DNA from: a bacterium
GTDB taxonomy: Bacteria; Patescibacteriota; Saccharimonadia; UBA4664; JBBRNT01
Length of the DNA: 64,000 nt
Direction: 5' to 3'
Assembly (NCBI GenBank): GCA_043767845.1
Contig: JAYUFZ010000006.1
Span: forward strand, 6,726-70,725
In this document: one piece after another, positions 1 to 64,000 of the stretch
Position numbering within the stretch: position 1 is the stretch's first letter
How the letters are laid out: each line of letters starts with the position of its first letter
Notes under the pieces: generated by a model
The model's input: the letters and a program-made list of their open reading frames with translations, nothing else
The model's database searches: none
What the model was told of the DNA's origin: nothing
Translations under genes and position numbers: made by a program

Positions 1-42
1 CTGTTTTTTATATCCCTCGGGCTAGGGTAGGAATGTAATCGG

Positions 43-540
43 CTAGGTGAGTATGCTTTGGTCGCTGCGCACAAAGTAGCAGGTGTAGCCGCCGGGGTTC
101 TTTTGCAAGTAGTCCTGGTGGTAGGCCTCAGCTGTCCAGAACTTGCTGAATTTTTCCAGGCTGGTGACAACTGGATTTGGGTAGAGGCCTGAGGCGTTAA
201 CCATATCGATTACGCCTTTGACGGTAGCCAGCTCTTCCTCATCCTGGTAGAAAATAGCCGAGCGGTATGAGGTTCCACGGTCGTTGCCCTGCTGGTTGAG
301 GGTGGTGGGGTCGTGGATGCGAAAAAAGAAATCGAGCAAGGCTTTGTAGGTGGTCTGACCCGGATTATAGGTAATAGCTAATGTTTCGGCGTGGCCACGA
401 TGGTTCTCGTAGGTTGGGCTCTCATTATCGCCGCCGCAGTAACCGACCTCAGTATCGGTCACGCCTGGCAGTTGACGTACTAAGTCCTCAAGTCCCCAGA
501 AACAGCCGCCTGCTAGATAAATTGTTTTACTCTCAGCCAT
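43..540 (-). CDS. msrA: peptide-methionine (S)-S-oxide reductase MsrA
   Basis: 165 aa with the N-terminal GCFWG active-site motif and conserved MsrA core (YHQ/Y motifs). Full-length ORF. Confidence 0.9.
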   Translation of the reverse strand: MAESKTIYLAGGCFWGLEDLVRQLPGVTDTEVGYCGGDNESPTYENHRGHAETLAITYNPGQTTYKALLDFFFRIHDPTTLNQQGNDRGTSYRSAIFYQDEEELATVKGVIDMVNASGLYPNPVVTSLEKFSKFWTAEAYHQDYLQKNPGGYTCYFVRSDQSILT

Positions 541-615
541 GTCTCTCGCTTTCGAATTAACGTTTATTTCTTTTATGTAATAATACTATATTCGCTTCAC
601 GGCAAGCCGCTTAAA

Positions 616-1443
616 TTACTTAAAAGTGTCACAAGCGGCCGGTTTGCCAGACGTGTAGCCAGTATTGAACCACTGGACACGCTGCGCCGAGGAGCCGTGG
701 GTGAAGGTTTCCGGCCGCACCTGCCCCTGGGTTTGTTTTTGAATTTTGTCGTCACCGACGGCCGCAGCAGCATCTATTGCCTTATTGATCTCGCCGGGCG
801 CGAAAACGCCTTGCTGCGAGAGGGAGTAGGCCCAGACCCCAGCAAAGCAATCGGCTTGCAGCTCGACCGCAACGGAAATTTGATTGTCTGTTTGACGCTG
901 TTGTTCTGTACGCTTCATAATACCGAGCTGGTTTTGGACGTGGTGGCCGACCTCGTGGGCAATAACGTAGGCTTGGGCCACGTCGCTATTGCCGCCGCCC
1001 AACTTCTTGAGCTCATCGAAAAAGGTCTCATCAAGGTAAATAGTACTATCGAGTGGGCAGTAATGCGGCCCGACTTGCGACTGTGCCCCACCGCAAGCCG
1101 ACTGGGTAGCCGAACGGAAGAGTACCAGCTTCGGCTCGGTGTAGGCCTTGCCCGACTGGCTAAAGATACCGTGCCAGGTATCATTGGTCGATCCCAATAC
1201 TGTCGAAGTAAACTTCTCATAGTCGTCCACGCCGGCAAACTGGCTGCTTTGCTGCTGTCCTTGGGAGTTTTGCAGCTGGCCAAGTACGCCGCCAAGTGTA
1301 TTGGCGGCATCGCGGTGGCCGGTCAAGCTAAGAATTAGTACGGCAATAGCACCGATGCCACCGAGCCCGCCCAGAGCCAAGGGTGCATTGCTACGCCGGT
1401 CATCTACTGCGCCGCGGGTTGTGATCTTGCTCCAATCTGCCAT
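616..1443 (-). CDS. YpfJ-family putative neutral zinc metallopeptidase, membrane-anchored
   Basis: 275 aa with an N-terminal TM segment, a HEVGHH zinc-binding motif and the QADCFAG/WA pattern typical of the PF04228 YpfJ family. Confidence 0.7.
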   Translation of the reverse strand: MADWSKITTRGAVDDRRSNAPLALGGLGGIGAIAVLILSLTGHRDAANTLGGVLGQLQNSQGQQQSSQFAGVDDYEKFTSTVLGSTNDTWHGIFSQSGKAYTEPKLVLFRSATQSACGGAQSQVGPHYCPLDSTIYLDETFFDELKKLGGGNSDVAQAYVIAHEVGHHVQNQLGIMKRTEQQRQTDNQISVAVELQADCFAGVWAYSLSQQGVFAPGEINKAIDAAAAVGDDKIQKQTQGQVRPETFTHGSSAQRVQWFNTGYTSGKPAACDTFK

Positions 1444-1600
1444 ATCTATCCTTTCATTATGTATCAGCCTACAGTTGTGTTATTGAGCGGTCAGTAAGAT
1501 AAATCACTACCAGCTCTATTGGCGTATTCTGGCCAAATGAAAACACCCCCACAGGTTCGTGGGGGTGTCGGGTAATCGGTGGACGGCAGGTCTAGGAGTC

Positions 1601-2446
1601 CTACTCAGCCAAGTAGACTGAGGACAGGAGGCTACTTCCATCCTGGAAATCGAGCTGGTAGAGCTCGAGCCGGCCGTTGCCGGAGCGAAAGACGCGACGG
1701 CCCATGTTCTGGCGGTTGTCGTGGTCGGCGGTATCAAGCTCAGCGGCGCTGGCGGTGGTACTGGCCAAGGTCGTCGAACTGTCGAGGTGGGCATAGATGA
1801 TGTCCAACTCTTCGTAGTCATGCGCATTTGGGTGCTGGCTGCCGATGTCGCTGGAGTAGTCCATGCAGGTGCCCAGAGCTGCGCCGGTTTCGTCTTGGTG
1901 TCCGAGGCCGACGGTGTGGCCAATTTCCTGACACATGACATGGTTCTTCTCGGCCGTGTTGTTGTAGGCGGCCGTGTTGAAGTAGGTGTCATTCATCTTG
2001 GTCGTGCCCTGGGTGATGTGCCCATCAGCCGTGATCCAGATTTGGGCCAAGCCCAGCCAGCCGTTGCTTCCATACTTGGAATTGCAGACTTCCACTCGCC
2101 CAAGCGTCGCCCGGCAGGTTCGGTTGGGTTTGGCGGCGTTGGGGGCGATGACGGTGTTGAGGACATCGGAGGCCGACCAATCGGTCATGGCTGTCGAGAA
2201 CTGGGCTTGCCAGTTGTTGGACAGGTTGTTGCCGAGTTGGACCACAAATGGATTGCTTGTCCTGGCCCAGTGGTAGCCGCCCCAGGAGTGGGTGGCGTTG
2301 GCGGGCTGGGCGGCGAACAGGAGGCTGAGCATGGCGGCGAAAGCTACCAGGACGACGCCTCCGCGTCGCTTGCTTAGTGCACGGTTGAGACGTCGGGTGG
2401 GTAGCTGCTTGTTCACAGGTGCCTTTCGGAAGGTTTTTGATTTCAA
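1601..2446 (-). CDS. secreted metzincin-type zinc metalloprotease
   Basis: 281 aa with a signal peptide (basic n-region plus VVLVAFAAMLSLLFAAQPANA) and the extended HExxHxxGxxH motif (QEIGHTVGLGHQDE). Local GC is noticeably higher than the flanks. Confidence 0.7.
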   Translation of the reverse strand: MKSKTFRKAPVNKQLPTRRLNRALSKRRGGVVLVAFAAMLSLLFAAQPANATHSWGGYHWARTSNPFVVQLGNNLSNNWQAQFSTAMTDWSASDVLNTVIAPNAAKPNRTCRATLGRVEVCNSKYGSNGWLGLAQIWITADGHITQGTTKMNDTYFNTAAYNNTAEKNHVMCQEIGHTVGLGHQDETGAALGTCMDYSSDIGSQHPNAHDYEELDIIYAHLDSSTTLASTTASAAELDTADHDNRQNMGRRVFRSGNGRLELYQLDFQDGSSLLSSVYLAE

Positions 2447-2608
2447 GGTCCGATATACTATATACTAATATCCTAAATATGTCTATATTTTTCATTCGCG
2501 GCCGCCCAGACAACGATTACTGGATTGTATCCACAGGCGCTCGAATGCGGTACATTTTACCTCTAAATGCGGGCGAGTAGCGTACAATAATTTCAATAAA
2601 GGATTTAT

Positions 2609-2878
2609 ATGAAAGCAATACTTTTGAAAAACTTGAAACTTGTGGTGGCAGTCTGCACCGCCGCGGCAATTTTACTGGTGCTGGCTGGCTTCCTGGTGCC
2701 GCTGGGATCCTACGTCACTGCCAAGGGAATATGTGGCAATCAACACGAGAGCTCTTCCGTGCAACGGCTGCACCTGATCCGTGGCGATAGTCTAGAGAAA
2801 GTTAAGTCAGCAGATATTGAGCCGGGCCCGGCCGAAGGTTGCAAGCCTCTGGTTGTGTATTATCTATATTTTTTCTAA
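2609..2878 (+). CDS. small hypothetical signal-peptide/TM protein
   Basis: 89-aa ORF with an AAAGGA RBS 6 nt upstream and a hydrophobic N-terminus. No recognisable family. Confidence 0.35.
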   Translation: MKAILLKNLKLVVAVCTAAAILLVLAGFLVPLGSYVTAKGICGNQHESSSVQRLHLIRGDSLEKVKSADIEPGPAEGCKPLVVYYLYFF

Positions 2879-2994
2879 ACAAACAAGGCAGCTAAGCAAT
2901 ACTTGTGGCGGGTAGATGCGGCCGAGTAACGTGCCTCCTGTAAACTTTCCAAAAAATCGCTATACTTAGTGCAGATTCTAGCAGGGAAGTATCG

Positions 2995-5556
2995 ATGCCC
3001 AAGATGAAATCCACCACTAAACCAATGGCCTCGCAATTTAAGAGTCGAGTCGGTTTTTTGATGGGCGGCGGAGACATGGCTCGTCGCATCGAGCAATTTC
3101 CCTGGTCAGATAATAGGCTTGGTCCACTCCAAAGTTGGCAGCCCTACCTCAAACACGCCATAAGTTTTATATTGAATTCGCCTTTACGGACGGTGTTGTT
3201 GGTAGGCGACGACGGTATTATGATCTACAACGATGCTTACGCGGCATTTGCTGGGGAGCGGGACACTGACTTGCTTGGCTCCCAAGTCGCTGACGGGCTT
3301 CCGGAGGCAGCTGACTTTCATCGCCAGGTTTTAAAAGCCGTCTTAGCCGGCAAGACTGTAACCTATGTCGACCAGCAGTTAAAAAGCTATCGCCGGGCGA
3401 CGGATCAAGAGATGTGGATGGATCTTAACTACAGCCCGGTGCTCGACGATGGCGGCATGCCATTCGCTGTAGTAGGAGTAGTACTCGAAGCAACGAATCG
3501 GATAGTAGCCGAAAGCCGCCGCTCAACCACTGAAACCGCCCTACAAGCCGAACGCCAGCGTTTACATGACCTATTTATGCGTGCCCCGGGCGGAATTGCG
3601 ATTGTGACCGGCCCAGACCTGAGGTTCCAATTAGTAAATAAGCCTTTTCAGCAATTATTGGGTGCTGGACGCAATCTCGCAGGGCAGGCGCTCCTCGACG
3701 CCGTCAGCGATCTCGACCCCAAGCTCATAGAAATGATTCGACGAGTATCGTTTCAGGGTGAACGTTTTGAGGCGCATGAGCTTCCAGTGACCCTTGATTG
3801 GGACAGCGACGGCTCGCTAAAAACGAAATACTTGGACTTTATCTGCGAACCCTATATGGAGAATAACCAGCCCAATGGGCTGATTGCCTATATTTACGAT
3901 ATGACCCAGCAGGTGAAGTCACGCAAGGAAGTGGAGGATCAGAACAGGGTGTTGGAAATGTTGGCCGGGGGCTCTTCCTTCGAAACCACATTAGACTTTT
4001 TGATCCGTACGATAGAAATGCAATCATCAGATGGTATTCTGGGGTCGATATTATTAATGAGTGATGATGGTACATCGTTGCAGCACGGCAGTGGTCCCAG
4101 CTTGCCAGCCAGCTACTTGCGGGCTATTGATGGGATCGCCGTCGGGCCGAAAGTTGGTTCCTGCGGCACTGCAGCTTACCGGAAACAGCCCGTATTCGTC
4201 AGTGATATAGCAAGCGATCCGCTGTGGACCGATTTTCGTGAATTAGCGGCTGCCCATAGTCTCAAAGCATGCTGGTCGACGCCTATATTTGGCTCTGACA
4301 AGCAAGTACTTGGTACATTTGCCCTTTACTACCGTGACGTTCACCGGCCAACGGCCGAAGATAAGCATAGTATTGAATTTGTGACCAGGACGGCGGCCTT
4401 GATCATCGAACACAGTAAAGCCGAAGATCTGCTGCGCCAAAGTGAGGAACGCTTCAGGTTCATGGCCGAAACCCTGCCTCTCAAAATATTTACAGCCGAC
4501 GCTGGTGGCAAGATCACCTATTTCAACCCACAATGGTCAGAGTTTACCGGCAAAAGTATGAAGGTATTGATGCGCGATGGGGTGCGTATGTTTATGCATC
4601 CCGAGGACGCCCAGTCGAGCATGCAGACGTGGATGGCGGCCCTCAAAACTGGCACTCCACTGCAAAACGAACAGCGACTGCTGAGGCACGATGGCCAGTA
4701 TCGCCGCCATGTAAGCTTCGCGCGCCCCATGCGCGACAATAATGGCCGTATCATCAGCTGGTTTGGGTCGATGACCGACATAGAAGACGTTTTACAGACG
4801 GTAGTCCAAAAAGAAAAGCTTGAGATTATGACTGCCGGGCTCAAAGAACAAAGAGCTCAGCTGGTAGCCCTCAATAACGCAAAAGATGAGTTTATAACAC
4901 TGTCTTCGCATCAGCTACGTACGCCGGCCACCGCTGTAAAACAGTACATCCACCTGGTGCTAGGGGGTCATTTCGGTGCCTTGACGCCTGCGCAGTTACG
5001 TAGCTTAACGATTGCCTACGAAAGTAATGAGCGCCAACTCAATATTATCAATGACTTACTTAAGACTGCCCAGATCGACTCTAATCGCTACACGCTCAAG
5101 AAACAGAACCTCAGCATTGTGGAGGTATTGCGCGATGCAATCGCCGAAATGCAGTCTTCGCTGCGCCTCAAAGGCCAGGTAGTGAGCTTTGACCCACCAC
5201 GTGGCTTGCCCAAGCTATTGGCCGACCGCAGTGATCTCAATCTAGTGTTTATTAACCTGCTAGAGAATGCCAGCAAATACAGCTATCCCAATAGCGCCAT
5301 CGAAGTGATAGTCACCAAGAAACCTAAAGCGCTGGAAATAGCGATAATCGACGAAGGAGTCGGTATTGAAAAGCAGCACGGTAGGCGTATTTTTGAGAAG
5401 TTTACGCGTATCGATAATGAATTGTCCGATACGGTCAGCGGCACTGGCTTGGGGCTGTATTGGGTCAAGCGCATACTCGCGTTACACGGCGGGAGTATCA
5501 AGGTAATTTCCGAGCCCAAGCTTGGCTCGCGCTTCATCGTGAGCTTACCACTATGA
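2995..5556 (+). CDS. cytoplasmic multi-sensor histidine kinase (PAS-PAS-GAF-PAS-HisKA-HATPase)
   Basis: 853 aa with no TM segments. GAF-like block, HisKA H-box (SSHQLRTPATAV) and HATPase G-boxes (GTGLGLYWVKRIL). Its stop overlaps the start of the downstream receiver (ATGA). Confidence 0.85.
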   Translation: MPKMKSTTKPMASQFKSRVGFLMGGGDMARRIEQFPWSDNRLGPLQSWQPYLKHAISFILNSPLRTVLLVGDDGIMIYNDAYAAFAGERDTDLLGSQVADGLPEAADFHRQVLKAVLAGKTVTYVDQQLKSYRRATDQEMWMDLNYSPVLDDGGMPFAVVGVVLEATNRIVAESRRSTTETALQAERQRLHDLFMRAPGGIAIVTGPDLRFQLVNKPFQQLLGAGRNLAGQALLDAVSDLDPKLIEMIRRVSFQGERFEAHELPVTLDWDSDGSLKTKYLDFICEPYMENNQPNGLIAYIYDMTQQVKSRKEVEDQNRVLEMLAGGSSFETTLDFLIRTIEMQSSDGILGSILLMSDDGTSLQHGSGPSLPASYLRAIDGIAVGPKVGSCGTAAYRKQPVFVSDIASDPLWTDFRELAAAHSLKACWSTPIFGSDKQVLGTFALYYRDVHRPTAEDKHSIEFVTRTAALIIEHSKAEDLLRQSEERFRFMAETLPLKIFTADAGGKITYFNPQWSEFTGKSMKVLMRDGVRMFMHPEDAQSSMQTWMAALKTGTPLQNEQRLLRHDGQYRRHVSFARPMRDNNGRIISWFGSMTDIEDVLQTVVQKEKLEIMTAGLKEQRAQLVALNNAKDEFITLSSHQLRTPATAVKQYIHLVLGGHFGALTPAQLRSLTIAYESNERQLNIINDLLKTAQIDSNRYTLKKQNLSIVEVLRDAIAEMQSSLRLKGQVVSFDPPRGLPKLLADRSDLNLVFINLLENASKYSYPNSAIEVIVTKKPKALEIAIIDEGVGIEKQHGRRIFEKFTRIDNELSDTVSGTGLGLYWVKRILALHGGSIKVISEPKLGSRFIVSLPL

Positions 5557-5948
5557 AGACGGCCACAGTACTTATAATCGAGGATGAACAAATCCTCCAG
5601 GACGTTTATAGTCTCATCTTAGGTAGCAAGGGATATACTGTCGCAGTTGCCGAAAACGGTGCCGAAGGCTTAACCAAAATGAGAGCCGTAAAGCCGGATT
5701 TAATACTGCTCGACGTACTCATGCCAGTGATGGACGGCAAAGAATTCTTAAAAAATTTCGATGCAAGTGAATTTCCCTACACTAAGATCATAGCCTATAC
5801 CAATCTGTCGGACCGCCAAACCCAGCAAGAGATGGTCGAGCTCGGTGCCATGGAGTGTGTATTGAAGTCTAGTATGACGCCTGAAGACCTGCTCAATCTG
5901 GTGGGGCAGGTGCTGGAAACCGGCCATAAACATAAAAACAGGCCTTAG
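5553..5948 (+). CDS. single-domain response regulator (CheY-like receiver only)
   Basis: ATG at 5553 overlaps the HK stop (ATGA). Translation MKTATVLIIEDE...DLILLDVLMPVMDGKEF gives the receiver acidic pocket, phospho-Asp and K motifs. The protein stops after about 131 aa, with no output domain. Confidence 0.85.
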   Translation: MKTATVLIIEDEQILQDVYSLILGSKGYTVAVAENGAEGLTKMRAVKPDLILLDVLMPVMDGKEFLKNFDASEFPYTKIIAYTNLSDRQTQQEMVELGAMECVLKSSMTPEDLLNLVGQVLETGHKHKNRP

Positions 5949-5961
5949 CAGGCCTGTTTTT
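5934..5961. terminator. bidirectional intrinsic terminator hairpin
   Basis: AAAAACAGGCC-ttagca-GGCCTGTTTTT, a perfect stem flanked by A and T runs, between convergent genes. Confidence 0.6.
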
Positions 5962-5979
5962 ATTGGTAAGCTTGGACTA

Positions 5980-6801
5980 CTAGATGAGGCTTAGTAGAAA
6001 GTTGACCACTGGGTTGCCTTTGGCTTTGCCATTGCTTGCAAAGTAGCTAACGCAATCGCCCTGGTTCTTAAATACTGGTGCTTCCGAAGTTTTCCAGCCG
6101 CCATTCTTGCATTCGTCCTTGGAGTGCAGTACTACTGGATCGGGCTCGAAATCGTAGGTCGTCACGGCACTCGTGGTGTTGATGACGACTTTGTCGAGGT
6201 AGCCCGCTAGGCCCGTGTCGCTAACTGTAGTATCACCGACGTTGAGGGCAATGAAGCTGATGGTGCTACCGGCAGGCATGCCTGCTAGGGTGGCGGGACA
6301 GGTGACGCTTGAACGTGCCCGCACGTTGACCGGTGTGGCGGTCGAGCTAAACGACGCTGTCGTAAAGCTGCTCGTTGAGCCCGATGTCGGCGCGTAGTCG
6401 AAGCGGCAGTCATAGTAGGTGGTTGATGCCGGTAGATTAGTATAGACATTCAAATAGAATTGGTTGGCACTAGCCGCCGTACCATTGCCGGCGATCAAAA
6501 AGTCGTAGGACAGCGAATTGAAGTCTGACACCAAGCTGTTGAGCGTCTTGGCCATGATGAACTTATCGGCTGGCGTCGCCCCAATCGGCTGCACATAGAG
6601 GCTGCCTTGCCCGATGCTGGCCTGGTCTTTGTTGAATTCATAGGGCGTTTGGTTGGACGGGTCCGGGTTAAGCAGCCAGCCTTGGTGGTTCGACGGACTG
6701 ACCACGACGGTACTTGCTGCGGCCAAGGCTGCTGGCGATATCATGAGCACCGGCAGGGCTACGGCTAGCCCGGCGGCTATTTTCTTTAATGTTTGATACA
6801 T
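5980..6801 (-). CDS. secreted hypothetical protein
   Basis: Start placed at ATG 6801 (MYQTLKK...) because an AAAGGAGG RBS lies 7 nt upstream. Signal peptide AAGLAVALPVLMISPAALAAAS. Thr/Ser-rich mature protein. No family recognised. Confidence 0.6.
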   Translation of the reverse strand: MYQTLKKIAAGLAVALPVLMISPAALAAASTVVVSPSNHQGWLLNPDPSNQTPYEFNKDQASIGQGSLYVQPIGATPADKFIMAKTLNSLVSDFNSLSYDFLIAGNGTAASANQFYLNVYTNLPASTTYYDCRFDYAPTSGSTSSFTTASFSSTATPVNVRARSSVTCPATLAGMPAGSTISFIALNVGDTTVSDTGLAGYLDKVVINTTSAVTTYDFEPDPVVLHSKDECKNGGWKTSEAPVFKNQGDCVSYFASNGKAKGNPVVNFLLSLI

Positions 6802-6851
6802 AGATTCCTCCTTTAACCTTGCTAGCTTAGCAGCCCAGCGGCCCAATGGGT

Positions 6852-6877
6852 GTAACAATTGTTACAATATTGTTACG
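6852..6877. promoter_or_regulatory. operator-like compound palindrome
   Basis: GTAACAATTGTTAC is a perfect 14-bp palindrome, immediately followed by AATATTGTTAC, a third TTGTTAC half-site. It lies about 55-75 bp upstream of the 6801 start codon in a divergent promoter region. Confidence 0.4.
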
Positions 6878-7112
6878 TTTAAACACATGGTTTTTAGGAC
6901 TATACACGTCTCAGCTCGACAATTACTTTGCCCTGCTGACGCCAGAACAAAGAGGCGGATTGGCGCGCGTCCGATCTATTATCATAGAGGTTGTGCCAGA
7001 GGCCTTGCTCGTCAGCTGGTACTTACTCGCCGCGCCGCCATCGATAGGGCGTAGCTGGGGCGTGATATCGCTTATGGATGTAGTATAATGATGCCAAAGA
7101 GGAAAGCAATGC

Positions 7113-7880
7113 ATGTTTATACCATTATCTAGCCTGACCACGCTCGTCGGAGCAATAATAATGTTTGGGGCTTGGCTCTACGTCGGTAGCCGCCTCCAGT
7201 CTAGTGCTAGTGACGCCCAACAGCCGGTTCGCATGTTCCACAAGTTCTTTTTGTTCATGGCTATCTTCATGGTCTTCATGTGGCTGCCAAACTTCTGGCT
7301 TGCTCTAGCGCCAGAACGCTTTCCGCTGGCGATGGCGATTGGCTACGTGGTAGGCCATGTGTTTCTCTATATCGCTTTTTCCTACATTGCCCGGATGACT
7401 TGCCGGATTGTACCTAGGCTGAACTCTAAAGAAAAGCTGGTAACAATTGCCTGCTACATTCTGAGTGCGGTCATCACCGCCATTACTGCCATGACCATGA
7501 TCTGGGGCAAACAGCCAGCATATGACTATATTCATGGGGTAACGCTGCTGAACGCCTCGCCGATCGTTGGACCTTCAATCGGTATCTTTGCCTTGCTCAC
7601 GGTCATCCCGGCCGCGATTTTATTCATGATACACGCTTTCAAGTCACAGGGGAGTCGCCGTGTCCGTTCGTTGCTGCTCGGTATCGGGCTATTTGTGCTG
7701 ATGACCGGCGGGCCACTGCACGACAACGCCACGACAAGCACAATGTATATCATTGCCGATATCTCAGTAATTGCCGCCATGCTGGTGGTAGGTGTCGGTG
7801 TGGTCTACCGCCTGGAACAAAGCCTGGCTTTCTCCGAGCCAACACGGCCAGTTATGGCGCCATCATCTAACACTGTCTAA
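7113..7880 (+). CDS. polytopic integral membrane protein, hypothetical
   Basis: 255 aa with about 7 hydrophobic helices. TATAAT at 7084-7089 and AGAGGAAAG RBS 7 nt upstream of the ATG. Confidence 0.6.
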   Translation: MFIPLSSLTTLVGAIIMFGAWLYVGSRLQSSASDAQQPVRMFHKFFLFMAIFMVFMWLPNFWLALAPERFPLAMAIGYVVGHVFLYIAFSYIARMTCRIVPRLNSKEKLVTIACYILSAVITAITAMTMIWGKQPAYDYIHGVTLLNASPIVGPSIGIFALLTVIPAAILFMIHAFKSQGSRRVRSLLLGIGLFVLMTGGPLHDNATTSTMYIIADISVIAAMLVVGVGVVYRLEQSLAFSEPTRPVMAPSSNTV

Positions 7881-7966
7881 TAAGGACCGCGCCCTAAGCT
7901 GGTCAGCTGCTCCGAAGCTGCTTGCATAGCAGTAAGTCTTGGGCGTAACTCAATGCAGCCTATGGG

Positions 7967-9496
7967 CTAAAGCTGCTCAATAATAGTTGAGACTTCGGCT
8001 TGTACAACTTTGCCGTGGTCGCGGTCAAGCTTGCTAAAGGGCGGCACTTCTAGGTAGAACTTCGAGCCCTTATTGAGCTTGCTAGTGCACCAAACTTTGC
8101 CATTAAGCCGGTTAGCCAGCTCCAGGCAGAGGTATAACCCTAGACCGCTACCGCCAGTCTCGCGAATTCGAAAATCCTCTGAGCGGTAGAATTTCTCGAA
8201 TAAGTGCTTTTGGTCGCTCGCCGAAATACCGATGCCGCTATCTTCAACACTGTAGAGCACGCCCCCACCATGGCTCGGCTCGGCTTTGATAATGATGATT
8301 CCTTGCTTAGTGTATTTCAGGGCATTGCGCATGTAATTTTCTAAAATCTCCCGGATATGGTGCTCAGTGGAGAGGACGGTCGGGGTGCCAGCGCCGACAT
8401 TGTTCTTAATTACCAGGCCGGCGGATTCGGCTAGCGGAGTGAAGTCGCGTACCAGTTGGGCAACCATCACACCTGGGTCGACTGGCTCCAGGCGGACCTG
8501 GATATTATCGTTTTGGGCCTGGGACAGTGTCGTAAAGTCCTTGATGAGATTGGCCAAAAACAGGGTGTTGCGGTAGGCCTGCTCGACGAGCATGGCATTA
8601 TCGGCCGACAGCGAGCTCTTGGTCAAAAGAGCGGTTGAGAGAGCTGCTTCAATAATGCTGATCGGCGTCCGCAACTCATGAGAGGCAACCGAAATAAACT
8701 CCTCACGTTGCTGGTCGAGCGACTTTTGCTTGGTAATATCGCGAGCGGCCAAGATGTAGTTAGTGTCTCCCAGGTCCTCAAAACTTACCGGTGTAATGCT
8801 GATATCGAGTTCGACAGTGCTGCCGTCGGTATTAACGATCACCAGGTCACGGTGGCGTTGCGGCCCGGAATTACCTTTAACGATTGCCTGAAAAGTAACC
8901 GGCCCCTTGACCCGGTGTCGGAAGGGGAGCACATTCGATACATCTTGGCCTGCTAGGGAACCCTGCTCGGCCAGTCCAGCCAGCGAGTTGACTGCCGCGT
9001 TGGCGAGGACGATGTGCCCCTTGGCATCGATCACCAGCATCGCGTCATCGAGACTATTAAGTAGCGCCAGCAAGCGGTCACTTTCTATCCGGTTTTTAAC
9101 ACTCAAGCGCTCAAAGTCATCGCGCTCCTGGCGCTCGACGTGGGTTAGCCGCTCGGTCAGTAGCCCGATCAACAGCAGGATGAGCACACTGCCGAGACCG
9201 GCGCGTAGGGGGTCGAGAATAATAGGCGTGAAGGGGTGAGTCATGGTTAGCACCATGAGCCCGGCAAACTGGCCAGCTACCACTAGCAGCATGCCGTTGA
9301 TCGAGTACCAGTAGGTGGCCGAGATCAGAATTAGCACCAGCAAGCCGGTGTAGGGCGTATCGGCGCGACCGACCAAGAAGAGTAGTGAGAGCACGAAAAT
9401 ATTATCGATAATGAGCATACTAACCCGTGAGGCAAACAGCTTAACGCGCAGTAGGGCAGGGATGTAGCGGCTGAGATTGAAGATGACGCTGAGCAC
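7967..9496 (-). CDS. membrane sensor histidine kinase (TM-PAS-HisKA-HATPase)
   Basis: 509 aa with N-terminal TM helices. HisKA H-box SHELRTPISII and HATPase motifs (GGSGLGLYLCLELA). Confidence 0.85.
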   Translation of the reverse strand: MLSVIFNLSRYIPALLRVKLFASRVSMLIIDNIFVLSLLFLVGRADTPYTGLLVLILISATYWYSINGMLLVVAGQFAGLMVLTMTHPFTPIILDPLRAGLGSVLILLLIGLLTERLTHVERQERDDFERLSVKNRIESDRLLALLNSLDDAMLVIDAKGHIVLANAAVNSLAGLAEQGSLAGQDVSNVLPFRHRVKGPVTFQAIVKGNSGPQRHRDLVIVNTDGSTVELDISITPVSFEDLGDTNYILAARDITKQKSLDQQREEFISVASHELRTPISIIEAALSTALLTKSSLSADNAMLVEQAYRNTLFLANLIKDFTTLSQAQNDNIQVRLEPVDPGVMVAQLVRDFTPLAESAGLVIKNNVGAGTPTVLSTEHHIREILENYMRNALKYTKQGIIIIKAEPSHGGGVLYSVEDSGIGISASDQKHLFEKFYRSEDFRIRETGGSGLGLYLCLELANRLNGKVWCTSKLNKGSKFYLEVPPFSKLDRDHGKVVQAEVSTIIEQL

Positions 9497-9745
9497 GATC
9501 AGGCCATAGACTAGACCGGTTTGTGGTTCGTGAAAGGGGAAGCTAACCAGCGTGAATATAATGCAATACCAGCGGATCTGGCGGGTAATAGTCTCATAAT
9601 CCGGCCCTTTAGCCGTGGCGCGCGCGCTTAACGGCTTTCATGTGGAGTAGAGTATCGGTTCATTACTCTTATACTAGCACTAACTATGACCATGCCAAAG
9701 TGGGCATGTATTATTGCTTGATTGCTGGTATTGTTAGTAGTAATT

Positions 9746-10453
9746 ATGCCGACAAACAACCCCATGAATGAGTCAACGAACCCGCTTATCAAGCTTACTG
9801 GCATCACCAAGAGCTACCGTGATGGAAGTGGTGAGATACTGGCACTTAAGGATGTTAATCTCAGTATTCAGGCTGGCAGCAAAGTGGCTATTATGGGGCC
9901 AAGCGGCAGCGGCAAGAGCACGCTACTGCAGCTCATTGGCGGTTTGGACATCCCTACTACGGGCGAGGTAGTGGTTGATGGCAAACAAGTGCATAGCCAG
10001 AACGATAGCCAGATGAGCGACTACCGCAACCATTATATTGGCTTTATCTTTCAGACTTTTAACTTACAATCTTTCTATAATGCCGCGGAGAACGTTGCCC
10101 TGCCCCTGATCCTCGGCGGTATGCCACCGAAAGAAGCGCTTATTCGGGCTACTGAAGAATTAGCCAAAGTTGGCCTTGGCGATAAAGCTCATCGTATGCC
10201 CGCCCAGCTTTCTGGTGGCGAAATGCAGCGCGTAGCGATCGCCCGGGCCCTGGTGCATCGGCCGAAGGTAATATTAGCCGATGAACCGACGGCCAATCTT
10301 GACAAAGAAAATGCCGAGAATGTGCTTGGCCTTATGGGCCAGCTGGAATTACGCGATCAGGCACTCATCATTGTGACCCATGATGATCGAGTGGCCGCCC
10401 GCTTTGAACGCACCATTACCATCGATCACGGTGAAATACGGGGAGACAAATAG
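9746..10453 (+). CDS. ABC transporter ATP-binding protein (MacB/LolD/FtsE type)
   Basis: Walker [10 protein letters not shown], signature [15 protein letters not shown], Walker B ILADEPT. The ORF opens at TTG 9722. I chose ATG 9746; ATG 9767 is also possible. Confidence 0.8.
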
Positions 10454-10455
10454 TA

Positions 10456-12284
10456 TGGCAATGCCGCTTTCAGTAGCAATTTCCACCAGCCTGCGTAAAT
10501 ATCGACGCAAGAAATTACGAACCTTCTTCGGCATTGCCCCGACGGTGCTATTGTTTATTTTCATTGTGCTGCTTTCGGGCATAGCCGTCAGCGCTGATAA
10601 ATTTATCCACGATAGGGTGCTCTCCAAGATTGAGCAAAAAGAAGAGGTCTTTGAACTCAGTAAACAGTTTGGTTCGGGAACTGGTCCGGCTATCGCTGAT
10701 CCAAATAGCGACGCAGAGGACCCTACCAACTACTCGCTCGACGACCTAGCTAAGGTCAAAAAGATTAGCCATGTGGTCGATGTCCAGCCCGAGCGGCCAT
10801 TGCCAAATATGCTTGTTGCGACCCAAAGCTTGGTGGCGGGCAAGGAATTACAGCTGACCAATCTGGTTGGCGCCCCCGAAGACTTGGGGCGCCTATATAA
10901 CGCGGTTGACTTTAGCTATACCCCTGGCCAGCCCATCCCAATCATTATTAACCGCAGCATTTTTAACTACAGTAGTCTTGACTTCGCCGGTAAGACCGAT
11001 ATCGCACTTACCCAAAAAGATATGGCCGACCAAGCTAAGCAGCGTGAACTGAGTCCGCTCAAGACCAAGTTTTTGACTGACGACTATCAAAAGAGTGCCT
11101 TGCTCGGGAAAACCTTCTCTGCCACTGCTGGCGGCTTGCCCCGGGTCGCAGCCTACCTGGTAAAGACAACCAATAGCAAAGGCGACTATACCCAAACTTT
11201 CCATTCGTTTACGCCAGCTGAGAAATTGGCTGAGGTCAAGAAACAACGCGACAAGATTACTCCATACTGGGACTTTGATAAGCTTGGCAAAGGGGTGGAA
11301 CTACAGTTCAGAATAGCCGGCTTCAGCGAAAGTCAGGATAATGCTAATGAATATATTCCACTTGAGGCCAGCAGTCTGATTCTACAGCAGCTCTACGACC
11401 TGCAGCGGGCGGCCCGTACCAAGACCGTCATGCCCCAAGAACTCTACAACCTCAACTACAGCGGTTTACGACTCAGCAAGTCCAACCAGCTGTCGGCTAA
11501 TAGCGGCGGTTACTCACCGTATGCCGAGCTACTGCCAGCAAAGTATCAATACGAGGGGCAGTCGCCGACAATGCCCGAACCCATAGCTATCCCCGGCTGG
11601 CTTTACAAGGCCACTACTAAGAATGACGCTGTTACTCTCTCAGAAGTGGATGGTTTTATCATTAAGCCCGACAGCTTGGCGATTAAGGCTCTGGCTGTGC
11701 GGGTCGATGACGCCACTAACGCCGCCAAGGCTCAGAAAGAATTAGTAGCGGCCGGCTATCCGGAAGCCCAAAACACTGGTGGACTCACCAGCACGCTGCG
11801 TGGTTTGCGTAAGGGCCTCAGTACTGCCTTATTCTGGATTGTGGTGGTACTGACCTTTATCAATTCCCTGATTCTCATCTCGACAGTCAGCCGGACGGTA
11901 GCCGACGCGCAGCGTGAGATCGGTGTCTTTCGGGCGCTCGGTGCTAGAAAGCGCGATATCCGCAAGCTCTACGTCGTCTATAGTTCTTTGCAAACGGCTC
12001 TAGGAATTGGGGCGGGATTACTACTTGGGCTACTAGCTGTCTGGCCAGTCAGCAATTTCTTGGCCTCCAAAGCCAAGCTATTTTTACCAATCGATAGCTC
12101 GAGCGGCGAAGGAGCCTTTGGTTTTAACCTGAAGGTCAGCCCAGCGGATTTGCAGCACTTTGACTGGCAGAGGATTATTATCTATAGCCTAGCGCTGCTG
12201 TTTGTGACCATCATAGTCTCACTGATACCGGCGGCTCGGGCAGCGCGCATTAGCCCGGTCGAAGCTATCCGCCGGGCCGACTAG
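10456..12284 (+). CDS. ABC transporter permease, FtsX/MacB-like, with a large extracytoplasmic domain
   Basis: ATG at 10456 is 2 nt after the ATPase stop. N-terminal TM, about 400-aa extracellular region, then the C-terminal 3-TM FtsX-type bundle ending ...LIPAARAARISPVEAIRRAD. Confidence 0.8.
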
Positions 12285-12288
12285 TAGC

Positions 12289-13104
12289 GTGTCACTGACC
12301 CATAGCCAGTTTTTTCATCGCCTAGAAAGCCTACCACTCGGCAAATTGTGGGTTTTTGGCGTTAAACAAGCTTGGGCGGCGCTGTTTGGCGGGCTCATGT
12401 TGCTGGCGCTTATCGTCACCACCTATCTACCGCTACCCTGGCTGGGTCGCTACGACTGGCTGTTTCTGATAGCAATCGCCATCCAGCTGACTATGCTAGC
12501 CACGGGCCTGGAGCGGCCGCATGAAGTCATAACTATTATGACCTTCCACTTGGTCGGACTCGGTATGGAGCTGTTTAAAACCTCATCGACTATCGCGTCC
12601 TGGTCCTACCCTGGTTATGCCTTCTTTCACGCCGGACATGTACCGCTTTTTTCGGGCTTCATGTACGCGGCGGTTGGTAGCTACATCGCCCGTTCGTGGC
12701 GAGTGTTTGACCTAAAGTTCTCCAGCTATCCCAACAGGCTAGCGACCTTTCTGCTGGCGCTTGCTATTTATATCAATTTTTTCACTCACCACTATATTGT
12801 CGATATTCGTTACCTGCTGTTTGGCGTAATCCTGTATCTCTACGGCCGGGTAATGGTGAGTTATAAGCTCAACTTCCGGGTCCACCGGATGCCGATCGTG
12901 CTCGGCTTTGTGTTAATCGCGTTCTTCATTTGGTTAGCAGAAAATATTGCGACCTACGCTCGGATCTGGATCTATCCCAACCAACTGAGCCATTGGCGCT
13001 TAGTCGATATTAGTAAGCTTGGTTCGTGGCTGCTGCTTATGATCATTAGCTTCATCTTGGTCGACCTTTTGCAGTACTTGCGGACCAAATACCAGGCTCA
13101 CTAA
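12289..13104 (+). CDS. polytopic membrane protein, hypothetical
   Basis: GTG start 4 nt after the upstream stop. 271 aa with about 8 TM helices. Family not confidently recognised. Confidence 0.55.
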   Translation: MSLTHSQFFHRLESLPLGKLWVFGVKQAWAALFGGLMLLALIVTTYLPLPWLGRYDWLFLIAIAIQLTMLATGLERPHEVITIMTFHLVGLGMELFKTSSTIASWSYPGYAFFHAGHVPLFSGFMYAAVGSYIARSWRVFDLKFSSYPNRLATFLLALAIYINFFTHHYIVDIRYLLFGVILYLYGRVMVSYKLNFRVHRMPIVLGFVLIAFFIWLAENIATYARIWIYPNQLSHWRLVDISKLGSWLLLMIISFILVDLLQYLRTKYQAH

Positions 13105-13136
13105 GAAAGAGACCCAACGGGTCTCTTTCTTAGTGA
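13098..13136. terminator. intrinsic terminator with 17-bp perfect stem
   Basis: CACTAAGAAAGAGACCC-aacg-GGTCTCTTTCTTAGTG, immediately after the 13104 stop. Confidence 0.7.
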
Positions 13137-13385
13137 GAAACAATCTACTTATTTGATTGTTATGGCTGTGTTGGTTGTTGATGAGAACCCCTCTCAACCG
13201 TTCATTAGTAAGTCTCAGGCCACGCCGAACCGTTTGCGGTGCCGTGGGACGCAATAGTGCGCACTTCCAAAATCTCTCACTCGAGCTGTAGCCAAAGCTC
13301 AACTGCTAGGTCTAAAACACTGAAAGCGGGAAGAGGCCTGTCCCGTGAGGTTACAGGGGTGCGATTATAGTTTATAATATGGCCA

Positions 13386-13769
13386 ATGGGAAAAAACCAA
13401 CTTAGCAAAAGACAGATTGAAAACGAAGTTGTCTTTCGACGCGCCAATGAACGCGTCGAGCGTGGTATCGAGCACGAGAAGGCGGTTGCTCTGGAAAACG
13501 GTGATGATATTTCCGATCTCGATAACACACCGCTGCACTTTTACTGCGAATGTTCAGATGAAAACTGCAAAGAGCGAATTGTAATGACTCTAGGCGAATA
13601 CAAGACGCTCCATATCAATCGTAAGCAATTCATTATTAGTCCCGGCCACGAAGTACCGCGCATCGAGGATACGGTCAAGGAAAAAGCTCGCTATAGTGTT
13701 GTTAAAAAGCATTTTGTCCCACCAGAGGATATTACGGACTTGCAGCATACTAGTACTGGGAACGTCTAG
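13386..13769 (+). CDS. hypothetical protein with a Cys cluster (HFYCECSDENC)
   Basis: 127-aa ORF of charged, soluble character. Possible zinc-binding C-x-C...C motif. No family recognised. Confidence 0.5.
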   Translation: MGKNQLSKRQIENEVVFRRANERVERGIEHEKAVALENGDDISDLDNTPLHFYCECSDENCKERIVMTLGEYKTLHINRKQFIISPGHEVPRIEDTVKEKARYSVVKKHFVPPEDITDLQHTSTGNV

Positions 13770-13903
13770 TGGTGAGCGAGCAGTTTTAAGACAAGTGTCA
13801 GAAAAATGCTCAGCACAACACTGGTAAGCCAAAACACTTTAATAATAATCCGGCCAGACTGGTTATCCTCGGTGTACCTGCCGTTGGCGTATTTAATTCT
13901 CAT
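13766..13903 (-). CDS. 45-aa small hydrophobic protein (MRIKYANGRYTEDNQSGRIIIKVFWLTSVVLSIFLTLVLKLLAHH)
   Basis: Not in the ORF track because it is under 60 aa. GAGGTGAAAG RBS 5 nt upstream of the ATG. One predicted TM helix. Its 3' end overlaps the convergent 13386..13769 gene by 4 nt. Confidence 0.4.
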   Translation of the reverse strand: MRIKYANGRYTEDNQSGRIIIKVFWLTSVVLSIFLTLVLKLLAHH

Positions 13904-14016
13904 CTTTCACCTCATATTCATGGCAATGCGTGGAGCTTACTAGCTTGGGCGCAGGCTGGCTGTAAAAAATAACACACCGAGTCGCCGTTGCAGCCGCTAA
14001 CTGCTATGATGCTTGT

Positions 14017-14454
14017 ATGAAAGTACTCTTCGTTTGCCATTACAATGTTGGCCGCAGCCAGATGGCGGCGGCTATCTACAATAAATTGACTGGCGGCCAG
14101 GATGCCGATTCGGCAGGTACCGAGGTCGATAAGCCGGGGCAAACGCTTGCCCAGCGCAAACTCGAGCACACCGAGGAAACGAAGCACCTCTACACCTTTG
14201 ATGTGATGAAAGAAGTTGGCATCGACGTTTCCGGCAACATCAGGACGCGCCTTTCCGAGGCTATGCTTACAGGCTATGACAAAGTCGTCAATATGGCCGA
14301 GCCAGAGAACACACCAGATTGGCTTAGCAAGGCCGCGGGTTATGAGTACTGGCCGGTGCCAGACCCGGGTGGCATAAGCTATGATCTAACCAAGCAGGCG
14401 CGCGACGATATCAAGATTCGCGTCGAAAATCTGATCACCCAACACCCGAAGTAG
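14017..14454 (+). CDS. low-molecular-weight phosphotyrosine phosphatase / ArsC-type reductase family protein
   Basis: N-terminal P-loop VLFVCHYNVGRSQMA (C-x5-R-S). About 145 aa, typical of the LMW-PTP fold. Confidence 0.8.
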   Translation: MKVLFVCHYNVGRSQMAAAIYNKLTGGQDADSAGTEVDKPGQTLAQRKLEHTEETKHLYTFDVMKEVGIDVSGNIRTRLSEAMLTGYDKVVNMAEPENTPDWLSKAAGYEYWPVPDPGGISYDLTKQARDDIKIRVENLITQHPK

Positions 14455-14492
14455 CATAGGAGAATTGGAGTCAAGGCGAGTATAATCAAGCT

Positions 14493-15353
14493 ATGCATTT
14501 ACCCCATGATCTCGACTACCGCCCACTGCGTTTTTTCGACGCTGTGCTCATATTTCGAATCTGGGTAAAGCGACTACGACTTATCGCCGTACGCGTCGGT
14601 TTGGTCGCACTTATTGTCTGGGCTGGGGTATTTATTTGGCAGCATCCAGAATTTCATGATGTGAGCACTGGCGGCGGGGGGACTATCGACCTGGGGAGTG
14701 TCTTCGCTGCGATATTTGTCTACTGGCTACTCACCATAATAGGCACAGCGCTGGCTTGGATGCGGTTCGCCAGCGCCAATCGGCTGGTGGTCCAGACGGC
14801 TGAAGAGTCTGCTGAGCTAACCGGCCGGACAAGCTTTTTGCGACACTTTTCTATCGGCATGATGCCCATAAAAATGGGCGGTTGGCTGTTTGGCGCGCAG
14901 CTTTACAAAGAGGGCGGAGTTATTCGCTGGCGCGAGTACCACGCCGATCTCTGGTTGCGATACCGGCTAGAGGACTCATACAATTTGCCGCACATGGTAC
15001 TCGATGCTCGCCCCAGAGACAAGCAAAAGGCTGCCAATATCCACGCTCGGCTCGCGGGTCTGCAAGAGTTTACGCCAGAGGGTCAGGCTGGTAAGGAGTA
15101 TCGGATATTCGCTGAAAGCGGCCATCAGTCTGACGCGCTTGTCATCTTCACCCCAGATGTGCTAGCGTTGCTGCTCGACAAGTTGCCCGGCGTTGATGTT
15201 GAGCTGAATGGCCGCGATGTTTGGTTTGTGCTGCGCAACCCTCGACTCCAAACCAGCTCGGCTGAAAACTTCATAGTCGGGGTAGACGCTGTTTCGAGTA
15301 AGCTTGAGAAGCAGCTCGGATCGCTTACTGGAAAGCGGACACCCGTAAACTAG
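14493..15353 (+). CDS. hypothetical membrane protein
   Basis: 286 aa with two N-terminal TM helices and a soluble C-terminal domain. No family recognised. Confidence 0.5.
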   Translation: MHLPHDLDYRPLRFFDAVLIFRIWVKRLRLIAVRVGLVALIVWAGVFIWQHPEFHDVSTGGGGTIDLGSVFAAIFVYWLLTIIGTALAWMRFASANRLVVQTAEESAELTGRTSFLRHFSIGMMPIKMGGWLFGAQLYKEGGVIRWREYHADLWLRYRLEDSYNLPHMVLDARPRDKQKAANIHARLAGLQEFTPEGQAGKEYRIFAESGHQSDALVIFTPDVLALLLDKLPGVDVELNGRDVWFVLRNPRLQTSSAENFIVGVDAVSSKLEKQLGSLTGKRTPVN

Positions 15354-15404
15354 ACTAAGTTCACAACTCCCGTGCCCTAAACTGATCCAGAAAGTAGCTA
15401 CCAA

Positions 15405-15659
15405 ATGCGATTTTTCAAAGACAAAGCCGGCAAATACAAGCTCTGGCAAAGGCCTAATGTGCCTCTATCCGCCTGGTTCTTTTTTATGTTGATCTCGAGA
15501 TTTGTGCCGATGGCCCACATCCAATCCCTATCACAGTTTCTTTCGACAGCCTTTTTATTTACCTGGGCATACTTGGAAATCACCAGCGGGGCGAGCTACT
15601 TTAGGCGCCTACTCGGCTTGGTGATAATTGCCGGTATTATCGCCTCGCACGCTGGTTAA
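15405..15659 (+). CDS. small membrane protein, hypothetical
   Basis: 84 aa with two hydrophobic helices. No clear RBS. Confidence 0.35.
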   Translation: MRFFKDKAGKYKLWQRPNVPLSAWFFFMLISRFVPMAHIQSLSQFLSTAFLFTWAYLEITSGASYFRRLLGLVIIAGIIASHAG

Positions 15660-15695
15660 CCTGGCCGATTGCTGGAGTTGTAGTATTATTATGCT

Positions 15696-16067
15696 ATGAA
15701 GCAACCTCTCCTGTACCTGCGACTTGAAGGCCTGGCCATTTTCCTGGGAAGTATATTATTCTATGCCGAATTCGGTTTCGGCTGGTTGATGTTTGCCGGG
15801 CTATTACTGATAGTCGATCTGTCGATGCTCGGATATGTGAGTAGCCCTAAACTGGGCGCTCATATCTACAATATCGGGCACAGTTTGACGCTGCCGCTGG
15901 TGCTTTTGATCTATAGTTACACGCATGGGCTGCCGCTACTCGCCAGCTGGGCGCTCATCTGGGCGGCGCACATTGGCATGGACCGTGCCTTGGGCTATGG
16001 GCTCAAATTTAGCGACTCCTTCCAGCACACCCATCTAGGCACCATCGGTCGCCAGAAGCAGCCATGA
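15696..16067 (+). CDS. small polytopic membrane protein, hypothetical (possibly DUF4260-like)
   Basis: 123 aa, 3-4 TM helices, HIGMDRALGYGLK motif. Its stop overlaps the next gene's start (ATGA). Confidence 0.5.
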   Translation: MKQPLLYLRLEGLAIFLGSILFYAEFGFGWLMFAGLLLIVDLSMLGYVSSPKLGAHIYNIGHSLTLPLVLLIYSYTHGLPLLASWALIWAAHIGMDRALGYGLKFSDSFQHTHLGTIGRQKQP

Positions 16068-16609
16068 AAACGCGCTACGTAGCCTTTCTTCGTGGCATCA
16101 ATGTCGGCGGCCACAATGTTTCGATGGAGCATCTGAGGGGGTTGATCTCCGACCTCGGTTTGAGCGAAGTGCGCAGCTACATCCAGACCGGCAATATTTT
16201 CTTTGATGCTGAGTCCAGTGACCAGCACGGCTTAAGCCAAAAGGTTTACAGCCTTCTGGAAGCTAAGCTTGGCTACCGTGTGCCGACTTTTGTGCTCACC
16301 ATTGACGAGCTGGAGCACATTATTAACGCAGCACCATTTGGATCAATCGAGCTTACCGATGACACTCGCCATATGATTGTCTTTATCAATAAACCGCTCC
16401 CCCAAGGCACAAGCTATCCCTTGCTTTCCCCAAAAGGCGACTTTGAGGTGGTGGGCGCGACTGATGACGCCGCTTACGTAGTTGTCCATTTAACCAACGG
16501 CAAATTCCCCAGCTCCAATTTTCTAGAGAAAAACTTTGGGCTAGAAACCACTGGCCGCTTTTACCACACGGCTATCAAGATACTGGCGGCTGCCCAGACT
16601 GCTAGTTAA
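16064..16609 (+). CDS. DUF1697 family protein
   Basis: N-terminal YVAFLRGINVGGHN motif characteristic of DUF1697. 181 aa. Confidence 0.75.
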   Translation: MKTRYVAFLRGINVGGHNVSMEHLRGLISDLGLSEVRSYIQTGNIFFDAESSDQHGLSQKVYSLLEAKLGYRVPTFVLTIDELEHIINAAPFGSIELTDDTRHMIVFINKPLPQGTSYPLLSPKGDFEVVGATDDAAYVVVHLTNGKFPSSNFLEKNFGLETTGRFYHTAIKILAAAQTAS

Positions 16610-18587
16610 CGCCTGAGACTTCGTAGGTATCGGGCGTGCCCGCTTTTTTCTGCGAATCGGCTGTATTCTCCAGGTGCCCTTGCAGGTAGTAGGATCCGCA
16701 GGGTTTGGTGTTGCATTTGGCGCCGGCTCCGTTGGGGCCAACGGTAGCTTGGTAAGTATAGACGTAGGTACCGGTGTTTTTTGGGTCAACTGGCATGGCC
16801 GGCAAGTAGGCGGTTACCAAGGCACTTGAGAGATTTACATAGGATGAGCCTGGAGGATAGCTGTTTTCATCGTTAAAGTAGGTCTCCAGCGCGTTTTTGA
16901 CAGCCCGCAGGTCGGATTTACGCTGGGCATCACGGGCTCGGGCGGCACTGGAGCTTGACGAGCTATCCGGTGAGCTCACCGGGTGGACTTGGTATGGGCC
17001 GCCGCTCTCTAGGCAGGCGCTGAGTACATAGTCACGCTTCGTTGCGGTGACGGCGTAGGCGGCCGAGAAAGTATTGCTAGTGATGGGAGAGGCGCAGGCC
17101 GCCGCTAGAGCGTATTTGTTCCCAAGGTTGGATGTAGCCGACGCCCCAGTATCATAGGCCGTAAGCATGCTATCGACAGCGGCCGGGGTGGCTGGATACA
17201 CGCCGCCATTGTTTGAGGCGTATTGTTCAAGGTATGAGACCATCCGGCCAGCATCATTTTTGCGGGCAAGGTCGCGGCCAGCGGCAGTGTTTGGATCGGC
17301 AGAGCTTGACTCATCGATAGTGCCCCCAAAAAAGAGTGAGATTAAATCCTCAATCGGCTTGGCATTGGCTGGGGCGGTGATGGTTACTGGCTTATTGTAA
17401 GCACTGGTGTCCAAGCTGAGCTCGGCCGTTGCCTTTTCGGCCGCCTTGGTGGTAGTAGTAGTGACATGCACGGTGAGTCGGTCAAAACCGCCGCTCGTCC
17501 ATAGATCGTAGTCGACAGCCAGGTCCTTGAAGTCGTCGGCCGTCAGGTTGATCTTACAGTCGGCAGACAGATCCTTATTGGCCTTGTCGACAGCGTCTTT
17601 GAGGCCTGCGAAGTCCAAAGACGCCTTAAAATGTGTTACCAGATGGCCGTCGATTTTTTCGAATAGGCCAACTCGCTTCGAGTTTTTGAGCGGTAATTGA
17701 GTGAGGATTTGATTACCCAGGAATGATCCAGAGCCACCTTTTTTGGTAGATAGGCATTTATTTGCTTGGGTGGTCTGGCTATCGATCGGCACTTTGTACC
17801 AGTCTTTAAGGATTTGGACTGGTAGAAAACTACTTAGTACCCCGACGCTTTCAATCTTGAAGTAAAGGTTTTTATCGGTGGTAAGTATTTCTCCTTTGAC
17901 CGATCCATTGGTACTGCCGCTGGTGGCCGCTGCCAAAGTGTTTGTGCTGCCGCCATTGCTTAGGTCGCCGTCAAGCTTGAGGTCGAGCTTAGGGTTGGTC
18001 AGATCTTTAATGTCGTAGGCGCCATTGAGCTTCACATGTAATTTATAATCGCTGGTGGTCGAGCTAACAGTGCCGTTGAAAAGTCCAGTTTTGCTCATTG
18101 AAACTTTTACCAGGTAGTCTGCCAGGGCCTGCTTGGGAGCGATGAAAAGTCCGTGATATGCAAGTGCGCCACTAGCCACCAGTAAGACTACTACAAGGCC
18201 GAGGATCAGCCACTTGAGGCCGGGTTTAGCCTTGAGCGGGACGGGTGGGAGCATGGCGGAGACATTGCTCTGCGTCCAGTTGACTGGGGTGGCAACCACT
18301 TGTCCAGGTACCGAAACGGGCGACTGTGCGGTCGTGGGAGGTGTAGATGAAGGCTGTGTTGGGAGTATTGGCTGGGAGTAAGGTACGGCTGGAGCCGCGG
18401 CGATCGGTAAAGCCTGCGGGCTGACTGTTGGGTGGGTGATAGCTGGTGTCATGGCCGCGGGAGCGACGGGCGGGGCAGCTGGGGGCGGTTGCAGTGTGTT
18501 AGCAGGCGGGGGCGTAGTGGGCAGTTGAGCGGGCGGTTCTACGGACGGCGTGGGCGTGGTACTTGGTACGGCTGGTTCTGGAGGCAT
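16602..18587 (-). CDS. Pro-rich, TM-anchored surface protein with type-IV-pilin/pseudopilin-like globular domains
   Basis: 661 aa with a Pro/Thr/Ala-rich N-terminal region and a single TM (LKWLILGLVVVLLVASGALA). Two blocks resemble the post-helix part of GspG/type IV pilins (ARKNDAGRMVSYLEQYASNNGGVYP and ARDAQRKSDLRAVKNALETYFNDENSYPP ... DPKNTGTYVYTYQA ... CNTKPC). No prepilin G-F-T-L-I-E leader is present. Confidence 0.65.
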   Translation of the reverse strand: MPPEPAVPSTTPTPSVEPPAQLPTTPPPANTLQPPPAAPPVAPAAMTPAITHPTVSPQALPIAAAPAVPYSQPILPTQPSSTPPTTAQSPVSVPGQVVATPVNWTQSNVSAMLPPVPLKAKPGLKWLILGLVVVLLVASGALAYHGLFIAPKQALADYLVKVSMSKTGLFNGTVSSTTSDYKLHVKLNGAYDIKDLTNPKLDLKLDGDLSNGGSTNTLAAATSGSTNGSVKGEILTTDKNLYFKIESVGVLSSFLPVQILKDWYKVPIDSQTTQANKCLSTKKGGSGSFLGNQILTQLPLKNSKRVGLFEKIDGHLVTHFKASLDFAGLKDAVDKANKDLSADCKINLTADDFKDLAVDYDLWTSGGFDRLTVHVTTTTTKAAEKATAELSLDTSAYNKPVTITAPANAKPIEDLISLFFGGTIDESSSADPNTAAGRDLARKNDAGRMVSYLEQYASNNGGVYPATPAAVDSMLTAYDTGASATSNLGNKYALAAACASPITSNTFSAAYAVTATKRDYVLSACLESGGPYQVHPVSSPDSSSSSSAARARDAQRKSDLRAVKNALETYFNDENSYPPGSSYVNLSSALVTAYLPAMPVDPKNTGTYVYTYQATVGPNGAGAKCNTKPCGSYYLQGHLENTADSQKKAGTPDTYEVSGVN

Positions 18588-18663
18588 GCTGACCCTAAAT
18601 TACTTATGCTTATTGTCTGCTTGATTACGCTCAGCGTCAAATTAGCTGACCAGCAATAAATAC

Positions 18664-18692
18664 TTGCAAAATTAGCCAAAACATTGTAAAAT
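18664..18692 (+). promoter_or_regulatory. sigma70-like promoter (TTGCAA -17- TAAAAT) for the high-GC lipoprotein gene
   Basis: -35 TTGCAA at 18664-18669, 17-bp spacer, -10 TAAAAT at 18687-18692. Confidence 0.4.
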
Positions 18693-18782
18693 ACGTGGCG
18701 ACTTCCGCTTCCGGCGGGTAGTTCCTTCACCCACGCACAAGCGTGCCAACAGAAAGCTGCTTGCTTGAAAACACAGCGTCCC

Positions 18783-20585
18783 ATGCCAGCCCGCCGCCTG
18801 CTCCTGCTCTGTCTATTGGCCGCTTCGGCGGTCCTGATGGCGAGCTGCAGCATCGGCCTCAACCAGTCAATCTTGCTGCGTAGCGACATGCCCACCCAGG
18901 GTATGGAGGCCAACGTGGCTTATCGCATCACCTCGGCTCCCGATGGCAAGAGCGAGATCAACGAAGCGGTGCTCAGTGGCATGAACGATGTCAGCCCGCT
19001 GCCCTTGCTGACCACCACCTTCGGCAAGGGCGCCGGTACCGTGACCCAGCGCGTCCAAGCAACTGCCAGTGATGGCAGCGCCATGAACGTTCTCGGCATG
19101 ACCAAGCAACAGCTCGGTTTTGGCCTGCACGATGCCCTGACCGTCGACTCCGCCACCTACGAACTGCACGACGCCGCTGGCCTTCGGGTTTGCGGCGCCA
19201 AGGTTCGGATGCTGTGGTTGCCCGACGCTGCCAAATTCATTGCCGGCGATACCCGCAGCTGGGACGCTATCTGGTACTACGATGTACCGTGCGCAGCCGA
19301 CCAGCCCAAGCTGGACATTTCCCGAGCCACCTTCCACGCCCTGGTCATCACCCAGCAGTTCGCACCAAGGATCACTGGCAAGCCGTTGTTCTACAACCGC
19401 GGCAACAGCGTGACTATCGTTGGCGGACAGCCCGCCGCCTTTGCTGGTGGCTGGTGGACGCGCAACGCCCGCCCGGACAACGCCAACAGCATCCTCGGCG
19501 CCCAGGCTCTGGTAAAGAACCTGGTTGTCGATCTCGACCACAACGGCTGGATGAAGTTCAGCCCGAGTGGCCCGTACAAGGATAGCGCCTTGGTCTACTC
19601 CGCCGGCGACGCCGACGTCTACGCCAGCTTCAACCGCGCCTTCTTGGATCGCCAAGTCGACTACATCGTCAACTTCCGCTCCAGCCCCAGCCGCCCCTGG
19701 CGCAAGATCGTCGTCCATCCCATCTACAATCTGGAGTGGAATGACTTTGCCCAGAACTGGGAGGCCAGTAAGGGCTTCAACCCGTTGCATATCGACGACC
19801 GGCTGGACAAGAATGGCTTCCCCAAGGACGCCAACGACAGTGTCCTCAAGGAAGTCGAGACGGCTGGCTGCCAGAACTGCCCCAACCCGACGCTGGAGCA
19901 AATCCAGATCAAGGACGGCGACAGTGGCAAGGTGCTCTACGCCATGACCATCCGCGGCTACATCGGCGCCGAAAGTTCGATGGTGATGTTTGGCCAAGTG
20001 CCAGGCAGCCTGCAGAGCTTCAAGGACACGGCTTCCACCGAGGCCAAGACCACCGGCCTGTCCAGCTGTCCGATCCGCTACGACGACAAGGGTGAAGCCC
20101 TCGACGCCGACAAGCAGATCTCGGCCGGCGACTGTGCCAGACTGCTCCGTGAAGGTGCACTCTGGCAGCTGATTACCGAGGATCCGCACAAGTTTGGCTT
20201 CGACCTGGTCGGCCAATTCCGGGTGCGCGATGAAAGCCTCTGGAAGCAGGTTTGCTCCGGATCGGGTGACTCGCTGAGTTGCTCAACTATCCGCCAGACC
20301 AGCGACCTCAAGGCCAACTACCTCTTCGACGGCCTCGACGTCTCCAAACCCTGGACCGTCTTGCAGCTGCTCGGTGAGGTAGGCGTTCGCACGCTCGGCC
20401 TGAGCTACGCCAGTGGCCAGTTCGCTGGTTCCGGCCTGCTGTTCGGCATGTCGCAGCCGCTGATGCGCCAGCAGTATTTCGGGGGCATTACCGACCCGGA
20501 AATGGTCTTCGGCTTCGACGCCCGAGCCATGCAGCTCCCCAACACCCTGGGGCAGGCCGAAAACCTGCTCTACCCACCCAAGTAG
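18783..20585 (+). CDS. lipoprotein of unknown function, compositionally foreign (high GC)
   Basis: Start chosen at ATG 18783 (MPARRLLLLCLLAASAVLMASC, lipobox LMASC); the ORF also opens at TTG 18765. The gene is about 63-65% GC with strong GC3 bias (CTG/GCC/GGC/AAG codons) against roughly 50-55% flanks. No family recognised. Confidence 0.7.
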   Translation: MPARRLLLLCLLAASAVLMASCSIGLNQSILLRSDMPTQGMEANVAYRITSAPDGKSEINEAVLSGMNDVSPLPLLTTTFGKGAGTVTQRVQATASDGSAMNVLGMTKQQLGFGLHDALTVDSATYELHDAAGLRVCGAKVRMLWLPDAAKFIAGDTRSWDAIWYYDVPCAADQPKLDISRATFHALVITQQFAPRITGKPLFYNRGNSVTIVGGQPAAFAGGWWTRNARPDNANSILGAQALVKNLVVDLDHNGWMKFSPSGPYKDSALVYSAGDADVYASFNRAFLDRQVDYIVNFRSSPSRPWRKIVVHPIYNLEWNDFAQNWEASKGFNPLHIDDRLDKNGFPKDANDSVLKEVETAGCQNCPNPTLEQIQIKDGDSGKVLYAMTIRGYIGAESSMVMFGQVPGSLQSFKDTASTEAKTTGLSSCPIRYDDKGEALDADKQISAGDCARLLREGALWQLITEDPHKFGFDLVGQFRVRDESLWKQVCSGSGDSLSCSTIRQTSDLKANYLFDGLDVSKPWTVLQLLGEVGVRTLGLSYASGQFAGSGLLFGMSQPLMRQQYFGGITDPEMVFGFDARAMQLPNTLGQAENLLYPPK

Positions 20586-20602
20586 CCGGAACTCCCAGCC
20601 CC

Positions 20603-20653
20603 GCGGGCAGATATTTGATGATTCGTCATCAGACATCTGCCCGCTTTTGTTTT
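20603..20653 (+). terminator. rho-independent terminator (long interrupted hairpin plus T-tract)
   Basis: GCGGGCAGAT...TGATGA-ttcg-TCATCA...ATCTGCCCGC followed by TTTTGTTTT. Confidence 0.75.
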
Positions 20654-20726
20654 ACTAATTTTCTGGGCGCGCGAGCCAGGACGGTGATCTGCTCAAGTTC
20701 GGCCAAATCTGTGCTAGTATAGTCGC

Positions 20727-21527
20727 ATGTTACTTCCTGGCGCAGATATCGCCGCCTTTATCCAAGAACGCCATTTTCACAGCGCGCGCGGGCTCCGGCC
20801 CCGGGCGCATTTGGTCATATTAGAATTTCAAGCCAGCGGTCCGAGCGCTAGCTATATTAAGGCCAAACAGCGCTATGGCGAAGAAATTGGGGCAACTGTT
20901 GAGTACGTCCAGCTCGACCCTCAGCTTTCCACCGAGCAAGCCACCCAGCAACTGGAGCTCTACAATGCTCGGCCCGAAGTACACGGAATTATCATTCAGC
21001 TGCCGCTACCAGAGCAGATTGACCCCAAACGGCTGCTGAACACTATTGCCCCAACCAGAGATGTCGATGGCCTCGGAGATAAGGCGGTTTATAGCTCGGC
21101 CACGGCCACCGGTATTATGTGGCTTTTGGGCAGCCATGGCGTGGTTACTCGAGGGGCTAACGTCGCAGTTATCGGCCAGGGTCTAGCCGCCGGTAAGCCA
21201 GTAGCCGATATGCTCGAAGCAGCTGGCGCCGTGGTATCGCGTTGCGATATTCGCACTAAGAATCTAGAAGTTATTACCAAGGCTGCCCAAATTATCATTT
21301 CGGCTACCGGTCAACCCGGACTCATTACTAGAAGCATGGTTTCCGACGGCGCGGTTATTGTCGATGCCGGTGTTGGTATGCCCAAAGAAGGTGGCCTAAA
21401 AGGCGACGTCGACCCGGCTCTCTATGACGACCCTAGGCTGAAGGTCACCCCCGTCCCCGGCGGCGTCGGCCCCATGACCGTGGCGGCATTGTTCGAACAC
21501 TTGCTGGTCGCCGCCCGCAAAAAGTAA
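20727..21527 (+). CDS. folD: bifunctional methylenetetrahydrofolate dehydrogenase/cyclohydrolase FolD
   Basis: GIIIQLPLP and PVPGGVGPMTVA motifs. 266 aa. Confidence 0.9.
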   Translation: MLLPGADIAAFIQERHFHSARGLRPRAHLVILEFQASGPSASYIKAKQRYGEEIGATVEYVQLDPQLSTEQATQQLELYNARPEVHGIIIQLPLPEQIDPKRLLNTIAPTRDVDGLGDKAVYSSATATGIMWLLGSHGVVTRGANVAVIGQGLAAGKPVADMLEAAGAVVSRCDIRTKNLEVITKAAQIIISATGQPGLITRSMVSDGAVIVDAGVGMPKEGGLKGDVDPALYDDPRLKVTPVPGGVGPMTVAALFEHLLVAARKK

Positions 21528-22208
21528 CTATTTGGGCAGTTTCAGGCCGTAGATGAGCGCCATAATTTCTTGGGCAGTCTTATTGCTGCAGTCCATCGGC
21601 CGGCCAATAGTGATACTAGCCCGTCTGCCGAGCAGGTGCCCGGCGGTCCACTGGATGTGCATAGGGATAATCAAGACGTCGGGTTGCTTGGCTAATACCG
21701 CTACCCCGTGCTTAGCATAGGCAGTTCCCGGGATAGTGCGTCGTCCCTCAGGGAAGATATTGATGGTCTGATGTTTGGACAACAAGGATTGCGCCAGTTC
21801 CAGGCCATAGGGCATGCTATCGTGGCGGGTGGCAGGGAAGCAGCCAAAGGCTACCAAAAATGGATAGTAATACCATTTGGTGAAGAAAAATGAGTACACA
21901 AAAGAGCGGATTGGCGCCAGCTTTCGCCAGCTAGCAAAGGGGATTTGGCCGCTTAGTATAAAAGGGTCGAGCATACTTTGATGGTTGGGGGCAGTCACAT
22001 AGCCCTTATGAGGATCAATATCGTCCGGCTTCAGCAGAATATGGACTTTATCCACAAACAGCCAACCCAAAACACGCGGAATAAGCCACAGCATCACAAA
22101 CTGCACGGCTATCATGAAAGGTAAAAAGACCGCGTTCTGCAGTGCTGCCCCGGTAGTTTCTTGCCTAGGTTTTTCAACTGGAGTAGGAGCTAAAAAAGTG
22201 TTAGCCAT
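21528..22208 (-). CDS. plsC: 1-acyl-sn-glycerol-3-phosphate acyltransferase (PlsC family)
   Basis: NHQSMLD (HxxxxD) and FPEGRR acyltransferase motifs, with an N-terminal TM. Confidence 0.8.
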   Translation of the reverse strand: MANTFLAPTPVEKPRQETTGAALQNAVFLPFMIAVQFVMLWLIPRVLGWLFVDKVHILLKPDDIDPHKGYVTAPNHQSMLDPFILSGQIPFASWRKLAPIRSFVYSFFFTKWYYYPFLVAFGCFPATRHDSMPYGLELAQSLLSKHQTINIFPEGRRTIPGTAYAKHGVAVLAKQPDVLIIPMHIQWTAGHLLGRRASITIGRPMDCSNKTAQEIMALIYGLKLPK

Positions 22209-22315
22209 TTTTGTTTTACTTGTCTACCAATGCATCATAGGTCAAAAGGAAGGTTAGTACAAGATACGGAAGTGGCCTGGCGCGTGCGTTTGAAGCTATC
22301 CCCAAAAACCGCTTT

Positions 22316-22567
22316 TTATAGTGGATTCTTGAATTGCCCAATTTCCGATAGGTGTTTAAGCGCTGTTTCGACCTGGCCCAAGATACCTGGGCGGCTTTGT
22401 TCGATCTCGGCTTTATGGAGCCGCCAAGCGGCAGTTTCTGTGGCATCCAGGAAGTACATCCGAAGAATTGCTCGATCAGCTTCTGACAAACGGGCATATA
22501 TGCGCGGATGAAACTCAATAAAACTTTCAATTACACCCAGGCGTTCGAGGTATTTTTGATCGTCCAT
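22316..22567 (-). CDS. small HTH protein resembling sigma-70 region 4
   Basis: 83 aa. The segment LSEADRAILRMYFLDATE resembles the region-4/LuxR-type HTH consensus. No region-2 sequence is present. Confidence 0.4.
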   Translation of the reverse strand: MDDQKYLERLGVIESFIEFHPRIYARLSEADRAILRMYFLDATETAAWRLHKAEIEQSRPGILGQVETALKHLSEIGQFKNPL

Positions 22568-22723
22568 AGTCTTAGTATTATCCTATACCCCGTGGTCGGC
22601 TAGGTATTTGAGCACTTTGTCGAAATCATTAGCCTCATAGAGAAACCTTGATAATCCTATGCATATCATATTTAGGCGTTCGAAAAGGTTGTCGAAACCA
22701 ATTGTCTGTATCAGAATAAGCTC

Positions 22724-23539
22724 ATGGTTTCTCAAGTTAAACAATTATTCCGTTATCGGTCACTACTCACGAACAAGCAGCCCGATAATCTTGAGGTTAG
22801 AGTTATCAGTGACCCAAAATCACTCTTAGCGGCTAGGCAGCTTCATGCCCGGCGTTATTTACGGTGGGGTTACATTCAAGAAAGTGATATTGCAAGCAAC
22901 GGTACGATGAACCGGCATGCAGACCCATATGCTGGACACTCGATATACTTTGCAGTATTCGACAAATCCAAGGCGGGCACTCCACTCGTCGCTGTATCGC
23001 GACAGATCAAGCTGCGTCCAGGATCAAAATCTCACCATGATCTCCCAACCCTAGCTAACGTTCCACTTGGGAAAGAGGCCATAGAAGAGATCGAACGATA
23101 TACGCTGGGGGAATGTGTGGAAATCTCAGCACTCGTCAAAGACTCTGGAGTATCATCACTCGCCCCGCTCATGCTGTACAGGGCCATGTGGCATTATTCA
23201 CTTATGAACGGCCACAAGTTGTGGTTAATGGGTGTTGATCGAAGCGTTTATCGTCTTCTGGACGCTGTATTCGACAAATCTATCGAGCGAATTGGCGGAG
23301 AAGCATTTTACATGGGCAGTTTGGTAATTCCAGCTTCGGTGAGGATAGGCAATACGGTTGATAATATCATTCACGACCTCACCAGCAAGAACTTTACTGC
23401 CCTATTGTGGCAAAGGGATCTCGCACTGTTTTTGTGTGATGGGTTACCAAAGCAAGTTTTGAGTCCGGGTCAAATGAAACTTCTTGAGAAATCTGGGCAG
23501 CATGGCAAGCAGGCCTTGGAAGGCTTGGCCTATGAGTAG
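22724..23539 (+). CDS. hypothetical protein, possibly LuxI/FeeM-like N-acyltransferase (autoinducer-synthase superfamily)
   Basis: 271 aa. The N-terminal segment ARRYLRWGYIQESD...DPYAGHSIYFAVFD...VAVSRQIKL...VEISALV loosely follows the LuxI/FeeM R..F..LGW / E.D / D / R / E.S pattern. The assignment is tentative. Confidence 0.5.
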   Translation: MVSQVKQLFRYRSLLTNKQPDNLEVRVISDPKSLLAARQLHARRYLRWGYIQESDIASNGTMNRHADPYAGHSIYFAVFDKSKAGTPLVAVSRQIKLRPGSKSHHDLPTLANVPLGKEAIEEIERYTLGECVEISALVKDSGVSSLAPLMLYRAMWHYSLMNGHKLWLMGVDRSVYRLLDAVFDKSIERIGGEAFYMGSLVIPASVRIGNTVDNIIHDLTSKNFTALLWQRDLALFLCDGLPKQVLSPGQMKLLEKSGQHGKQALEGLAYE

Positions 23540-24413
23540 CAAGGAAAACGAGCGCCGCTTTGCCCGCAACCTAGGCTTTATTTCAGTTGATGAGCAGCGG
23601 AAACTTGCCGACGCGCGGGTTGGTATCGCGGGTTGTGGTGGCGATGGCGGGCAAGCTGCAGAAGCTTTAGCCCGTATGGGAGTGGGCGCTTTTGTATTAG
23701 CTGATCCTGAAATATTTGAACTGGAGAATATCAACCGCCAGTGCGCGGCAGAGGACGGAATAGGCGAGAACAAGGCAGAAGTAATCGCTAGACGTATTGC
23801 AAAGATTAACCCCCTAGCCAAGATTCGGGTTTATACCGAAGGGATTACGATTGCCAATATTACGAAATTTGTTGATGCGTCAGACATAATCGTAGACGAG
23901 TCGGACTTTACTGTTCCACACATTGGAATCGCCCTTGCCCGCGAAGCCCGCCGTCAGCACAAGGTTGTAGTTATGGGCTTAAACCTAGGCTTTGGAGGAC
24001 TTGTAACCTCATTTGTCCCGGGTCGAATGACGCTCGAGCGACGCTTAGGATATAGTACGACATCTGCAATTTCGGAAATAGAAGCTGATTCCAAAACCAG
24101 CGATTTACAGCCCTGGCGCTGGATACCAGCACTACCCGGTTATACTGACCTTGGCGCTTTGGCGCGCGTGGTAAGGGGTGAGATATCTGTACCTTCGGTC
24201 GTTCAGGGTGTGTTGCAGTGCGCAGCCATGACTTCAACTGAAGTCTATAAACACCTTACGGGAGGTAAAGGAGTGCATGTAGCGCCCGTATACCAGTGGA
24301 TCGATCCCAAGCAGGGTACCCAACGTCGTGTAAGAGCCTCGCGCATATCCTTTTACTCGACTTTACTGCGGATTGCAGCTAGGCGGTCACTCGGTCGTCG
24401 TAAAGTCTCCTAA
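23532..24413 (+). CDS. ThiF/MoeB/E1-like adenylyltransferase with C-terminal extension
   Basis: ATG 23532 overlaps the upstream stop by 8 nt. Nucleotide-binding VGIAGCGGDGGQAAEALARMGVG and LADPEIFELENINRQ motifs. No CxxC zinc knuckle. About 110 extra C-terminal residues. Confidence 0.8.
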   Translation: MSSKENERRFARNLGFISVDEQRKLADARVGIAGCGGDGGQAAEALARMGVGAFVLADPEIFELENINRQCAAEDGIGENKAEVIARRIAKINPLAKIRVYTEGITIANITKFVDASDIIVDESDFTVPHIGIALAREARRQHKVVVMGLNLGFGGLVTSFVPGRMTLERRLGYSTTSAISEIEADSKTSDLQPWRWIPALPGYTDLGALARVVRGEISVPSVVQGVLQCAAMTSTEVYKHLTGGKGVHVAPVYQWIDPKQGTQRRVRASRISFYSTLLRIAARRSLGRRKVS

Positions 24414-24449
24414 GTTTACCGAGAACTATTTGCTATACTAATAGCAGTT

Positions 24450-26669
24450 ATGCTTTTAAAGTTTATTGTGCTTGCCGTCGTTTGTCTGCTAAGCAGCGTT
24501 CTTGGCATATTTGTATTTATTAAAAACCCCAAAGATAAGACTTTTCGTGCTTTTGGTGGGTTTGTGCTTGCGACGAATCTCTGGCTGCTCTCTGACTTCT
24601 TAAGTAATAGCTTGTCGCTCCCAAAATCGACGGTTCTGCTCATGAACTATTTAACTCTGGCATTCCCGGTATTAGCCTTATATGTTTTGATCCTTTTCTG
24701 CCTCTACTTAACTAAAAGATTAGCGGGCATCCCACACCTCGGATTGCAGGTCATTGCCTTGGCAGCAGCAGTAGTTACAGCCCTCTGTTTTACTCCATAT
24801 TTTGTTCAAGATGTAGTCGCCAGTCAGGGCATCTATAAGATTACTTTTGGCCCCCTGATCAATATTTATTTCGGATACATTGTAGTAGGTATTATTATTG
24901 TAGGCATTGTCCTGGGGCGCAGTTATTTCTTGGCCAGAGCGGCTGAGCGAACGCGGCTGGGCTATGTCATTGCCAGTATTATTTTGGCCTTGGGCAGCGC
25001 ATTTATTACCAACTTGGCCGTTCCATTGATAGCCCACAATTTTAGTCTAGTAATCTATGCTCCCATTTCCGCACTTATCCTGACGATTGGATTCTCATAC
25101 GCTATTGTCAACCAGCGTCTGTTTGATATACGAGCAATTATTGCCCGCTCGGTGACCTATTTATTCCTCCTGGCAACACTGGCGACTATCTATGGCTTCA
25201 CTCTTTTTGGAATCTCTCAGCTGTTCTTCACGGACCGCAGCTCTTCACCGGTTGAGATCGCAACCTATATTGTCTTGGCGCTCATTCTATCATTTACGTT
25301 TCCGACCCTTCGGCAATTTTTTGAGCGTACGACTGACCGCATTTTCTTCAAAAATCGCTACGATACACAGGACGTTCTGGACAATGTGGGCAAGGTGCTA
25401 GTCCAGGAAATGGATATCGATGCTATGTTGCGAGATGTTCTTGAAGTAATTTGCAAACAAGTACATATTTCTCATGGCCAGTTCTTCATTTTTAACAGCG
25501 ATCGGATTTATAAGGTGGCTCACTTTGGCCCACTGCCTCAGCGACTCATTGTTGTACCAGAACTAGAGCATTTGCATAAACAGTTAATCCTTGCTGATGA
25601 AGTGGCCCCCGGAAAGCTCAAAGATATAATGAGTAGCCACAGCATTCGTTTGAGCAAAAGACTCCACACTAAGGACGATTTTGTCGGATTCTTACTTCTA
25701 GGCGACAAACTAAGTGGCGATATCTACTCAGATCAGGATGTGAAACTCATCGAAATCATGTCCTCGAGTCTAGCCATCGCTATCCAGAACGCCAAATCCT
25801 ATGAACAAATCCGCCAGTTCAACATCACTCTCCAAGAAAAAATCGAGCAGGCTACTAAGCGTTTGCGGGTGGCAAATGCCAACCTCAAGAGCCTCGATAA
25901 GGCCAAGGATGAGTTTATTTCGATGGCTTCACATCAGTTGCGCACGCCGCTGACGACCATTAAGGGCTATGTGTCGATGATTCTTGAGGGCGATACGGGG
26001 CCTATTACCGATGAGCAGAAGGAATTCCTGAACTACGCTTTTGCTGGTTCGGAGCGGATGGTTAGCTTGATCTCAGACTTGCTCAATGTCTCGAGGCTAG
26101 CTGCCGGCCGATTTATAATTGAGCGAACGCCGACCGATATCGTGGCGGTGGTGGCCGATGAGGTTCGTCAGCTGCAGTCGCACGCCGCAGCCAAAAACCT
26201 GCAACTGGTCTTTACGCCGCCTGCCACGCCGCTGGCTACTATCTCGATCGATGAGAACAAGACCAGGCAAGTCATGATGAACTTCATCGACAACGCCATT
26301 TACTACACTAAGGAAGGCAAGGTTAGCGTGGCAGTCGGCGAGAGCAAGGATATGGTTCGCTTTACCGTTACCGATACGGGCATCGGCGTGCCGAAGGACT
26401 CGCAGAACAAACTCTTTACCAAATTCTACCGTGCCGGCAATGCCCAAACTGTCCGACCGGACGGCACCGGGCTGGGCCTCTACTTGGCCAAGCGGGTTAT
26501 CGAGGACCAAGGTGGTACAATAGTCTTTGAAAGCCATGAGGGCAAGGGCAGCACGTTCGGGTTTGAAATACCGCTCCATGTGCCAGCCAGCACCGCGCCC
26601 AAGGCCACTGTCATTATTAGTAAGAAACATAGCCAGCCTGTCGCACTCAAGACAGAGAAGAAAGAATGA
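24450..26669 (+). CDS. sensor histidine kinase with N-terminal polytopic (7TM-type) sensor and GAF domain
   Basis: 739 aa. About 300-aa hydrophobic N-terminus, GAF-like middle, HisKA SHQLRTPLTTIKGYVSMIL, HATPase GTGLGLYLAKRVIEDQGG. Confidence 0.85.
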   Translation: MLLKFIVLAVVCLLSSVLGIFVFIKNPKDKTFRAFGGFVLATNLWLLSDFLSNSLSLPKSTVLLMNYLTLAFPVLALYVLILFCLYLTKRLAGIPHLGLQVIALAAAVVTALCFTPYFVQDVVASQGIYKITFGPLINIYFGYIVVGIIIVGIVLGRSYFLARAAERTRLGYVIASIILALGSAFITNLAVPLIAHNFSLVIYAPISALILTIGFSYAIVNQRLFDIRAIIARSVTYLFLLATLATIYGFTLFGISQLFFTDRSSSPVEIATYIVLALILSFTFPTLRQFFERTTDRIFFKNRYDTQDVLDNVGKVLVQEMDIDAMLRDVLEVICKQVHISHGQFFIFNSDRIYKVAHFGPLPQRLIVVPELEHLHKQLILADEVAPGKLKDIMSSHSIRLSKRLHTKDDFVGFLLLGDKLSGDIYSDQDVKLIEIMSSSLAIAIQNAKSYEQIRQFNITLQEKIEQATKRLRVANANLKSLDKAKDEFISMASHQLRTPLTTIKGYVSMILEGDTGPITDEQKEFLNYAFAGSERMVSLISDLLNVSRLAAGRFIIERTPTDIVAVVADEVRQLQSHAAAKNLQLVFTPPATPLATISIDENKTRQVMMNFIDNAIYYTKEGKVSVAVGESKDMVRFTVTDTGIGVPKDSQNKLFTKFYRAGNAQTVRPDGTGLGLYLAKRVIEDQGGTIVFESHEGKGSTFGFEIPLHVPASTAPKATVIISKKHSQPVALKTEKKE

Positions 26670-27124
26670 CTCGTATTACCTCACCTGCTGACTCACTCGA
26701 CAATCGCCCTGGTGCCGTGCTCTCCAACGGCAAAACTGTGCTAGTGGCCGAGGACGACCCTTTTATTTCTCGGATGTATGAAACCAAGCTGACCAACTCT
26801 GGCTATTATGTGGTGCTAGCCAATAATGGTCGCGACGCCTACGAGAAGATCAAGGACACTAAGCCGGATTTGCTGCTGCTCGACATAAATATGCCTGAGC
26901 TCTCGGGGTTTGAAGTCTTGGGCGCCCTGAACGGCGACGGCTACGATATGAGCACCACGCCAGTCATGGTGCTGACCAACTCCAGTAATATGGCCGACCG
27001 TAAAGTTGCCGAAAGCTATGGTGCCGAATACATGATCAAGGCCGAGCTTACCCCTCGCGCCGTACTGGAGCGCATCAATGCCAAGCTGGGAATCGACGCC
27101 CCGGGTACGGCGGTGGGCCAATGA
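26666..27124 (+). CDS. single-domain response regulator (receiver only)
   Basis: ATGA overlap with the HK stop. VLVAEDDPFI...LLLLDINMPELSGFEVL receiver motifs. 152 aa, with no output domain. Confidence 0.85.
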   Translation: MTRITSPADSLDNRPGAVLSNGKTVLVAEDDPFISRMYETKLTNSGYYVVLANNGRDAYEKIKDTKPDLLLLDINMPELSGFEVLGALNGDGYDMSTTPVMVLTNSSNMADRKVAESYGAEYMIKAELTPRAVLERINAKLGIDAPGTAVGQ

Positions 27125-27300
27125 TCACGGCCCTAGCTACCGCAGTAATTGTATTTCTTACGAGCTTTATTGGTCTTAACTTGGTCGAAGTCCAGATCCA
27201 TCGCATGACCAAGAACAAAGATACGAGCTACCGGACTGGGGTTTGGGTCTTTGCCTTGCTACTAGCCGGCTATGCCTTCGCTAGCAGCCTGGGTCGCTAG
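27121..27300 (+). CDS. 59-aa two-helix small membrane protein
   Basis: Not in the ORF track because it is under 60 aa. ATGA-coupled to the receiver gene. MITALATAVIVFLTSFIGLNLVEVQIHRMTKNKDTSYRTGVWVFALLLAGYAFASSLGR. Confidence 0.4.
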   Translation: MITALATAVIVFLTSFIGLNLVEVQIHRMTKNKDTSYRTGVWVFALLLAGYAFASSLGR

Positions 27301-27303
27301 AGA

Positions 27304-28449
27304 TTAGGGGAGCTTGAATACATCGCGTACCCGGTGCAGGCTAAAGATCGTCGCCGCTGTATGAATGGTGCCGGGTAGCGTCGATACGGCCGTAGCAAAT
27401 CCGGCCTCTCGGACCAACGCTTCAGTTGCGGCATTATAGCTACCGTAGGGATAGGCAAAGTGGCGCACTGGGTGGCCGAGTTGAGCCTCGAGCTGCGCTT
27501 TGCCCTCAAATACTTGAAAGCGCTGCATTGCTGGGGGCTGGGCGGGGAGATTGAGATGGTCGATGGTGTGGGCGGCGATAGTAATGAGTCCACTTTTGTC
27601 GAGCTCGCGCACTTGGTCCCAGGTTAAGTAGGCATCGCCACAGCCAATTGCTTGGCTGTAGTTACGTCCGGCCCCAATACAATAATTGCTAGCCGCTCCG
27701 CCTACAATAATGTAGTAGGTAGCTTTCATATTGTACTTTTTGAGCAGCCGGAAAGCTTCCATCTGGTTACCGAAGCCATCATCAAAGGTAATGACCACCG
27801 GCTTAGCTGGGAGGGCGACATCGTGTGAGTACATAGCCTGAGCGAGCATATCCAGGTCGATAGTGGTGTAGCCCTTTTGGATGAGGTCTTGGAGTTGGGC
27901 CTCGAAGTTGGCAGGAGTGTAATGGTAGATGAGGATAGGCGCTGTCAGGCTGAAGCCGTAGAGCGGTTCGACGGCAGGCGGGTTGGCGAGGCGCTCCTTA
28001 GACAAACGGGCAAGCTCGGCGCGCAAGGTATTGATTTCCGCTTGAAGGCTATTAATATCGGTCCGTGTCGACTTCAGCTCGCCGGCCTGCAGCTCAAACT
28101 GTATTTTGATGAGTTCCTGCTGCAGGCTTGAGGCGTCGACCACCCGCGTGCCGTAGCTGGTTTGCGTATCCTCGAGCTCTTTTATCTCGTTGCTCAGGCC
28201 TGCGACATCGCGCCGTAGGCCTTGGCGCACGATGCCGCTTGAATTGTCCTGCTGAACTCGTGGGGCAGTAGCAAGGTGGCTAATCTCGAAGTATAGCCCG
28301 CTGATGCAGATAATAAGTATACCGGCCACGAATGAGAACTTACTCCATAGCAGGCGGTGCTGGGCCCGGAAGTTGGCAAACTGAACCCGTAGCTGCCTTT
28401 TGGCGGCGGCCTCGAGCTGGGTCGTGGGGCGGTTTTTCTGTAATGCCAT
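27304..28449 (-). CDS. polysaccharide deacetylase (NodB homology) with N-terminal TM and coiled coil
   Basis: C-terminal domain with TFDDG and HTIDH motifs. Start placed at ATG 28449 (MALQKNRP...). The longer ORF start at 28545 would sit 9 nt from the tRNA. Confidence 0.75.
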   Translation of the reverse strand: MALQKNRPTTQLEAAAKRQLRVQFANFRAQHRLLWSKFSFVAGILIICISGLYFEISHLATAPRVQQDNSSGIVRQGLRRDVAGLSNEIKELEDTQTSYGTRVVDASSLQQELIKIQFELQAGELKSTRTDINSLQAEINTLRAELARLSKERLANPPAVEPLYGFSLTAPILIYHYTPANFEAQLQDLIQKGYTTIDLDMLAQAMYSHDVALPAKPVVITFDDGFGNQMEAFRLLKKYNMKATYYIIVGGAASNYCIGAGRNYSQAIGCGDAYLTWDQVRELDKSGLITIAAHTIDHLNLPAQPPAMQRFQVFEGKAQLEAQLGHPVRHFAYPYGSYNAATEALVREAGFATAVSTLPGTIHTAATIFSLHRVRDVFKLP

Positions 28450-28553
28450 TGTTCTCAGTTTACCTGCTGGAGCATGATACTCCAAGCCGGCAGGCATTCT
28501 GGTCTTGAGCAAAACGGCCTCCGGTGGTATGATATGCGGGTTCAAATCCAGTC

Positions 28554-28628
28554 GGTCCCATCGTCTAGGGGTTAGGACACCAGGTTTTCATCCTGGCAAC
28601 GCGGGTCCGAATCCCGCTGGGATCACCA
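28554..28628 (+). tRNA. tRNA-Glu (anticodon UUC)
   Basis: GGTCCCA acceptor, D-arm TCGTCTAGGGGTTAGGAC, anticodon loop TTTTCAT (UUC), T-arm GCGGGTCCGAATCCCGC, 3' TGGGATC-A-CCA encoded. Confidence 0.85.
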
Positions 28629-28665
28629 AAGAAATGACTCAGAGTTAGCTCTGAGTCATTTCTTT
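28629..28665. terminator. perfect 17-bp hairpin terminator directly after the tRNA
   Basis: AAAGAAATGACTCAGAG-ttagc-TCTGAGTCATTTCTTT. Confidence 0.65.
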
Positions 28666-28680
28666 GTATAGTACGAGTAC

Positions 28681-28856
28681 GGGATTCGGACCCGCGTTGG
28701 CGGGGACGGCAAAGAAGGGTAAAACCCGCTATCCCGCTGGGATCACCATACAAAAGCGCCTCACTTATGTGGGGTGTTTTTGTATGGTGTGGCTCACCGA
28801 GCCTCGGACCCGTAGGGCGCTTGCGCCCGAAGAAGGCGTAGCCGCTATCCCGCTGG
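28681..28856. repeat. tRNA-Glu-derived fragments: inverted T-arm copy, 18-bp direct repeat of the tRNA 3' end, and a third partial repeat
   Basis: 28681-28696 GGGATTCGGACCCGCG is the reverse complement of tRNA positions 28600-28615. 28731-28748 ATCCCGCTGGGATCACCA is identical to the tRNA 3' end at 28611-28628. 28842-28856 CCGCTATCCCGCTGG repeats 28726-28740. A hairpin lies between them (28745-28788, 11-bp arms). Confidence 0.6.
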
Positions 28857-29008
28857 TATTCGCAAGCGATTGGGCTGCTGGGCGATCATCCCAAGCGCCC
28901 CACAGACAATTTACTTATCTAGCTTAACCATTGTGAAATACGTTACAGCCTAACCATCTTTGCTCCTTTAAACTACTGAAGTGCGCTCAAGTAACGAGGA
29001 GGAATAGT

Positions 29009-30103
29009 ATGCATAAATTATTAAAGTACAGTGTGATTGCGGTGGCGTTGGTCAGTCTGGGGTCAGCAGGCTCAGCCCTTGCAGATAGCAATGGTAGTCA
29101 ATATGGCAATGGCCAAAACTGGTCAAGCTCATGGAACAATACCGGCTACAGTGGATCAATGAACACCACAAACCAATCAGCTGGAAGTGGCAATGCCAAC
29201 TCTAGCACTGGCTGGAACAGCTGGAACCCAACAGCTTGGCAGCAAAACGGCCAAGGCTTTGGCAACTGGTGGAATGGCTTGCTCGGCCAGATGAATCAAA
29301 ACATTGGATCATGGCACAACACCGGCAATAACACTAGCTGGTGCCCGAGTGGCGACAATTGGCAAAACAATTGGTCGAATTGGGATCCACAGATGTGGCA
29401 GCAGAACGGTTCATCGTGGGCAAACTGGTACGGCCAAATGCTCGGCCACATGACCAGTAACTACAACGGTTGGCAAAACGGCTGGAATGCTGGAAATAAC
29501 AATACAGGTAATGCCTGGAACAACGGCAACAGCGGTACCGGAGTACAAGTCTGGGGCGGTAGCGGCGCAGGTGTACAAAGTGGCAATGGCCAAGCAGGTA
29601 CCAATGCCACAATCGGCACAACTGGCCCAGGTTCCTACAATGTGATCGATACTAATCGAAACAATAGCCAATACATTGAAAACAGCAATACGGTCGCAGT
29701 CAATAATCGCAGCACCCAGGACGCCATGAGCGGCAGCGCCAACGTCAGCGGCAATACTATTGGCGGCAATGCCTCTACTGGCTCTGCCGGTAACAACAAC
29801 ACGACGGCTACCCAAGTGGCTGTCTCAAACCCGACGATGTCTGGCGGGCAAGGCACGGGGTCTAACGGTAGCGGCTACTATGCTATCGGCATAACAGGAC
29901 CAAACTCCACCAACCGTATTCAGGCGAGTGATTCGTCGAATTACTATTCGCGGACAAGCAACAATGTGCAAGTATCGAACGATAATAATCAATACGCGCA
30001 CAGCGGTAATGCCAATGTCAGCGGTAATACTATCGGTGGGAGCGCCACGAGTGGCTCAGCCTATAACAACAACTCAGCGCAAACCGGCGTACAAATCCAC
30101 TAA
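29009..30103 (+). CDS. secreted Asn/Gly/Trp/Gln-rich low-complexity repeat protein
   Basis: Signal peptide AVALVSLGSAGSALA. The first half holds W-containing short repeats (NWxxxW, WQQNG). The second half holds two long imperfect repeats (...SGSANVSGNTIGGNASTGSAGNNNT... and ...SGNANVSGNTIGGSATSGSAYNNNS...). Confidence 0.75.
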   Translation: MHKLLKYSVIAVALVSLGSAGSALADSNGSQYGNGQNWSSSWNNTGYSGSMNTTNQSAGSGNANSSTGWNSWNPTAWQQNGQGFGNWWNGLLGQMNQNIGSWHNTGNNTSWCPSGDNWQNNWSNWDPQMWQQNGSSWANWYGQMLGHMTSNYNGWQNGWNAGNNNTGNAWNNGNSGTGVQVWGGSGAGVQSGNGQAGTNATIGTTGPGSYNVIDTNRNNSQYIENSNTVAVNNRSTQDAMSGSANVSGNTIGGNASTGSAGNNNTTATQVAVSNPTMSGGQGTGSNGSGYYAIGITGPNSTNRIQASDSSNYYSRTSNNVQVSNDNNQYAHSGNANVSGNTIGGSATSGSAYNNNSAQTGVQIH

Positions 30104-30263
30104 TAATAGTGATGTAGCCTAAGTTGGCCCGATAGTTGAGGAGAAGCACCTTCTTATGAGGGTGCTTCTCTCGTTTGGCGACTATAGGATAAAGCTAATA
30201 TAACTTGCAGGCAGCGCACTGTTGTAAAGCTTGAGGAAGTAGCCTATCATAAGCGCAATAGCC

Positions 30264-31484
30264 ATGGCGAAAACAAAAGGTCACATCCATAAAGCCCATA
30301 TCGTACTCGACTACCTCGTTCTGAAGTCGGGGATAGCGCTGATGAGCTTTTTGGCGGCTTATCTCTTCCTGGCATCCTCGCCGATCCCTAAGCTTTTTGC
30401 GGCTAGCACGCCGACCATCGCTGTGCCGAGCTACTTTTACCCAGGCCCACTTTGGACGCAAATGAGCAGTGCTGGTTCAAAGGTCGGAATCGCCATTATC
30501 AACCCTAGCAGTGGCCCGGGGGGTTCGGCCGACCCGAATTATGTCGCTGCCATTAACGCTGCCCGAGCTAGGGGTATCAAGGTGCTCGGCTACGTCTCGA
30601 CTGGCTATGGAGCTAAGGGCTCTGTCTTAAGCGACATTAGCACCTACTACTCACAATATACGCTTGATGGCATATTCCTCGATGAAGGTCCGACCGACTG
30701 CGGGTTGGTCAGCCAGTACCGGGGCTATGTCGCTGCGATCCGCGCCAAGGGCGGGATAAGCGTTATCAATCCTGGTACCATGCCTCAATCGTGCTGGGGT
30801 GATGTTGGCGATACACTGATGGTTTATGAGGGCAATGCTTCATCGTACTTAGCCTTCACGCCACCGGCCTGGACCAAAAACTATCCACCGACCAAGTTCT
30901 GGCACGCTGTTTACGAAGCGTCGGCTAGCCAGCTAGCTGCTATCATGAAGCACGCATCCGATATTGACGCTGGCTACATTTATGTGACGGACGATAACAA
31001 TACGCCAGCTGCAGGCGAAACCTATGGCAACCCATACGACACACTACCGAGTTACTGGTCAGACGAAGTTGGTAGTGCAGCCACAGCGCCCACGAACCCC
31101 TCAAACCCGACCAACCCTAGCAACCCAACGAACCCAGCGCCCGTCGTACCCGATATAGTAACAAAACCAGCCGACGGTAAGAAATTCACCTGTGACGCGA
31201 CAAGTATCTCGACCCCTGGCTTGCTGGACCTACTCAAGGCTGCCGGCTGTGAGGGCAGCGATAGGAACCCGATATTTTCGCTGCTGCAAGCCGTCATTAA
31301 CTGGCTGACTGGTATTCTGGGCGGCCTGGCCGTGCTGGCTATTATTGTGGCTGGTATCCAATATATTACCTCCCAGGGCTCACCCGACGCGCTCAGGCAG
31401 GCTAAATCACGGATTACCGCGGCGGTTGTCGGTTTGATTATACTGAGTATTATGTTCTTCCTGCTCAAGCTGATCGGCATCTAA
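30264..31484 (+). CDS. spherulin-4-like (GH-like) extracytoplasmic domain fused through a PT-repeat linker to a C-terminal two-helix pilin/VirB2-like membrane hairpin
   Basis: N-terminal TM/signal, a domain with the YFYPG...W pattern of the spherulation-specific family 4, a (P-[TS]-N)x5 linker (encoded by a 15-bp tandem DNA repeat near 31093-31137), then AVINWLTGILGGLAVLAIIVAGIQYITSQGSPDALRQAKSRITAAVVGLIILSIMFFLLKLIGI. Confidence 0.7.
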   Translation: MAKTKGHIHKAHIVLDYLVLKSGIALMSFLAAYLFLASSPIPKLFAASTPTIAVPSYFYPGPLWTQMSSAGSKVGIAIINPSSGPGGSADPNYVAAINAARARGIKVLGYVSTGYGAKGSVLSDISTYYSQYTLDGIFLDEGPTDCGLVSQYRGYVAAIRAKGGISVINPGTMPQSCWGDVGDTLMVYEGNASSYLAFTPPAWTKNYPPTKFWHAVYEASASQLAAIMKHASDIDAGYIYVTDDNNTPAAGETYGNPYDTLPSYWSDEVGSAATAPTNPSNPTNPSNPTNPAPVVPDIVTKPADGKKFTCDATSISTPGLLDLLKAAGCEGSDRNPIFSLLQAVINWLTGILGGLAVLAIIVAGIQYITSQGSPDALRQAKSRITAAVVGLIILSIMFFLLKLIGI

Positions 31485-31486
31485 TA

Positions 31487-31514
31487 TTGACAGAATCCAG
31501 AAAAAGTAGATAAT
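31487..31514 (+). promoter_or_regulatory. sigma70-like promoter (TTGACA, 16-17 bp spacer, ATAATA)
   Basis: -35 TTGACA at 31487-31492. -10 (G)ATAAT(A) around 31508-31514. Predicted TSS about 31521-31524. Confidence 0.4.
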
Positions 31515-31521
31515 ACCTAGA

Positions 31522-31796
31522 GGCGCAGTAACGGCCTGGTGTCCCAGTCCCGCCCATGGTGGGGCTGCAATCAGGGTTCGATCCCCTGACCTAGCTGGCA
31601 AACGGTGATTTTGTGAAGTGCAAACGAGTGACTATGTCAACGTCGGGCACCGCTCCAGAGTCACGAGGCATAGCCCGACCCGCAACCGCGTGGTTTGTTT
31701 ACTAAGTTTTGCGCTAGGGAAGGTATTAGCTATTTGCACACCTTCCCGACCCGGTATTATGCCTAATAAAAAGCCCCAAAATCATGAGGGCTTTTT
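31522..31796 (+). ncRNA. unclassified structured small RNA, about 275 nt, between a promoter and an intrinsic terminator
   Basis: No ORF. It contains a canonical tRNA T-arm hairpin CAGGG-UUCGAUC-CCCUG (31571-31587) immediately preceded by GGGGCUG (31560-31566), a tmRNA-like 5' signature. I could not find a matching 3' acceptor/CCA domain, and the tag frame is unconvincing. Confidence 0.35.
31769..31796 (+). terminator. intrinsic terminator
   Basis: AAAAGCCC-caaaatcatga-GGGCTTTT followed by TTAT. Confidence 0.6.
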
Positions 31797-31905
31797 ATGT
31801 TCGGAAAGCAGTTTCCAGGTATTTGGGGGTTTATATCATAAGCATTTTCGGCTATACTATAAACCGAAATTATTATGCGCTATCAAACACAAATGAGGAT
31901 TACCA

Positions 31906-33318
31906 TTGCTCGCTTCCATATTCAAACGCACTAAGATTGTAGCCACCGTTGGGCCGGCGACCAGTTCTCCCGAGAAGTTGCACGCTATCATTGCAGCTGG
32001 GGTAAATGGTATCCGGCTGAATTTGTCCCATGGGACCCATGCCGAGCACTTGCAAGTCATCGAACATGTCCGGGCCATTAGCAAAAAGCTAGCCAAGCCG
32101 ATAGCCATAATCGCTGACCTCCAGGGACCAAAAATCCGCGTCGGTAAATTGCCAGCCGATGGCGTGCCGTTGATCCGCGGCCACCTGGTGAAGTTCGGCT
32201 ACAAAGCCGACTTCGAGTCGACGGCCATCATTCCTATCCAGCATGACTTTTCCGGAAATGTGGCTGGTGGCCAGACTATGTACCTCAACGATGGGCTGTA
32301 CGCCGTCGAGATCATTGAAGTTGTCGAAGGGGTGGTGATGGGTAAGGTCCAGGTGCCAGGCATTCTTACCTCGAACAAGGGCATAAACCTGCCAGATGCC
32401 GTTTTTGATGGTGATATTTTGACCAAAAAAGACATTACCGATATCGAGTTCGCTGCCGTGAACGATGTCGACTATATCGCATTATCATTCGTCCAGACCG
32501 CCAAGGATATTACCAGTCTCAAGGCCCGCTTAAAACGCCTCGGTTCCGACGCCGCCGTGATCGCCAAGATTGAAACCAAGGCCGCCGTAGCCGATCTGGA
32601 AGCAATCGTCCAGGCCAGTGATGCCGTGATGGTGGCTCGTGGTGATCTGGCTATCGAAGTGACCAATGAAGCGGTGCCGATCATCCAGCGACAGATTATC
32701 GACCTAGGCCGCCTGTACCGCAAAAATGTCATCGTGGCTACTCAAATGCTTGAATCAATGATTAGCTCCCCGCAGCCGACCCGGGCCGAGGTTAGTGACG
32801 TGGCTAATGCTGTCATGTACGGTGCCGACGCCGTAATGCTCTCCGGCGAAACGGCTATGGGCCAGTTCCCAGTCGAGACCATCGCCATGATGAAGCGGGT
32901 TATCTGCTACACCGAAGAATCCACCCTGCGCTGGCACTACGACTATAACTTCAAGATCGAACAACCCAAAAAGTATGCCGTTCCTGCCGCAGCCGTCTTG
33001 CTGGCCCGCCAGACTGACGCTTCCGTCATTATTGCCGAAACCAGCTCGGGCGCGACTGCTCGTAATATCTCCAGCTTCCGGCCGGCCGTGCCGATCATTA
33101 TGGCCACCCACAACAGACGGGTTTATAACCAACTGGCCATTGTCTGGGGTGGCAAGTCTTACTATTTCCCTAAACCGCATGGCGCCGCCGGTATTGTTAT
33201 TGAGCAGCTCAAAGTCGCCGGTAATGTGAAGCGCAAAGACGCTGTGGTGCTGGCCTACGGCCATACCCCCGGTGTATCCGGTGGTACCGATACAATCCAG
33301 CTCAAAATCGTCGAGTAA
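31906..33318 (+). CDS. pyk: pyruvate kinase
   Basis: TTG start with a TGAGGA RBS 7 nt upstream. N-terminal RTKIVATVGP and further pyruvate kinase core motifs (MVARGDLAIE, ATQMLESM). 470 aa. Confidence 0.9.
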   Translation: MLASIFKRTKIVATVGPATSSPEKLHAIIAAGVNGIRLNLSHGTHAEHLQVIEHVRAISKKLAKPIAIIADLQGPKIRVGKLPADGVPLIRGHLVKFGYKADFESTAIIPIQHDFSGNVAGGQTMYLNDGLYAVEIIEVVEGVVMGKVQVPGILTSNKGINLPDAVFDGDILTKKDITDIEFAAVNDVDYIALSFVQTAKDITSLKARLKRLGSDAAVIAKIETKAAVADLEAIVQASDAVMVARGDLAIEVTNEAVPIIQRQIIDLGRLYRKNVIVATQMLESMISSPQPTRAEVSDVANAVMYGADAVMLSGETAMGQFPVETIAMMKRVICYTEESTLRWHYDYNFKIEQPKKYAVPAAAVLLARQTDASVIIAETSSGATARNISSFRPAVPIIMATHNRRVYNQLAIVWGGKSYYFPKPHGAAGIVIEQLKVAGNVKRKDAVVLAYGHTPGVSGGTDTIQLKIVE

Positions 33319-33380
33319 TCCTAGCGCCCCAGCCACAGCTAAGCTACACTACATGTAATTACAAGTCTCTAGGAGGGTTA

Positions 33381-34562
33381 GTGGACAAGAAAACTATTCG
33401 TGATATTGATGTGGCCAGTAAGCGGATTGTACTGCGGGTCGACTATAACGTCCCGGTCGAGGATGGGGTAGTGACTGACTCGCTGCGAATTGCCGCCGGT
33501 AAACCGACCATTGATTACTTACTGGAGCAGGGTTGTTCATTGGTCCTAATAAGCCACCTCGGTGAACCCAAGAATGGCCCTGAGTCGCAGTTTAGCCTGG
33601 AGCCAGTAGGCGTAAAAGCCAGCGAAGTGCTTGGAAAAGCTGTCACCTTCGTCTCCGACTGTATTGGTGCGGAAACGGCCAAGATTGTTGCTGACATGAA
33701 ACCGGGTGACATCGTTCTGCTGGAGAATTTACGCTTCCATCCCGAAGAATCGGCCAACGACGAGGCTTTCGCAAAAACTCTGGCTAGCTATGGAGAAGTT
33801 TATGTTGACGACGCCTTTGCCGTTATCCACCGAGCGCACGCCTCGCTTGTGGGTATTACGGCCTTTTTGCCGAGCGTTGCTGGGTTTTTGGTCGAAAAAG
33901 AGGTTAATTCAATCAGTAAGGCTATAGATAACCCGACCCGACCGCTGGTCGCCGTCATTGGTGGAGCTAAGATTAATAGTAAGATCGAAGTACTCAAGAA
34001 CCTTATCCCTCGGGTAAACGCTTTATTTATCGGTGGTGCCATGGCCAATACCTTTCTGGCCGCCAAAGGACTAGCCGTTGGCAAAAGCCTGTACGAACCT
34101 GATCAGATTGAAGTAGCCAAAGACATTATTGGCCAAGCTAGTTTGGCCGGGATTGGGCTTTTCTTGCCACTCGATGTGGTAGTGACCGATAATCTCGAGA
34201 TGGCGACCGGGGTGCGCACGGTGGGTGTCAGCGAGGTAGGGGAGGGCGATATTATTGCTGACCTTGGGCCCGACTCGGTAAACCAACTCGATGAACTACT
34301 CGCCCAGAAGGGGACGGTTATTTGGAATGGGCCACTGGGCATTACTGAGACTGCCGCTTTTGCCGCCGGCTCCAAGCTACTGGCTGATAAAATTATTGCC
34401 TCAGGTGTTACCAGTATTATTGGCGGTGGCGATACGGCCGGCTATGTTGATGGTGCTGGGCTTCACGACGAATTCACGCTGGTCTCGACTGGTGGCGGCG
34501 CCTCACTGGAATTGATGAGCGGTAAGAAGCTGCCTGGTGTCGAAGCTTTGTTAGATGCCTAA
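33381..34562 (+). CDS. pgk: phosphoglycerate kinase
   Basis: GTG start with an AGGAGGG RBS. RVDYNVP, ISHLGEP and GGGAS/GGGD motifs. 393 aa. Confidence 0.9.
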   Translation: MDKKTIRDIDVASKRIVLRVDYNVPVEDGVVTDSLRIAAGKPTIDYLLEQGCSLVLISHLGEPKNGPESQFSLEPVGVKASEVLGKAVTFVSDCIGAETAKIVADMKPGDIVLLENLRFHPEESANDEAFAKTLASYGEVYVDDAFAVIHRAHASLVGITAFLPSVAGFLVEKEVNSISKAIDNPTRPLVAVIGGAKINSKIEVLKNLIPRVNALFIGGAMANTFLAAKGLAVGKSLYEPDQIEVAKDIIGQASLAGIGLFLPLDVVVTDNLEMATGVRTVGVSEVGEGDIIADLGPDSVNQLDELLAQKGTVIWNGPLGITETAAFAAGSKLLADKIIASGVTSIIGGGDTAGYVDGAGLHDEFTLVSTGGGASLELMSGKKLPGVEALLDA

Positions 34563-34602
34563 TCTCAAATTTCTGCCACTGCATTAATCCATCCAGACCT
34601 AC

Positions 34603-34627
34603 AACATTCTGCCACTGGCAGAATGTT
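34603..34627. promoter_or_regulatory. 25-bp near-perfect palindrome in the pgk-tpiA spacer
   Basis: AACATTCTGCCA-c-TGGCAGAATGTT. An 11-bp direct repeat TTCTGCCACTG also occurs at 34571-34581 and 34608-34618. No T-tract follows it, so it is not a classic terminator. Confidence 0.3.
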
Positions 34628-34660
34628 GCCCCAAAACCATAAGCAGTTTATGATAGTTTT

Positions 34661-35431
34661 ATGAATAAGTTAATAGTTGCCAACTGGAAGATGAACATGA
34701 CGCCCAAGGAGGCGGTGCTCTTTTTGAACCGGCTCGAGCCTTTGGTTGAGAGCAAACACCATCTGGATGTGGTCATTTGTCCACCCTATATTGATCTCTA
34801 CCCAATGTCACTGGAGATTACTAAGGACAAATTCCAGCTCGGCAGCCAGGATATCCACTACCTTGACGCCGGTCCGCACACCGGTGATATCTCTGGGCCT
34901 CTGCTGCACGGACTGGCCGATTACGCCATCATTGGCCATTCCGAGCGCCGGGCATCGCACAACGAGACCGATCAAATCGTGGCCGCCAAGGTTGCCGCCG
35001 CGGTGCGTAGTAGCATAATCCCGATTCTCTGTATTGGCGACCGCCTGATAGATCGCGAGGAGGGCCTGTCGCGCAACGTCGTAAGCAACCAGCTGGAGAC
35101 GGCTCTGAGCATGGTTACGGAAGATGAGATTAAAAATGTCGTCGTGGTCTATGAGCCAGTCTGGGCTATTAGTAAAGGCGACGGCCACGGACAATCAGCG
35201 ACACCCGACATTGTGGCGCCTATGATCAAGGCCATGCGCCAAACCCTCAATGACCTCTATCATAGTGCGGTTGGCGACCGTGTCACGATTATCTACGGAG
35301 GCAGCGTCAATCCGGACAACACCAAGGCTTACTTGGAGGTTGCTGGGCTAAACGGCCTGCTGGTCGGCGGCGCGAGCCTGAACTACCAAGAGTTTGCCAA
35401 AATTATCCAGATAGCTTCGGATCTCAGCTAA
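34661..35431 (+). CDS. tpiA: triosephosphate isomerase
   Basis: VANWKMN N-terminus, catalytic IGHSERR and YEPVWAIS/GGS motifs. 256 aa. Confidence 0.9.
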   Translation: MNKLIVANWKMNMTPKEAVLFLNRLEPLVESKHHLDVVICPPYIDLYPMSLEITKDKFQLGSQDIHYLDAGPHTGDISGPLLHGLADYAIIGHSERRASHNETDQIVAAKVAAAVRSSIIPILCIGDRLIDREEGLSRNVVSNQLETALSMVTEDEIKNVVVVYEPVWAISKGDGHGQSATPDIVAPMIKAMRQTLNDLYHSAVGDRVTIIYGGSVNPDNTKAYLEVAGLNGLLVGGASLNYQEFAKIIQIASDLS

Positions 35432-35450
35432 AAACAAAGAACTGCCCGCT

Positions 35451-36515
35451 ATGACACCCCAAAAACCTGTCGACAATCAGCTCATCGAACCTGAGTTGCC
35501 CGAGGCGCCTCCGATTCACACCGACCAGCCAACCGGACTTGACCCACAGCCGGCCATGCTGGAGTCTGGCCGACGCTGGAGGTTACTAAAACGTCGTGCT
35601 GGGCGCCGGGCCTCAAGCCACTTTCGAATTATTCTGGTACTCATCCCAGTGGTTGCCCTGGTGGTGGTTAGTTTATATCTCGTATCGGCCTATGCCGCAT
35701 ATCGCAGTATGGCCTTGCGTCTGGCCAGGCCAACGCCGCTGTCCTATGAGGGCAACCTAGTCTTTAGTGGGCAGGACTTTTTGCAAGCCTACAATTCCGA
35801 CATGGGTTTTCAAGGCGATTTTAACCCCCCGCAGCCGCCCCTGGGGCAGGCTCTGAGTGGTAGCTTTGTTGGCAAGTGGGCTGGTCAAAACTACAGTGGT
35901 GAGTATACCTATGTAGACAAAACTGCTGCTTTCAGGCTGCGCGGCGATACCATGCCGGTGCTGCGCTACCGACAGGCGCCGATCTTCTATCCACTACACA
36001 GCGACCAATACTATAGCGCGCAGCCGTCAAGCAGCCTCTGGGGACTGATGTGCCAAAATGTAACGCCCGCCCAAAACCCAAAGTCGGCCGACCTATACCG
36101 CCTACTACGCCAGGTAAAGCCAAAGCTATCGTGGGTGAACCCGGCGGCAGTCTCCGGGGGTCGCCTTACAGCCAATTTCCAAGGCGATTTTGAGTCTACT
36201 CACTTTCAGCAGATCGCCGAAAGTCTGGAAAGTTTCTTGCCAGCCGGCTGCAACTTAGGAACCTTTGGTTTTTCGTCGGCCGACGCGGCGCACTTTAAGC
36301 TGCATTTTGATGTCTGGGCCAGTAGCGCCAGGGACACATTCCTTTTGACTTTGTCTGATCCAACGCTGGGGGCCCAGCTCAAGCTGAAAATCGCGTTGAC
36401 CTATCATCCGGAGCGCGCATCTATTGTCCAAGCACAAGCGACAACAAACTTAAATGGGGTTATACTGGATCTTGAAAAGCGCTACCTGAGTCTCGGCCAG
36501 ATAGAAGGGAATTAG
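35451..36515 (+). CDS. hypothetical membrane-anchored protein
   Basis: 354 aa with a charged N-terminus, one TM (ILVLIPVVALVVVSLYLV) and an extracytoplasmic domain. No family recognised. Confidence 0.55.
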   Translation: MTPQKPVDNQLIEPELPEAPPIHTDQPTGLDPQPAMLESGRRWRLLKRRAGRRASSHFRIILVLIPVVALVVVSLYLVSAYAAYRSMALRLARPTPLSYEGNLVFSGQDFLQAYNSDMGFQGDFNPPQPPLGQALSGSFVGKWAGQNYSGEYTYVDKTAAFRLRGDTMPVLRYRQAPIFYPLHSDQYYSAQPSSSLWGLMCQNVTPAQNPKSADLYRLLRQVKPKLSWVNPAAVSGGRLTANFQGDFESTHFQQIAESLESFLPAGCNLGTFGFSSADAAHFKLHFDVWASSARDTFLLTLSDPTLGAQLKLKIALTYHPERASIVQAQATTNLNGVILDLEKRYLSLGQIEGN

Positions 36516-36587
36516 AAAAAGAAAATGATTGACAAAAACCGAACTAAATACGAACATACAAGTATTGAACTAAGCAAGGGGAAAGCA

Positions 36588-37769
36588 ATGCGTCGTTTTG
36601 TGGCAGTAGTATCTAGTGTGTTAATAAGTCTCAGCGGTTTAGCTTCGGTTTCGCCGGTTAGCGCCGCAGCAGTAAAGACCCAAAATGTCTGTAATGCTCG
36701 GGCTTCTACGGCAGCAGCAAAGTGCTTATCACGGGCCAGAACCGGCACCGGCGGCTATCCACAAGCCCTAAACGCGCCCTCAGGGATGACCCCGGCGCAG
36801 ATTCGTGGGGCCTATGAGCTGAGTACTGACGGCGACCCCACAACTGCATTGGCCGTTGTGGTTGCCTACGACAACCCGGCTATTAAGCACGACCTCGACA
36901 TCTACAGCCAGCAGTTTGGCTTACCAGTTCTGCCGAGTTGCAGTCTGACTATCACCCAGGGTTGTTTTATGAAAGTCGACCAACGTGGCGGAATGCGTTA
37001 TCCGGCCGTTGATAATGGCTGGGCCCTTGAGTCCTCGATGGATGTGGAGATCGCCCACGCTACTTGCCCAGCTTGCAAGCTCATCTTAGTGGAGGCTGAT
37101 ACCGCTAGCTACTCGAACCTTGCTACGGCAGTAGACCGGGCAGCCACACTCGGTGCGAAGGCAATTTCCAATTCCTATGGCGGGGGCGAATCCTTTTTCC
37201 AAACTTTCTATGATCGCTCTTATAGTCACCCAGGTGTCATGATCACCGCTAGTGCCGGCGATAGCGGCTATGGAGTTAGCTATCCAGCCGCCTCCCCGAC
37301 GGTAATAGCTGTTGGTGGCACCACACTGCGTCTCGATTCTAGCGGCAAATATCAGAGCGAGTCGGCTTGGTCGGGAACGGGTAGCGGCTGTAGCCGCTAT
37401 GAAACAAAGGCCAGCTGGCAAAAAGACACTGGTTGCCGCAGGCGAACTACTTCCGATGTCTCAGCCGTCGCCGATCCAGCAACCGGCGCTTCGGTCTTTG
37501 ATAGCCTGGGTTATGGTGGGACCAGTGGCTGGTTCACGCTTGGGGGTACCAGTCTATCATCGCCAATCATAGCTGGTGTTTATGCCTTAGCAGCTTCAGC
37601 TAGCGGTTCGGGCGCTTCTAGCCTCTACGCCAAAGCAAATAGTAGTAATACCCATGATGTCACCAGCGGCCAAAATGCCAGCTGTGGCACCTATTTGTGC
37701 AAGGCCGTGACTGGCTATGACGGGCCAACAGGCGTCGGTAGTCCAAGGGGCATCACAGCCTTCCAGTAG
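36588..37769 (+). CDS. S53 (sedolisin/kumamolisin-like) or S8-related serine peptidase, secreted
   Basis: Start at ATG 36588 (MRRFVAVVSSVLISLSGLASVSPVSA signal) with an AAGGGGA RBS. Pro-domain-like MTPAQIRGAYEL, then DVSAVADPATG and GTSLSSPIIAG (GTSxxxP catalytic Ser motif). Confidence 0.7.
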   Translation: MRRFVAVVSSVLISLSGLASVSPVSAAAVKTQNVCNARASTAAAKCLSRARTGTGGYPQALNAPSGMTPAQIRGAYELSTDGDPTTALAVVVAYDNPAIKHDLDIYSQQFGLPVLPSCSLTITQGCFMKVDQRGGMRYPAVDNGWALESSMDVEIAHATCPACKLILVEADTASYSNLATAVDRAATLGAKAISNSYGGGESFFQTFYDRSYSHPGVMITASAGDSGYGVSYPAASPTVIAVGGTTLRLDSSGKYQSESAWSGTGSGCSRYETKASWQKDTGCRRRTTSDVSAVADPATGASVFDSLGYGGTSGWFTLGGTSLSSPIIAGVYALAASASGSGASSLYAKANSSNTHDVTSGQNASCGTYLCKAVTGYDGPTGVGSPRGITAFQ

Positions 37770-37958
37770 CCTAAATCAAACCGCCCCATTCTCTGGGAAT
37801 AGGGCGGAAGTGGTAGGTCTAGTTTGAGGTTCGAGCTAGTGACAAGCAGGCCACGACCATCAAGAAGCAGTAAGACAGTAGGACGCAGAGCATCCGGAGG
37901 TAGAAGGCTGGGCCAAATTGCTTGTACAGCCCATCTACCAGTAGCTCAGCAACCATCA

Positions 37959-38297
37959 TCAAACTTGGACTGGGGGCGGAGCGGCGATGGTCAGGCTTAT
38001 GAGCAAGCCATCTCGACCAAACCTTGCTTCAATGCCTTGCCCATCACGGTCACCAAGGCACTCGCCGTGTAGCAGTGTCCCACCGTCCGAGACCGCCTCT
38101 TGAACCTCAAGGCGGGCAACGAAGTGGTCTGGATCGGCAATAGTCGAAAACGATACTGCCGTCTTACCGGCAGCCAGCGCCGTGGTTAAGTTTGGACAAT
38201 CATGGACTATCAGCTGATAGGACCGTGAGGATGAGCGGTTGCGGGTTGGCAGCTCAGTTACCACTACGGCTCGAGTCTTGGGCATGGTCTCTAGCAT
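37959..38297 (-). CDS. hypothetical protein
   Basis: 112-aa ORF, more protein-like than the overlapping plus-strand ORF 37824..38072. No family recognised. Confidence 0.35.
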   Translation of the reverse strand: MLETMPKTRAVVVTELPTRNRSSSRSYQLIVHDCPNLTTALAAGKTAVSFSTIADPDHFVARLEVQEAVSDGGTLLHGECLGDRDGQGIEARFGRDGLLISLTIAAPPPVQV

Positions 38298-38408
38298 CTA
38301 GGCCTCCAAAGGCGTACGCTCACCGGCGATGAGATGGCGTTATATTAGCCTCGAGCGCTGCCTAAGTCAAGGTTAACAGCTTCGTCCTAACAGGTTAAAC
38401 TAGATCTA

Positions 38409-40562
38409 ATGCATGAATTACTCAAAGACTTAAATGAGCCTCAGCGGCTAGCTGTTGAGGCTACCGAAGGGCCAGTGTTGATGCTGGCTGGCGCCGGCAG
38501 TGGTAAGACCAAGGCTTTGACGCACCGCATTGCTTACTTAGTACAGGCCAAAAAAGTCAGTCCTATCAATATTCTGGCCGTTACTTTTACCAATAAAGCG
38601 GCCGGGGAGATGCGTGGCCGGGTGCTCCGGCTTTTGGCCTTGCGCGAAGATAATCGCAGCTACTTGCCCTTTATTGGTACTTTCCACTCGATCTGTGTAC
38701 GGCTCTTGCGTCGTGAGGCGACAGCCATTGGTCTCGCGCCCGGGTTTATTATTTACGACGCGGCCGATGCCCAGAGCGCCATCAAGGCCGCCATGCGCCG
38801 CCTAGGCATCGATGAGAAACAGTATCACCCCAGCATGATGGCTGGGCTTATCTCTAGTGCCAAGAACGAGCTACTCGACGCCAAGGCCTATTCCGGCATG
38901 GCCTACGGGCAAGTCCAGCAGATGGCGGCCAGGGTTTACGCTACCTACGACCGTATCTTGCGTGAAGCTGGCGCGCTTGATTTCGACGACTTGATTTTCG
39001 AAGTAGTCAAAATGCTTCGCAATCATCCAGATATTTTAGAGAAGTATCAGCAGCAGTTTCGCTATATCATGGTCGATGAGTACCAAGACACCAACAGCGC
39101 CCAATATCAGCTCACCAAACTATTGGCTCAAAAACATCGCAATATCTGTGTGGTTGGTGATGACTGGCAGAGTATTTATTCCTGGCGAGGCGCGAATTTT
39201 CAAAACATTCTTGATTTTGAGAAGGACTACAGCGATGCTAGGGTGGTCAAGCTGGAGCAAAATTATCGCTCCACAAAAAATATCCTAGACGCCGCGCACA
39301 GTGTAATCTCAAAAAATGCCCTTCGGAGCGATAAAGAACTGTGGACCGAAGCCGGGGAGGGTCCAGCTATCGAAATTCAGCAGGCCTACAATGAGATCCA
39401 GGAAGGTGAGCATGTCGTTCGGCTCATTCAACGCTATCAGGTAGAAGACAAACTGCAGTTGAGTGATTTCGCCGTTCTGTACCGCACGAATGCCCAGTCG
39501 CGCAGTCTTGAAGAGGCTTTTTTGAGGGCCAACATGCCATACAAGATTGTCGGTGGGACGCGCTTTTACGAGCGCAAAGAAATAAAAGATATCTTGGCTT
39601 ACTTGCGGTTTATCTATCAGCCAGCCGATATGGTCAGCTTTAGCCGTATCATCAACGTCCCAGCTCGTGGGCTTGGTGACAAAAGCCTCCAGTATTTTGA
39701 GCAGGCTCGCCTCGAGCGACAAACCGAAGACAGTTTAAGTGGCACGCTACAAGTTTTGCTAGAAGCTGATCAAATCCGTGGACTGTTACCGAAAGCGCAG
39801 ACCGCGCTGGTGAAGTTTGGACAATTAATCGAATATTTTGCCGAGGCAGCCAAGGTCAAGCCGGTGAGTGAACTGGTCGAGCTCATCCTCAAAAAAAGCG
39901 GATACCTCGATGCCCTCGACGATGGCACTGTCACGGCTGGCGACCGCATCGAAAACGTCAAGGAACTGATCTCGGTAGCAAGGACCTATGACCAGCTTGG
40001 ACTGGAAGGCTTTTTAGAAGAAATAGCACTGATCGCCGATCTCGACAACTACTCGACCGACATGAACGCAGTTACCCTCATGACACTGCATGCCGCTAAA
40101 GGTTTGGAGTTTCCAATCGTTGTAATGCCGGGCATGGAAGAGGGGATTTTCCCACACTCCAGGACCCAGTTCGACGCCAGTGAGCTCGAGGAGGAGCGCC
40201 GGCTCTGCTATGTCGGGATGACTCGGGCCAAGCACCGACTAGTGCTGATGCACGCCAGTTCACGCTTGCTTTACGGCAAAACTATGCACAACCCACCATC
40301 ACGCTTTTTGGCCGACATACCCGCGGTGCTGCTCCAGGCTCAGACCGCGGGCCCGCTAAGCTCGGTTGGCAGAGAAGCCTACCGCCCGCCGCAACTCACC
40401 AAGGCTGCCGACCTTTCGGCTGGAGACCGTATTCGGCACGCTAAATTCGGCGAGGGGATTGTGGCCGCTATCGAGGGCGATGAGCTGACTGCCACGTTCG
40501 CTGGGCTCGGTAGTAAGCGGCTCAGCCTCAGCTTTGCACCCATCGAGAAGCTGCCTGGCTAG
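38409..40562 (+). CDS. pcrA: ATP-dependent DNA helicase PcrA/UvrD (superfamily 1A)
   Basis: GAGSGKT Walker A, DEYQDTN, the QNYRST motif and the C-terminal region. 717 aa. Confidence 0.9.
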   Translation: MHELLKDLNEPQRLAVEATEGPVLMLAGAGSGKTKALTHRIAYLVQAKKVSPINILAVTFTNKAAGEMRGRVLRLLALREDNRSYLPFIGTFHSICVRLLRREATAIGLAPGFIIYDAADAQSAIKAAMRRLGIDEKQYHPSMMAGLISSAKNELLDAKAYSGMAYGQVQQMAARVYATYDRILREAGALDFDDLIFEVVKMLRNHPDILEKYQQQFRYIMVDEYQDTNSAQYQLTKLLAQKHRNICVVGDDWQSIYSWRGANFQNILDFEKDYSDARVVKLEQNYRSTKNILDAAHSVISKNALRSDKELWTEAGEGPAIEIQQAYNEIQEGEHVVRLIQRYQVEDKLQLSDFAVLYRTNAQSRSLEEAFLRANMPYKIVGGTRFYERKEIKDILAYLRFIYQPADMVSFSRIINVPARGLGDKSLQYFEQARLERQTEDSLSGTLQVLLEADQIRGLLPKAQTALVKFGQLIEYFAEAAKVKPVSELVELILKKSGYLDALDDGTVTAGDRIENVKELISVARTYDQLGLEGFLEEIALIADLDNYSTDMNAVTLMTLHAAKGLEFPIVVMPGMEEGIFPHSRTQFDASELEEERRLCYVGMTRAKHRLVLMHASSRLLYGKTMHNPPSRFLADIPAVLLQAQTAGPLSSVGREAYRPPQLTKAADLSAGDRIRHAKFGEGIVAAIEGDELTATFAGLGSKRLSLSFAPIEKLPG

Positions 40563-40627
40563 CTGCAGTTACTAGCGACTTGCTCGGAAATAGCTTATGC
40601 TTGAGGCAATTAGTGAGGCTTCTTTAG

Positions 40628-43054
40628 ATGTTATGGCTGTTATTGATAGTCGCTGGAATCATTTTGTTTGTAGCCCGCGCGAATCCGTCAAATAACAAGG
40701 GAGGCAGCAACTCTGGTGGTTTTGCAGACCCGGCCACCAAGAGCCGGGTCGCCCACGACCTGGAGCAGCTGGCAGCCAGGCCGGAGTTAATCGCCTACCA
40801 GCTAAGTCTTCGCTCAGCAGTGCAGTACCTACGACTGGGCATTATCACCAATCATTCGCTCGCGCCGACAGCCACACCCGAAGCTGGGCCGGTCATCCAG
40901 CAAGTGTCTGCCTCGGTAGCCGGGCAAGTAACTCCGCCCAGCGCGCAATCCGCTGCCGGTTCCATAATGAGCCAACCGCTGACCAGCGAAGCAGCCTTCA
41001 AGGCGTTAGAAAACATCAACACTTTACTTTATTTGGGAGCTTTCATTTTTGTGGTCTCGGCCAGTCTCTTTGTGGGCTTAGCCGGTACCTCAGGGGCATT
41101 CAAGACGGCCTTCGTTGTACTTCTGTCGCTTGCCTTTTATGGTCTTGGCTTGTGGCTCTTTACTTGTACGATCCGCCTGAAGCCGGCTGGCACAACCTTC
41201 GTAGCCATCGGCCAAGTGCTCGCGCCACTAGCTGGGCTGGCGGCCTACCAAGTAATGTTTGAGGCTACTCACGGCCCGGCTATCTGGCTGATCACCTCGG
41301 CCATCAGCCTAGCGATGTACGTGTTAGCGCTTCGGGTTGTTCGTCAAACCTACATCACCTACTTCATGGCCTTTACTGTCCTTTCGCTTTTCGAGTCGGG
41401 GGTGGCCGTGCTTGGCGCGCCTGTTGAATACTATGCCTGGGGTATGTCGCTGGTATCGATAGTTTTTCTTTTTGTTGCCCGAAAAGTGCTTGGAAGTAAA
41501 GAATTCAGTGAACCATTTGCGGTAAGTGCCCAGATATTCATGCCGGTTGCGCTCTTGATAGCCATCGGTCAGATACCGCAGAATGGCTTACTCGCGACCG
41601 GCGTAACCCTCTTGATTGCCGCTTGTTATTACTATTTGGCACAGATGTTGACCGAAGTCCCTAGCGAAAGTGAGCTCTATATAGCACTAGCGGCTATCTT
41701 GCTACCGCTCGGCGCTGGCTTTGTTCTTACTTCGCAACAATCAAGCTTGCTTGCCATAGCACTTGTGGCGGTTGTGATAGGGGCCTTTGAGACATTGGGT
41801 GCGGGTCTCATTGCTGGCCAGGGCCAACGTGGGAAAACAGACATTATCGCTACAATTGGCGGCCTTTGTGTATTGCTGGCAGCCGTAGTGGTTTTGCAGC
41901 AACCAACGGCGCTTTTAGCCCTGCTGGCCGTCGCGGCCATTACTAACTTTGCCAGCCATTACCTCTACCGGGCCTGGAGCAATCTACTCCTGACTATCCT
42001 GGCTGTTTTGAGCCTGCCGGCCGTTGGCGTGCTGCGGGTTTGGGAGCCAGCACAGAGTAGCCTTATTCTAGCGTTCGCCTATCTGGTGCTTGGTGTAATC
42101 CTGCTAGTCTATCGCTCGAGCTTGAAGAGCTGGTCGGCAGAACATAACACCGTCGCCATCTTTGGCTACTGCGTTGCACTGACTGCGAGTCTTGGTAGCG
42201 GGCTTATGCTGGGCCACGACTGGGCGGCTTTGATTGCCATTTTGGTAATGATGGCGACCGTGCTAGCCAGTGAGGTTGAGCGGCAAGCCCAAGTCATCAG
42301 CCTTAGTGTCGGCCTGCTCTACCTTTCGGTTTATCAGCTACTATTACTATTTGCTACTGAACCAAGCGCCTACGGCTGGGTATTTTTGGCGCTGGCCTTG
42401 GCCATGTACGGCGCAGGGCGAGCCTCTGGCCTGGCTACTGGGCGTTGGCAGATTATCCGCTATGGCGGGCTCGTGGCTGCCTATCTGGCGGCGCTGACCG
42501 GGTTGTCTCTTGACCTGGGCTTGCAACTATCGGCCATTTGCGGGCTCTTTGTAGCCGGTTTATTGAGCTGGTACGAGGCCAGGGCTACGGCCGCGGGTGA
42601 AGCCTATATCTATGGCTCCGGTGCCGTATTAATGCTGGCCGTCGATTGGCTACTGTACTATGCCGGCATCCATGAGACCCAAGTCTATACTCATCTGTGG
42701 GCGGCCTACTTTGCCTTCCTGGCCTATCGTTACCAGCAAAAGGGCAAACAAGCCGAGAGCGACCAGCTCATCATAATAGCCCTCGGTAGCGTCACCATAC
42801 CTCTGGCCCTTCAGGCATTGGGCGATGTCGGTAGCGCCTATGGGCTGCTACTCATTATCGAGGGCGTGCTGCTGGTACTAGCCGGCATTGCATCGCGCAA
42901 ACGCACTGTCCAATATTGGGGGATCGCCACGGCGGTTTTGTCGATTCTGTACCAACTGCGCGGCCTATGGTATGTGACGCTTGGCGCTATCGGGCTGGGG
43001 ATAATCGGCTTGGCCGTAGCGCTGCTGCTGCGCCGCGAGCAACCCAAGCTGTAG
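40628..43054 (+). CDS. large polytopic integral membrane protein, hypothetical
   Basis: 808 aa with well over 20 hydrophobic helices and little soluble sequence. No family recognised. Confidence 0.7.
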   Translation: MLWLLLIVAGIILFVARANPSNNKGGSNSGGFADPATKSRVAHDLEQLAARPELIAYQLSLRSAVQYLRLGIITNHSLAPTATPEAGPVIQQVSASVAGQVTPPSAQSAAGSIMSQPLTSEAAFKALENINTLLYLGAFIFVVSASLFVGLAGTSGAFKTAFVVLLSLAFYGLGLWLFTCTIRLKPAGTTFVAIGQVLAPLAGLAAYQVMFEATHGPAIWLITSAISLAMYVLALRVVRQTYITYFMAFTVLSLFESGVAVLGAPVEYYAWGMSLVSIVFLFVARKVLGSKEFSEPFAVSAQIFMPVALLIAIGQIPQNGLLATGVTLLIAACYYYLAQMLTEVPSESELYIALAAILLPLGAGFVLTSQQSSLLAIALVAVVIGAFETLGAGLIAGQGQRGKTDIIATIGGLCVLLAAVVVLQQPTALLALLAVAAITNFASHYLYRAWSNLLLTILAVLSLPAVGVLRVWEPAQSSLILAFAYLVLGVILLVYRSSLKSWSAEHNTVAIFGYCVALTASLGSGLMLGHDWAALIAILVMMATVLASEVERQAQVISLSVGLLYLSVYQLLLLFATEPSAYGWVFLALALAMYGAGRASGLATGRWQIIRYGGLVAAYLAALTGLSLDLGLQLSAICGLFVAGLLSWYEARATAAGEAYIYGSGAVLMLAVDWLLYYAGIHETQVYTHLWAAYFAFLAYRYQQKGKQAESDQLIIIALGSVTIPLALQALGDVGSAYGLLLIIEGVLLVLAGIASRKRTVQYWGIATAVLSILYQLRGLWYVTLGAIGLGIIGLAVALLLRREQPKL

Positions 43055-43162
43055 TCTCCCTACAGATTTGACAGTGTTTATGCTTCGCGCTAGAATGGCT
43101 TAAGTAAACAAAGACCCTAGCAAAAATAAAAGCTCGCCAAGTAATACTTAGAGGCTTCTATT

Positions 43163-44392
43163 TTGCGAAACGCATACACGCTGGTGGTCCAACGCTTTCT
43201 TAGGGTTCCATCCCGCATCCGACTGCTCAGCACAGCATTTGTGGTTATTATTATCACTGTCTACGGCCTCTCCTCGGGCCTTTTCCTGGCCAAAAATCAA
43301 GCCTTTGCTGATGCCTCACGGGTGGTGAGTGTCTATTTCGATGGTGACAAACGAGTCATTAGTACCGACGCCAATACGGTCGGTGAGGCCATCAACCGGG
43401 CCGGCGTCGACCTGGGTCCTGATGATTTAGTCGAGCCGGCGGCCGATACCAAGCTCCCGCAAGGATACTTCAATATCAACGTCTATCGCGCCCGCCCAGT
43501 TGTCGTCGTTGATGGCGCCAAAAGCTATCAGCTGCGTAGTGCCTTCCAGAGCAGCCGCTTAATCGTGACTGCCGCCGGTCTCATTACCTTCCCAGAAGAT
43601 ACCTATCGTTCCGAAGTTGTCACTAATTTTGTCGGTGACGGTACGGTCGGTGAGAAAGTCACCATCATCCGCTCCAAGCCGCTGCAGATCAACGTCGATG
43701 GCAAAAACATGCTCGTCCATAGCCAGGGCCCAACCGTTGGAGATGTTTTGAAGGAAAAGACAGTCTCGCTGGGCGAGAAGGACACCATTGCACCAGATTT
43801 ATCGACACTGGTGACGCCGGGCTTAGTTATAACCATTACCCGTGTGGCCGAAGTTGAGACAAAGGTACTCGAAGTAATTACTCGGTCGTCGCAAACGCTG
43901 CCCGACCCCAGCCAGCCGGTTGGCTTTAATAAGGTTAAAACCGAGGGTTCAGATGGTAAGCGGACCGTCACCTATCTCATCCATTATCGCAACGGTGTCG
44001 AGATTAAGCGTGACACCCTGAAGATTGAAGGCGAAGTTAAGCCCGTTACCAAAGTGGTGCTCGAAGGCACCAAGGTTATTTTCCCGGGATCGATTGAGTA
44101 CTGGCGACCGAAAGTCGAAGTTGAGGCGGCCAAGTGGGGCGTTGACCCGAACCGTATGCTGCGTATTATGGCTTGTGAGTCGGGTGGTGACGCCAGTAAT
44201 TATAATGGCCGCAGGGCAGGCATTAGCCCGCAGCAAGCTATCAAAGACAATCGGGCTATCGGCCTCTTCCAGTTCAAGCCAACCACCTGGGACAACTCCG
44301 GTGGTGGCGATATCTGGGACGGCAATAGGCAGGTTGAGGTGGCGGCTTGGAAGATGGGGAATTATGGCTTCACCGCCTGGGAGTGCAAATAG
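43163..44392 (+). CDS. RpfB/YabE-like protein (DUF348 repeats + G5 + transglycosylase-like domain)
   Basis: N-terminal TM, repeated about 50-aa segments of DUF348 type (VVSVYFDGDKRVISTDANTVGEAI...), and a C-terminal Rpf-type lytic transglycosylase signature (MACESGGDASNYN...GLFQF). Confidence 0.75.
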   Translation: MRNAYTLVVQRFLRVPSRIRLLSTAFVVIIITVYGLSSGLFLAKNQAFADASRVVSVYFDGDKRVISTDANTVGEAINRAGVDLGPDDLVEPAADTKLPQGYFNINVYRARPVVVVDGAKSYQLRSAFQSSRLIVTAAGLITFPEDTYRSEVVTNFVGDGTVGEKVTIIRSKPLQINVDGKNMLVHSQGPTVGDVLKEKTVSLGEKDTIAPDLSTLVTPGLVITITRVAEVETKVLEVITRSSQTLPDPSQPVGFNKVKTEGSDGKRTVTYLIHYRNGVEIKRDTLKIEGEVKPVTKVVLEGTKVIFPGSIEYWRPKVEVEAAKWGVDPNRMLRIMACESGGDASNYNGRRAGISPQQAIKDNRAIGLFQFKPTTWDNSGGGDIWDGNRQVEVAAWKMGNYGFTAWECK

Positions 44393-44629
44393 TACGAGCT
44401 CAGGATTTCGCGCATTACTTTGCCATCAGCTCCAGTGCTCGCTCACCGTATTATTAAATACGCCTCACTCCGCGCTTCGCTGATTCCGTGTACTGCATCG
44501 AAATCCTGAGCTCGTAATGCTCGAAGTTGCTTCACTGTCTCCGCGCACTGCATCATCCTTAGACCTGTATAATGCCCGGTTATGGGCGGTGGCGAATGGG
44601 CGGTGGGAAATGCTATAGTAGATAATCCT

Positions 44630-46444
44630 ATGAAACTCACTAAACAAATTAGTAAAACCAGTCGTGATCTGAGCCGGACAATTATCCGGGTCATTGTGAT
44701 GAATTGGCGGGTTTCACCGACGCTCTACATCATCCAGCTAATCCTTAATGTTGTGCTGGGCTTTGTGCCACTACTGAGCGCTGGGGTGGCCGGATTGTCG
44801 CTCGGCGCGATCAGCTCCTATATTGCCGGCCAGGCCATCTCGCGTAGTTATCTAGACCTATTGGTCGGCGGGGTAGTGGCCCTCGGCCTCATCTCCACGC
44901 AGCTGGGGTACCTAGAAAGCTATATCGACCAGCTTTTCCAGGTACGCTTTGACGGCTATATCCAGCGCCAGCTATTCCAAAAGTTCGCCTCGCTCGACCA
45001 GTCCTACTACGAGGATCGGGACTTTAACAATAAGCTCAATAAGATTAATCAGAATATCTACTCGCTACGCAGCCTCAATAAAAATCTCTTCTCGGTGGTC
45101 AGCGCCATAGTGAGCCTGGTAACTGCCGGTGTGGCGGTCTTTATCCTCAAGCCTATACTGGTAGTAATCATCATTATTGCCATCCTGCCAGTGCTCATTA
45201 TCGAAGTCCAAACCAGTATGAAGCGTTGGCGCAATTGGGACGAGAAGGGCGACGATTGGCGGCGGCAATGGTATTTGCGCTGGATGCTGCTCGATGTGAA
45301 CCGTATCAAAGAGATTAAACTCTACTTGCTTGGCGACTTCTTTCTCGACAAATGGCAGCACCACTTCGACGCCTCGCGCAAAACCGAGCTTGCTATTGAG
45401 AAATCTGCCCAAAAACAGCGTGCTTTGAGCGGCTTTGTGGATGCTGGCACGCAGATTGGTATCCAGCTCTGGCTGCTCGGTAAGGTGCTGGCCCGCAATG
45501 GCTTTGGCCTCGGCCAGTTCGTCTTTTACCGCCAAGTTATCCAGGGCTTTTCAGTGGCTAGCAGCATGCTGGTCAGTAATCTCCATAATATGCAGGAGAA
45601 TAGCCTATACGTGAACGATTACTTCGATGTCTTAGCCTTGGAGTCACGGTTGCCGCAGCCGAAGCAGGCTATCAAACTGACCAGTAAAGTCCCGCGTATT
45701 GAATTCCGCGACGTTTCTTTTAGCTATCCGAAGTCCAAGCAAAAAGTCATTAAGCACTTATCCTTTGTAATAGAACCGGGCGAGGACGTCGCCCTGGTGG
45801 GGGAGAATGGCGTAGGTAAGTCGACAATCGTCAAACTGTTAATGCGCTTCTATGACCCAACCGAGGGGCAAATCCTTGTCGACGGGCATGATCTAAAAGA
45901 TGTTGACCCAAAAACTTGGTACACGCACGTCGGCGTGCTCTTTCAAGACTTTAACCAGTACATTGCCTTCAGTGCCTCGGACAATATCGCCGTTGGCCGA
46001 GTCGGTGATGGCGGCGGTGATAAGACCATCAAAGCAGCCGCCGATCTGGCTGGCGCGTCATCATATATTAGCAAGTACGAGACTGGTTTCGACACCATTC
46101 TCGACAAATCCTACAAAGGTGGAGCCGAGCCGTCAGGTGGCCAGTGGCAGCGCATTGCGCTAGCCCGAGCTTTCTATCGCCAGGCGAGCGTTATGATTCT
46201 CGATGAGCCAACCTCGGCTATCGATGCCAAGGGTGAATACGAGATATTCAAGCGTATTGCCGAGTCGCAAAAGACCAAGACGACCATCATTATTTCGCAC
46301 CGTTTTAGCGCTGTCCGTAACGCCCACAAGATTTTGGTACTAGAAAATGGCGAACTCATCCAGGCCGGTACGCATCAGGAGCTGGTAGCATCCGATGGCC
46401 TGTATCGAACGATGTTTGAGTTGCAAGCCGAAGGGTATCGTTAG
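44630..46444 (+). CDS. ABC exporter, fused permease + ATP-binding protein (MsbA-like half transporter)
   Basis: Six-TM N-terminal domain, then Walker A GENGVGKST, signature PSGGQWQRIALARAF, Walker B ILDEPT. Start chosen at MKLTKQ (44630); the ORF opens at 44582. Confidence 0.8.
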   Translation: MKLTKQISKTSRDLSRTIIRVIVMNWRVSPTLYIIQLILNVVLGFVPLLSAGVAGLSLGAISSYIAGQAISRSYLDLLVGGVVALGLISTQLGYLESYIDQLFQVRFDGYIQRQLFQKFASLDQSYYEDRDFNNKLNKINQNIYSLRSLNKNLFSVVSAIVSLVTAGVAVFILKPILVVIIIIAILPVLIIEVQTSMKRWRNWDEKGDDWRRQWYLRWMLLDVNRIKEIKLYLLGDFFLDKWQHHFDASRKTELAIEKSAQKQRALSGFVDAGTQIGIQLWLLGKVLARNGFGLGQFVFYRQVIQGFSVASSMLVSNLHNMQENSLYVNDYFDVLALESRLPQPKQAIKLTSKVPRIEFRDVSFSYPKSKQKVIKHLSFVIEPGEDVALVGENGVGKSTIVKLLMRFYDPTEGQILVDGHDLKDVDPKTWYTHVGVLFQDFNQYIAFSASDNIAVGRVGDGGGDKTIKAAADLAGASSYISKYETGFDTILDKSYKGGAEPSGGQWQRIALARAFYRQASVMILDEPTSAIDAKGEYEIFKRIAESQKTKTTIIISHRFSAVRNAHKILVLENGELIQAGTHQELVASDGLYRTMFELQAEGYR

Positions 46445-47125
46445 GTGGCGGCTGGCACCAGCAGCGTGTTGAAGCCATTGAGGCGCTTGATAGGGCGTCT
46501 GTTTGGACCGGTGGTCGTCATCTGTCTTTTTTCAGGCATAGCGATGAGCGCCGTGGTCTTATTCATCTACGGCTCGGCCGTGTCGCACCAGTATCGATCG
46601 ATCGACAGTCTGCCGACACACCGCGTAGCCATACTGTTTGGCGCGCAGGTCCGCCCCGACCATAGTCTCTCGCCAATGTTAGCCGATCGGGTCGATGGGG
46701 GTATTGCGCTCTATCAAGCCGGCAAAGTAAAAAAGTTGTTAATGACTGGTGATAATAGCACGACGCACTACGATGAGGTCACCGCCATGAAGGATTATGC
46801 GGTTAGCAGGGGTATCCCCGGGGCGGACATTGGCCTAGACTATGCCGGTTTTAACACCTACGACAGTTGCTATCGTGCCAAGGCAATTTTCGGTCTGAGC
46901 GATGCGATTCTTGTGACCCAGGCCTACCATATGCCCCGGGCGCTCTACACCTGCCGCCATCTCGGTGTTAAAGCTGCCGGCTACGCCATTGAAGATTTTT
47001 CTAAGTACCCTAATCTGAGATATAGCTACACATTGCGCGAATGGTTAAGTGACCAAAAGACATGGTGGAATATCAACGTACTGCATCCCGGTCCAAAGTT
47101 TTTAGGCGACCCGGTCCATATCTAG
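46445..47125 (+). CDS. SanA/YdcF (DUF218) family membrane protein
   Basis: GTG start 1 nt after the upstream stop. N-terminal TM and a DUF218-type core (LLMTGDNSTTHYDEVTAMKDYA...). Confidence 0.6.
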   Translation: MAAGTSSVLKPLRRLIGRLFGPVVVICLFSGIAMSAVVLFIYGSAVSHQYRSIDSLPTHRVAILFGAQVRPDHSLSPMLADRVDGGIALYQAGKVKKLLMTGDNSTTHYDEVTAMKDYAVSRGIPGADIGLDYAGFNTYDSCYRAKAIFGLSDAILVTQAYHMPRALYTCRHLGVKAAGYAIEDFSKYPNLRYSYTLREWLSDQKTWWNINVLHPGPKFLGDPVHI

Positions 47126-47155
47126 GGCATCAAAACAAAAGCCACCGAAAGATGG

Positions 47156-47623
47156 CTAGCTGTACAACCGCTTAATGCAGTTGTCTGCTTGTTGTGACAG
47201 GGTGTTGTAGATGGCAAGGAAAGCGGGCAGGCATTCTGCGCGAGCCTTATCAAATACCTCTTTCTGGGAATTGCGCAACGCCAGGCGCAGTATACTGCGG
47301 TGAAGTGGGCTGTTGCTGGCGAAGGGTTGTGCCAGAAAGATTTGCCAACTGGCCTCGGTGAGCTGGTGATAGAGCGCCATGCGGTTGCTTGGAAAGAGTT
47401 CATCGACCATGACCAGCTTGTAGTAGAACTCGTGGAGCTGGTGGATCTTGCGGAGGGCACTTTGGGCTGAGCTTTCAGCGACCGTCGGTTCGTCCTCGGA
47501 GGTAACCCAGACTCCAGGACCACCTTCATCCCAGTCGGCGGCAACCGCCCGGTCAATATCTTCGTCAGTTGGCCGTGGTGGGCGCATGCGGGGTGTCATG
47601 TCGTCGTTAGGGTTTATTGGCAT
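47156..47623 (-). CDS. hypothetical protein
   Basis: Start placed at ATG 47623 (MPINPND...) because an AAGGAAAG RBS lies upstream. The ORF track extends to 47668. No family recognised. Confidence 0.45.
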   Translation of the reverse strand: MPINPNDDMTPRMRPPRPTDEDIDRAVAADWDEGGPGVWVTSEDEPTVAESSAQSALRKIHQLHEFYYKLVMVDELFPSNRMALYHQLTEASWQIFLAQPFASNSPLHRSILRLALRNSQKEVFDKARAECLPAFLAIYNTLSQQADNCIKRLYS

Positions 47624-47730
47624 GTACTTTCCTTCGGCTTGGCGAATCAGAACCAGGGGATGATACAATATTTAGCCCAAATTGTCGAGATCACTTGGCG
47701 TTTGGCCATCTGGACGTGTAAGATACAGGT

Positions 47731-48561
47731 ATGGATTTGACCAATATTAATGACTTGCGCGACGCCCTCAGGCTGGCTGGGTTGAAGCCAAAAAAGAGCT
47801 TGGGGCAGCATTTTTTGGTTGATCGGGCCAGTTTGGAGGCGGTGATTGATGCCGCCGAAGTAGGGGCGGGGGACACCGTTCTAGAAATAGGCCCCGGCTT
47901 GGGTGTCATGACCTTCCCGCTGCTTAAGCGGGCGGGCAAGCTAGTCGCGGTCGAAACTGATCATGATCTGGCCGAATTGTTGCGCCGCACAGAGGCGGGT
48001 AATCTAGAGGTCATAGAGTCGGACATCATGAATTTCGATCTACGCCAGATCAAAAGTGACTACAAAGTTGTCGCCAATATCCCTTACTATCTGACCTCGC
48101 CAATCTTCCGTCTTTTGCTTGAAGCTGCGCATAAGCCGACGGTCGTTTCGGTACTGATCCAGAAAGAGGTCGCCGAGCGAATCGTGGCCCGTCCCGGCAA
48201 GATGTCGATTTTGGCCTTGAGTATCCAGTATTACGCCAAAGCCGAGCTGGTGCGGGTCGTTGAAAGGCACAAGTTTTGGCCAGCCCCACAGGTTGACTCG
48301 GCTATTTTGCGCCTCGAGGTTTACCCGAAACCGCTCTTCCAGGCCGATGCCGACGCGTTATTTCGCCTCATCAAAGCCGGCTTTGGCGAGAAGCGCAAAC
48401 AACTAAAGAACTCTTTGTCCGGCGGACTCAATATTACTGCCGACGCCGTGACTGCTCTGCTCGCGGCCGCAGATATTTTGCCAACCGCTCGCGCCCAGGA
48501 ACTTGACCTGGCGGCCTGGGAACGCTTATATACAGCTGTCACTAAGGCCCGGTTCCTATGA
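47731..48561 (+). CDS. rsmA: 16S rRNA (adenine1518-N6/adenine1519-N6)-dimethyltransferase RsmA/KsgA
   Basis: LGQHFLVD N-terminal motif, SAM-binding LEIGPGLG and a NIPY-type motif. 276 aa. Confidence 0.9.
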   Translation: MDLTNINDLRDALRLAGLKPKKSLGQHFLVDRASLEAVIDAAEVGAGDTVLEIGPGLGVMTFPLLKRAGKLVAVETDHDLAELLRRTEAGNLEVIESDIMNFDLRQIKSDYKVVANIPYYLTSPIFRLLLEAAHKPTVVSVLIQKEVAERIVARPGKMSILALSIQYYAKAELVRVVERHKFWPAPQVDSAILRLEVYPKPLFQADADALFRLIKAGFGEKRKQLKNSLSGGLNITADAVTALLAAADILPTARAQELDLAAWERLYTAVTKARFL

Positions 48562-49379
48562 GGCGTTTTTTGTCGCGGCTTTTTTCATCGATCGCAACCT
48601 TGCTGATATCCAGCTTGATTATAGCCTGGATCATAAACGTGACCTTACTATCGAGCGCCTATCTCGTGTCGAGTGCCGACCATAGCGGCCTGTTCCGTGA
48701 GCTGTCCGCTCAGCTGCCAACCCTCATCTTCCCGGGCAAGACGGCCGATTCGTTGCGCTTGCAAGCTGAGTTGAGCCGCCAACTAAGCCCGGCGATTGTC
48801 CGTTCCGAATCGCAAACTTTTCTAGGTAGTCTCGAGTCCTATGTGCGCGAAGGCGGGAGTTTGCCAACCGCGCCCTTTGCTAAGACTATAAATTCGCTCG
48901 ACAGCGACAGGCTGCCGGATGCCGCCGCCGACCACCCGGTGGACAACCCCACGCTAATCTCCATCCACCGCTGGTATATGGTGGTCCACGAGTGGTTTAT
49001 TCGCCTGGTGTTGATCGCTCTCGCAGCAGCCCTTTTGGTCCTTGCTCTGCAGTCGAAGCGTTTGCTTTCGACTATCATCCGAATGGCGTTTACCATCCTC
49101 CTGAGCTTGGTTATTAGCTATGTTAGCTTCAAGGCGCTGCCGAGTCTGGTGGCCGATAGGATGCAGCTCGGGCCGGACCTGGCACCGACACTTCCTGTCC
49201 TCAAGGCTTGGTTGACGCAGGTAGTTGCCGGCATGAATAGTCTGGTAGTGAAGTCGGGCATTATTGTCCTGGCGGTAGCCGCAGCCTTGGCAGTTCTTTC
49301 GTTCGCTATGCAGCACAGCAAGCGCGGCGGTGAGATTAAGGGCTTAGACGACAAGGCTAGCCGAGCCAGCGATTTCTAG
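48558..49379 (+). CDS. hypothetical membrane protein
   Basis: 273 aa with TM helices at both ends. ATGA overlap with rsmA. Confidence 0.55.
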   Translation: MRRFLSRLFSSIATLLISSLIIAWIINVTLLSSAYLVSSADHSGLFRELSAQLPTLIFPGKTADSLRLQAELSRQLSPAIVRSESQTFLGSLESYVREGGSLPTAPFAKTINSLDSDRLPDAAADHPVDNPTLISIHRWYMVVHEWFIRLVLIALAAALLVLALQSKRLLSTIIRMAFTILLSLVISYVSFKALPSLVADRMQLGPDLAPTLPVLKAWLTQVVAGMNSLVVKSGIIVLAVAAALAVLSFAMQHSKRGGEIKGLDDKASRASDF

Positions 49380-49437
49380 CCCCCAGAACCCTCCCAGATC
49401 TGTTGTTTATCTGCAGCACAACCGCTATGATAGAAAG

Positions 49438-51351
49438 GTGCAAGCCACAAGAAAGATCCAAATATGTACCGGGATCACGCTATGGCTGATGGCTTTTGCT
49501 GTCAGCCTATTTCCGGTGGCGGTAGGCGCGGTCACCAACTTTACGTATGATACGACAGTTACCTATGCCGTAAGCAGCGACGGGACAACCAATGTTCACG
49601 AGCATTACAGTATCACCAATAATACTGCCCGTCAGTACCTTACTGAGCTTAAACTGCAGACCCCGGTCGAAACACTAAGCGATCTCAAAGTAAGCTACAG
49701 CGACGGTGGGGCTATCACTGCCACCACTGCCAAGCGGGCCACAGTTCGTGACGGCCTCAGCTACGACTATGCTGAAATCGATATTATGTTCCCGCGCCAG
49801 ACCTACGGTTCCGGTCGGGTGTGGGAGTTCGACCTAACCTATAGCGCCAAGGGGCTGGTCGATAGTCGGGGTGGCGGGCATACGGTCTTCATTCCATCGA
49901 TTGAGGCGGGGGATAGTGGTGATGCCTATAAAGTAACACTTGAGGTCCCTGAAAGCTTTGGTACGGCCCACTTCTCCGGTGCTAAGTCGGCCTCTGGCGG
50001 GTTGCTAGACGGCAAACAATTCTTCAATTTCGATAAAGCTGACCTGCTTGCCCACTCCCTGGCGCTGGTTTTTGGCGATAGCACTATCTACCGAGTGAAC
50101 ATGAATTACCCCCTGACCAACGACGGCCCGTTGGCCAAAACTTTTACCATTAGTCTACCGCCAGACCTGAATAACCAACACGCTGTCGTCACAAAACTCA
50201 CCCCAGAGCCACTCAATACTCGTCTTGATCCCGATGGCAACGTGCTGGCCGACTACCGCCTGAAAGCCGGTGAGCACCTGACAGTCAAGACCGATATCGA
50301 AAGCGAGGTCAAGTACCTGGAATACGACACCACAAAAAGCAAAAAACTGGCCAATATTCCAGCTGAGCTGGTCCGCCAGTACACTTCTAGCTCGCGTTTT
50401 TGGCAGACTGGTGGGGTAGTTGGTGAGGCCGCCAAAAAGCTCAATGACCCGAATGCGCCGGTTATCGACAATGTCAAAGCTATGTATCAATTCGTTGTCG
50501 ACCGCCTGACCTACAATAAAAATAAGATTCAATTCAACTATCGCCAAGGGGCCACTAAGGCGTTTACTAACCCGACTAATGTGGTTTGCTTGGAATATGC
50601 CGATTTGCTGATTGCCATGCTGCGCAGCCAGGGTATTCCGGCCCGCATGCCAATTGGCTATGCCTACAGCGGTGGGCTGAAGAACACCGACAGTGTGGCT
50701 GACTCGCTCCACGCCTGGGTCGAGGCCTATGTGCCAGGTGTCGGCTGGATGACACTTGACCCTACTTGGGGTAAAAAGTTCGACAACTTCGGTAAGTCTG
50801 ATATGGATCATGTGGCCTTTGCTGTTTGGGGCACTAGCGATGAGTTGCCCGGCGCTGTCATGGCCGGGGGGAGTGACACTGGCTACCAGTACGAATCAGC
50901 AGTGCTCGATTATACTACTAAGCTTAGCCTGCCTACCGGTTCGGCCAAGGTGAACTTCCAACGCTACCTGATACTCCCCTTCGTCAGCTACGACCGGGTG
51001 ACCACTGAGTCACTCCCGGGTGTGGCCAGTGATGGCAATGTCTTGCAACTCGAAGGCCGGACAGTCCAGCTTGGTTCGCTCGCGCCGTCGCAAAAAACCA
51101 AACAGGGATGGTTCAATGTTGGATTGCGTTGGAGTAATAAGGGTACGATCAAATTCGGGCGCACCAGTGCCGGAGGTTTGGGGGTTTTGGCTCAAGCCAG
51201 TGCCAAGGTTATCTACTGGCCATTGTTTGTTTTTCTCGGCTGCTTGGTATTTGCAGCCATCGCGGCCGCTGTGGTAAGATTACTGCCACGAAAAAACAAG
51301 CCTGGTCTCATAGCAAGCGATGACGACTTTGCCAAACGGAATGCCGCCTAA
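49438..51351 (+). CDS. transglutaminase-like cysteine protease superfamily protein, anchored at both termini
   Basis: N-terminal signal/TM, a core with a Cys...His...Asp arrangement (VVCLEYADLL ... LHAWVEAYVPGVGWMTLDPTWG), and a C-terminal TM (WPLFVFLGCLVFAAIAAAVV). Confidence 0.75.
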   Translation: MQATRKIQICTGITLWLMAFAVSLFPVAVGAVTNFTYDTTVTYAVSSDGTTNVHEHYSITNNTARQYLTELKLQTPVETLSDLKVSYSDGGAITATTAKRATVRDGLSYDYAEIDIMFPRQTYGSGRVWEFDLTYSAKGLVDSRGGGHTVFIPSIEAGDSGDAYKVTLEVPESFGTAHFSGAKSASGGLLDGKQFFNFDKADLLAHSLALVFGDSTIYRVNMNYPLTNDGPLAKTFTISLPPDLNNQHAVVTKLTPEPLNTRLDPDGNVLADYRLKAGEHLTVKTDIESEVKYLEYDTTKSKKLANIPAELVRQYTSSSRFWQTGGVVGEAAKKLNDPNAPVIDNVKAMYQFVVDRLTYNKNKIQFNYRQGATKAFTNPTNVVCLEYADLLIAMLRSQGIPARMPIGYAYSGGLKNTDSVADSLHAWVEAYVPGVGWMTLDPTWGKKFDNFGKSDMDHVAFAVWGTSDELPGAVMAGGSDTGYQYESAVLDYTTKLSLPTGSAKVNFQRYLILPFVSYDRVTTESLPGVASDGNVLQLEGRTVQLGSLAPSQKTKQGWFNVGLRWSNKGTIKFGRTSAGGLGVLAQASAKVIYWPLFVFLGCLVFAAIAAAVVRLLPRKNKPGLIASDDDFAKRNAA

Positions 51352-52796
51352 TGCCTAAATACTTTTTATCAACTTCAATTGCCTACGCCAATGCCAAACC
51401 ACACTTGGGTCACGCCCTGGAGGCGCTGCAGGCCGATGTTTTGGCACGTTTCCATAGGGGCCTGGGCGAGGACGTGTTCTTTGTGACCGGCACCGATGAG
51501 CACGGCGATAAGCTTCAGCGGGCGGCCACGGCCCAAGGCCTTGAGCCCCGAGCTTTGGTCGACAAGGTAAGTTTGGAGTTCACTGAGCTTTATTCGAGCC
51601 TAAATATTAGTTTTGATCGGTTCATCCGTACCACCGACGCCGACCACAAGAAGGCGGCTCAAAAACTCTGGAAAGCTTGCCAAAAAGATATCTATAAATC
51701 CAGCTACAGTGGGCTCTATTGTGTTGGCGAAGAGCGCTTTTTGACCGAGAAAGAGTTGGTAGATGGCAAGTGCCCCGATCACAACACTGTCCCCGAGAAA
51801 CTGACTATCGATAGCTACTTCTTCCGGCTCAGTAAGTACCAGGGACTCATCGAGCGCTTGATCGAAAGTGATGGACTCAAGATCTATCCCGAGTCGCGCA
51901 AGAATGAAATGCTACAGTTTGTGCGTGGCGGCCTGGAAGATGTCAGCATTTCTCGGTCTAAAGACCGATTAAACTGGGGTATCGATGTGCCTGATGACCC
52001 GACGCATGTCATGTACGTCTGGTTCGACGCCTTAGCCAACTATATTACCGCTGCTGGGTATGTCGCGGAAGGCGATAGTTTTGATAGCTGGTGGCCAGCC
52101 GATATGCATTGTATCGGCAAAGACATCCTGCGTTTTCATGCCGTGCTCTGGCCGGCGATGCTACTTTCGGCTGGTCTTGCGACCCCCAAAGCACTCAATG
52201 TCCATGGTTTTATCACTTCTGAAGGTCAGAAAATGAGCAAGAGCCTTGGCAATGTGGTTGACCCGGCGGAAATGATTAAGGCCTACCGGGCAGATGCTTT
52301 GCGCTATTATCTACTGCGTGAGATTCCGAGTGGCGCAGATGGTGACTTTTCTCAGCAACGCTTCGACACGCTCTACAACAGTGATTTAGCCAATGACTTG
52401 GGTAATCTCTTGCAGCGAACCAGTGTCATGGCTACCAAATATTTTGATGGTAAACTTGAGAATATTCCAGACACCATGCACGACGAAGCCGCCTACCGTG
52501 AGCATATTACCAACCTGCGTTTCGAGCGGGCTCTCGAAGAGGTCTGGCGGCTGGTGCGTTCAGTGAACCAGCTCATCGACACCGAGAAACCATGGGAACT
52601 GGCTAAGTCCGACCAAAAGCAACTGGCCTGGGTGATGGGGCAGATCATAGCTGACCTACGACAAGTCGGCCAGCTTCTTTTGCCATTTCTGCCCCAGACG
52701 GCTGGTGATATTATTCGCACCATTGGCGGCAACCAGGTCGACACGACAATCGGCATCATGTTCCCTAAGAGCTCCACAAGCGCAGAGAGCGTCTAG
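51351..52796 (+). CDS. metG: methionyl-tRNA synthetase (short form)
   Basis: Class I HLGH motif (PHLGHALE) and KMSKS (KMSKSLGNVV). 481 aa. Confidence 0.9.
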   Translation: MPKYFLSTSIAYANAKPHLGHALEALQADVLARFHRGLGEDVFFVTGTDEHGDKLQRAATAQGLEPRALVDKVSLEFTELYSSLNISFDRFIRTTDADHKKAAQKLWKACQKDIYKSSYSGLYCVGEERFLTEKELVDGKCPDHNTVPEKLTIDSYFFRLSKYQGLIERLIESDGLKIYPESRKNEMLQFVRGGLEDVSISRSKDRLNWGIDVPDDPTHVMYVWFDALANYITAAGYVAEGDSFDSWWPADMHCIGKDILRFHAVLWPAMLLSAGLATPKALNVHGFITSEGQKMSKSLGNVVDPAEMIKAYRADALRYYLLREIPSGADGDFSQQRFDTLYNSDLANDLGNLLQRTSVMATKYFDGKLENIPDTMHDEAAYREHITNLRFERALEEVWRLVRSVNQLIDTEKPWELAKSDQKQLAWVMGQIIADLRQVGQLLLPFLPQTAGDIIRTIGGNQVDTTIGIMFPKSSTSAESV

Positions 52797-53569
52797 TGGC
52801 TGCCCCTGACCTGTTCGATAGTCACGCGCACATCCACCACGCGCCACTCGCAAGTGAGATGGAGGCAGTTGTTGCCAGATCACGTGCTGCTGGTGTTAGC
52901 GGTATGCTGGTGGTCGGTTGCGACACCGAAGATAGCGCTAAGGCGATACAGGCTGCGGACATGTTTGAGGGCACCTGGGTCGGGGTCGGCTTTCATCCGC
53001 ACGAGGCCCATCGTGGCCCCGCAGCTTGGCAGGGATTGGCTAGCCTAGCAAGTGCCCCAAAAGTACGGGCAGTGGGCGAGTGTGGCCTCGACTACTACCG
53101 CAACCTCAGTGAAAAAGCCGATCAAGAAGCCGCTTTCAGGTTCCAAATCGAGCTTGCCCTGGATCACCACCTCCCGATGGTCTGGCATATTCGTGAGGCC
53201 TTCGATGATTTTTTTCGCATCATCGATGAATATCCGGGCGTAAGGGGAGTAGTTCATAGCTTTACCGACCACCGGGCCAATATGGAAAAGGCCGTCGAGC
53301 GCGGCTTCACTATCGCCCTCAACGGCATTATGACGTTCACCAAAGACGCTGGCCAACTCGAAGCTGCTCGCCACATCCCATTAGAAAAATTAATACTCGA
53401 AACCGACAGCCCCTACCTGGCCCCGGTACCCCTGCGCGGCAAGCCCAACGAGCCGGCCTATATAGCCCATACCGCGGCTTTTTTATCCAAACTGCGCCAA
53501 GAATCTATCGAAGATCTGGCTACACAGACCACCCGTAATAGCCGGTTGCTTTTTGGCCTCGACGACTAG
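52796..53569 (+). CDS. tatD: TatD-family metal-dependent hydrolase (DNase)
   Basis: LFDSHAHI N-terminus, VGECGLDYY and further TatD motifs. 257 aa. Confidence 0.85.
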   Translation: MAAPDLFDSHAHIHHAPLASEMEAVVARSRAAGVSGMLVVGCDTEDSAKAIQAADMFEGTWVGVGFHPHEAHRGPAAWQGLASLASAPKVRAVGECGLDYYRNLSEKADQEAAFRFQIELALDHHLPMVWHIREAFDDFFRIIDEYPGVRGVVHSFTDHRANMEKAVERGFTIALNGIMTFTKDAGQLEAARHIPLEKLILETDSPYLAPVPLRGKPNEPAYIAHTAAFLSKLRQESIEDLATQTTRNSRLLFGLDD

Positions 53570-53572
53570 CTA

Positions 53573-54709
53573 CTACTCGGCGATGAAGTAGTCGAAGCCG
53601 ATTTGCGGATTGGGGACAGAGACTGAGGCGCCAACGATTTTATTAGCAGTATACAGCTTGAAGCCAGCACTAGTCCTGGTGATGTAATACTGCATTTGTC
53701 CCGCTTCACGGCCGACGGGTGTCAGGTTAATGCGCGGGATTTTGCTGTAGCCAGCGCCAAAGGTAACAGTTGCAAGCAGCCCGCAAGTATTAGGGTCCAC
53801 CCCAACCACGGGAGTACAGGTAGCTCCAACTCCACTATCGTTGCCGGGGGTGATAACTATGGTACCGGTCGTATCATTGCCACTGACCGACGACGTACCT
53901 GAAGTCCCAAGCGTGTTTGTATTGTAGCTCAGGCTAGGGCCTGGGCCGCCTGAAATGTAGTGGCCGTTGATGGCCAGCGGTCCATTCAGCGTGGCATTCT
54001 TGAAGTTGATAGTATTGACGGTGAGGCTCCCAGCAATCGAAGCGTTGTTTAAGACATTGAGGCTACCGCCAACAGTCAAGGCGCTCGACATAGTGACCGC
54101 GCCTTGAATACTTACGGCGCCAGCGACAGCCAGCGTACTCTTGACGCTCGTGGCATTGAGCGTGGAATTGCCTGCCACATTCAGCTCCGAAAGGCTGGTA
54201 CTGCCAGCCGTCAGTCCAGCGAGGGTTGTGGCGCTCACGACATTCAGCTTGCCGCCAATACTGGCGTCTTTATCTACCTGAATTTTATTTTTAAATTGGG
54301 TGAACGGGGCAATGATTAGCGTCCCAAAACTCTCACCTATAGTAGCCGTCTTACTGTTGAGCTTATTAATTTCTTCGACACTCAGACTTTCAGGGTTATA
54401 GCCAGTTGGCGTGACGGCTTTCTGATTCCTGGACTTCAGGATGAAATAAATTGCCGCCACATTGGCCGCTATGATAAACAGCACAATAATAACGCCGAAT
54501 ATCGTCGCCCGAGCGCTCAAGTGGATTGTGCGTTTGGGCGTCAGCGGCTTGTTGGGCGTTAAATCATGAATATTATTTGGATCAGCCTTGCCAGAATCAG
54601 CTTCGGCGAGCTTGTCACTGGCACCAGAAAGCTCAACAGCGGCTGGAGTAGCAGTAGTTTGGGGAGCGCCGTTAGGCGATTGATTCTTTTCGGGCTTGTC
54701 GTCGGCCAT
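53573..54709 (-). CDS. membrane-anchored beta-helix-repeat protein (bactofilin/adhesin-head-like repeats)
   Basis: 378 aa with a charged N-terminus, one TM, then about 200 aa of roughly 17-residue repeats with the G-x-L-x-V / A-G-x-x-S-L pattern (...ASIGGKLNVVSATTLAGLTAGSTSLSELNVAGNSTLNATSV...). Confidence 0.6.
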   Translation of the reverse strand: MADDKPEKNQSPNGAPQTTATPAAVELSGASDKLAEADSGKADPNNIHDLTPNKPLTPKRTIHLSARATIFGVIIVLFIIAANVAAIYFILKSRNQKAVTPTGYNPESLSVEEINKLNSKTATIGESFGTLIIAPFTQFKNKIQVDKDASIGGKLNVVSATTLAGLTAGSTSLSELNVAGNSTLNATSVKSTLAVAGAVSIQGAVTMSSALTVGGSLNVLNNASIAGSLTVNTINFKNATLNGPLAINGHYISGGPGPSLSYNTNTLGTSGTSSVSGNDTTGTIVITPGNDSGVGATCTPVVGVDPNTCGLLATVTFGAGYSKIPRINLTPVGREAGQMQYYITRTSAGFKLYTANKIVGASVSVPNPQIGFDYFIAE

Positions 54710-54828
54710 AGCTCACAACTGTCTCATAATAACTCTTATAATACTGGTTATGCTAGGTGTGAGCAAGCGGAGGCTATACAAGCCGCGCGGTAGTTGCGGA
54801 TCGTAGACAGATAGGGCAGTATAAGCAT

Positions 54829-55554
54829 ATGCATGTTTACAGGCGTTTTTTTGTGTGGGTGCTAGTAGGTTGGCTCGCGGTGCCAGGCCTAGTTTGGGCT
54901 GACGATTTGAAAAGTACGAATTACCAAATCCAGGAGAGTTTTGTGGGCGGTGGTGGCCGTATCGATGAAAGTTCGACAAACTTTCACGCCGCCGAATCGA
55001 TCGGCGACGCAGCTGTAGGCGATTCTGCTTCCACAAACCTACAGACGAAGTCTAGCTATACGACCACAAGTGATCCAGCGCTGACCTTCATTGTAGACAA
55101 CGGCGGGACAGTAAATTTCGGAGCGCTATCACCAACAGTCATGACCTACGCCACTTCAACCTTTCGGGTCATCAACTACACCAGCTACGGGTATCAAATA
55201 ATTATTACTGGCACCACGCCAAGCAATGGGCCCCACAGTATACCAGCACTTTCCACGCTGACGTCGCCGTCGATTGGTACCGAGCAATACGGCATAAACC
55301 TGGTGGCCAACAGCGGTTTTGGCGCCAACCCGCTCCAGGTACCATCAAGTAGCTTTAGCTATGGTGTAGCCCAGGGCCCCGACTACAACGTCGCTGACCA
55401 GTATAAGTTTGTTAGCGGCGATACTATTGCCAGCGCCCCGAAAAGCTCAGGTGAGACCGACTACACCATTTCGCATATTATTAATGTCTCGGCCCTCACC
55501 CTCGGCGGCCTGTATAGCTCCGGCCACGAACTTATCTGCATCGGCACTTATTAG
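54829..55554 (+). CDS. secreted SCPU/Csu-pilin-like protein, short paralog (P0)
   Basis: Signal peptide FVWVLVGWLAVPGLVWA. LTFIVDNGGTVNFGALSPT strand/FG motif, QYGINLV motif, and a C-terminus ...GGLYSSGHELICIGTY homologous to the ICTATF ends of the four longer paralogs. Confidence 0.65.
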   Translation: MHVYRRFFVWVLVGWLAVPGLVWADDLKSTNYQIQESFVGGGGRIDESSTNFHAAESIGDAAVGDSASTNLQTKSSYTTTSDPALTFIVDNGGTVNFGALSPTVMTYATSTFRVINYTSYGYQIIITGTTPSNGPHSIPALSTLTSPSIGTEQYGINLVANSGFGANPLQVPSSSFSYGVAQGPDYNVADQYKFVSGDTIASAPKSSGETDYTISHIINVSALTLGGLYSSGHELICIGTY

Positions 55555-55733
55555 GGATAGGGCGCAAGAGCGATAAGCCCATGGTAAGTAGTTTGACAAT
55601 GTTGTATCAACTACCACGCATATTTGTATTAATTACAACGAATCGCTATCTGATTTTTACGAAATAGCTGTTGACTGCTTTATTCCGCTAATGCTAAGCT
55701 AGTAACAGTCTATATTTGTGAATTAAGGATTTT

Positions 55734-56795
55734 ATGGCGGGTCGTCTCTCAATTCAGGGAAACCGAATTATAACCTGGACCAGTGTTTGGATTATGGCAA
55801 TTTACCTCTTTGCCCCGCTCACTGCATCCGCTGCTCAATTTACTTCGCGTAAGATTACGCTTGGCAGCTCGGCATTCTCGGCGGTAACTACCCATAAGTT
55901 TGATTTTGTCGTGCCAGTGGGCGGCGGTGGGAGCGTTGGGTCGATCCAGTTTTTGTATTGCCTCGCGGCTTCTGGTTCCTGTGTCACTCCTACAGGGTTG
56001 TCGACAACAAGTGCCACAATTTCAGCCCAGAGCGGTGCGACTGGTTTTACTATGGTTAACACCACAAATGGCGCACCCTACCTTACGCGCGCTGCCAGTG
56101 CCATTTCAGCGTCTACAGTGCTCAGCTATACGCTCGGAGTTGTTACTAACCCGAATATAGCAAATGAAACTTTTTATATTCGCATAAGTTACTTTACTGC
56201 CACGAATGCCACTGGCTCAGCACTGGATACTGGTATCGTTGCAGCCAGTACCGCTGCGCAGATTGTCGTAACAGCCCATGTCGATGAAATACTCATCTTT
56301 TGCGTTTATACTGGCGCGAATTGCGCGGCCGGCGGCACCACGGTCACGCTGGGTACTGTGACGCCTACAGTCACGGGTGTAGGTATATCCTATATGGATG
56401 CTGGTACCAATGCCGGTAGTGGCTACAGTATCCAGTACACAGCTCCAACACTGACTTCCGGTGCTAATACCATTACGGCCATCGGCACAACAGCCACTAC
56501 TTCGGTGGTTGGGACCGCCCAATTCGGTATCAATGCCACAGGGCCGAATGCCACCCCTACCGTCACTGGTTCACAAACACCAAGCGGCATCGCCCCTATC
56601 GGTAGCGCGGCAACGAATTACAATACTGCCGACAATTATGCTTTTGTTGCCAGCACGCTGACTACCGTCGCGACCTCCTCGGGTGCAGCTAACACCACCA
56701 AATTCTCTGTGTCATATCTGGCCAATGTTAACTCGTCACAAGCTGCTGGGGATTACACCTCAACCTTCACTTATATTTGTACGGCTACATTCTAA
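55734..56795 (+). CDS. secreted SCPU/Csu-pilin-like two-domain protein, paralog P1 (type A)
   Basis: AAGGA RBS 4 nt upstream. Signal peptide, conserved mature N-terminus AAQFTSRKITLGSS, Cys pairs (C-x6-C and C-x6-C), the QFGINA motif, and C-terminus AAGDYTSTFTYICTATF. About 75% identical to P4. Confidence 0.7.
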   Translation: MAGRLSIQGNRIITWTSVWIMAIYLFAPLTASAAQFTSRKITLGSSAFSAVTTHKFDFVVPVGGGGSVGSIQFLYCLAASGSCVTPTGLSTTSATISAQSGATGFTMVNTTNGAPYLTRAASAISASTVLSYTLGVVTNPNIANETFYIRISYFTATNATGSALDTGIVAASTAAQIVVTAHVDEILIFCVYTGANCAAGGTTVTLGTVTPTVTGVGISYMDAGTNAGSGYSIQYTAPTLTSGANTITAIGTTATTSVVGTAQFGINATGPNATPTVTGSQTPSGIAPIGSAATNYNTADNYAFVASTLTTVATSSGAANTTKFSVSYLANVNSSQAAGDYTSTFTYICTATF

Positions 56796-57904
56796 TGGGA
56801 AAAATCATGAACAAACAGATAGAACTCAAAAGAAAAATCTCCCAAATCGTTCTTGTCGCGATGACGCTCGCTATGCTGCCGGTCACCAATGCTTCTGCCG
56901 CCCAGATTACTGCCCGTAAACTGACGCTTGGTTCCTCGGCCTCGGCGACAGCTACTACCTATAATTTCGTGTTCACACTGCCAACAGCTACAGCCGTCAA
57001 GTCAGCGCGCTTCCAGGTTTGCTCCACGGCATCTGGCTCTTGTACTGTGCCTAATCTCTGGGCCAATACAGGCGCAACGCTTGGTAGTTTTACCAATATT
57101 GGTACCGGCTTTACTGTCGACCTGGCATCGAATGCTGACAGCTTAGGTATGACAAGCGCGGCTAACTCAACGGCACCGACGTCGCCCGTAACCGTGCAAT
57201 TCAATAATGTGACCAACCCTACTCTAACCACGCAGCCATTTAGCTTCTATGTACGGATTGCTACGTATTCATCTAATACCTATACCGGAGCGCTCGATAC
57301 TGGTGTAGTTGCGGCAGCTATCGTAAATCAGATCACGCTTACTGGTACCATGCCTGAGTCGCTCATCTTCTGTACGGGCGGCACAGTGACAGGCACTGAT
57401 TGCTCGACGGCTACGAGCGGTGCCGTGTCGTTCAACCAGTTCTTTTCACCCACAACTACCGCGACCGCGACATCGCAAATGGTTGCTTCGACTAATGCTG
57501 GTACGGGATATGTCATTACCGTGAGCGGTGCGACGATGACCTCCGGTGGTAGCACGATTACCGCCATGAGCTCATCGACAACATCTGTCATTGGTACGAG
57601 ACAATTCGGTCTCAATCTAGTCAGCAATGCTACGCCAGCAATTGGAGCCGCAGTAACCCCTGCCTCAAGCGCATCCGGCGGATCAACGCTACAAGCTAAT
57701 CCCGCTACCGGTTACGGGGCTGCCGACAACTTTAAGTTCCTAACTGGAGATACAGTAGCCAACTCGGACTTCCAAACTGGTGGCACAAATCGCGCCAGCG
57801 ACGCGCAGAATTATACTGTTTCCTACATAGTAAATGTAAATGGTAGTTTAGCCGCAGGCGTATACACGACGACGCTGTCTTACATCTGTACTGCCACATT
57901 CTAG
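56795..57904 (+). CDS. secreted SCPU/Csu-pilin-like two-domain protein, paralog P2 (type B)
   Basis: ATG 56795 overlaps the P1 stop (TAATG); alternatives are TTG 56777 and ATG 56807. Mature N-terminus AAQITARKLTLGSS, C-x6-C and C-x9-C pairs, QFGLNLV, C-terminus AAGVYTTTLSYICTATF. About 80% identical to P3. Confidence 0.7.
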   Translation: MGKIMNKQIELKRKISQIVLVAMTLAMLPVTNASAAQITARKLTLGSSASATATTYNFVFTLPTATAVKSARFQVCSTASGSCTVPNLWANTGATLGSFTNIGTGFTVDLASNADSLGMTSAANSTAPTSPVTVQFNNVTNPTLTTQPFSFYVRIATYSSNTYTGALDTGVVAAAIVNQITLTGTMPESLIFCTGGTVTGTDCSTATSGAVSFNQFFSPTTTATATSQMVASTNAGTGYVITVSGATMTSGGSTITAMSSSTTSVIGTRQFGLNLVSNATPAIGAAVTPASSASGGSTLQANPATGYGAADNFKFLTGDTVANSDFQTGGTNRASDAQNYTVSYIVNVNGSLAAGVYTTTLSYICTATF

Positions 57905-57996
57905 TCGAGCCTGATAGCGCCCTTTCAACAAAAAAGTAAATAAGTGTAAAAATCAGCTTGAAAAAGTTGTTGACATGATAATGCTAATGCTGCACA

Positions 57997-59151
57997 ATGG
58001 CATCAAGTACACAAAAAACAAAAGAACGAGCAAAACAAATGTACAAACAGAAGTCCACTAAAATACAACAGCTACAAGTTCGAATAGCCCAGATAGTTGT
58101 TATTGTCTTGGGCTTTAGTCTGTTGCCGTTATCCACGGCTCAAGCTGCGCAAATTACTGCTCGTAAACTAACGCTCGGTTCGTCCGCATCTGCCGCAGCA
58201 ACAACCTATAGTTTCCAATATACCCTGCCGACAGGCACGGCGGTTAAATCGGTGCGCTACCAGTTTTGTACACTTGCATCTGGTGCCTGCACAGTTCCTG
58301 GATCGTGGGTAAATACTGGCGCTACCCTCACAAGCTTTACCAATATCGGGACTGGCTTCGCTGTGGACTTAGCAACCAACGCCGATAGTCTCGGCATGAC
58401 CAGCGCGGCAAATTCTACAGCTCCGTCGTCCCCAGTGTCCGTACAGTTTAGCAATGTGACAAACCCTACCTCTGTCACTCAACCATTTAGCTTCTATGTA
58501 CGCATCTTCACCTACTCAACAAACACATACACCGGCGCACTTGACAGCGGCGTTGTCGCAGCGGCAATCAATCAACAAATAACTTTGACCGGCACCATGC
58601 CCGAATCACTCGTCTTTTGTACCGGTGCTACCGTCACAGGTACGGACTGTACAACTGCAACCTCTGGAGCAATAAGTTTCGGGACACTCTTCTCTCCAAC
58701 ATCAACATCCGTCACAACGTCGCAAATGGTAGCCTCAACAAATGCCGGGACAGGATATGTTATCACGGTCAACGGCGCGACAATGACATCTGGTGGTAAT
58801 ACCATAGCTGCTATGGGCTCGACTACTACTTCTCAACTCGGCGTCAGCCAGTTCGGTCTCAACCTAGTAGTCAATACTGTACCGTCGGTCGGGACAGCTA
58901 TTGCGCCAACGTCTAGTGCCCTAGGTGGTTCTACGCTTCAAGCTAATCCTTCAAGTAACTACGGCACAGCCGACAACTTCAAATTCACCAGCGGTGACAC
59001 TATAGCCAACTCAGACTTCCAAACTGGTGGTACAAACCGAGCAACAGATGCCCAAAACTATACCATTTCCTACATCGTGAATGTCCCAGGTAGCCAGGGA
59101 GCAGGTACCTATACGACAACCCTGACCTACATTTGTACAGCCACTTTCTAA
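57997..59151 (+). CDS. secreted SCPU/Csu-pilin-like two-domain protein, paralog P3 (type B)
   Basis: Same architecture as P2. A possible promoter (TTGACA -17- CACAAT, 57970-57998) would favour the internal ATG 58039 (MYKQKST...) as the real start. Confidence 0.7.
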   Translation: MASSTQKTKERAKQMYKQKSTKIQQLQVRIAQIVVIVLGFSLLPLSTAQAAQITARKLTLGSSASAAATTYSFQYTLPTGTAVKSVRYQFCTLASGACTVPGSWVNTGATLTSFTNIGTGFAVDLATNADSLGMTSAANSTAPSSPVSVQFSNVTNPTSVTQPFSFYVRIFTYSTNTYTGALDSGVVAAAINQQITLTGTMPESLVFCTGATVTGTDCTTATSGAISFGTLFSPTSTSVTTSQMVASTNAGTGYVITVNGATMTSGGNTIAAMGSTTTSQLGVSQFGLNLVVNTVPSVGTAIAPTSSALGGSTLQANPSSNYGTADNFKFTSGDTIANSDFQTGGTNRATDAQNYTISYIVNVPGSQGAGTYTTTLTYICTATF

Positions 59152-59204
59152 AAGCCAAAACTGTCCACTAAAAGTCCGAAAAACCCCAAAACAAAACGAA
59201 AACA

Positions 59205-60269
59205 ATGAAAACTACAAAATCAAAAATCAATCGAATAGACCGCATCAGGCACATCCTCGCCAAAATATTGATAGCGGCTACTATCATCGGGCTCACCCCC
59301 TTAACTGCCCAAGCTGGTTTCCAACCCAGGTCAGTATTACTCGGTAGTTCAGCTATATCAGTAGTAACGACTCATAGGTTTTCACTCACAGCCATTAATG
59401 GTGGTAGTGTTGGTTCAATCCAGTTTCTGTACTGCACCAGTGCTTCGGGGACTTGCACGACGCCTACTGGACTTTCGACTACCAGCGCGACCTTATCAGC
59501 GCAGTCCGGTGCTACCGGCTTCACCATGACGAATACCACCAATGGCGCACCATATATCACGCGAGCAGCATCAAGTATCACGGCGTCAACACCAATCAGC
59601 TATACGCTGGGTGTCATTACCAACCCATCAACCACCAATACCAGCTTCTTCATCCGCATTTCAACCTTTACTGCTACCAACGCCACGGGTTCGGCACTCG
59701 ATGCCGGTGTCGTGGCGGCCAGCACTGCAGCTCAGGTAGTGGTCAACGCCCATGTCGATGAGATTATCACCTTCTGTGTATACACTGGCGCCAACTGTGC
59801 TGCCGCTGGAGCAACTGTCGACCTAGGTACACTCACACCAACGACGACCGGCGTCGGCGTATCGTACATGGACGCTGGTACCAATGCTGGCAGCGGCTTC
59901 GCAGTCCAATACAACGGTCCGACGCTGACCTCCGGTGGTAACACGATCAGCTCGATCGGAGGCACTGCCACCACCTCGACAGTTGGGCTCGCCCAGTTTG
60001 GTATCAATGCCACTGGTACAAACGCCACTCCAGCCGTGACCGGCTCACAGACTCCGAGTGGTGTTGCGCCAATCGGCAGCGCCGCAACGAACTACGACGT
60101 CGCCGATACCTATGCTTTCGTGGCTAGTACGCCCACAACGCTGGCTACATCAAGCGGGGCCGCTAATACTACGAAGTATTCAGTCTCTTACGTATCAAAC
60201 ATCAACTCCTCCCAGGCCGCCGGTGATTACACGACAACAATTACTTACATCTGCACTGCTACTTTCTAG
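59205..60269 (+). CDS. secreted SCPU/Csu-pilin-like two-domain protein, paralog P4 (type A)
   Basis: Same architecture as P1. C-terminus AAGDYTTTITYICTATF. Confidence 0.7.
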   Translation: MKTTKSKINRIDRIRHILAKILIAATIIGLTPLTAQAGFQPRSVLLGSSAISVVTTHRFSLTAINGGSVGSIQFLYCTSASGTCTTPTGLSTTSATLSAQSGATGFTMTNTTNGAPYITRAASSITASTPISYTLGVITNPSTTNTSFFIRISTFTATNATGSALDAGVVAASTAAQVVVNAHVDEIITFCVYTGANCAAAGATVDLGTLTPTTTGVGVSYMDAGTNAGSGFAVQYNGPTLTSGGNTISSIGGTATTSTVGLAQFGINATGTNATPAVTGSQTPSGVAPIGSAATNYDVADTYAFVASTPTTLATSSGAANTTKYSVSYVSNINSSQAAGDYTTTITYICTATF

Positions 60270-60286
60270 CCCGCAACAAAAACTAG

Positions 60287-60316
60287 TTTACAGGACTAGC
60301 TCTCCACGGCTATAAT
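60287..60316 (+). promoter_or_regulatory. strong sigma70-like promoter (TTTACA -18- TATAAT) giving a near-leaderless transcript
   Basis: -10 TATAAT ends at 60316 and the ATG of the next gene is at 60324. No room for a Shine-Dalgarno sequence. Confidence 0.45.
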
Positions 60317-60323
60317 AGCCTTA

Positions 60324-61349
60324 ATGCTTAAACGTTTTTCCGCACTTACTTTGGTGCTTTGCCAAACAATGCTTTTCGTTATTGCGCCGATAGCCAATGC
60401 CGCAAGTGCTGCTACCAATAGTGGGCAGGGGATAGAGCTTTCTCCGCCAGTTATCGAGATTAAGGCCGATCCTGGCCAGATCGTTACTGGCGAAATTAAG
60501 CTGCGCAATATTACCAAGAACGACCTAATAGCCAAAAGTAAAGTTGACGATTTCGCGGCCAAAGGTGAAGACGGCCAGCCCCAAATCCTGCTTGACGAAA
60601 CGACAACAACTCGCTTTTCACTCAAGACCTGGATCCAGCCAATAGCTAATCTGCGATTAGCTCCCCAGAAGATAGAAACCATCAAGTTCAGTATTAATGT
60701 GCCTCGTAATGCTGAGCCCGGCGGGCATTTTGGCGTCATCCGCTTTACCGCGCAGCCTCCAGAGCTGGAGGGGACCGGGGTGGCACTATCCGCTAGTATA
60801 GGCTCTTTAATTCTGCTCAATGTATCCGGTGACGCCAAGGAGGGGGCTAGTATCGCAAGCTTTAAGGTCGCCCAAATTACGACAGGTTGGGAAAAAGTTA
60901 TCAGGGGTGACGGCGGTCTGGATGTCGGCCTGCAAGACGGTAGCTTTTTCGAGTATGGCCCGGTCCGCTTCACTACGCGTGTCAAAAACGAGGGGAATGT
61001 GCAGGTCAAGCCAGTCGGCACGATAGATGTGTTCAATATTTTCGGTATGAAAGTCGCTAGTCTCAAGATGAACGATCCTGCCCGCAACGTTTTGCCGGAG
61101 AGTATTCGTAAGTTTGACACCGATTGGAAGCAACACTGGCTCATCGGCTACTTCAAGGCCAGGGCCAACCTAACCTATGGTGCCTCAAACAAAGCCCTTA
61201 TTAGCTCGACAGTTGGCTTCTGGGTAGTTCCTTACAAGCTCATTGCATTAATAGTACTCGGCCTCATTCTGCTGCTCATCGTCATGCGTAGCGCCCTACG
61301 TCGTTACAACCGCTACATCATCGCCCAAGCCCGCAAACATCGTCGCTAG
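60324..61349 (+). CDS. signal-peptide protein with Ig/PapD-chaperone-like N-domain and C-terminal TM + Arg-rich tail (DUF916/CscA-like architecture)
   Basis: Signal peptide LVLCQTMLFVIAPIANAASA. The N-terminal pattern GIELSPPVIEIKADPGQIVTGEIKLRN ... WIQPIANLRLAPQKIETIKFSI resembles pilus-chaperone strands. C-terminus LIALIVLGLILLLIVMRSALRRYNRYIIAQARKHRR. Confidence 0.6.
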   Translation: MLKRFSALTLVLCQTMLFVIAPIANAASAATNSGQGIELSPPVIEIKADPGQIVTGEIKLRNITKNDLIAKSKVDDFAAKGEDGQPQILLDETTTTRFSLKTWIQPIANLRLAPQKIETIKFSINVPRNAEPGGHFGVIRFTAQPPELEGTGVALSASIGSLILLNVSGDAKEGASIASFKVAQITTGWEKVIRGDGGLDVGLQDGSFFEYGPVRFTTRVKNEGNVQVKPVGTIDVFNIFGMKVASLKMNDPARNVLPESIRKFDTDWKQHWLIGYFKARANLTYGASNKALISSTVGFWVVPYKLIALIVLGLILLLIVMRSALRRYNRYIIAQARKHRR

Positions 61350-61494
61350 TATAGCCCTGTTTCTGATCTTAATTATTTATGAGTCCTGACTACTCAAGTT
61401 ATTTATAGAAGGGCAAAAGTAGAAATACCAACAATAGGTGATAAGAAAGGTGGTGTGATAGGGCGATATGGGCCAGCCTTTCCAGGTGTACATC

Positions 61495-61527
61495 GATGGG
61501 GCGGTGTGTATCTGATGCCCCATTTCC
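61495..61527 (+). terminator. weak hairpin, possible terminator
   Basis: GATGGGGC-(14-nt loop)-GCCCCATT, followed by only a short T run. Confidence 0.3.
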
Positions 61528-61595
61528 GTCTGCCGTTACCCATTCAAGATTGTTAAGCTTAGTGCTATAATAATTCTAACCAAAAGTAAACAAAA

Positions 61596-62603
61596 ATGGT
61601 TATCCAAACAAAGATCCTACATCACCAGCACAGTGGCAAGCTTAAGCCCCACCGCCACACCTCATACGCGGGGTTATTTTTCATGCTCATGCTCTGCGGT
61701 CTTGCCTTGCTCACAATTACCCAGGCCACTTATGGCGCCCATCCCGACCCTGGCATCGGCACTATCGGTCTTAAGGGTGTTGTCCCCGGCAAAGCACCGA
61801 CTGTGGCGGCCGTTATCAACAGCCCACGCAATGGGACGCGCTTTACTACGATTCCCGTACCGGTGACTGGGACATGCCCACAAAATACCATAGTTGAGAT
61901 ATTCAAAAACGGTATTTTTGCCGGCTCAGATTATTGTAAGGATGATCAAACTTTTTCGATCCAAGTTGACTTGTTGATAGGGGCCAACGACGTTGTGGCT
62001 AAGGTCTTCGATGCCCTCGACCAGGCTGGTCCAGATTCAAACACCATTACTCTGTACTACGATGTGCAGCCGGCGGCGCCATTATTTGTGCTATCAGCGC
62101 CAAATGCTCTACCCGACGATTATCAGCAATTCGTTTTACGTACCAACGCGGTGTACCGTGGCTCATTTGCCGGCGACCCGGTGAAAGTGGTTATTGACGT
62201 TATAGGCGGTATAGCACCATACGCATTAATTATCGACTGGGGTGATGGTAAGACTGACCTCGTAAGCCGCGAAAATAAAGAGAGCTTTACAACTGAGCAT
62301 ATCTTCGGCAAACCGGGTGTCTACCAGGCCATCATCAAGGGAACTGATTCCAAAAATAAAACTGCCTATCTGCAAACCACAATCCTGGTCAATGGCCAAT
62401 CCGACTTGGCCGCCGGCACCACTGTCACTACGACGGCAACGGCAACCAAGAGCTTGCTACTAGCCTGGCCAATGTGGATCCTACTTTTCCTAGTCTTTAT
62501 TAGCTTCTGGCTTGGAGAACGGCACGAAAAAACAGTGCTACGTCGCCGCGGCCAATTGGTGACGGCCAACAGTGGCATGAAAGCTGGTCCCACGAAAGCC
62601 TAA
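61596..62603 (+). CDS. double-anchored extracytoplasmic protein with PKD-like domain
   Basis: Promoter TTCAAG -17- TATAAT at 61543-61571. N-terminal TM, IIDWGDGKTD (PKD WxxGDG-like) segment, Thr-rich stalk, and a C-terminal TM (LLLAWPMWILLFLVFISFWL). Confidence 0.6.
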   Translation: MVIQTKILHHQHSGKLKPHRHTSYAGLFFMLMLCGLALLTITQATYGAHPDPGIGTIGLKGVVPGKAPTVAAVINSPRNGTRFTTIPVPVTGTCPQNTIVEIFKNGIFAGSDYCKDDQTFSIQVDLLIGANDVVAKVFDALDQAGPDSNTITLYYDVQPAAPLFVLSAPNALPDDYQQFVLRTNAVYRGSFAGDPVKVVIDVIGGIAPYALIIDWGDGKTDLVSRENKESFTTEHIFGKPGVYQAIIKGTDSKNKTAYLQTTILVNGQSDLAAGTTVTTTATATKSLLLAWPMWILLFLVFISFWLGERHEKTVLRRRGQLVTANSGMKAGPTKA

Positions 62604-62766
62604 AAAAGAGCCATTTTTCAGATACAAAATGCTTGTGGTCTAGGCACGAAATTGTTATGCTATATGGGTAACAAAGTTAGCGTGGCAAGTGTCTTTTAGC
62701 AAGAGCTTACAAGGTGGTAATACGCAAACTAGTGGAAATGGCCGGTCCCTACGGGTAGGGACACGT

Positions 62767-64000
62767 GTGCTGCTACTAGTGCTTTTTGCTGTAAATTCTT
62801 TTCTCCCATTCGACGCTGTGACAGGCAAGTTCTTCGGCTTTAGCGACGCGCCCACTGCTCAAGCAGCAGCTGGCGTGAACAGCTCGATCAACTTCCAAGC
62901 ACGCTTGCTCAATAGCGCCGGCGCCACCGTCCCAGATGGCCTTTACAACATGCAGTTCAAGATTTACCACGACGGGACAGGCTGTGTGTCGAGCGGCTCG
63001 TCGCCCTGTGGTGGCACCTTGGACTGGACCGAATCATGGCTCAACAACGCCACCAACGGCGTGACTGTACGCAATGGTTATTTCTCGGTCTACCTCGGCT
63101 CGATTACGAGCTTTGGCGGCGCCGTGGACTTCAACCAAGATACCCTCTGGCTATCGATCAATGTTGGTAGCACTAACGGCAGCTGTACGCCATTCACTGG
63201 CTGTTCCGGCGATGGTGAAATGCTCCCCTTCAAGCGTCTAGCAGCCAACGCCTACTCGAATAATTCGGCCCAGCTTGGAGGTCTCGACAAAACCCAATTT
63301 GTGCAGCTCGGCCAGGGTCTGCAGGCCGACACCTCGAACAGCAATGCCTCGATCGCTATCAATAAAACTGGGTCGGCCAACATTCTTGACCTCCAAAAGG
63401 CCGGCTCAACTGTCGCCCTACTCAGTAATACCGGCGCCTTAACGCTCACCAATACGGCTAATTCATCAGCGGCTTTCCAGGTTCAGAATTCAAGCGGACA
63501 AGCAATTTTCAATGTTGATACTACCAACGCCAAGATTGGCACGCCAAACTCCACCGTAGCAACTACCCGTGACCTCAAGATTGCCACTGGTGACGCCTCG
63601 AGCGGCACAAACTTGAGTTCCGGCAACCTTACCATCGATACCGGTACAAAGACGGGTAGTGGAACTGCTGGCTCAATCAGCATTGGCGGCGTAAATGCGC
63701 CACAAATTACTTTCAAGGTGGTCAGTGGCGCCAATTCGACGACAGTCAACTTCACTACGCCGACAGCCACGAACTCGATCAATTTCCCTGACGCTGGTGG
63801 CACGGTTTGTACGACTATTTCAACCACTTGCGGCAGCGTCTATGGCTCGGCTGGGAGTTTCGTGACGCTTCAGGCCAGCACACCGGGAACCGCCCAAACT
63901 GGTAGCTCAAACATAACCGGCACAGCCATTGTCGGCACTAATCTCATAACCCCACTGGCCCAGACTACCGACCAAACCGCCGCCTCCACCAACTCTGCTA
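62767..64000 (+). CDS. giant Thr/Ser/Asn/Gly-rich cell-surface protein, 5' part (runs off the window end)
   Basis: The reading frame stays open from 62644 to the window end (more than 410 codons). Candidate starts are GTG 62689 (MASVFSKSLQ...RVGTR + hydrophobic stretch) or GTG 62767. The sequence has beta-rich repeats typical of large adhesin-like surface proteins. It is absent from the ORF track because it has no stop. Confidence 0.55.
   Translation, partial: MLLLVLFAVNSFLPFDAVTGKFFGFSDAPTAQAAAGVNSSINFQARLLNSAGATVPDGLYNMQFKIYHDGTGCVSSGSSPCGGTLDWTESWLNNATNGVTVRNGYFSVYLGSITSFGGAVDFNQDTLWLSINVGSTNGSCTPFTGCSGDGEMLPFKRLAANAYSNNSAQLGGLDKTQFVQLGQGLQADTSNSNASIAINKTGSANILDLQKAGSTVALLSNTGALTLTNTANSSAAFQVQNSSGQAIFNVDTTNAKIGTPNSTVATTRDLKIATGDASSGTNLSSGNLTIDTGTKTGSGTAGSISIGGVNAPQITFKVVSGANSTTVNFTTPTATNSINFPDAGGTVCTTISTTCGSVYGSAGSFVTLQASTPGTAQTGSSNITGTAIVGTNLITPLAQTTDQTAASTNSA

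What the first reader, a model, noticed from the sequence alone, without database searches (positions are those of the whole stretch)
31487..31796. Promoter- and terminator-bounded ~275-nt non-coding RNA with tRNA/tmRNA-like elements that I cannot classify
A TTGACA/ATAAT promoter, about 275 nt with no credible ORF, then a clean intrinsic terminator, all just upstream of the glycolytic operon. Inside are GGGGCUG directly followed by a textbook T-arm CAGGG-UUCGAUC-CCCUG, which together resemble the 5' end of tmRNA (GGGGxUG....GGxUUCGA). The 3' tRNA-like half, a P1 partner strand with CCA, is absent on either strand before pyk. Candidate tag frames give either A-N-E-stop or a non-canonical 11-residue peptide ending YYA before TAATAA. 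It could be a diverged or permuted ssrA whose other piece lies elsewhere, a truncated ssrA left by an integration event, or a novel tRNA-like sRNA.
Basis: seen in the sequence. Interest (0 to 1): 0.5.

Follow-up and report, generated by a model that had tools for sequence, protein, structure and literature searches.

The report
Unclassified structured RNA gene in Saccharibacteria
Between a pilin-like gene and the glycolytic operon of a Saccharibacteria (CPR) genome lies a real, selectively maintained gene for a ~255-280-nt folded RNA carrying a tRNA-type T-arm hairpin; it is not tmRNA or any catalogued RNA family, it was found in only one other genome, and its function is unknown.

Summary
The promoter (TTGACA-16-GATAAT), an ORF-free ~275 nt, the terminator and the T-arm hairpin are all present as described. 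Rfam 15 (gathering cut-off, and E<=10 on the region) and ARAGORN give no tmRNA, RNase P, 6S, SRP or other family.

One orthologue was found, in the same place: L012, a Logan contig whose pyk is 86% identical. Four-fold degenerate sites of pyk are only 39% identical between the two, so neutral sites are saturated. Against that background the -35 and -10 hexamers are 6/6 identical (spacer 7/16), the RNA's 5' block is 91% identical, and the T-arm plus following joiner 86%.

Eight helices (P1-P8) plus a small hairpin P5a and the terminator can be drawn in both, with about 10 two-sided compensatory changes and one broken pair.

The tmRNA cues are not conserved. GGGGCUG is the 3' strand of a variable hairpin, both candidate tag frames disappear in L012, and there is no CCA, no G3:U70 and no acceptor strand next to the T-arm.

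Best reading: an independently transcribed, lineage-restricted structured sRNA with a tRNA-like module. A 7-bp end helix, UA, a hairpin and a canonical T-arm are followed by a ~115-nt insert before the closing strand. Function is unknown; a protein-binding tRNA-elbow mimic is my guess. No homologue turned up in more distant Saccharibacteria loci or in metagenome, viral, phage or plasmid searches.

The parts
31487..31514 (+). Sigma-70-type promoter: -35 TTGACA (31487-31492), 16-nt spacer, -10 GATAAT (31509-31514)
   Evidence: Matches 11/12. In L012 both hexamers are 6/6 identical while the spacer is 7/16.
31522..31800 (+). Inferred transcript: start about 7-8 nt after the -10 at GGCGCAG, end in the U run after the terminator hairpin. 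About 255 nt to the terminator stem, about 279 nt in all.
   Evidence: Inferred from the promoter and terminator positions. No transcript data. Fold z = -3.7 on the + strand versus -2.6 on the - strand. Five G:U pairs per sequence in the model would be A:C mismatches on the other strand.
31522..31528 (+). P1 5' strand GGCGCAG. It pairs with 31709-31715 to give a 7-bp end helix, followed by U-A as at tRNA positions 8-9.
   Evidence: Predicted by RNAalifold. All 7 pairs are standard in both sequences. Both strands are invariant, so there is no covariation for or against.
31529..31537 (+). J1/2 joiner UAACGGYCU, conserved, containing GG
   Evidence: 8/9 identical in L012.
31538..31544 (+). P2 5' strand GGUGUCC, pairing with 31645-31651 (GGGCACC)
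   Evidence: There are 7 bp in the window; L012 has 6 bp plus one G:A. One two-sided change (C-G to A-U) and one one-sided change (U:G to U-A). The alternative, a 2-bp D-like stem CGG/CC with this segment as its loop, is not excluded.
31545..31567 (+). P3 variable hairpin: 10 bp with loop CAU in the window, 6 bp with loop AACAA in L012.
   Evidence: Sequence identity is 47% but a hairpin sits at the same place in both, with the outer C-G and A-U pairs conserved.
31571..31589 (+). P4, a T-arm-like hairpin: 6 bp plus the 7-nt loop UUCGAUC (UUCAAUU in L012), which fits the tRNA T-loop pattern UUCRANY
   Evidence: The outermost pair covaries (U-A to C-G); the other five pairs are invariant.
31590..31603 (+). 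J4/5 conserved joiner CCYAGCUGGCAAAC
   Evidence: 13/14 identical in L012. It occurs once in the window at 0 mismatches.
31610..31624 (+). P5 hairpin: 4 bp (UUUG/CAAA; GCCG/CGGU in L012) with the conserved 7-nt loop UGAAGUS
   Evidence: Three of the 4 pairs change on both sides and stay paired.
31628..31641 (+). P5a small variable hairpin (GC-GAAA-GC in L012)
   Evidence: Drawn by hand; weak support.
31645..31663 (+). P2 3' strand (31645-31651) followed by joiner J2/6, in which KCUCC is conserved
31664..31677 (+). P6 hairpin: CG-A-GGC AUA GCC-CG in the window, GCGGA CUCG UCCGC in L012
   Evidence: Predicted independently in the MFE folds of both sequences. All pairs are standard. Three pairs differ on both sides, but the alignment was made by hand.
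31678..31694 (+). P7 hairpin with a bulged U; the closing pair is A-U in the window and G-C in L012
31695..31715 (+). J7/1 joiner, then the P1 3' strand UUGCGCU (31709-31715)
31717..31747 (+). P8 3' hairpin GGGAAGGU...ACCUUCCC (11 bp in L012)
   Evidence: There are two G-C to G:U changes and one two-sided change, and the apical part is replaced.
31748..31765 (+). 3' tail with the partly conserved RACCCGRWAUUMAUSCC.
   Evidence: 50% identity; the frame is not conserved.
31766..31800 (+). Intrinsic terminator: hairpin 31766-31798 (core AAAAAGCCC...GGGCUUUUU) plus a U run
   Evidence: -15.2 kcal/mol, z = -5.4. L012 has a different hairpin, CCCCUC-UUCC-GAGGGG, at the same place (-12.9 kcal/mol, z = -4.0).
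31834..31905 (+). Not part of the RNA: the pyk-proximal conserved block with a TATACT -10-like box, i.e. pyk's own promoter and 5' UTR
   Evidence: 71% identical in L012, although L012 has a ~140-nt insertion between the terminator and this block. Similar TAYRCT boxes stand before pyk in some relatives that lack the RNA (L013, L147, L149).

Best explanation
This is an independent gene for a stable, highly structured small RNA of about 255-280 nt. It is transcribed from its own near-consensus sigma-70 promoter and ended by its own intrinsic terminator. So far it is restricted to one narrow Saccharibacteria lineage.

Fold (shown by comparing two sequences):
- A 7-bp helix, P1, joins the 5' end to a strand about 185 nt downstream.
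- P1 closes a junction from which P2, P6 and P7 emerge.
- P2 encloses a sub-domain holding a variable hairpin (P3), a canonical T-arm hairpin (P4) and a hairpin with a conserved 7-nt loop (P5).
- A 3' hairpin (P8) and the terminator follow.
- Read 5' to 3', the start resembles a tRNA: 7-bp end helix, UA, a GG-containing segment, a hairpin, a 3-nt linker and the T-arm. About 115 nt of extra structured RNA then stand between the T-arm and the closing strand. There is no anticodon loop and no CCA.

Mechanism (inferred, not shown): the RNA acts in trans as a folded particle rather than as an mRNA or a leader. Its T-loop either builds a tRNA-like elbow or makes an intramolecular tertiary contact. 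The conserved joiners (UAACGGYCU, CCYAGCUGGCAAAC, loop UGAAGU, CUCC) form the binding surface for a protein or RNA partner that normally recognises tRNA-shaped RNA. In that reading it is a scaffold or decoy in the manner of Y RNA/YrlA.

The confidence given applies to 'real, independently transcribed, structured non-coding RNA of no known family, and not tmRNA'. The scaffold/decoy mechanism on its own I put at about 0.25.
For: No known family:
- Rfam 15 gives no match at the gathering cut-off in 64 kb, or at E<=10 in 31400-31900; only terminator look-alikes appear.
- ARAGORN finds only tRNA-Glu at 28554-28628.

Orthologue L012 sits in the same place, pilin-like gene then RNA then pyk.

Selection:
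- pyk is 86% identical in protein but only 42% at third codon positions and 39% at 204 four-fold sites.
- By contrast the -35 and -10 are each 6/6, the spacer 7/16, the 5' block 21/23, and the T-arm plus J4/5 31/36. The hairpins P3, P6 and P7 are about 47% identical in sequence yet keep their pairing.

Structure:
- RNAalifold finds 42 pairs, 5 of them compensatory.
- For 18 pairs of the 5' domain, 97% of cells are paired, against 29-44% when partners are slid by 1-3 columns; 4 pairs change on both sides.
- In the hand-drawn model every pair of P1-P8 is standard in both sequences except one G:A.
- P3+P4 and the terminators fold with z = -3.6 to -5.4; the whole RNA gives z = -3.7 (window) and -2.3 (L012).

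Strand: G:U pairs, the promoter and the orientation of the T-loop all point to the + strand.

Independence from pyk: there is a terminator; L012 has a 140-nt insertion between the terminator and pyk; and a separately conserved -10-like box stands before pyk.

tRNA-likeness: joining the 5' part to the P1 3' strand gives a sequence that ARAGORN calls a tRNA at 95% (window) and 90% (L012) of its default threshold, versus 0/500 full shuffles.
Against: - There are only two sequences, so covariation statistics are weak: 32 of 500 column shuffles reach the observed values. P1 has no covariation at all, and P5a, P6 and P7 rest on a hand alignment.
- There is no transcript evidence.
- No homologue appeared in about 115 kb from Saccharibacteria with 60-64% identical pyk, in JGI metagenomes with a T-arm+AGCTGGCAAA pattern, or in viral contigs, phages or plasmids. 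The RNA is therefore young, fast-evolving, or simply missed by exact-pattern scans.
- Most of the ARAGORN score comes from the end helix and the T-arm that I placed next to each other. With those fixed and the middle shuffled, 32% (window) and 6% (L012) of controls are still called at the 90% threshold.
- No partner protein (Ro/Rsr, SmpB, RNase P protein) is encoded in the window.
- The mechanism is conjecture.
Confidence: 0.75

Rival explanations
1. Base-pairing regulatory sRNA. The structured body only stabilises the RNA, and one of the conserved single-stranded blocks (CCYAGCUGGCAAAC, UGAAGU, or the anti-Shine-Dalgarno-like CUCC) pairs with target mRNAs.
For: It has its own promoter and terminator, and several conserved unpaired blocks of 7-14 nt.
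Against: At about 255 nt with eight conserved helices it is far more structure than base-pairing sRNAs usually carry. No complementary site for the 14-nt block exists in the 64-kb window at 0-1 mismatch. Targets could not be searched genome-wide.
Confidence: 0.15
2. Cis-acting leader (riboswitch or attenuator) of the pyk-pgk-tpiA operon. The structured RNA senses a ligand or factor and the terminator decides read-through.
For: The order is promoter, structured RNA, terminator, then pyk 106 nt downstream on the same strand.
Against: - L012 carries a 140-nt AT-rich insertion between the terminator and pyk.
- pyk has its own conserved -10-like box downstream of the terminator.
- Relatives keep pyk-pgk-tpiA without this RNA.
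- No anti-terminator alternative that is conserved in both sequences was seen.
- No riboswitch family matches.
Confidence: 0.07
3. Diverged, permuted or truncated ssrA (tmRNA).
For: There is a canonical T-arm. In the window, GGGGCUG precedes it and two short frames end in stop codons. In the window CCUAGC after the T-arm could also pair with GCUAGG at 31713-31718, giving a permuted-type acceptor-like helix.
Against: - No tmRNA model or ARAGORN call.
- GGGGCUG and both frames are not conserved in L012.
- There is no CCA, no G3:U70, and no acceptor strand next to the T-arm.
- The permuted-type helix acquires a C:C mismatch through a two-sided change in L012.
- No smpB lies in the window, though it could be elsewhere in the genome.
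Confidence: 0.02
4. A tRNA gene or pseudogene disrupted by an intervening sequence (an intron-like insert of 112-119 nt between the T-stem and the 3' acceptor strand), either spliced to a tRNA-sized product or decaying.
For: The spliced construct is called tRNA-like just below ARAGORN's default threshold. [quoted passage not shown]
Against: - Those introns sit in the anticodon loop (35/36 and nearby) and are of canonical group I length according to that paper, which 112-119 nt is not.
- The two orthologues have different 'anticodons' (CAU and ACA), loops of 3 and 5 nt and no U33.
- The D-stem has only 2 bp.
- No CCA is encoded, whereas the tRNA-Glu genes of relatives encode it.
- The insert itself is conserved and structured, with covariation.
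Confidence: 0.04

Closest known systems
tmRNA (ssrA), standard and two-piece/permuted forms
   Same: A bacterial RNA of a few hundred nt with its own promoter and terminator. It has a canonical T-arm, a GG-containing single strand after a 7-bp end helix, and a large extra domain inserted into a tRNA-like frame.
   Different: - The insert lies between the T-arm and the 3' strand of the end helix, not between the D-loop analogue and the T-arm.
- There is no CCA, no G3:U70, no conserved tag frame, and no match to any tmRNA model.
Bacterial Y RNAs / YrlA (Ro60/Rsr-bound tRNA mimics; PMC4201824)
   Same: A non-coding RNA in which a tRNA-like module with a canonical T-arm is joined to a second module. 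It is not aminoacylated as a rule. This is the model for the scaffold/decoy mechanism proposed here.
   Different: - YrlA runs T-arm, then acceptor-like hairpin, then D-arm, with a Ro-binding stem carrying GNCGAAN0-1G, and is encoded next to rsr.
- Here the order is end helix, GG segment, hairpin, T-arm. No GNCGAA motif is conserved and no TROVE/Rsr gene lies in the window.
- This RNA is about twice as long.
tRNA, including Patescibacteria tRNA genes with divergent group I introns (PMC13011429)
   Same: A 7-bp end helix followed by UA, a T-arm with a UUCRANY loop, and tRNA-like spacing of the 5' 65-70 nt. The host phylum is known for tRNA genes that annotation tools miss.
   Different: There is no anticodon loop, the D-stem is at best 2 bp, and no CCA is encoded. 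The insert is at a position and of a size unknown for introns. The loop sequences differ between the two orthologues.
Orphan large structured bacterial ncRNAs (raiA, OLE, ROOL and similar motifs)
   Same: An independently transcribed, multi-helix, conserved RNA of unknown biochemical function, recognised by comparative analysis.
   Different: There is no sequence or structure match to any of them in Rfam 15. Only two members are known so far, in one CPR lineage.

Membership tests
tmRNA (ssrA) | Match to a tmRNA covariance model or an ARAGORN tmRNA call | tested here: not met
   Rfam 15 at the gathering cut-off and at E<=10 gives no tmRNA, alpha/beta/cyano tmRNA or mt-tmRNA. ARAGORN gives none.
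tmRNA (ssrA) | Acceptor stem with G3:U70, ending in an encoded or addable ACCA directly after the T-arm | tested here: not met
   The T-arm is followed by (A/G)CC(U/C)AGCUGGCAAAC. The only 7-bp end helix, GGCGCAG/UUGCGCU, has C3-G70 or G3-C70 depending on register and is followed by A/C-GGG.
tmRNA (ssrA) | Conserved tag reading frame with a resume codon and stop | tested here: not met
   Neither the A-N-E-stop frame nor the ...YYA-stop-stop frame exists in L012.
tmRNA (ssrA) | This is the only ssrA in the genome, and SmpB is present | not testable with these tools
   Only 64 kb of the genome is available. No SmpB domain is found among the window's ORFs.
RNase P RNA / 6S RNA / SRP RNA | Match to the family covariance model (conserved P4 core; rod with central bubble; domain IV motif) | tested here: not met
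   No such match even at E<=10. The conserved fold is a multi-branch junction, not a rod.
YrlA / bacterial Y RNA | T-arm, acceptor-like hairpin and D-arm in that order, a Ro-binding strand GNCGAAN0-1G, and a gene next to rsr (TROVE) | tested here: not met
   The order of elements differs, no GNCGAA motif is conserved in both sequences, and no TROVE-domain ORF is in the window. Feature list taken from PMC4201824.
tRNA | Cloverleaf with a 7-nt anticodon loop (U33), a 3-4-bp D-stem and a contiguous acceptor 3' strand | tested here: not met
   There is no ARAGORN or Rfam tRNA call on the native sequence. The artificially spliced sequence passes only below the default threshold. The loops are CAU (3 nt) and AACAA (5 nt).
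tRNA-type T-arm (T-loop hairpin) | At least 5 bp of G/C-rich stem closed by G53-C61, with the 7-nt loop U54-U55-C56-R57-A58-N59-Y60 | tested here: met
   CAGGG-UUCGAUC-CCCUG in the window and CAGGG-UUCAAUU-CCCUG in L012, with a covarying sixth pair.
Group I intron (in a tRNA gene) | P3-P9 catalytic core of canonical group I length, with insertion in the anticodon loop | tested here: not met
   There is no RF00028 match, although PMC13011429 reports that this model misses divergent Patescibacteria introns. The insert is 112-119 nt and lies 3' of the T-stem.
Independent sRNA transcription unit | Its own promoter and its own intrinsic terminator, both maintained in orthologues | tested here: met
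   Actual transcription is not testable here.

The most novel reading that the evidence does not exclude
A new class of tRNA-derived structured RNA in CPR bacteria. A tRNA frame (end helix, GG segment, hairpin, T-arm) has been opened between the T-stem and the 3' acceptor strand and has acquired a ~115-nt multi-helix domain, a topology different from both tmRNA and YrlA. It would work as a ribonucleoprotein scaffold or decoy for a tRNA-recognising factor in organisms with very reduced regulatory repertoires.
Probability: 0.2. Interest if true: 0.65.

Novelty: new variant of a known kind. Interest (0 to 1): 0.42.

Why it matters
Non-coding RNAs of Saccharibacteria and other CPR bacteria appear little charted: my literature searches found no description of sRNAs in them.

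A strongly promoted, selectively maintained, multi-helix RNA with a canonical T-arm that fits no Rfam family is a concrete candidate for a new RNA with a tRNA-mimicking module. It also shows how such modules can be recruited outside tmRNA and Y RNAs.

The case is a useful caution as well. The motifs that made the locus look like tmRNA (GGGGCUG and the short tag-like frames) disappear in the first orthologue examined.

Its weight is limited by a very narrow known distribution (two genomes) and by the absence of any functional clue from the neighbouring genes.

Tried and rejected
**Known families**
- Rfam on the whole window and on the region at E<=10 gave only terminator look-alikes.
- ARAGORN for tRNA and tmRNA found nothing at the locus.

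**Synteny route**
- pyk relatives in GTDB genomes and in the protein collection: L001, L013-15 and L146-151, with pyk 60-64% identical.
- These have tRNA-Glu or other genes, not this RNA, upstream of pyk. nhmmer, a T-loop scan and covariance model R1 find nothing beyond tRNA T-arms.

**Upstream gene route**
- The Spherulin4/pilin fusion has no homologue above 49% identity.
- Its pilin domain alone gives 4 hits of at most 52% identity, in unrelated T4SS contexts.

**DNA pattern scans**
- The T-arm+AGCTGGCAAA pattern in JGI metagenomes gave 11 hits, all chance matches inside coding sequence.
- Four viral-contig scans found nothing real.
- blastn against phages and plasmids found nothing.

**Other checks**
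- No paralogues in the window.
- Coding potential: no frame is open or conserved in both sequences.

**Resemblances considered by eye and dropped**
The matching letters are not conserved in L012, or no model matches:
- 5S rRNA loop C (CCCAUG...GAAGUG).
- SRP Alu domain (GCCUGGUGUCCCAG against GCCUGUAGUCCCAG).
- GEMM-I GCAAAC repeats.
- Cobalamin and T-box elements.

**Alternative pairings of the 5' end**
- Pairing with the 3' tail appears in the window's MFE, but it is only partly possible in L012.

**Literature**
- No description of such an RNA in Saccharibacteria or CPR.
Full report
**1. What is in the sequence**

The window comes from a Saccharibacteria (CPR/Patescibacteria) genome. Its pyruvate kinase finds Saccharibacteria/Saccharimonadia proteins as best relatives. 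The gene upstream of the finding carries a C-terminal T4SS-pilin domain, a domain I know as common in CPR genomes (own knowledge, not tested here).

The interval 31485-31905 lies between that gene (30264-31484, a Spherulin4 domain fused to a pilin-like domain) and pyk-pgk-tpiA (31906 onward). It contains:
- TTGACA (31487-31492), 16 nt, then GATAAT (31509-31514). This matches 11 of 12 and is the best promoter-like site in the 2 kb scanned.
- About 250 nt in which all six frames are interrupted.
- A hairpin at 31766-31798 (core AAAAAGCCC...GGGCUUUUU) with a U run, at -15.2 kcal/mol and z = -5.4.
- GGGGCUG at 31561-31567, and the hairpin UCAGGG-UUCGAUC-CCCUGA at 31571-31589.

The physical observation is therefore correct.

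**2. Known families**

Rfam 15 finds only tRNA-Glu (28554-28625) in the whole window at gathering thresholds. On 31400-31900 at E<=10 it reports only weak matches that align to the terminator hairpin. No tmRNA of any type, RNase P RNA, 6S, SRP, Y RNA, riboswitch or intron model appears. ARAGORN finds no tmRNA and no tRNA at the locus.

**3. An orthologue, and what it shows**

Among about 8000 pyk relatives, one is 86% identical (P0001). The next best are at most 64%.

Its 2955-bp contig (L012, Logan SRR23617225) has the same arrangement: the 3' end of a pilin-like gene, about 550 nt without a called gene, then pyk. The spacer aligns with the window.

Neutral divergence between the two genomes is saturated. 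pyk is 86% identical in protein but 42% at third codon positions and 39% at 204 four-fold degenerate sites.

Conservation across the locus:

| Region | Identity |
|---|---|
| -35 hexamer | 6/6 |
| -10 hexamer | 6/6 |
| promoter spacer | 7/16 |
| 31522-31544 (5' block) | 21/23 |
| 31568-31603 (linker, T-arm, following joiner) | 31/36 |
| hairpins P3, P6, P7 | about 47% |

The hairpins P3, P6 and P7 keep their position and pairing despite that low identity.

The terminator is replaced by a different hairpin at the same place, CCCCUC-UUCC-GAGGGG, at -12.9 kcal/mol and z = -4.0.

This is the pattern of a transcribed, structured RNA gene under purifying selection. It is not the pattern of a decaying remnant.

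**4. The tmRNA cues fail**

- In L012 GGGGCUG is CGGAUG. In both genomes it is simply the 3' strand of a hairpin of variable length and sequence: CAGUCCCGCC-CAU-GGUGGGGCUG against CAUCCG-AACAA-CGGAUG.
- The A-N-E-stop frame and the ...YYA-stop-stop frame have no counterpart in L012.
- The T-arm is followed by the conserved (A/G)CC(U/C)AGCUGGCAAAC, not by an acceptor strand and CCA.
- The only acceptor-like helix has no G3:U70.
- A permuted-type helix (CCUAGC with GCUAGG) is possible in the window. In L012 it acquires a C:C mismatch through a change on both sides.
- No SmpB, Ro/TROVE or RNase P protein domain is encoded in the window.

**5. Secondary structure**

RNAalifold on the two sequences gives 42 pairs, 5 of them with compensatory changes. 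Combining this with the separate MFE folds, I drew one architecture that fits both sequences. Every pair was then checked by script. Window coordinates:

| Helix | Coordinates | Notes |
|---|---|---|
| P1 | 31522-28 / 31709-15 | 7 bp, invariant |
| P2 | 31538-44 / 31645-51 | C-G to A-U, U:G to U-A, one G:A in L012 |
| P3 | 31545-67 | variable |
| P4 | 31571-89 | T-arm; U-A to C-G in the sixth pair |
| P5 | 31610-24 | UUUG/CAAA to GCCG/CGGU, three two-sided changes around the conserved loop UGAAGUS |
| P5a | 31628-41 | weak |
| P6 | 31664-77 | |
| P7 | 31678-94 | closing pair A-U to G-C |
| P8 | 31717-47 | |
| terminator | 31766-31800 | |

For the 18 pairs of the 5' domain that MAFFT aligns unambiguously:
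- 97% of cells are standard pairs, against 29-44% when partners are slid by 1-3 columns.
- 4 pairs change on both sides.

With two sequences the shuffle control is weak: 32 of 500 shuffles reach the observed values.

Five G:U pairs per sequence, the promoter and the T-loop orientation all indicate the + strand. The + strand folds better than 200 of 200 shuffles (z = -3.7), compared with z = -2.6 for the - strand.

**6. How tRNA-like is it?**

Read from the 5' end, the elements are:
- a 7-bp end helix;
- U-A, as at tRNA positions 8 and 9;
- a GG-containing segment;
- a hairpin;
- a 3-nt linker;
- a canonical T-arm (loop UUCRANY, with G-C closing the loop).

In a tRNA the 3' acceptor strand would follow at once. 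Here 112-119 nt (P5 to P7 and the joiners) intervene.

If that insert is removed in silico, ARAGORN calls a tRNA at 95% (window, 'CAU') and 90% (L012, 'ACA') of its default threshold, but not at 100%. Fully shuffled controls give 0 of 500. With the end helix and T-arm kept and the middle shuffled, 32% and 6% still pass. The signal therefore comes mostly from the two elements I placed next to each other.

The hairpin loops (3 and 5 nt, no U33, different in the two orthologues) rule out decoding. The D-stem would have only 2 bp, and it competes with P2, which has one covarying pair.

My conclusion is that there is a genuine T-arm and a tRNA-like 5' frame, but this is not a tRNA.

Patescibacteria do hide tRNA genes behind divergent group I introns that RF00028 and ARAGORN miss (PMC13011429). 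Those introns sit in the anticodon loop and are of canonical group I length, so this case does not fit that explanation.

**7. Distribution and context**

In all more distant relatives fetched (pyk 60-64% identical: L001, L013-15, L146-151), the interval between a polysaccharide deacetylase gene and pyk is a variable region. In L001, L013-15, L147, L149 and L150 it carries tRNA-Glu(UUC). None of them has this RNA, by nhmmer, T-loop scan or model R1.

Other searches also found nothing:
- The upstream fusion protein has no close homologue.
- A T-arm+AGCTGGCAAA pattern found only chance hits inside coding sequence in JGI metagenomes.
- Viral contigs, phage records and plasmids gave nothing.

The family therefore has two known members in one narrow lineage. 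Exact-pattern scans could easily miss diverged members.

**8. Independence from pyk**

A terminator ends the RNA. L012 has a 140-nt AT-rich insertion between the terminator and pyk. A separately conserved block with a TATACT box precedes pyk (71% identity), and similar boxes precede pyk in some relatives that lack the RNA (L013, L147, L149). A leader or riboswitch role is therefore unlikely.

**9. Interpretation**

Shown:
- a conserved promoter;
- a conserved multi-helix fold with compensatory changes;
- a conserved T-arm;
- a terminator;
- no ORF;
- no known family.

Inferred:
- The locus makes an abundant, stable trans-acting RNA.
- Its T-loop builds a tRNA-like elbow or a tertiary contact.
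- The conserved joiners bind a partner.

The closest working analogy is the bacterial Y RNA YrlA, in which a tRNA-mimicking module is joined to a second module (PMC4201824). Membership fails on element order, on the Ro-binding motif and on gene neighbourhood. tmRNA membership fails on every sequence feature that could be tested.

I classify it as a new variant of the known kind 'structured bacterial sRNA with a tRNA-like module'. Interest is moderate: it is real and unclassified, but narrowly distributed and without a functional handle.

Noticed in passing
window 54829-60269: Five tandem paralogous ORFs of 241-384 aa. The pairs 55734/59205 and 56777/57997 are about 74% identical and the others 30-40%. 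None has a Pfam match. This looks like a lineage-specific expanding gene family.
   Followed up: partly
window 30264-31484: The protein fuses a Spherulin4 (PF12138) domain to a C-terminal T4SS-pilin/TrbC-like membrane domain through a Pro/Asn/Thr-rich linker. No homologue above 49% identity exists among 5.8 billion proteins, and the fusion was not seen among the listed hits.
   Followed up: partly
window 27304-31905; L001, L013-15, L147, L149, L150: The interval between a polysaccharide deacetylase gene (-) and pyk (+) is a variable hot spot next to tRNA-Glu(UUC). It holds 0-7 kb of unrelated genes in different Saccharibacteria. In the relatives the tRNA is on the strand opposite to pyk. In the window it is on the same strand, and a 364-aa ORF, the pilin fusion and the RNA lie on its 3' side. 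No integrase or direct repeat of the tRNA 3' end was seen.
   Followed up: partly
L012 495-650: An AT-rich insertion of about 140 nt, built of TTTTCAAT / ATTGAAAA direct and inverted repeats, lies between the RNA terminator and the pyk promoter block. It is absent from the window and may be a miniature mobile element.
   Followed up: no
window 31834-31905: The pyk-proximal block is 71% identical to L012 despite saturated neutral divergence. It contains ATCATAAGCA and a TATACT -10-like box, and is probably the pyk promoter plus a regulatory site.
   Followed up: partly
window 31766-31798: The terminator hairpin has an A run before it and a U run after it, so it could terminate in both directions. 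The pattern scanner reported it only for the minus strand.
   Followed up: partly

Follow-up and report, generated by a model that had tools for sequence, protein, structure and literature searches.

A probable Pam-type pilus operon in an uncultured Saccharimonadia bacterium and the kinship of its membrane-anchored chaperone with WxLIP proteins

Introduction

How might secreted, pilin-like proteins be assembled when a chaperone tethered to the membrane is encoded beside them and no usher is found? This question is raised by an array of paralogous genes in a 64,000-nucleotide stretch of DNA (the window). A sequence-only reading of the window had proposed strand-exchanging pilins with a tethered chaperone, lacking an usher, in a monoderm-like bacterium, an arrangement that it did not know to be described. 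The proposal agrees with the cryo-EM and modelling of the homologous Pam system. However, a description does exist, in a 2026 bioRxiv preprint and in models of NCBIfam release 20. According to this preprint, the filaments of Ca. Mycosynbacter amalyticus are formed by donor-strand exchange with membrane-anchored chaperones and no usher, and in the cryo-EM structures of PamA and PamB it is the stretch joining the two domains, the linker, that is donated; TM-anchored PamC and PamD, PamT and PamR are described, and no transenvelope machine (Troman et al., bioRxiv 10.64898/2026.03.03.709456).

We consider that the locus is, with a probability of roughly 0.85, a Pam-type pilus operon from an uncultured member of the Saccharimonadia (CPR/Patescibacteria). 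The homology of the parts, the architecture and the conserved gene order are established in the present analysis, and the filament structure and linker donation have been established in homologues of the window pilins rather than in the window proteins.

Gene content and conservation of the locus

Seven consecutive plus-strand ORFs were present where the sequence-only reading had placed them, and the ORF check bore out the gene positions of its array. The features are as follows.

53573..54709, minus strand: upstream neighbour, 378 aa; N-terminal TM anchor, repeats rich in Thr/Ser/Gly/Asn
54829..55554, plus strand: P0, PamT, single-domain tip pilin (NF058579)
55734..56795, plus strand: P1, two-domain Pam pilin, class A (NF058581, 116.4 bits; linker QIVVTAHVDEIL)
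56807..57904, plus strand: P2, two-domain Pam pilin, class B (NF058581, 143.5 bits; ORF opens at 56777)
58039..59151, plus strand: P3, two-domain Pam pilin, class B (NF058581, 148 bits; ORF opens at 57997)
59205..60269, plus strand: P4, two-domain Pam pilin, class A (NF058581, 117.1 bits; N-terminal motif degenerate)
60324..61349, plus strand: PamD-like chaperone with two Ig-like domains, anchored in the membrane by a C-terminal TM helix
61596..62603, plus strand: PamR, terminator/anchor, RbmA-like, C-terminal TM helix (NF058578)
62689..64000, plus strand: 5′ part of a giant secreted protein, at least 437 aa, frame open to the window end

The NCBIfam models cover three roles, PamT, the Pam pilin domain (four times) and PamR; every score exceeds the curated cut-off, and the matches are far above chance (E-values of 1e-34 to 1e-92). 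NF058579 (CPR_pilus_PamT) aligns to residues 6-241 of the 241 residues of P0 with 273.7 bits (cut-off 240), NF058581 (Pam pilin C-terminal domain, cut-off 55 bits) falls on the C-terminal halves of P1-P4, and NF058578 (CPR_pilus_PamR) scores 309.9 bits (cut-off 300). The chaperone matched none of the NCBIfam Pam models; its gene has the place in the operon that PamD has in M. amalyticus.

The order PamT, one to four pilins, chaperone, PamR and giant protein is kept in most of about 80 Saccharimonadia loci. In many of these, an opposite-strand ORF of approximately 300-390 aa lies directly upstream of PamT. The sole profile match of the window's own upstream neighbour is faint and bactofilin-like (E 0.05), and a neighbour described as 'tail fibre-like' and conserved is noted in the Pam preprint (bioRxiv 10.64898/2026.03.03.709456). 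On the other side, the giant ORF, whose start is at 62689 or earlier, continues past the window end, and the position after PamR is occupied by ORFs of 800-2900 aa in most related loci. An N-terminal INFQGRLLNSAGATVPDG domain is common to this protein and its orthologue in locus L051. Pfam and NCBIfam searches with 62689..64000 returned no match, and the protein is possibly an adhesin.

Scans against Pfam or NCBIfam, which covered every ORF of 600 aa or more and the greater part of the shorter ones, revealed no usher-like family; the absence of an usher claimed by the earlier reading holds for these ORFs, and the Pam homologues of the preprint are usher-less too. A sortase and an LPXTG motif were looked for among the genuine ORFs of the window, and neither was found.

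The pilins, PamT and PamR

The A-B-B'-A' layout of P1-P4 is confirmed by the pairwise identities, which are 73% aa and 63% nt for P1/P4, 74% aa and 66% nt for P2/P3, and 39-44% aa between classes. Synonymous sites are saturated (pS ~0.8) and pN is 0.17-0.20, which indicates ancient duplications and purifying selection on the copies, as had been proposed. Class B predominates among the 80 loci, and class A is rare. The true starts of P2 and P3 are likely 56807 and 58039 rather than the first TTG/ATG of their ORFs; a 365-aa database protein on the same 80-kb contig (P0122) corresponds to P2.

All of P1-P4 have a signal peptide, C-x6-C, then C-x6/9-C, QFG[IL]N and the terminal G-x-Y-T-x-T-x-x-Y-I-C-T-A-T-F, as well as the N-terminal motif of the mature protein, which in P4 is degenerate. 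However, the conserved Cys number five, not the four of two pairs, and the features ascribed to each paralog do not extend to P0, which lacks the Q-I-T-A-R-K motif, the Cys pairs and the N-terminal domain; it has a single Cys, QYGIN instead of QFGIN, and the C-terminus ELICIGTY. The PamT family aligns with the pilin C-terminal domain (hhalign 99.9%), and its N-terminal 65 residues hold three conserved S-T-N-Y-Q repeats. PamT is an acceptor C-terminal domain alone, without the donor linker and the N-terminal domain.

The description of P1-P4 as tandem double-domain proteins is correct insofar as each contains two beta-sandwiches, although no relationship between the N- and C-terminal domains is detectable (hhalign 3.8%). 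In the AF2 model of P3 (pLDDT 88), the N-terminal domain has strands at 42-177, the C-terminal domain spans 191-370, and the linker NQQITLTGTMPES (residues 178-190) is coil in the monomer, where its pLDDT is lower than anywhere else in the mature protein. Although unstructured in this model, the linker is highly conserved and adjoins the most conserved segment; pilin conservation is highest at MPESLVFCT and at the C-terminus. The N-terminal strand, which had been proposed as the donor, is an integral strand of the N-terminal domain in the model, and its role as donor is not supported: the solved PamA and PamB filaments donate the interdomain linker. By analogy with these homologues, the linker would be the donor in the window pilins as well. 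The linkers of the two classes are unlike each other (QIVVTAHVDE vs QITLTGTMPE), and on this comparison of sequences a groove specificity of class A and class B is suggested. The strong conservation of the N-terminal motif (0.83) and the odd fifth Cys are left unexplained by the Pam model. PDB sequence searches gave no match, in a copy that apparently lacked the Pam structures.

In 61596..62603, N- and C-terminal hydrophobic segments agree with the double-anchored, PKD-like protein proposed earlier, and its PKD matches are faint. The mature N-terminal strand of this PamR, TIGLKGVVPG, resembles the class-B pilin linker; the consensus of the 74-member family is SIGLSGTVPG, compared with QIxLTGTMPE for the pilin linker.

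The chaperone

The AF2 model of 60324..61349 (pLDDT 89) shows a pair of beta-sandwich domains and, at residues 304-340, a C-terminal TM helix with an Arg-rich tail. In Foldseek, the top PDB matches are the WxLIP structures 9i1y/9i25 (E 2.5e-9), followed by CfaA, CsuC, Caf1M, DraB and FaeE. Direct hhalign comparison of the chaperone family with WxLIP gives 93.2% over 229 columns, which rises to 97.6% through Clavibacter and Paenibacillus intermediates. PF06030 matches 17 of the 63 chaperone homologues, three above the gathering score, and is sub-threshold in the chaperone itself (13.9 bits); neither PF00345 nor PF02753 matches the chaperone or these homologues. The chaperone and WxLIP of Firmicutes (DUF916/DUF3324) are true homologues, and the closest relatives of the chaperone are these monoderm proteins and not CsuC. 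The DUF916/CscA-like architecture noticed in the sequence-only reading is upheld by this homology, the TM helix and the tail.

Proposed assembly

In the assembly that we propose, every product of the operon would be exported by Sec, and the C-terminal Ig-like domain of each two-domain pilin (P1-P4) would be one strand short. The membrane-anchored chaperone would hold the new subunit and fill the pilin groove with a strand of its own, for which the conserved loop 88-110 (...TRFSLKTWI...) is the probable source. By donor-strand exchange, this strand would then give way to the interdomain linker of the subunit that follows, so that the fibre would grow from its base at the cytoplasmic membrane. 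PamT, which has the groove but not the donor linker, could only form the distal tip, and PamR, whose N-terminal strand is linker-like and whose C-terminus bears a TM helix, would cap the base and tether the fibre. The order of P1-P4 along the fibre and the roles of the two pilin classes are inferred. An usher would be unnecessary because there is no outer membrane.

Alternative explanations

One alternative is a WxL/Csc-type surface complex, in which P0-P4 are single wall-associated adhesins, each complemented by a strand of the WxLIP-like membrane protein and so kept on the surface without polymerisation. It is favoured by the homology of the chaperone to WxLIP, by the parallel layout of small secreted paralogs upstream of a TM-anchored DUF916 protein with a large adhesin near, by the AF2 prediction that a WxLIP strand enters a gap of WxL (PMC10599100), and by the pilin C-terminal strand, the end of which is like the WxL motif that comes second in a WxL protein of Paenibacillus (...IAGTYKSVFTYTATSGI). 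However, the pilin C-terminal halves match NF058581, and both of the Pam pilins with cryo-EM structures are filament-forming. PF13731 is absent from the 69 proteins searched, WxL is missing from the top fold matches of the pilin, and hhalign did not demonstrate homology of the pilin C-terminal domain to WxL (1.5-15%, inside the control range). Moreover, there is no small LPXTG protein or sortase, and the linker, conserved and donor-like, implies together with the PamR strand that subunits are joined in chains. We regard this explanation as unlikely.

It is quite improbable that the proteins are SCPU/Csu-type subunits, partly tandem, which polymerise by the N-terminal strand in a Csu derivative that has lost its usher. 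The chaperone has significant fold matches to those of chaperone-usher systems, CsuC among them, the Foldseek matches of the pilin include CfaE/CfaB and PapG, and the G-x-Y-x-x-T end motif is similar to SCPU ends in sequence. Nevertheless, SCPU/Csu membership finds no support in the profile searches: PF05229 matches none of the five window proteins (E<=1) or 64 homologues (E<=0.1), and PF05229, PF00345 and PF02753 are absent from the window proteins and 127 homologues. The two pilin domains without detectable relationship, the linker donated in the solved homologues, the N-terminal strand built into its own domain in the model and a chaperone closest to WxLIP also argue against this origin.

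Unrelated secreted Thr/Ser-rich beta-sandwiches (S-layer proteins or generic adhesins) beside a membrane protein, with no strand exchange, would suit the low-complexity Thr/Ser/Gly/Ala composition and the mostly generic Ig-like fold matches of the pilin, but are highly improbable given the equivalog-level Pam matches, the strict gene order in about 80 genomes and the chaperone-type fold.

Comparison with known systems

The Pam pilus of M. amalyticus has in common with the window PamT, two-domain pilins, a TM-anchored two-Ig chaperone and PamR, as well as the order tip, pilins, chaperone, PamR, the Saccharimonadia lineage and the lack of an usher. By accession numbers, its order is PamT, PamA, PamE, PamD, PamR (bioRxiv 10.64898/2026.03.03.709456). 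However, the four window pilins (353-370 aa) form two duplicated classes, and none has the size of PamA (55 kDa). M. amalyticus has both PamC and PamD, whereas one chaperone lies within the window, which ends inside the post-PamR gene and beyond which a second chaperone or pilin (like PamC/PamB) may lie; on that side, where the window has the giant ORF, M. amalyticus has, again by accession numbers, PamB and PamC, each separated by an unnamed gene.

In the WxL/Csc clusters of Firmicutes (9i1y, 9i25), the chaperone is homologous over both domains and likewise has a C-terminal TM helix; WxLIP, too, is encoded immediately after a series of small secreted paralogs and is also predicted to complete the client beta-sandwich by a donated strand. 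By contrast, the window clients are Pam pilins and not detectable WxL domains, and a Pro-rich spacer, a small LPXTG protein and a sortase are lacking. Clients of the Pam type have a donor linker, and in homologues they polymerise, whereas WxL proteins are regarded as peptidoglycan-bound and not as fibres.

Chaperone-usher pili (Pap/Fim, CFA/I, Csu) share with Pam an incomplete Ig-like subunit, donor-strand exchange, a two-Ig-domain chaperone, a tip without a donor strand, the terminator concept and a disulfide where the pilin domain begins. Unlike them, Pam has no outer-membrane usher, its chaperone is membrane-anchored and not soluble, its organism is monoderm, its donor is the interdomain linker and not an N-terminal extension, and its pilins have an extra N-terminal domain; none of the window proteins belongs to PF00419, PF05229, PF00345 or PF02753. 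TasA/TapA of Bacillus and archaeal threads and cannulae are also donor-strand-complementation fibres without an outer-membrane machine, but they have no dedicated two-Ig membrane-anchored chaperone and no PamR-like anchor. Of homology to such fibres nothing was seen beyond BslA/YweA as generic Ig-like fold matches.

The Pam system is already known, and the residual novelty of this locus is modest. The homology of its chaperone to WxLIP is one point that goes beyond the Pam preprint.

The Pam operon and its identification

According to an ORF scan of the window, 54829-62603 holds seven consecutive ORFs, all on the + strand, and an eighth frame opens downstream of them.

ORFs of the operon and the frame that follows it
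54829-55554, +, P0, single-domain PamT, 241 aa
55734-56795, +, P1, two-domain pilin of class A, 353 aa
ORF opens at 56777, likely start 56807, +, P2, two-domain pilin of class B, 365 aa
ORF opens at 57997, likely start 58039, +, P3, two-domain pilin of class B, 370 aa
59205-60269, +, P4, two-domain pilin of class A, 354 aa
60324-61349, +, PamD-like chaperone, 341 aa
61596-62603, +, PamR anchor protein, 335 aa
opens at or before 62689, leaves the window at 64000, +, giant downstream ORF, open frame to the window end

Exact copies of the window's proteins are encoded by an NCBI contig of 80,158 nt as well as by short contigs from Logan and ENA. The automatic gene call on the Logan contig starts P0 at Val39 (54943), which yields 203 aa and removes the signal peptide. 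Because the alignment to the PamT model begins at residue 6 of the 241-aa ORF, 54829 (ATG) is to be preferred as the start. A promoter and terminator scan gave no enrichment over shuffles.

A Pfam search assigned no family to P0-P4. NCBIfam release 20, with its curated cut-offs, named three roles above cut-off. The match to P0 is nearly full length (profile positions 6-241 of 241).

NCBIfam matches above the curated cut-off
P0, NF058579 'CPR-type pilus protein PamT' (equivalog), 273.7 bits, cut-off 240
C-terminal halves of P1-P4, NF058581 'Pam pilus system pilin subunit', 116-148 bits, cut-off 55
61596-62603, NF058578 'pilus system RbmA-like protein PamR', 309.9 bits, cut-off 300

The chaperone has no match among the NCBIfam Pam models, and its gene occupies the PamD position in the gene order. 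PDB sequence searches with P3, the chaperone and both family profiles returned nothing meaningful.

The Pam system was described in Ca. Mycosynbacter amalyticus, in which filaments resolved by cryo-EM at 2.8 and 3.6 A consist of the two-domain pilins PamA and PamB; the interdomain linker strand of one subunit completes the truncated Ig-like C-terminal domain of its neighbour (Troman et al., bioRxiv 10.64898/2026.03.03.709456). The same operon encodes PamE, the single-domain tip protein PamT, the RbmA-like PamR and the chaperones PamC and PamD, which resemble PapD/FimC and, unlike the chaperones of chaperone-usher systems, have a TM helix at their C-terminus; the authors concluded that a transenvelope machine is not needed (bioRxiv 10.64898/2026.03.03.709456). 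The accession order there (PamT, PamA, PamE, PamD, PamR) is the gene order of the window. Judged by its sequence, we consider the window operon to be another instance of the Pam pilus, one whose four pilins fall into two duplicated classes.

The sequence-only reading had proposed donor-strand pilins served by a membrane-anchored chaperone and no usher. This mechanistic idea was essentially right, as the homologous Pam system has strand-completed pilins, TM-anchored chaperones and no transenvelope machine. The gene array that it described is real, apart from corrections that concern P0; its errors were two, the placing of the paralogs in SCPU and the choice of the N-terminal strand as donor. 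Its further claim that the arrangement is undescribed does not hold: the finding itself is not new, because the preprint and the curated NCBIfam HMMs already cover Pam. Pfam or NCBIfam scans, which covered every window ORF of 600 aa or more and the majority of the smaller ones, recovered no usher-like family. Neither an outer-membrane usher nor a soluble periplasmic chaperone was found in the window, where the chaperone is TM-anchored, and the genuine ORFs within the 64 kb contain no sortase or LPXTG motif.

Distribution and gene neighbourhood

When the chaperone profile was run against the species representatives of GTDB, a set that does not include the window's own genome, 187 confirmed loci were obtained. 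According to record titles, the best 80 of these 187 loci are nearly all from Saccharimonadia or other Patescibacteria, and none lies outside the CPR; homologues with a named source are all labelled Saccharimonadia or Saccharibacteria. Chaperone identity to the window protein is 47-52% in the best related loci, and at most ~52%.

Local HMM labelling recovered a conserved order consisting of an opposite-strand ORF of ~350 aa, PamT, one to four pilins, the chaperone, PamR and the giant ORF. Most complete loci among the best 80 of the 187 have this order, and in about a dozen of those 80 a second, shorter chaperone replaces PamT. The four pilins of the window stand at the upper end of the range. 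The conserved upstream neighbour lies at 53573-54709 and encodes an opposite-strand protein of ~350 aa with a TM anchor; the conserved neighbour downstream (62689-64000) encodes a secreted protein of giant size, repetitive and rich in Gly, Thr, Ser and Asn, that measures 800-2900 aa in relatives. Neither has a Pfam or NCBIfam family. The other neighbours are housekeeping genes (PcrA, an ABC exporter, DUF218, KsgA, a transglutaminase-domain protein, MetRS and TatD).

Pilins, PamT and PamR

P1-P4 are clear paralogs arranged A-B-B'-A', with amino acid identities of 73% for P1/P4, 74% for P2/P3 and 39-44% between classes. Synonymous sites of the duplicates are saturated (pS ~0.8) while pN is 0.17-0.20, so that these are old duplications kept by selection, much as the sequence-only reading had supposed. 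Class B is the common pilin type in other loci and class A is rare; no consistent pattern of positional orthology of the classes emerged across related loci. An internal duplication relating the N- and C-terminal pilin domains was rejected (hhalign 3.8%).

Motifs that had been attributed to every paralog are present in P1-P4; P0 has neither the N-terminal motif nor the Cys pairs, aligns to the C-terminal half of the pilins only and ends in ELICIGTY. Five cysteines are conserved in P1-P4, and exactly five occur in 59 of the 64 homologues. Their number is thus odd, with two local pairs and one residue in the last strand (YIC-TATF); the last-strand Cys is also the sole Cys of PamT (P0 residue 237).

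The assignment of P0-P4 to the SCPU/Csu pilins is not supported: PF05229 has no match in P0-P4 at E<=1 or in the 64 homologues at E<=0.1, and the likeness is that of a generic Ig-like fold. The Foldseek top 50 for the P3 model contains generic tandem-Ig proteins, including the class-5 pilins CfaE/CfaB and PapG; no Csu pilin appears among them, and no privileged fold similarity to CsuA/B was found.

In the AF2 model of P3 (pLDDT 88), two beta-sandwich domains are formed, the N-terminal one by strands within 42-177, and are joined by residues 178-190, NQQITLTGTMPES, a coil that this monomer model predicts with less confidence than any other part of the mature protein. The interdomain linker of the pilins is conserved, yet unstructured and of low pLDDT in the monomer. 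For PamA and PamB the donor role of the linker is known from cryo-EM, and by homology the linkers of P1-P4 would act likewise. The donor had been sought in the N-terminal strand; the solved homologues PamA and PamB use the interdomain linker instead. Conservation in the pilin family peaks at MPESLVFCT and in the C-terminal strand (0.93-0.94), against 0.83 for the N-terminal motif.

The class-B linker has the consensus QIxLTGTMPE and is mirrored by the consensus of the mature PamR N-terminus, SIGLSGTVPG, a likeness that fits a role of PamR in capping the last groove. At its other end PamR has a C-terminal TM helix. The class-A linker differs (QIVVTAHVDE), and such class-specific linkers could confer groove specificity and an ordered assembly. 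In the PamT family, the acceptor domain is preceded by three conserved, hydrophilic S-T-N-Y-Q repeats with a Gly-rich stretch after each one (P0 residues 25-90; window 54901-55100), and the third repeat lies at the position of the pilin donor linker. A repeat of this kind in place of the linker fits a subunit that can accept a strand but has none to donate.

A further feature of PamR is the motif L-x-HH-x-H-[ST]-G-x-L-x-PH-x-HTSYAGL at its N-terminus (window 61596-61700), which precedes the first hydrophobic stretch and is strongly conserved in 74 homologues. It is too conserved for the n-region of an ordinary signal peptide. The motif may be a cytoplasmic signal or may bind metal, which would imply that the N-terminal anchor is retained.

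Ancestry of the chaperone

The AF2 model of the chaperone (pLDDT 89) consists of two beta-sandwich, Ig-like domains and a long C-terminal TM helix (304-340). Two relationships had been suggested for it, one to the PapD-like chaperones and the other to the DUF916/CscA proteins. The PapD likeness stands at the level of fold: Foldseek matches the two-Ig-domain boomerang of CfaA, CsuC, YadV, Caf1M, DraB and FaeE (E 8e-9 to 4e-7) over ~270 aligned columns with a target-normalised TM of 0.44-0.59. It fails at the level of sequence, as neither PF00345 nor PF02753 (PapD_N/PapD_C) has a match in the window chaperone or 63 homologues.

The DUF916 assignment fared better. The best two PDB fold matches of the chaperone are the crystal structures 9i1y and 9i25 of E. 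faecium WxLIP, a representative of the Firmicute DUF916-DUF3324-TM proteins. The window chaperone itself matches PF06030 (DUF916/WxLIP_PGBD) faintly (13.9 bits, E 0.057), and 17 of 63 members of its family match the same model, three of them above the 27.3-bit gathering score; PF11797 has no direct match in the chaperone. WxL clusters for comparison were taken from Enterococcus, Lactococcus, Bacillus, Lactiplantibacillus and Listeria plasmids, clean ones being obtained by tblastn against plasmids with a WxLIP stitched from a frameshifted contig (L083); a query of EfmWxLIP3 tryptic peptides gave gene fragments only. The alignment of the Pam chaperone family with 10 WxLIP sequences by hhalign reached 93.2% (E 3e-7) over 229 columns and both domains, and the reversed control gave 1.6%.

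A tblastn search of 72,556 plasmids with the window chaperone produced five weak matches, 5/5 on genes annotated as DUF916. The DUF916 proteins of Clavibacter and Paenibacillus from which these matches come are intermediates: they score 97.6% by hhalign against the Pam chaperone profile and 95-96% against WxLIP, and these actinobacterial and Paenibacillus proteins are closer to the CPR Pam chaperone than the Lactobacillales WxLIP are. They are located on the Clavibacter phaseoli plasmid pCCh (L094, 6101-7915) and on a Paenibacillus urinalis plasmid (L095, 6806-8477).

The chaperone loop 88-110 is conserved and mostly irregular, has near-invariant L89, L90, S99, K101 and W103 in an alternating pattern, and aligns with the WxLIP hairpin, for which AF2 predicted an insertion into WxL (PMC10599100). 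The loop would be the donor element of the chaperone. We consider the WxLIP ancestry of the Pam chaperone to be demonstrated, and the DUF916/WxLIP link is better supported than the Pap/Fim comparison of the preprint. The preprint mentions neither DUF916 nor WxL (bioRxiv 10.64898/2026.03.03.709456), and no paper in the literature searched links DUF916 with Saccharibacteria or WxL domains with strand complementation.

Client domains

The clients, the partner proteins that a donated strand would complete, differ between the systems: in WxL/Csc clusters WxLIP is partnered with PF13731 proteins, whereas the window chaperone adjoins Pam pilins, and PF13731 (WxL) has no match in the window pilins or their homologues. 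The pilin C-terminal domain and PamT were compared with WxL in three profile sets, with relaxed alignment, global mode and reversed controls. The hhalign values were 1-15% and concerned the last strand only, where the motif VPG..A..Y.T.LT[WY].[LC] is aligned. A small neighbour of the Clavibacter gene gave 0.4% against the Pam C-terminal domain, and a pilin used as tblastn query had no match on the plasmids. Client homology is unproven. As a separate observation, the end of the Paenibacillus WxL neighbour, IAGTYKSVFTYTATSGI, is much like the pilin end, AGTYTTTLTYICTATF.

Other features of the window

A 661-aa protein at 16602-18587 (-) has a Pro-rich N-terminus, a TM segment, no Pfam family and, near its C-terminus, a motif resembling the start of a type IV pilin-like head (RARDAQRKSDLRAVKNALETYFNDENSYP). 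The GC content is 0.57-0.59 at 18-22 kb, where a 606-aa lipoprotein-like ORF without a family lies, 0.46-0.47 at 22-26 kb and ~0.52 elsewhere in the window. Sensor histidine kinases, of the PAS/GAF and 7TM types, are encoded at three places (2995-5556; 7967-9496, - strand; 24450-26669), which seems many for a reduced CPR genome. An 808-aa polytopic, Leu/Ala-rich membrane protein at 40628-43054 has no Pfam or NCBIfam family.

Significance

Pam pili, the Firmicute WxL/Csc clusters and the actinobacterial DUF916 loci might be branches of one ancient monoderm usher-less system, in which the WxL domain would correspond to the C-terminal domain of the Pam pilins; we regard this reading as tentative and give it a probability of about 0.3. 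Its core would be a membrane-anchored WxLIP/PamCD chaperone that completes the beta-sandwich of its clients by strand donation. The chaperone half is well supported and appears in neither the Pam preprint nor the literature searched, and the client half is not demonstrated. If the reading is true, donor-strand exchange might hold, or even polymerise, the WxL proteins of Enterococcus, Listeria and Lactobacillus.

The residual value of the present case lies in the WxLIP ancestry of the Pam chaperone and in the unexplained features, namely the PamR motif, the unpaired fifth Cys, the N-terminal pilin motif and the class-specific linkers. Pam pili have only recently been recognised as a class of bacterial fibre, and they are a likely host-contact organelle of episymbiotic CPR bacteria. 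Through the link between the Pam chaperone and WxLIP, a pilus of the CPR is tied to the widespread WxL surface clusters known from enterococci, listeriae and lactobacilli. The link also suggests an origin for the usher-less chaperone and leads to testable ideas on the way in which WxL proteins are attached at the surface of Gram-positive cells.
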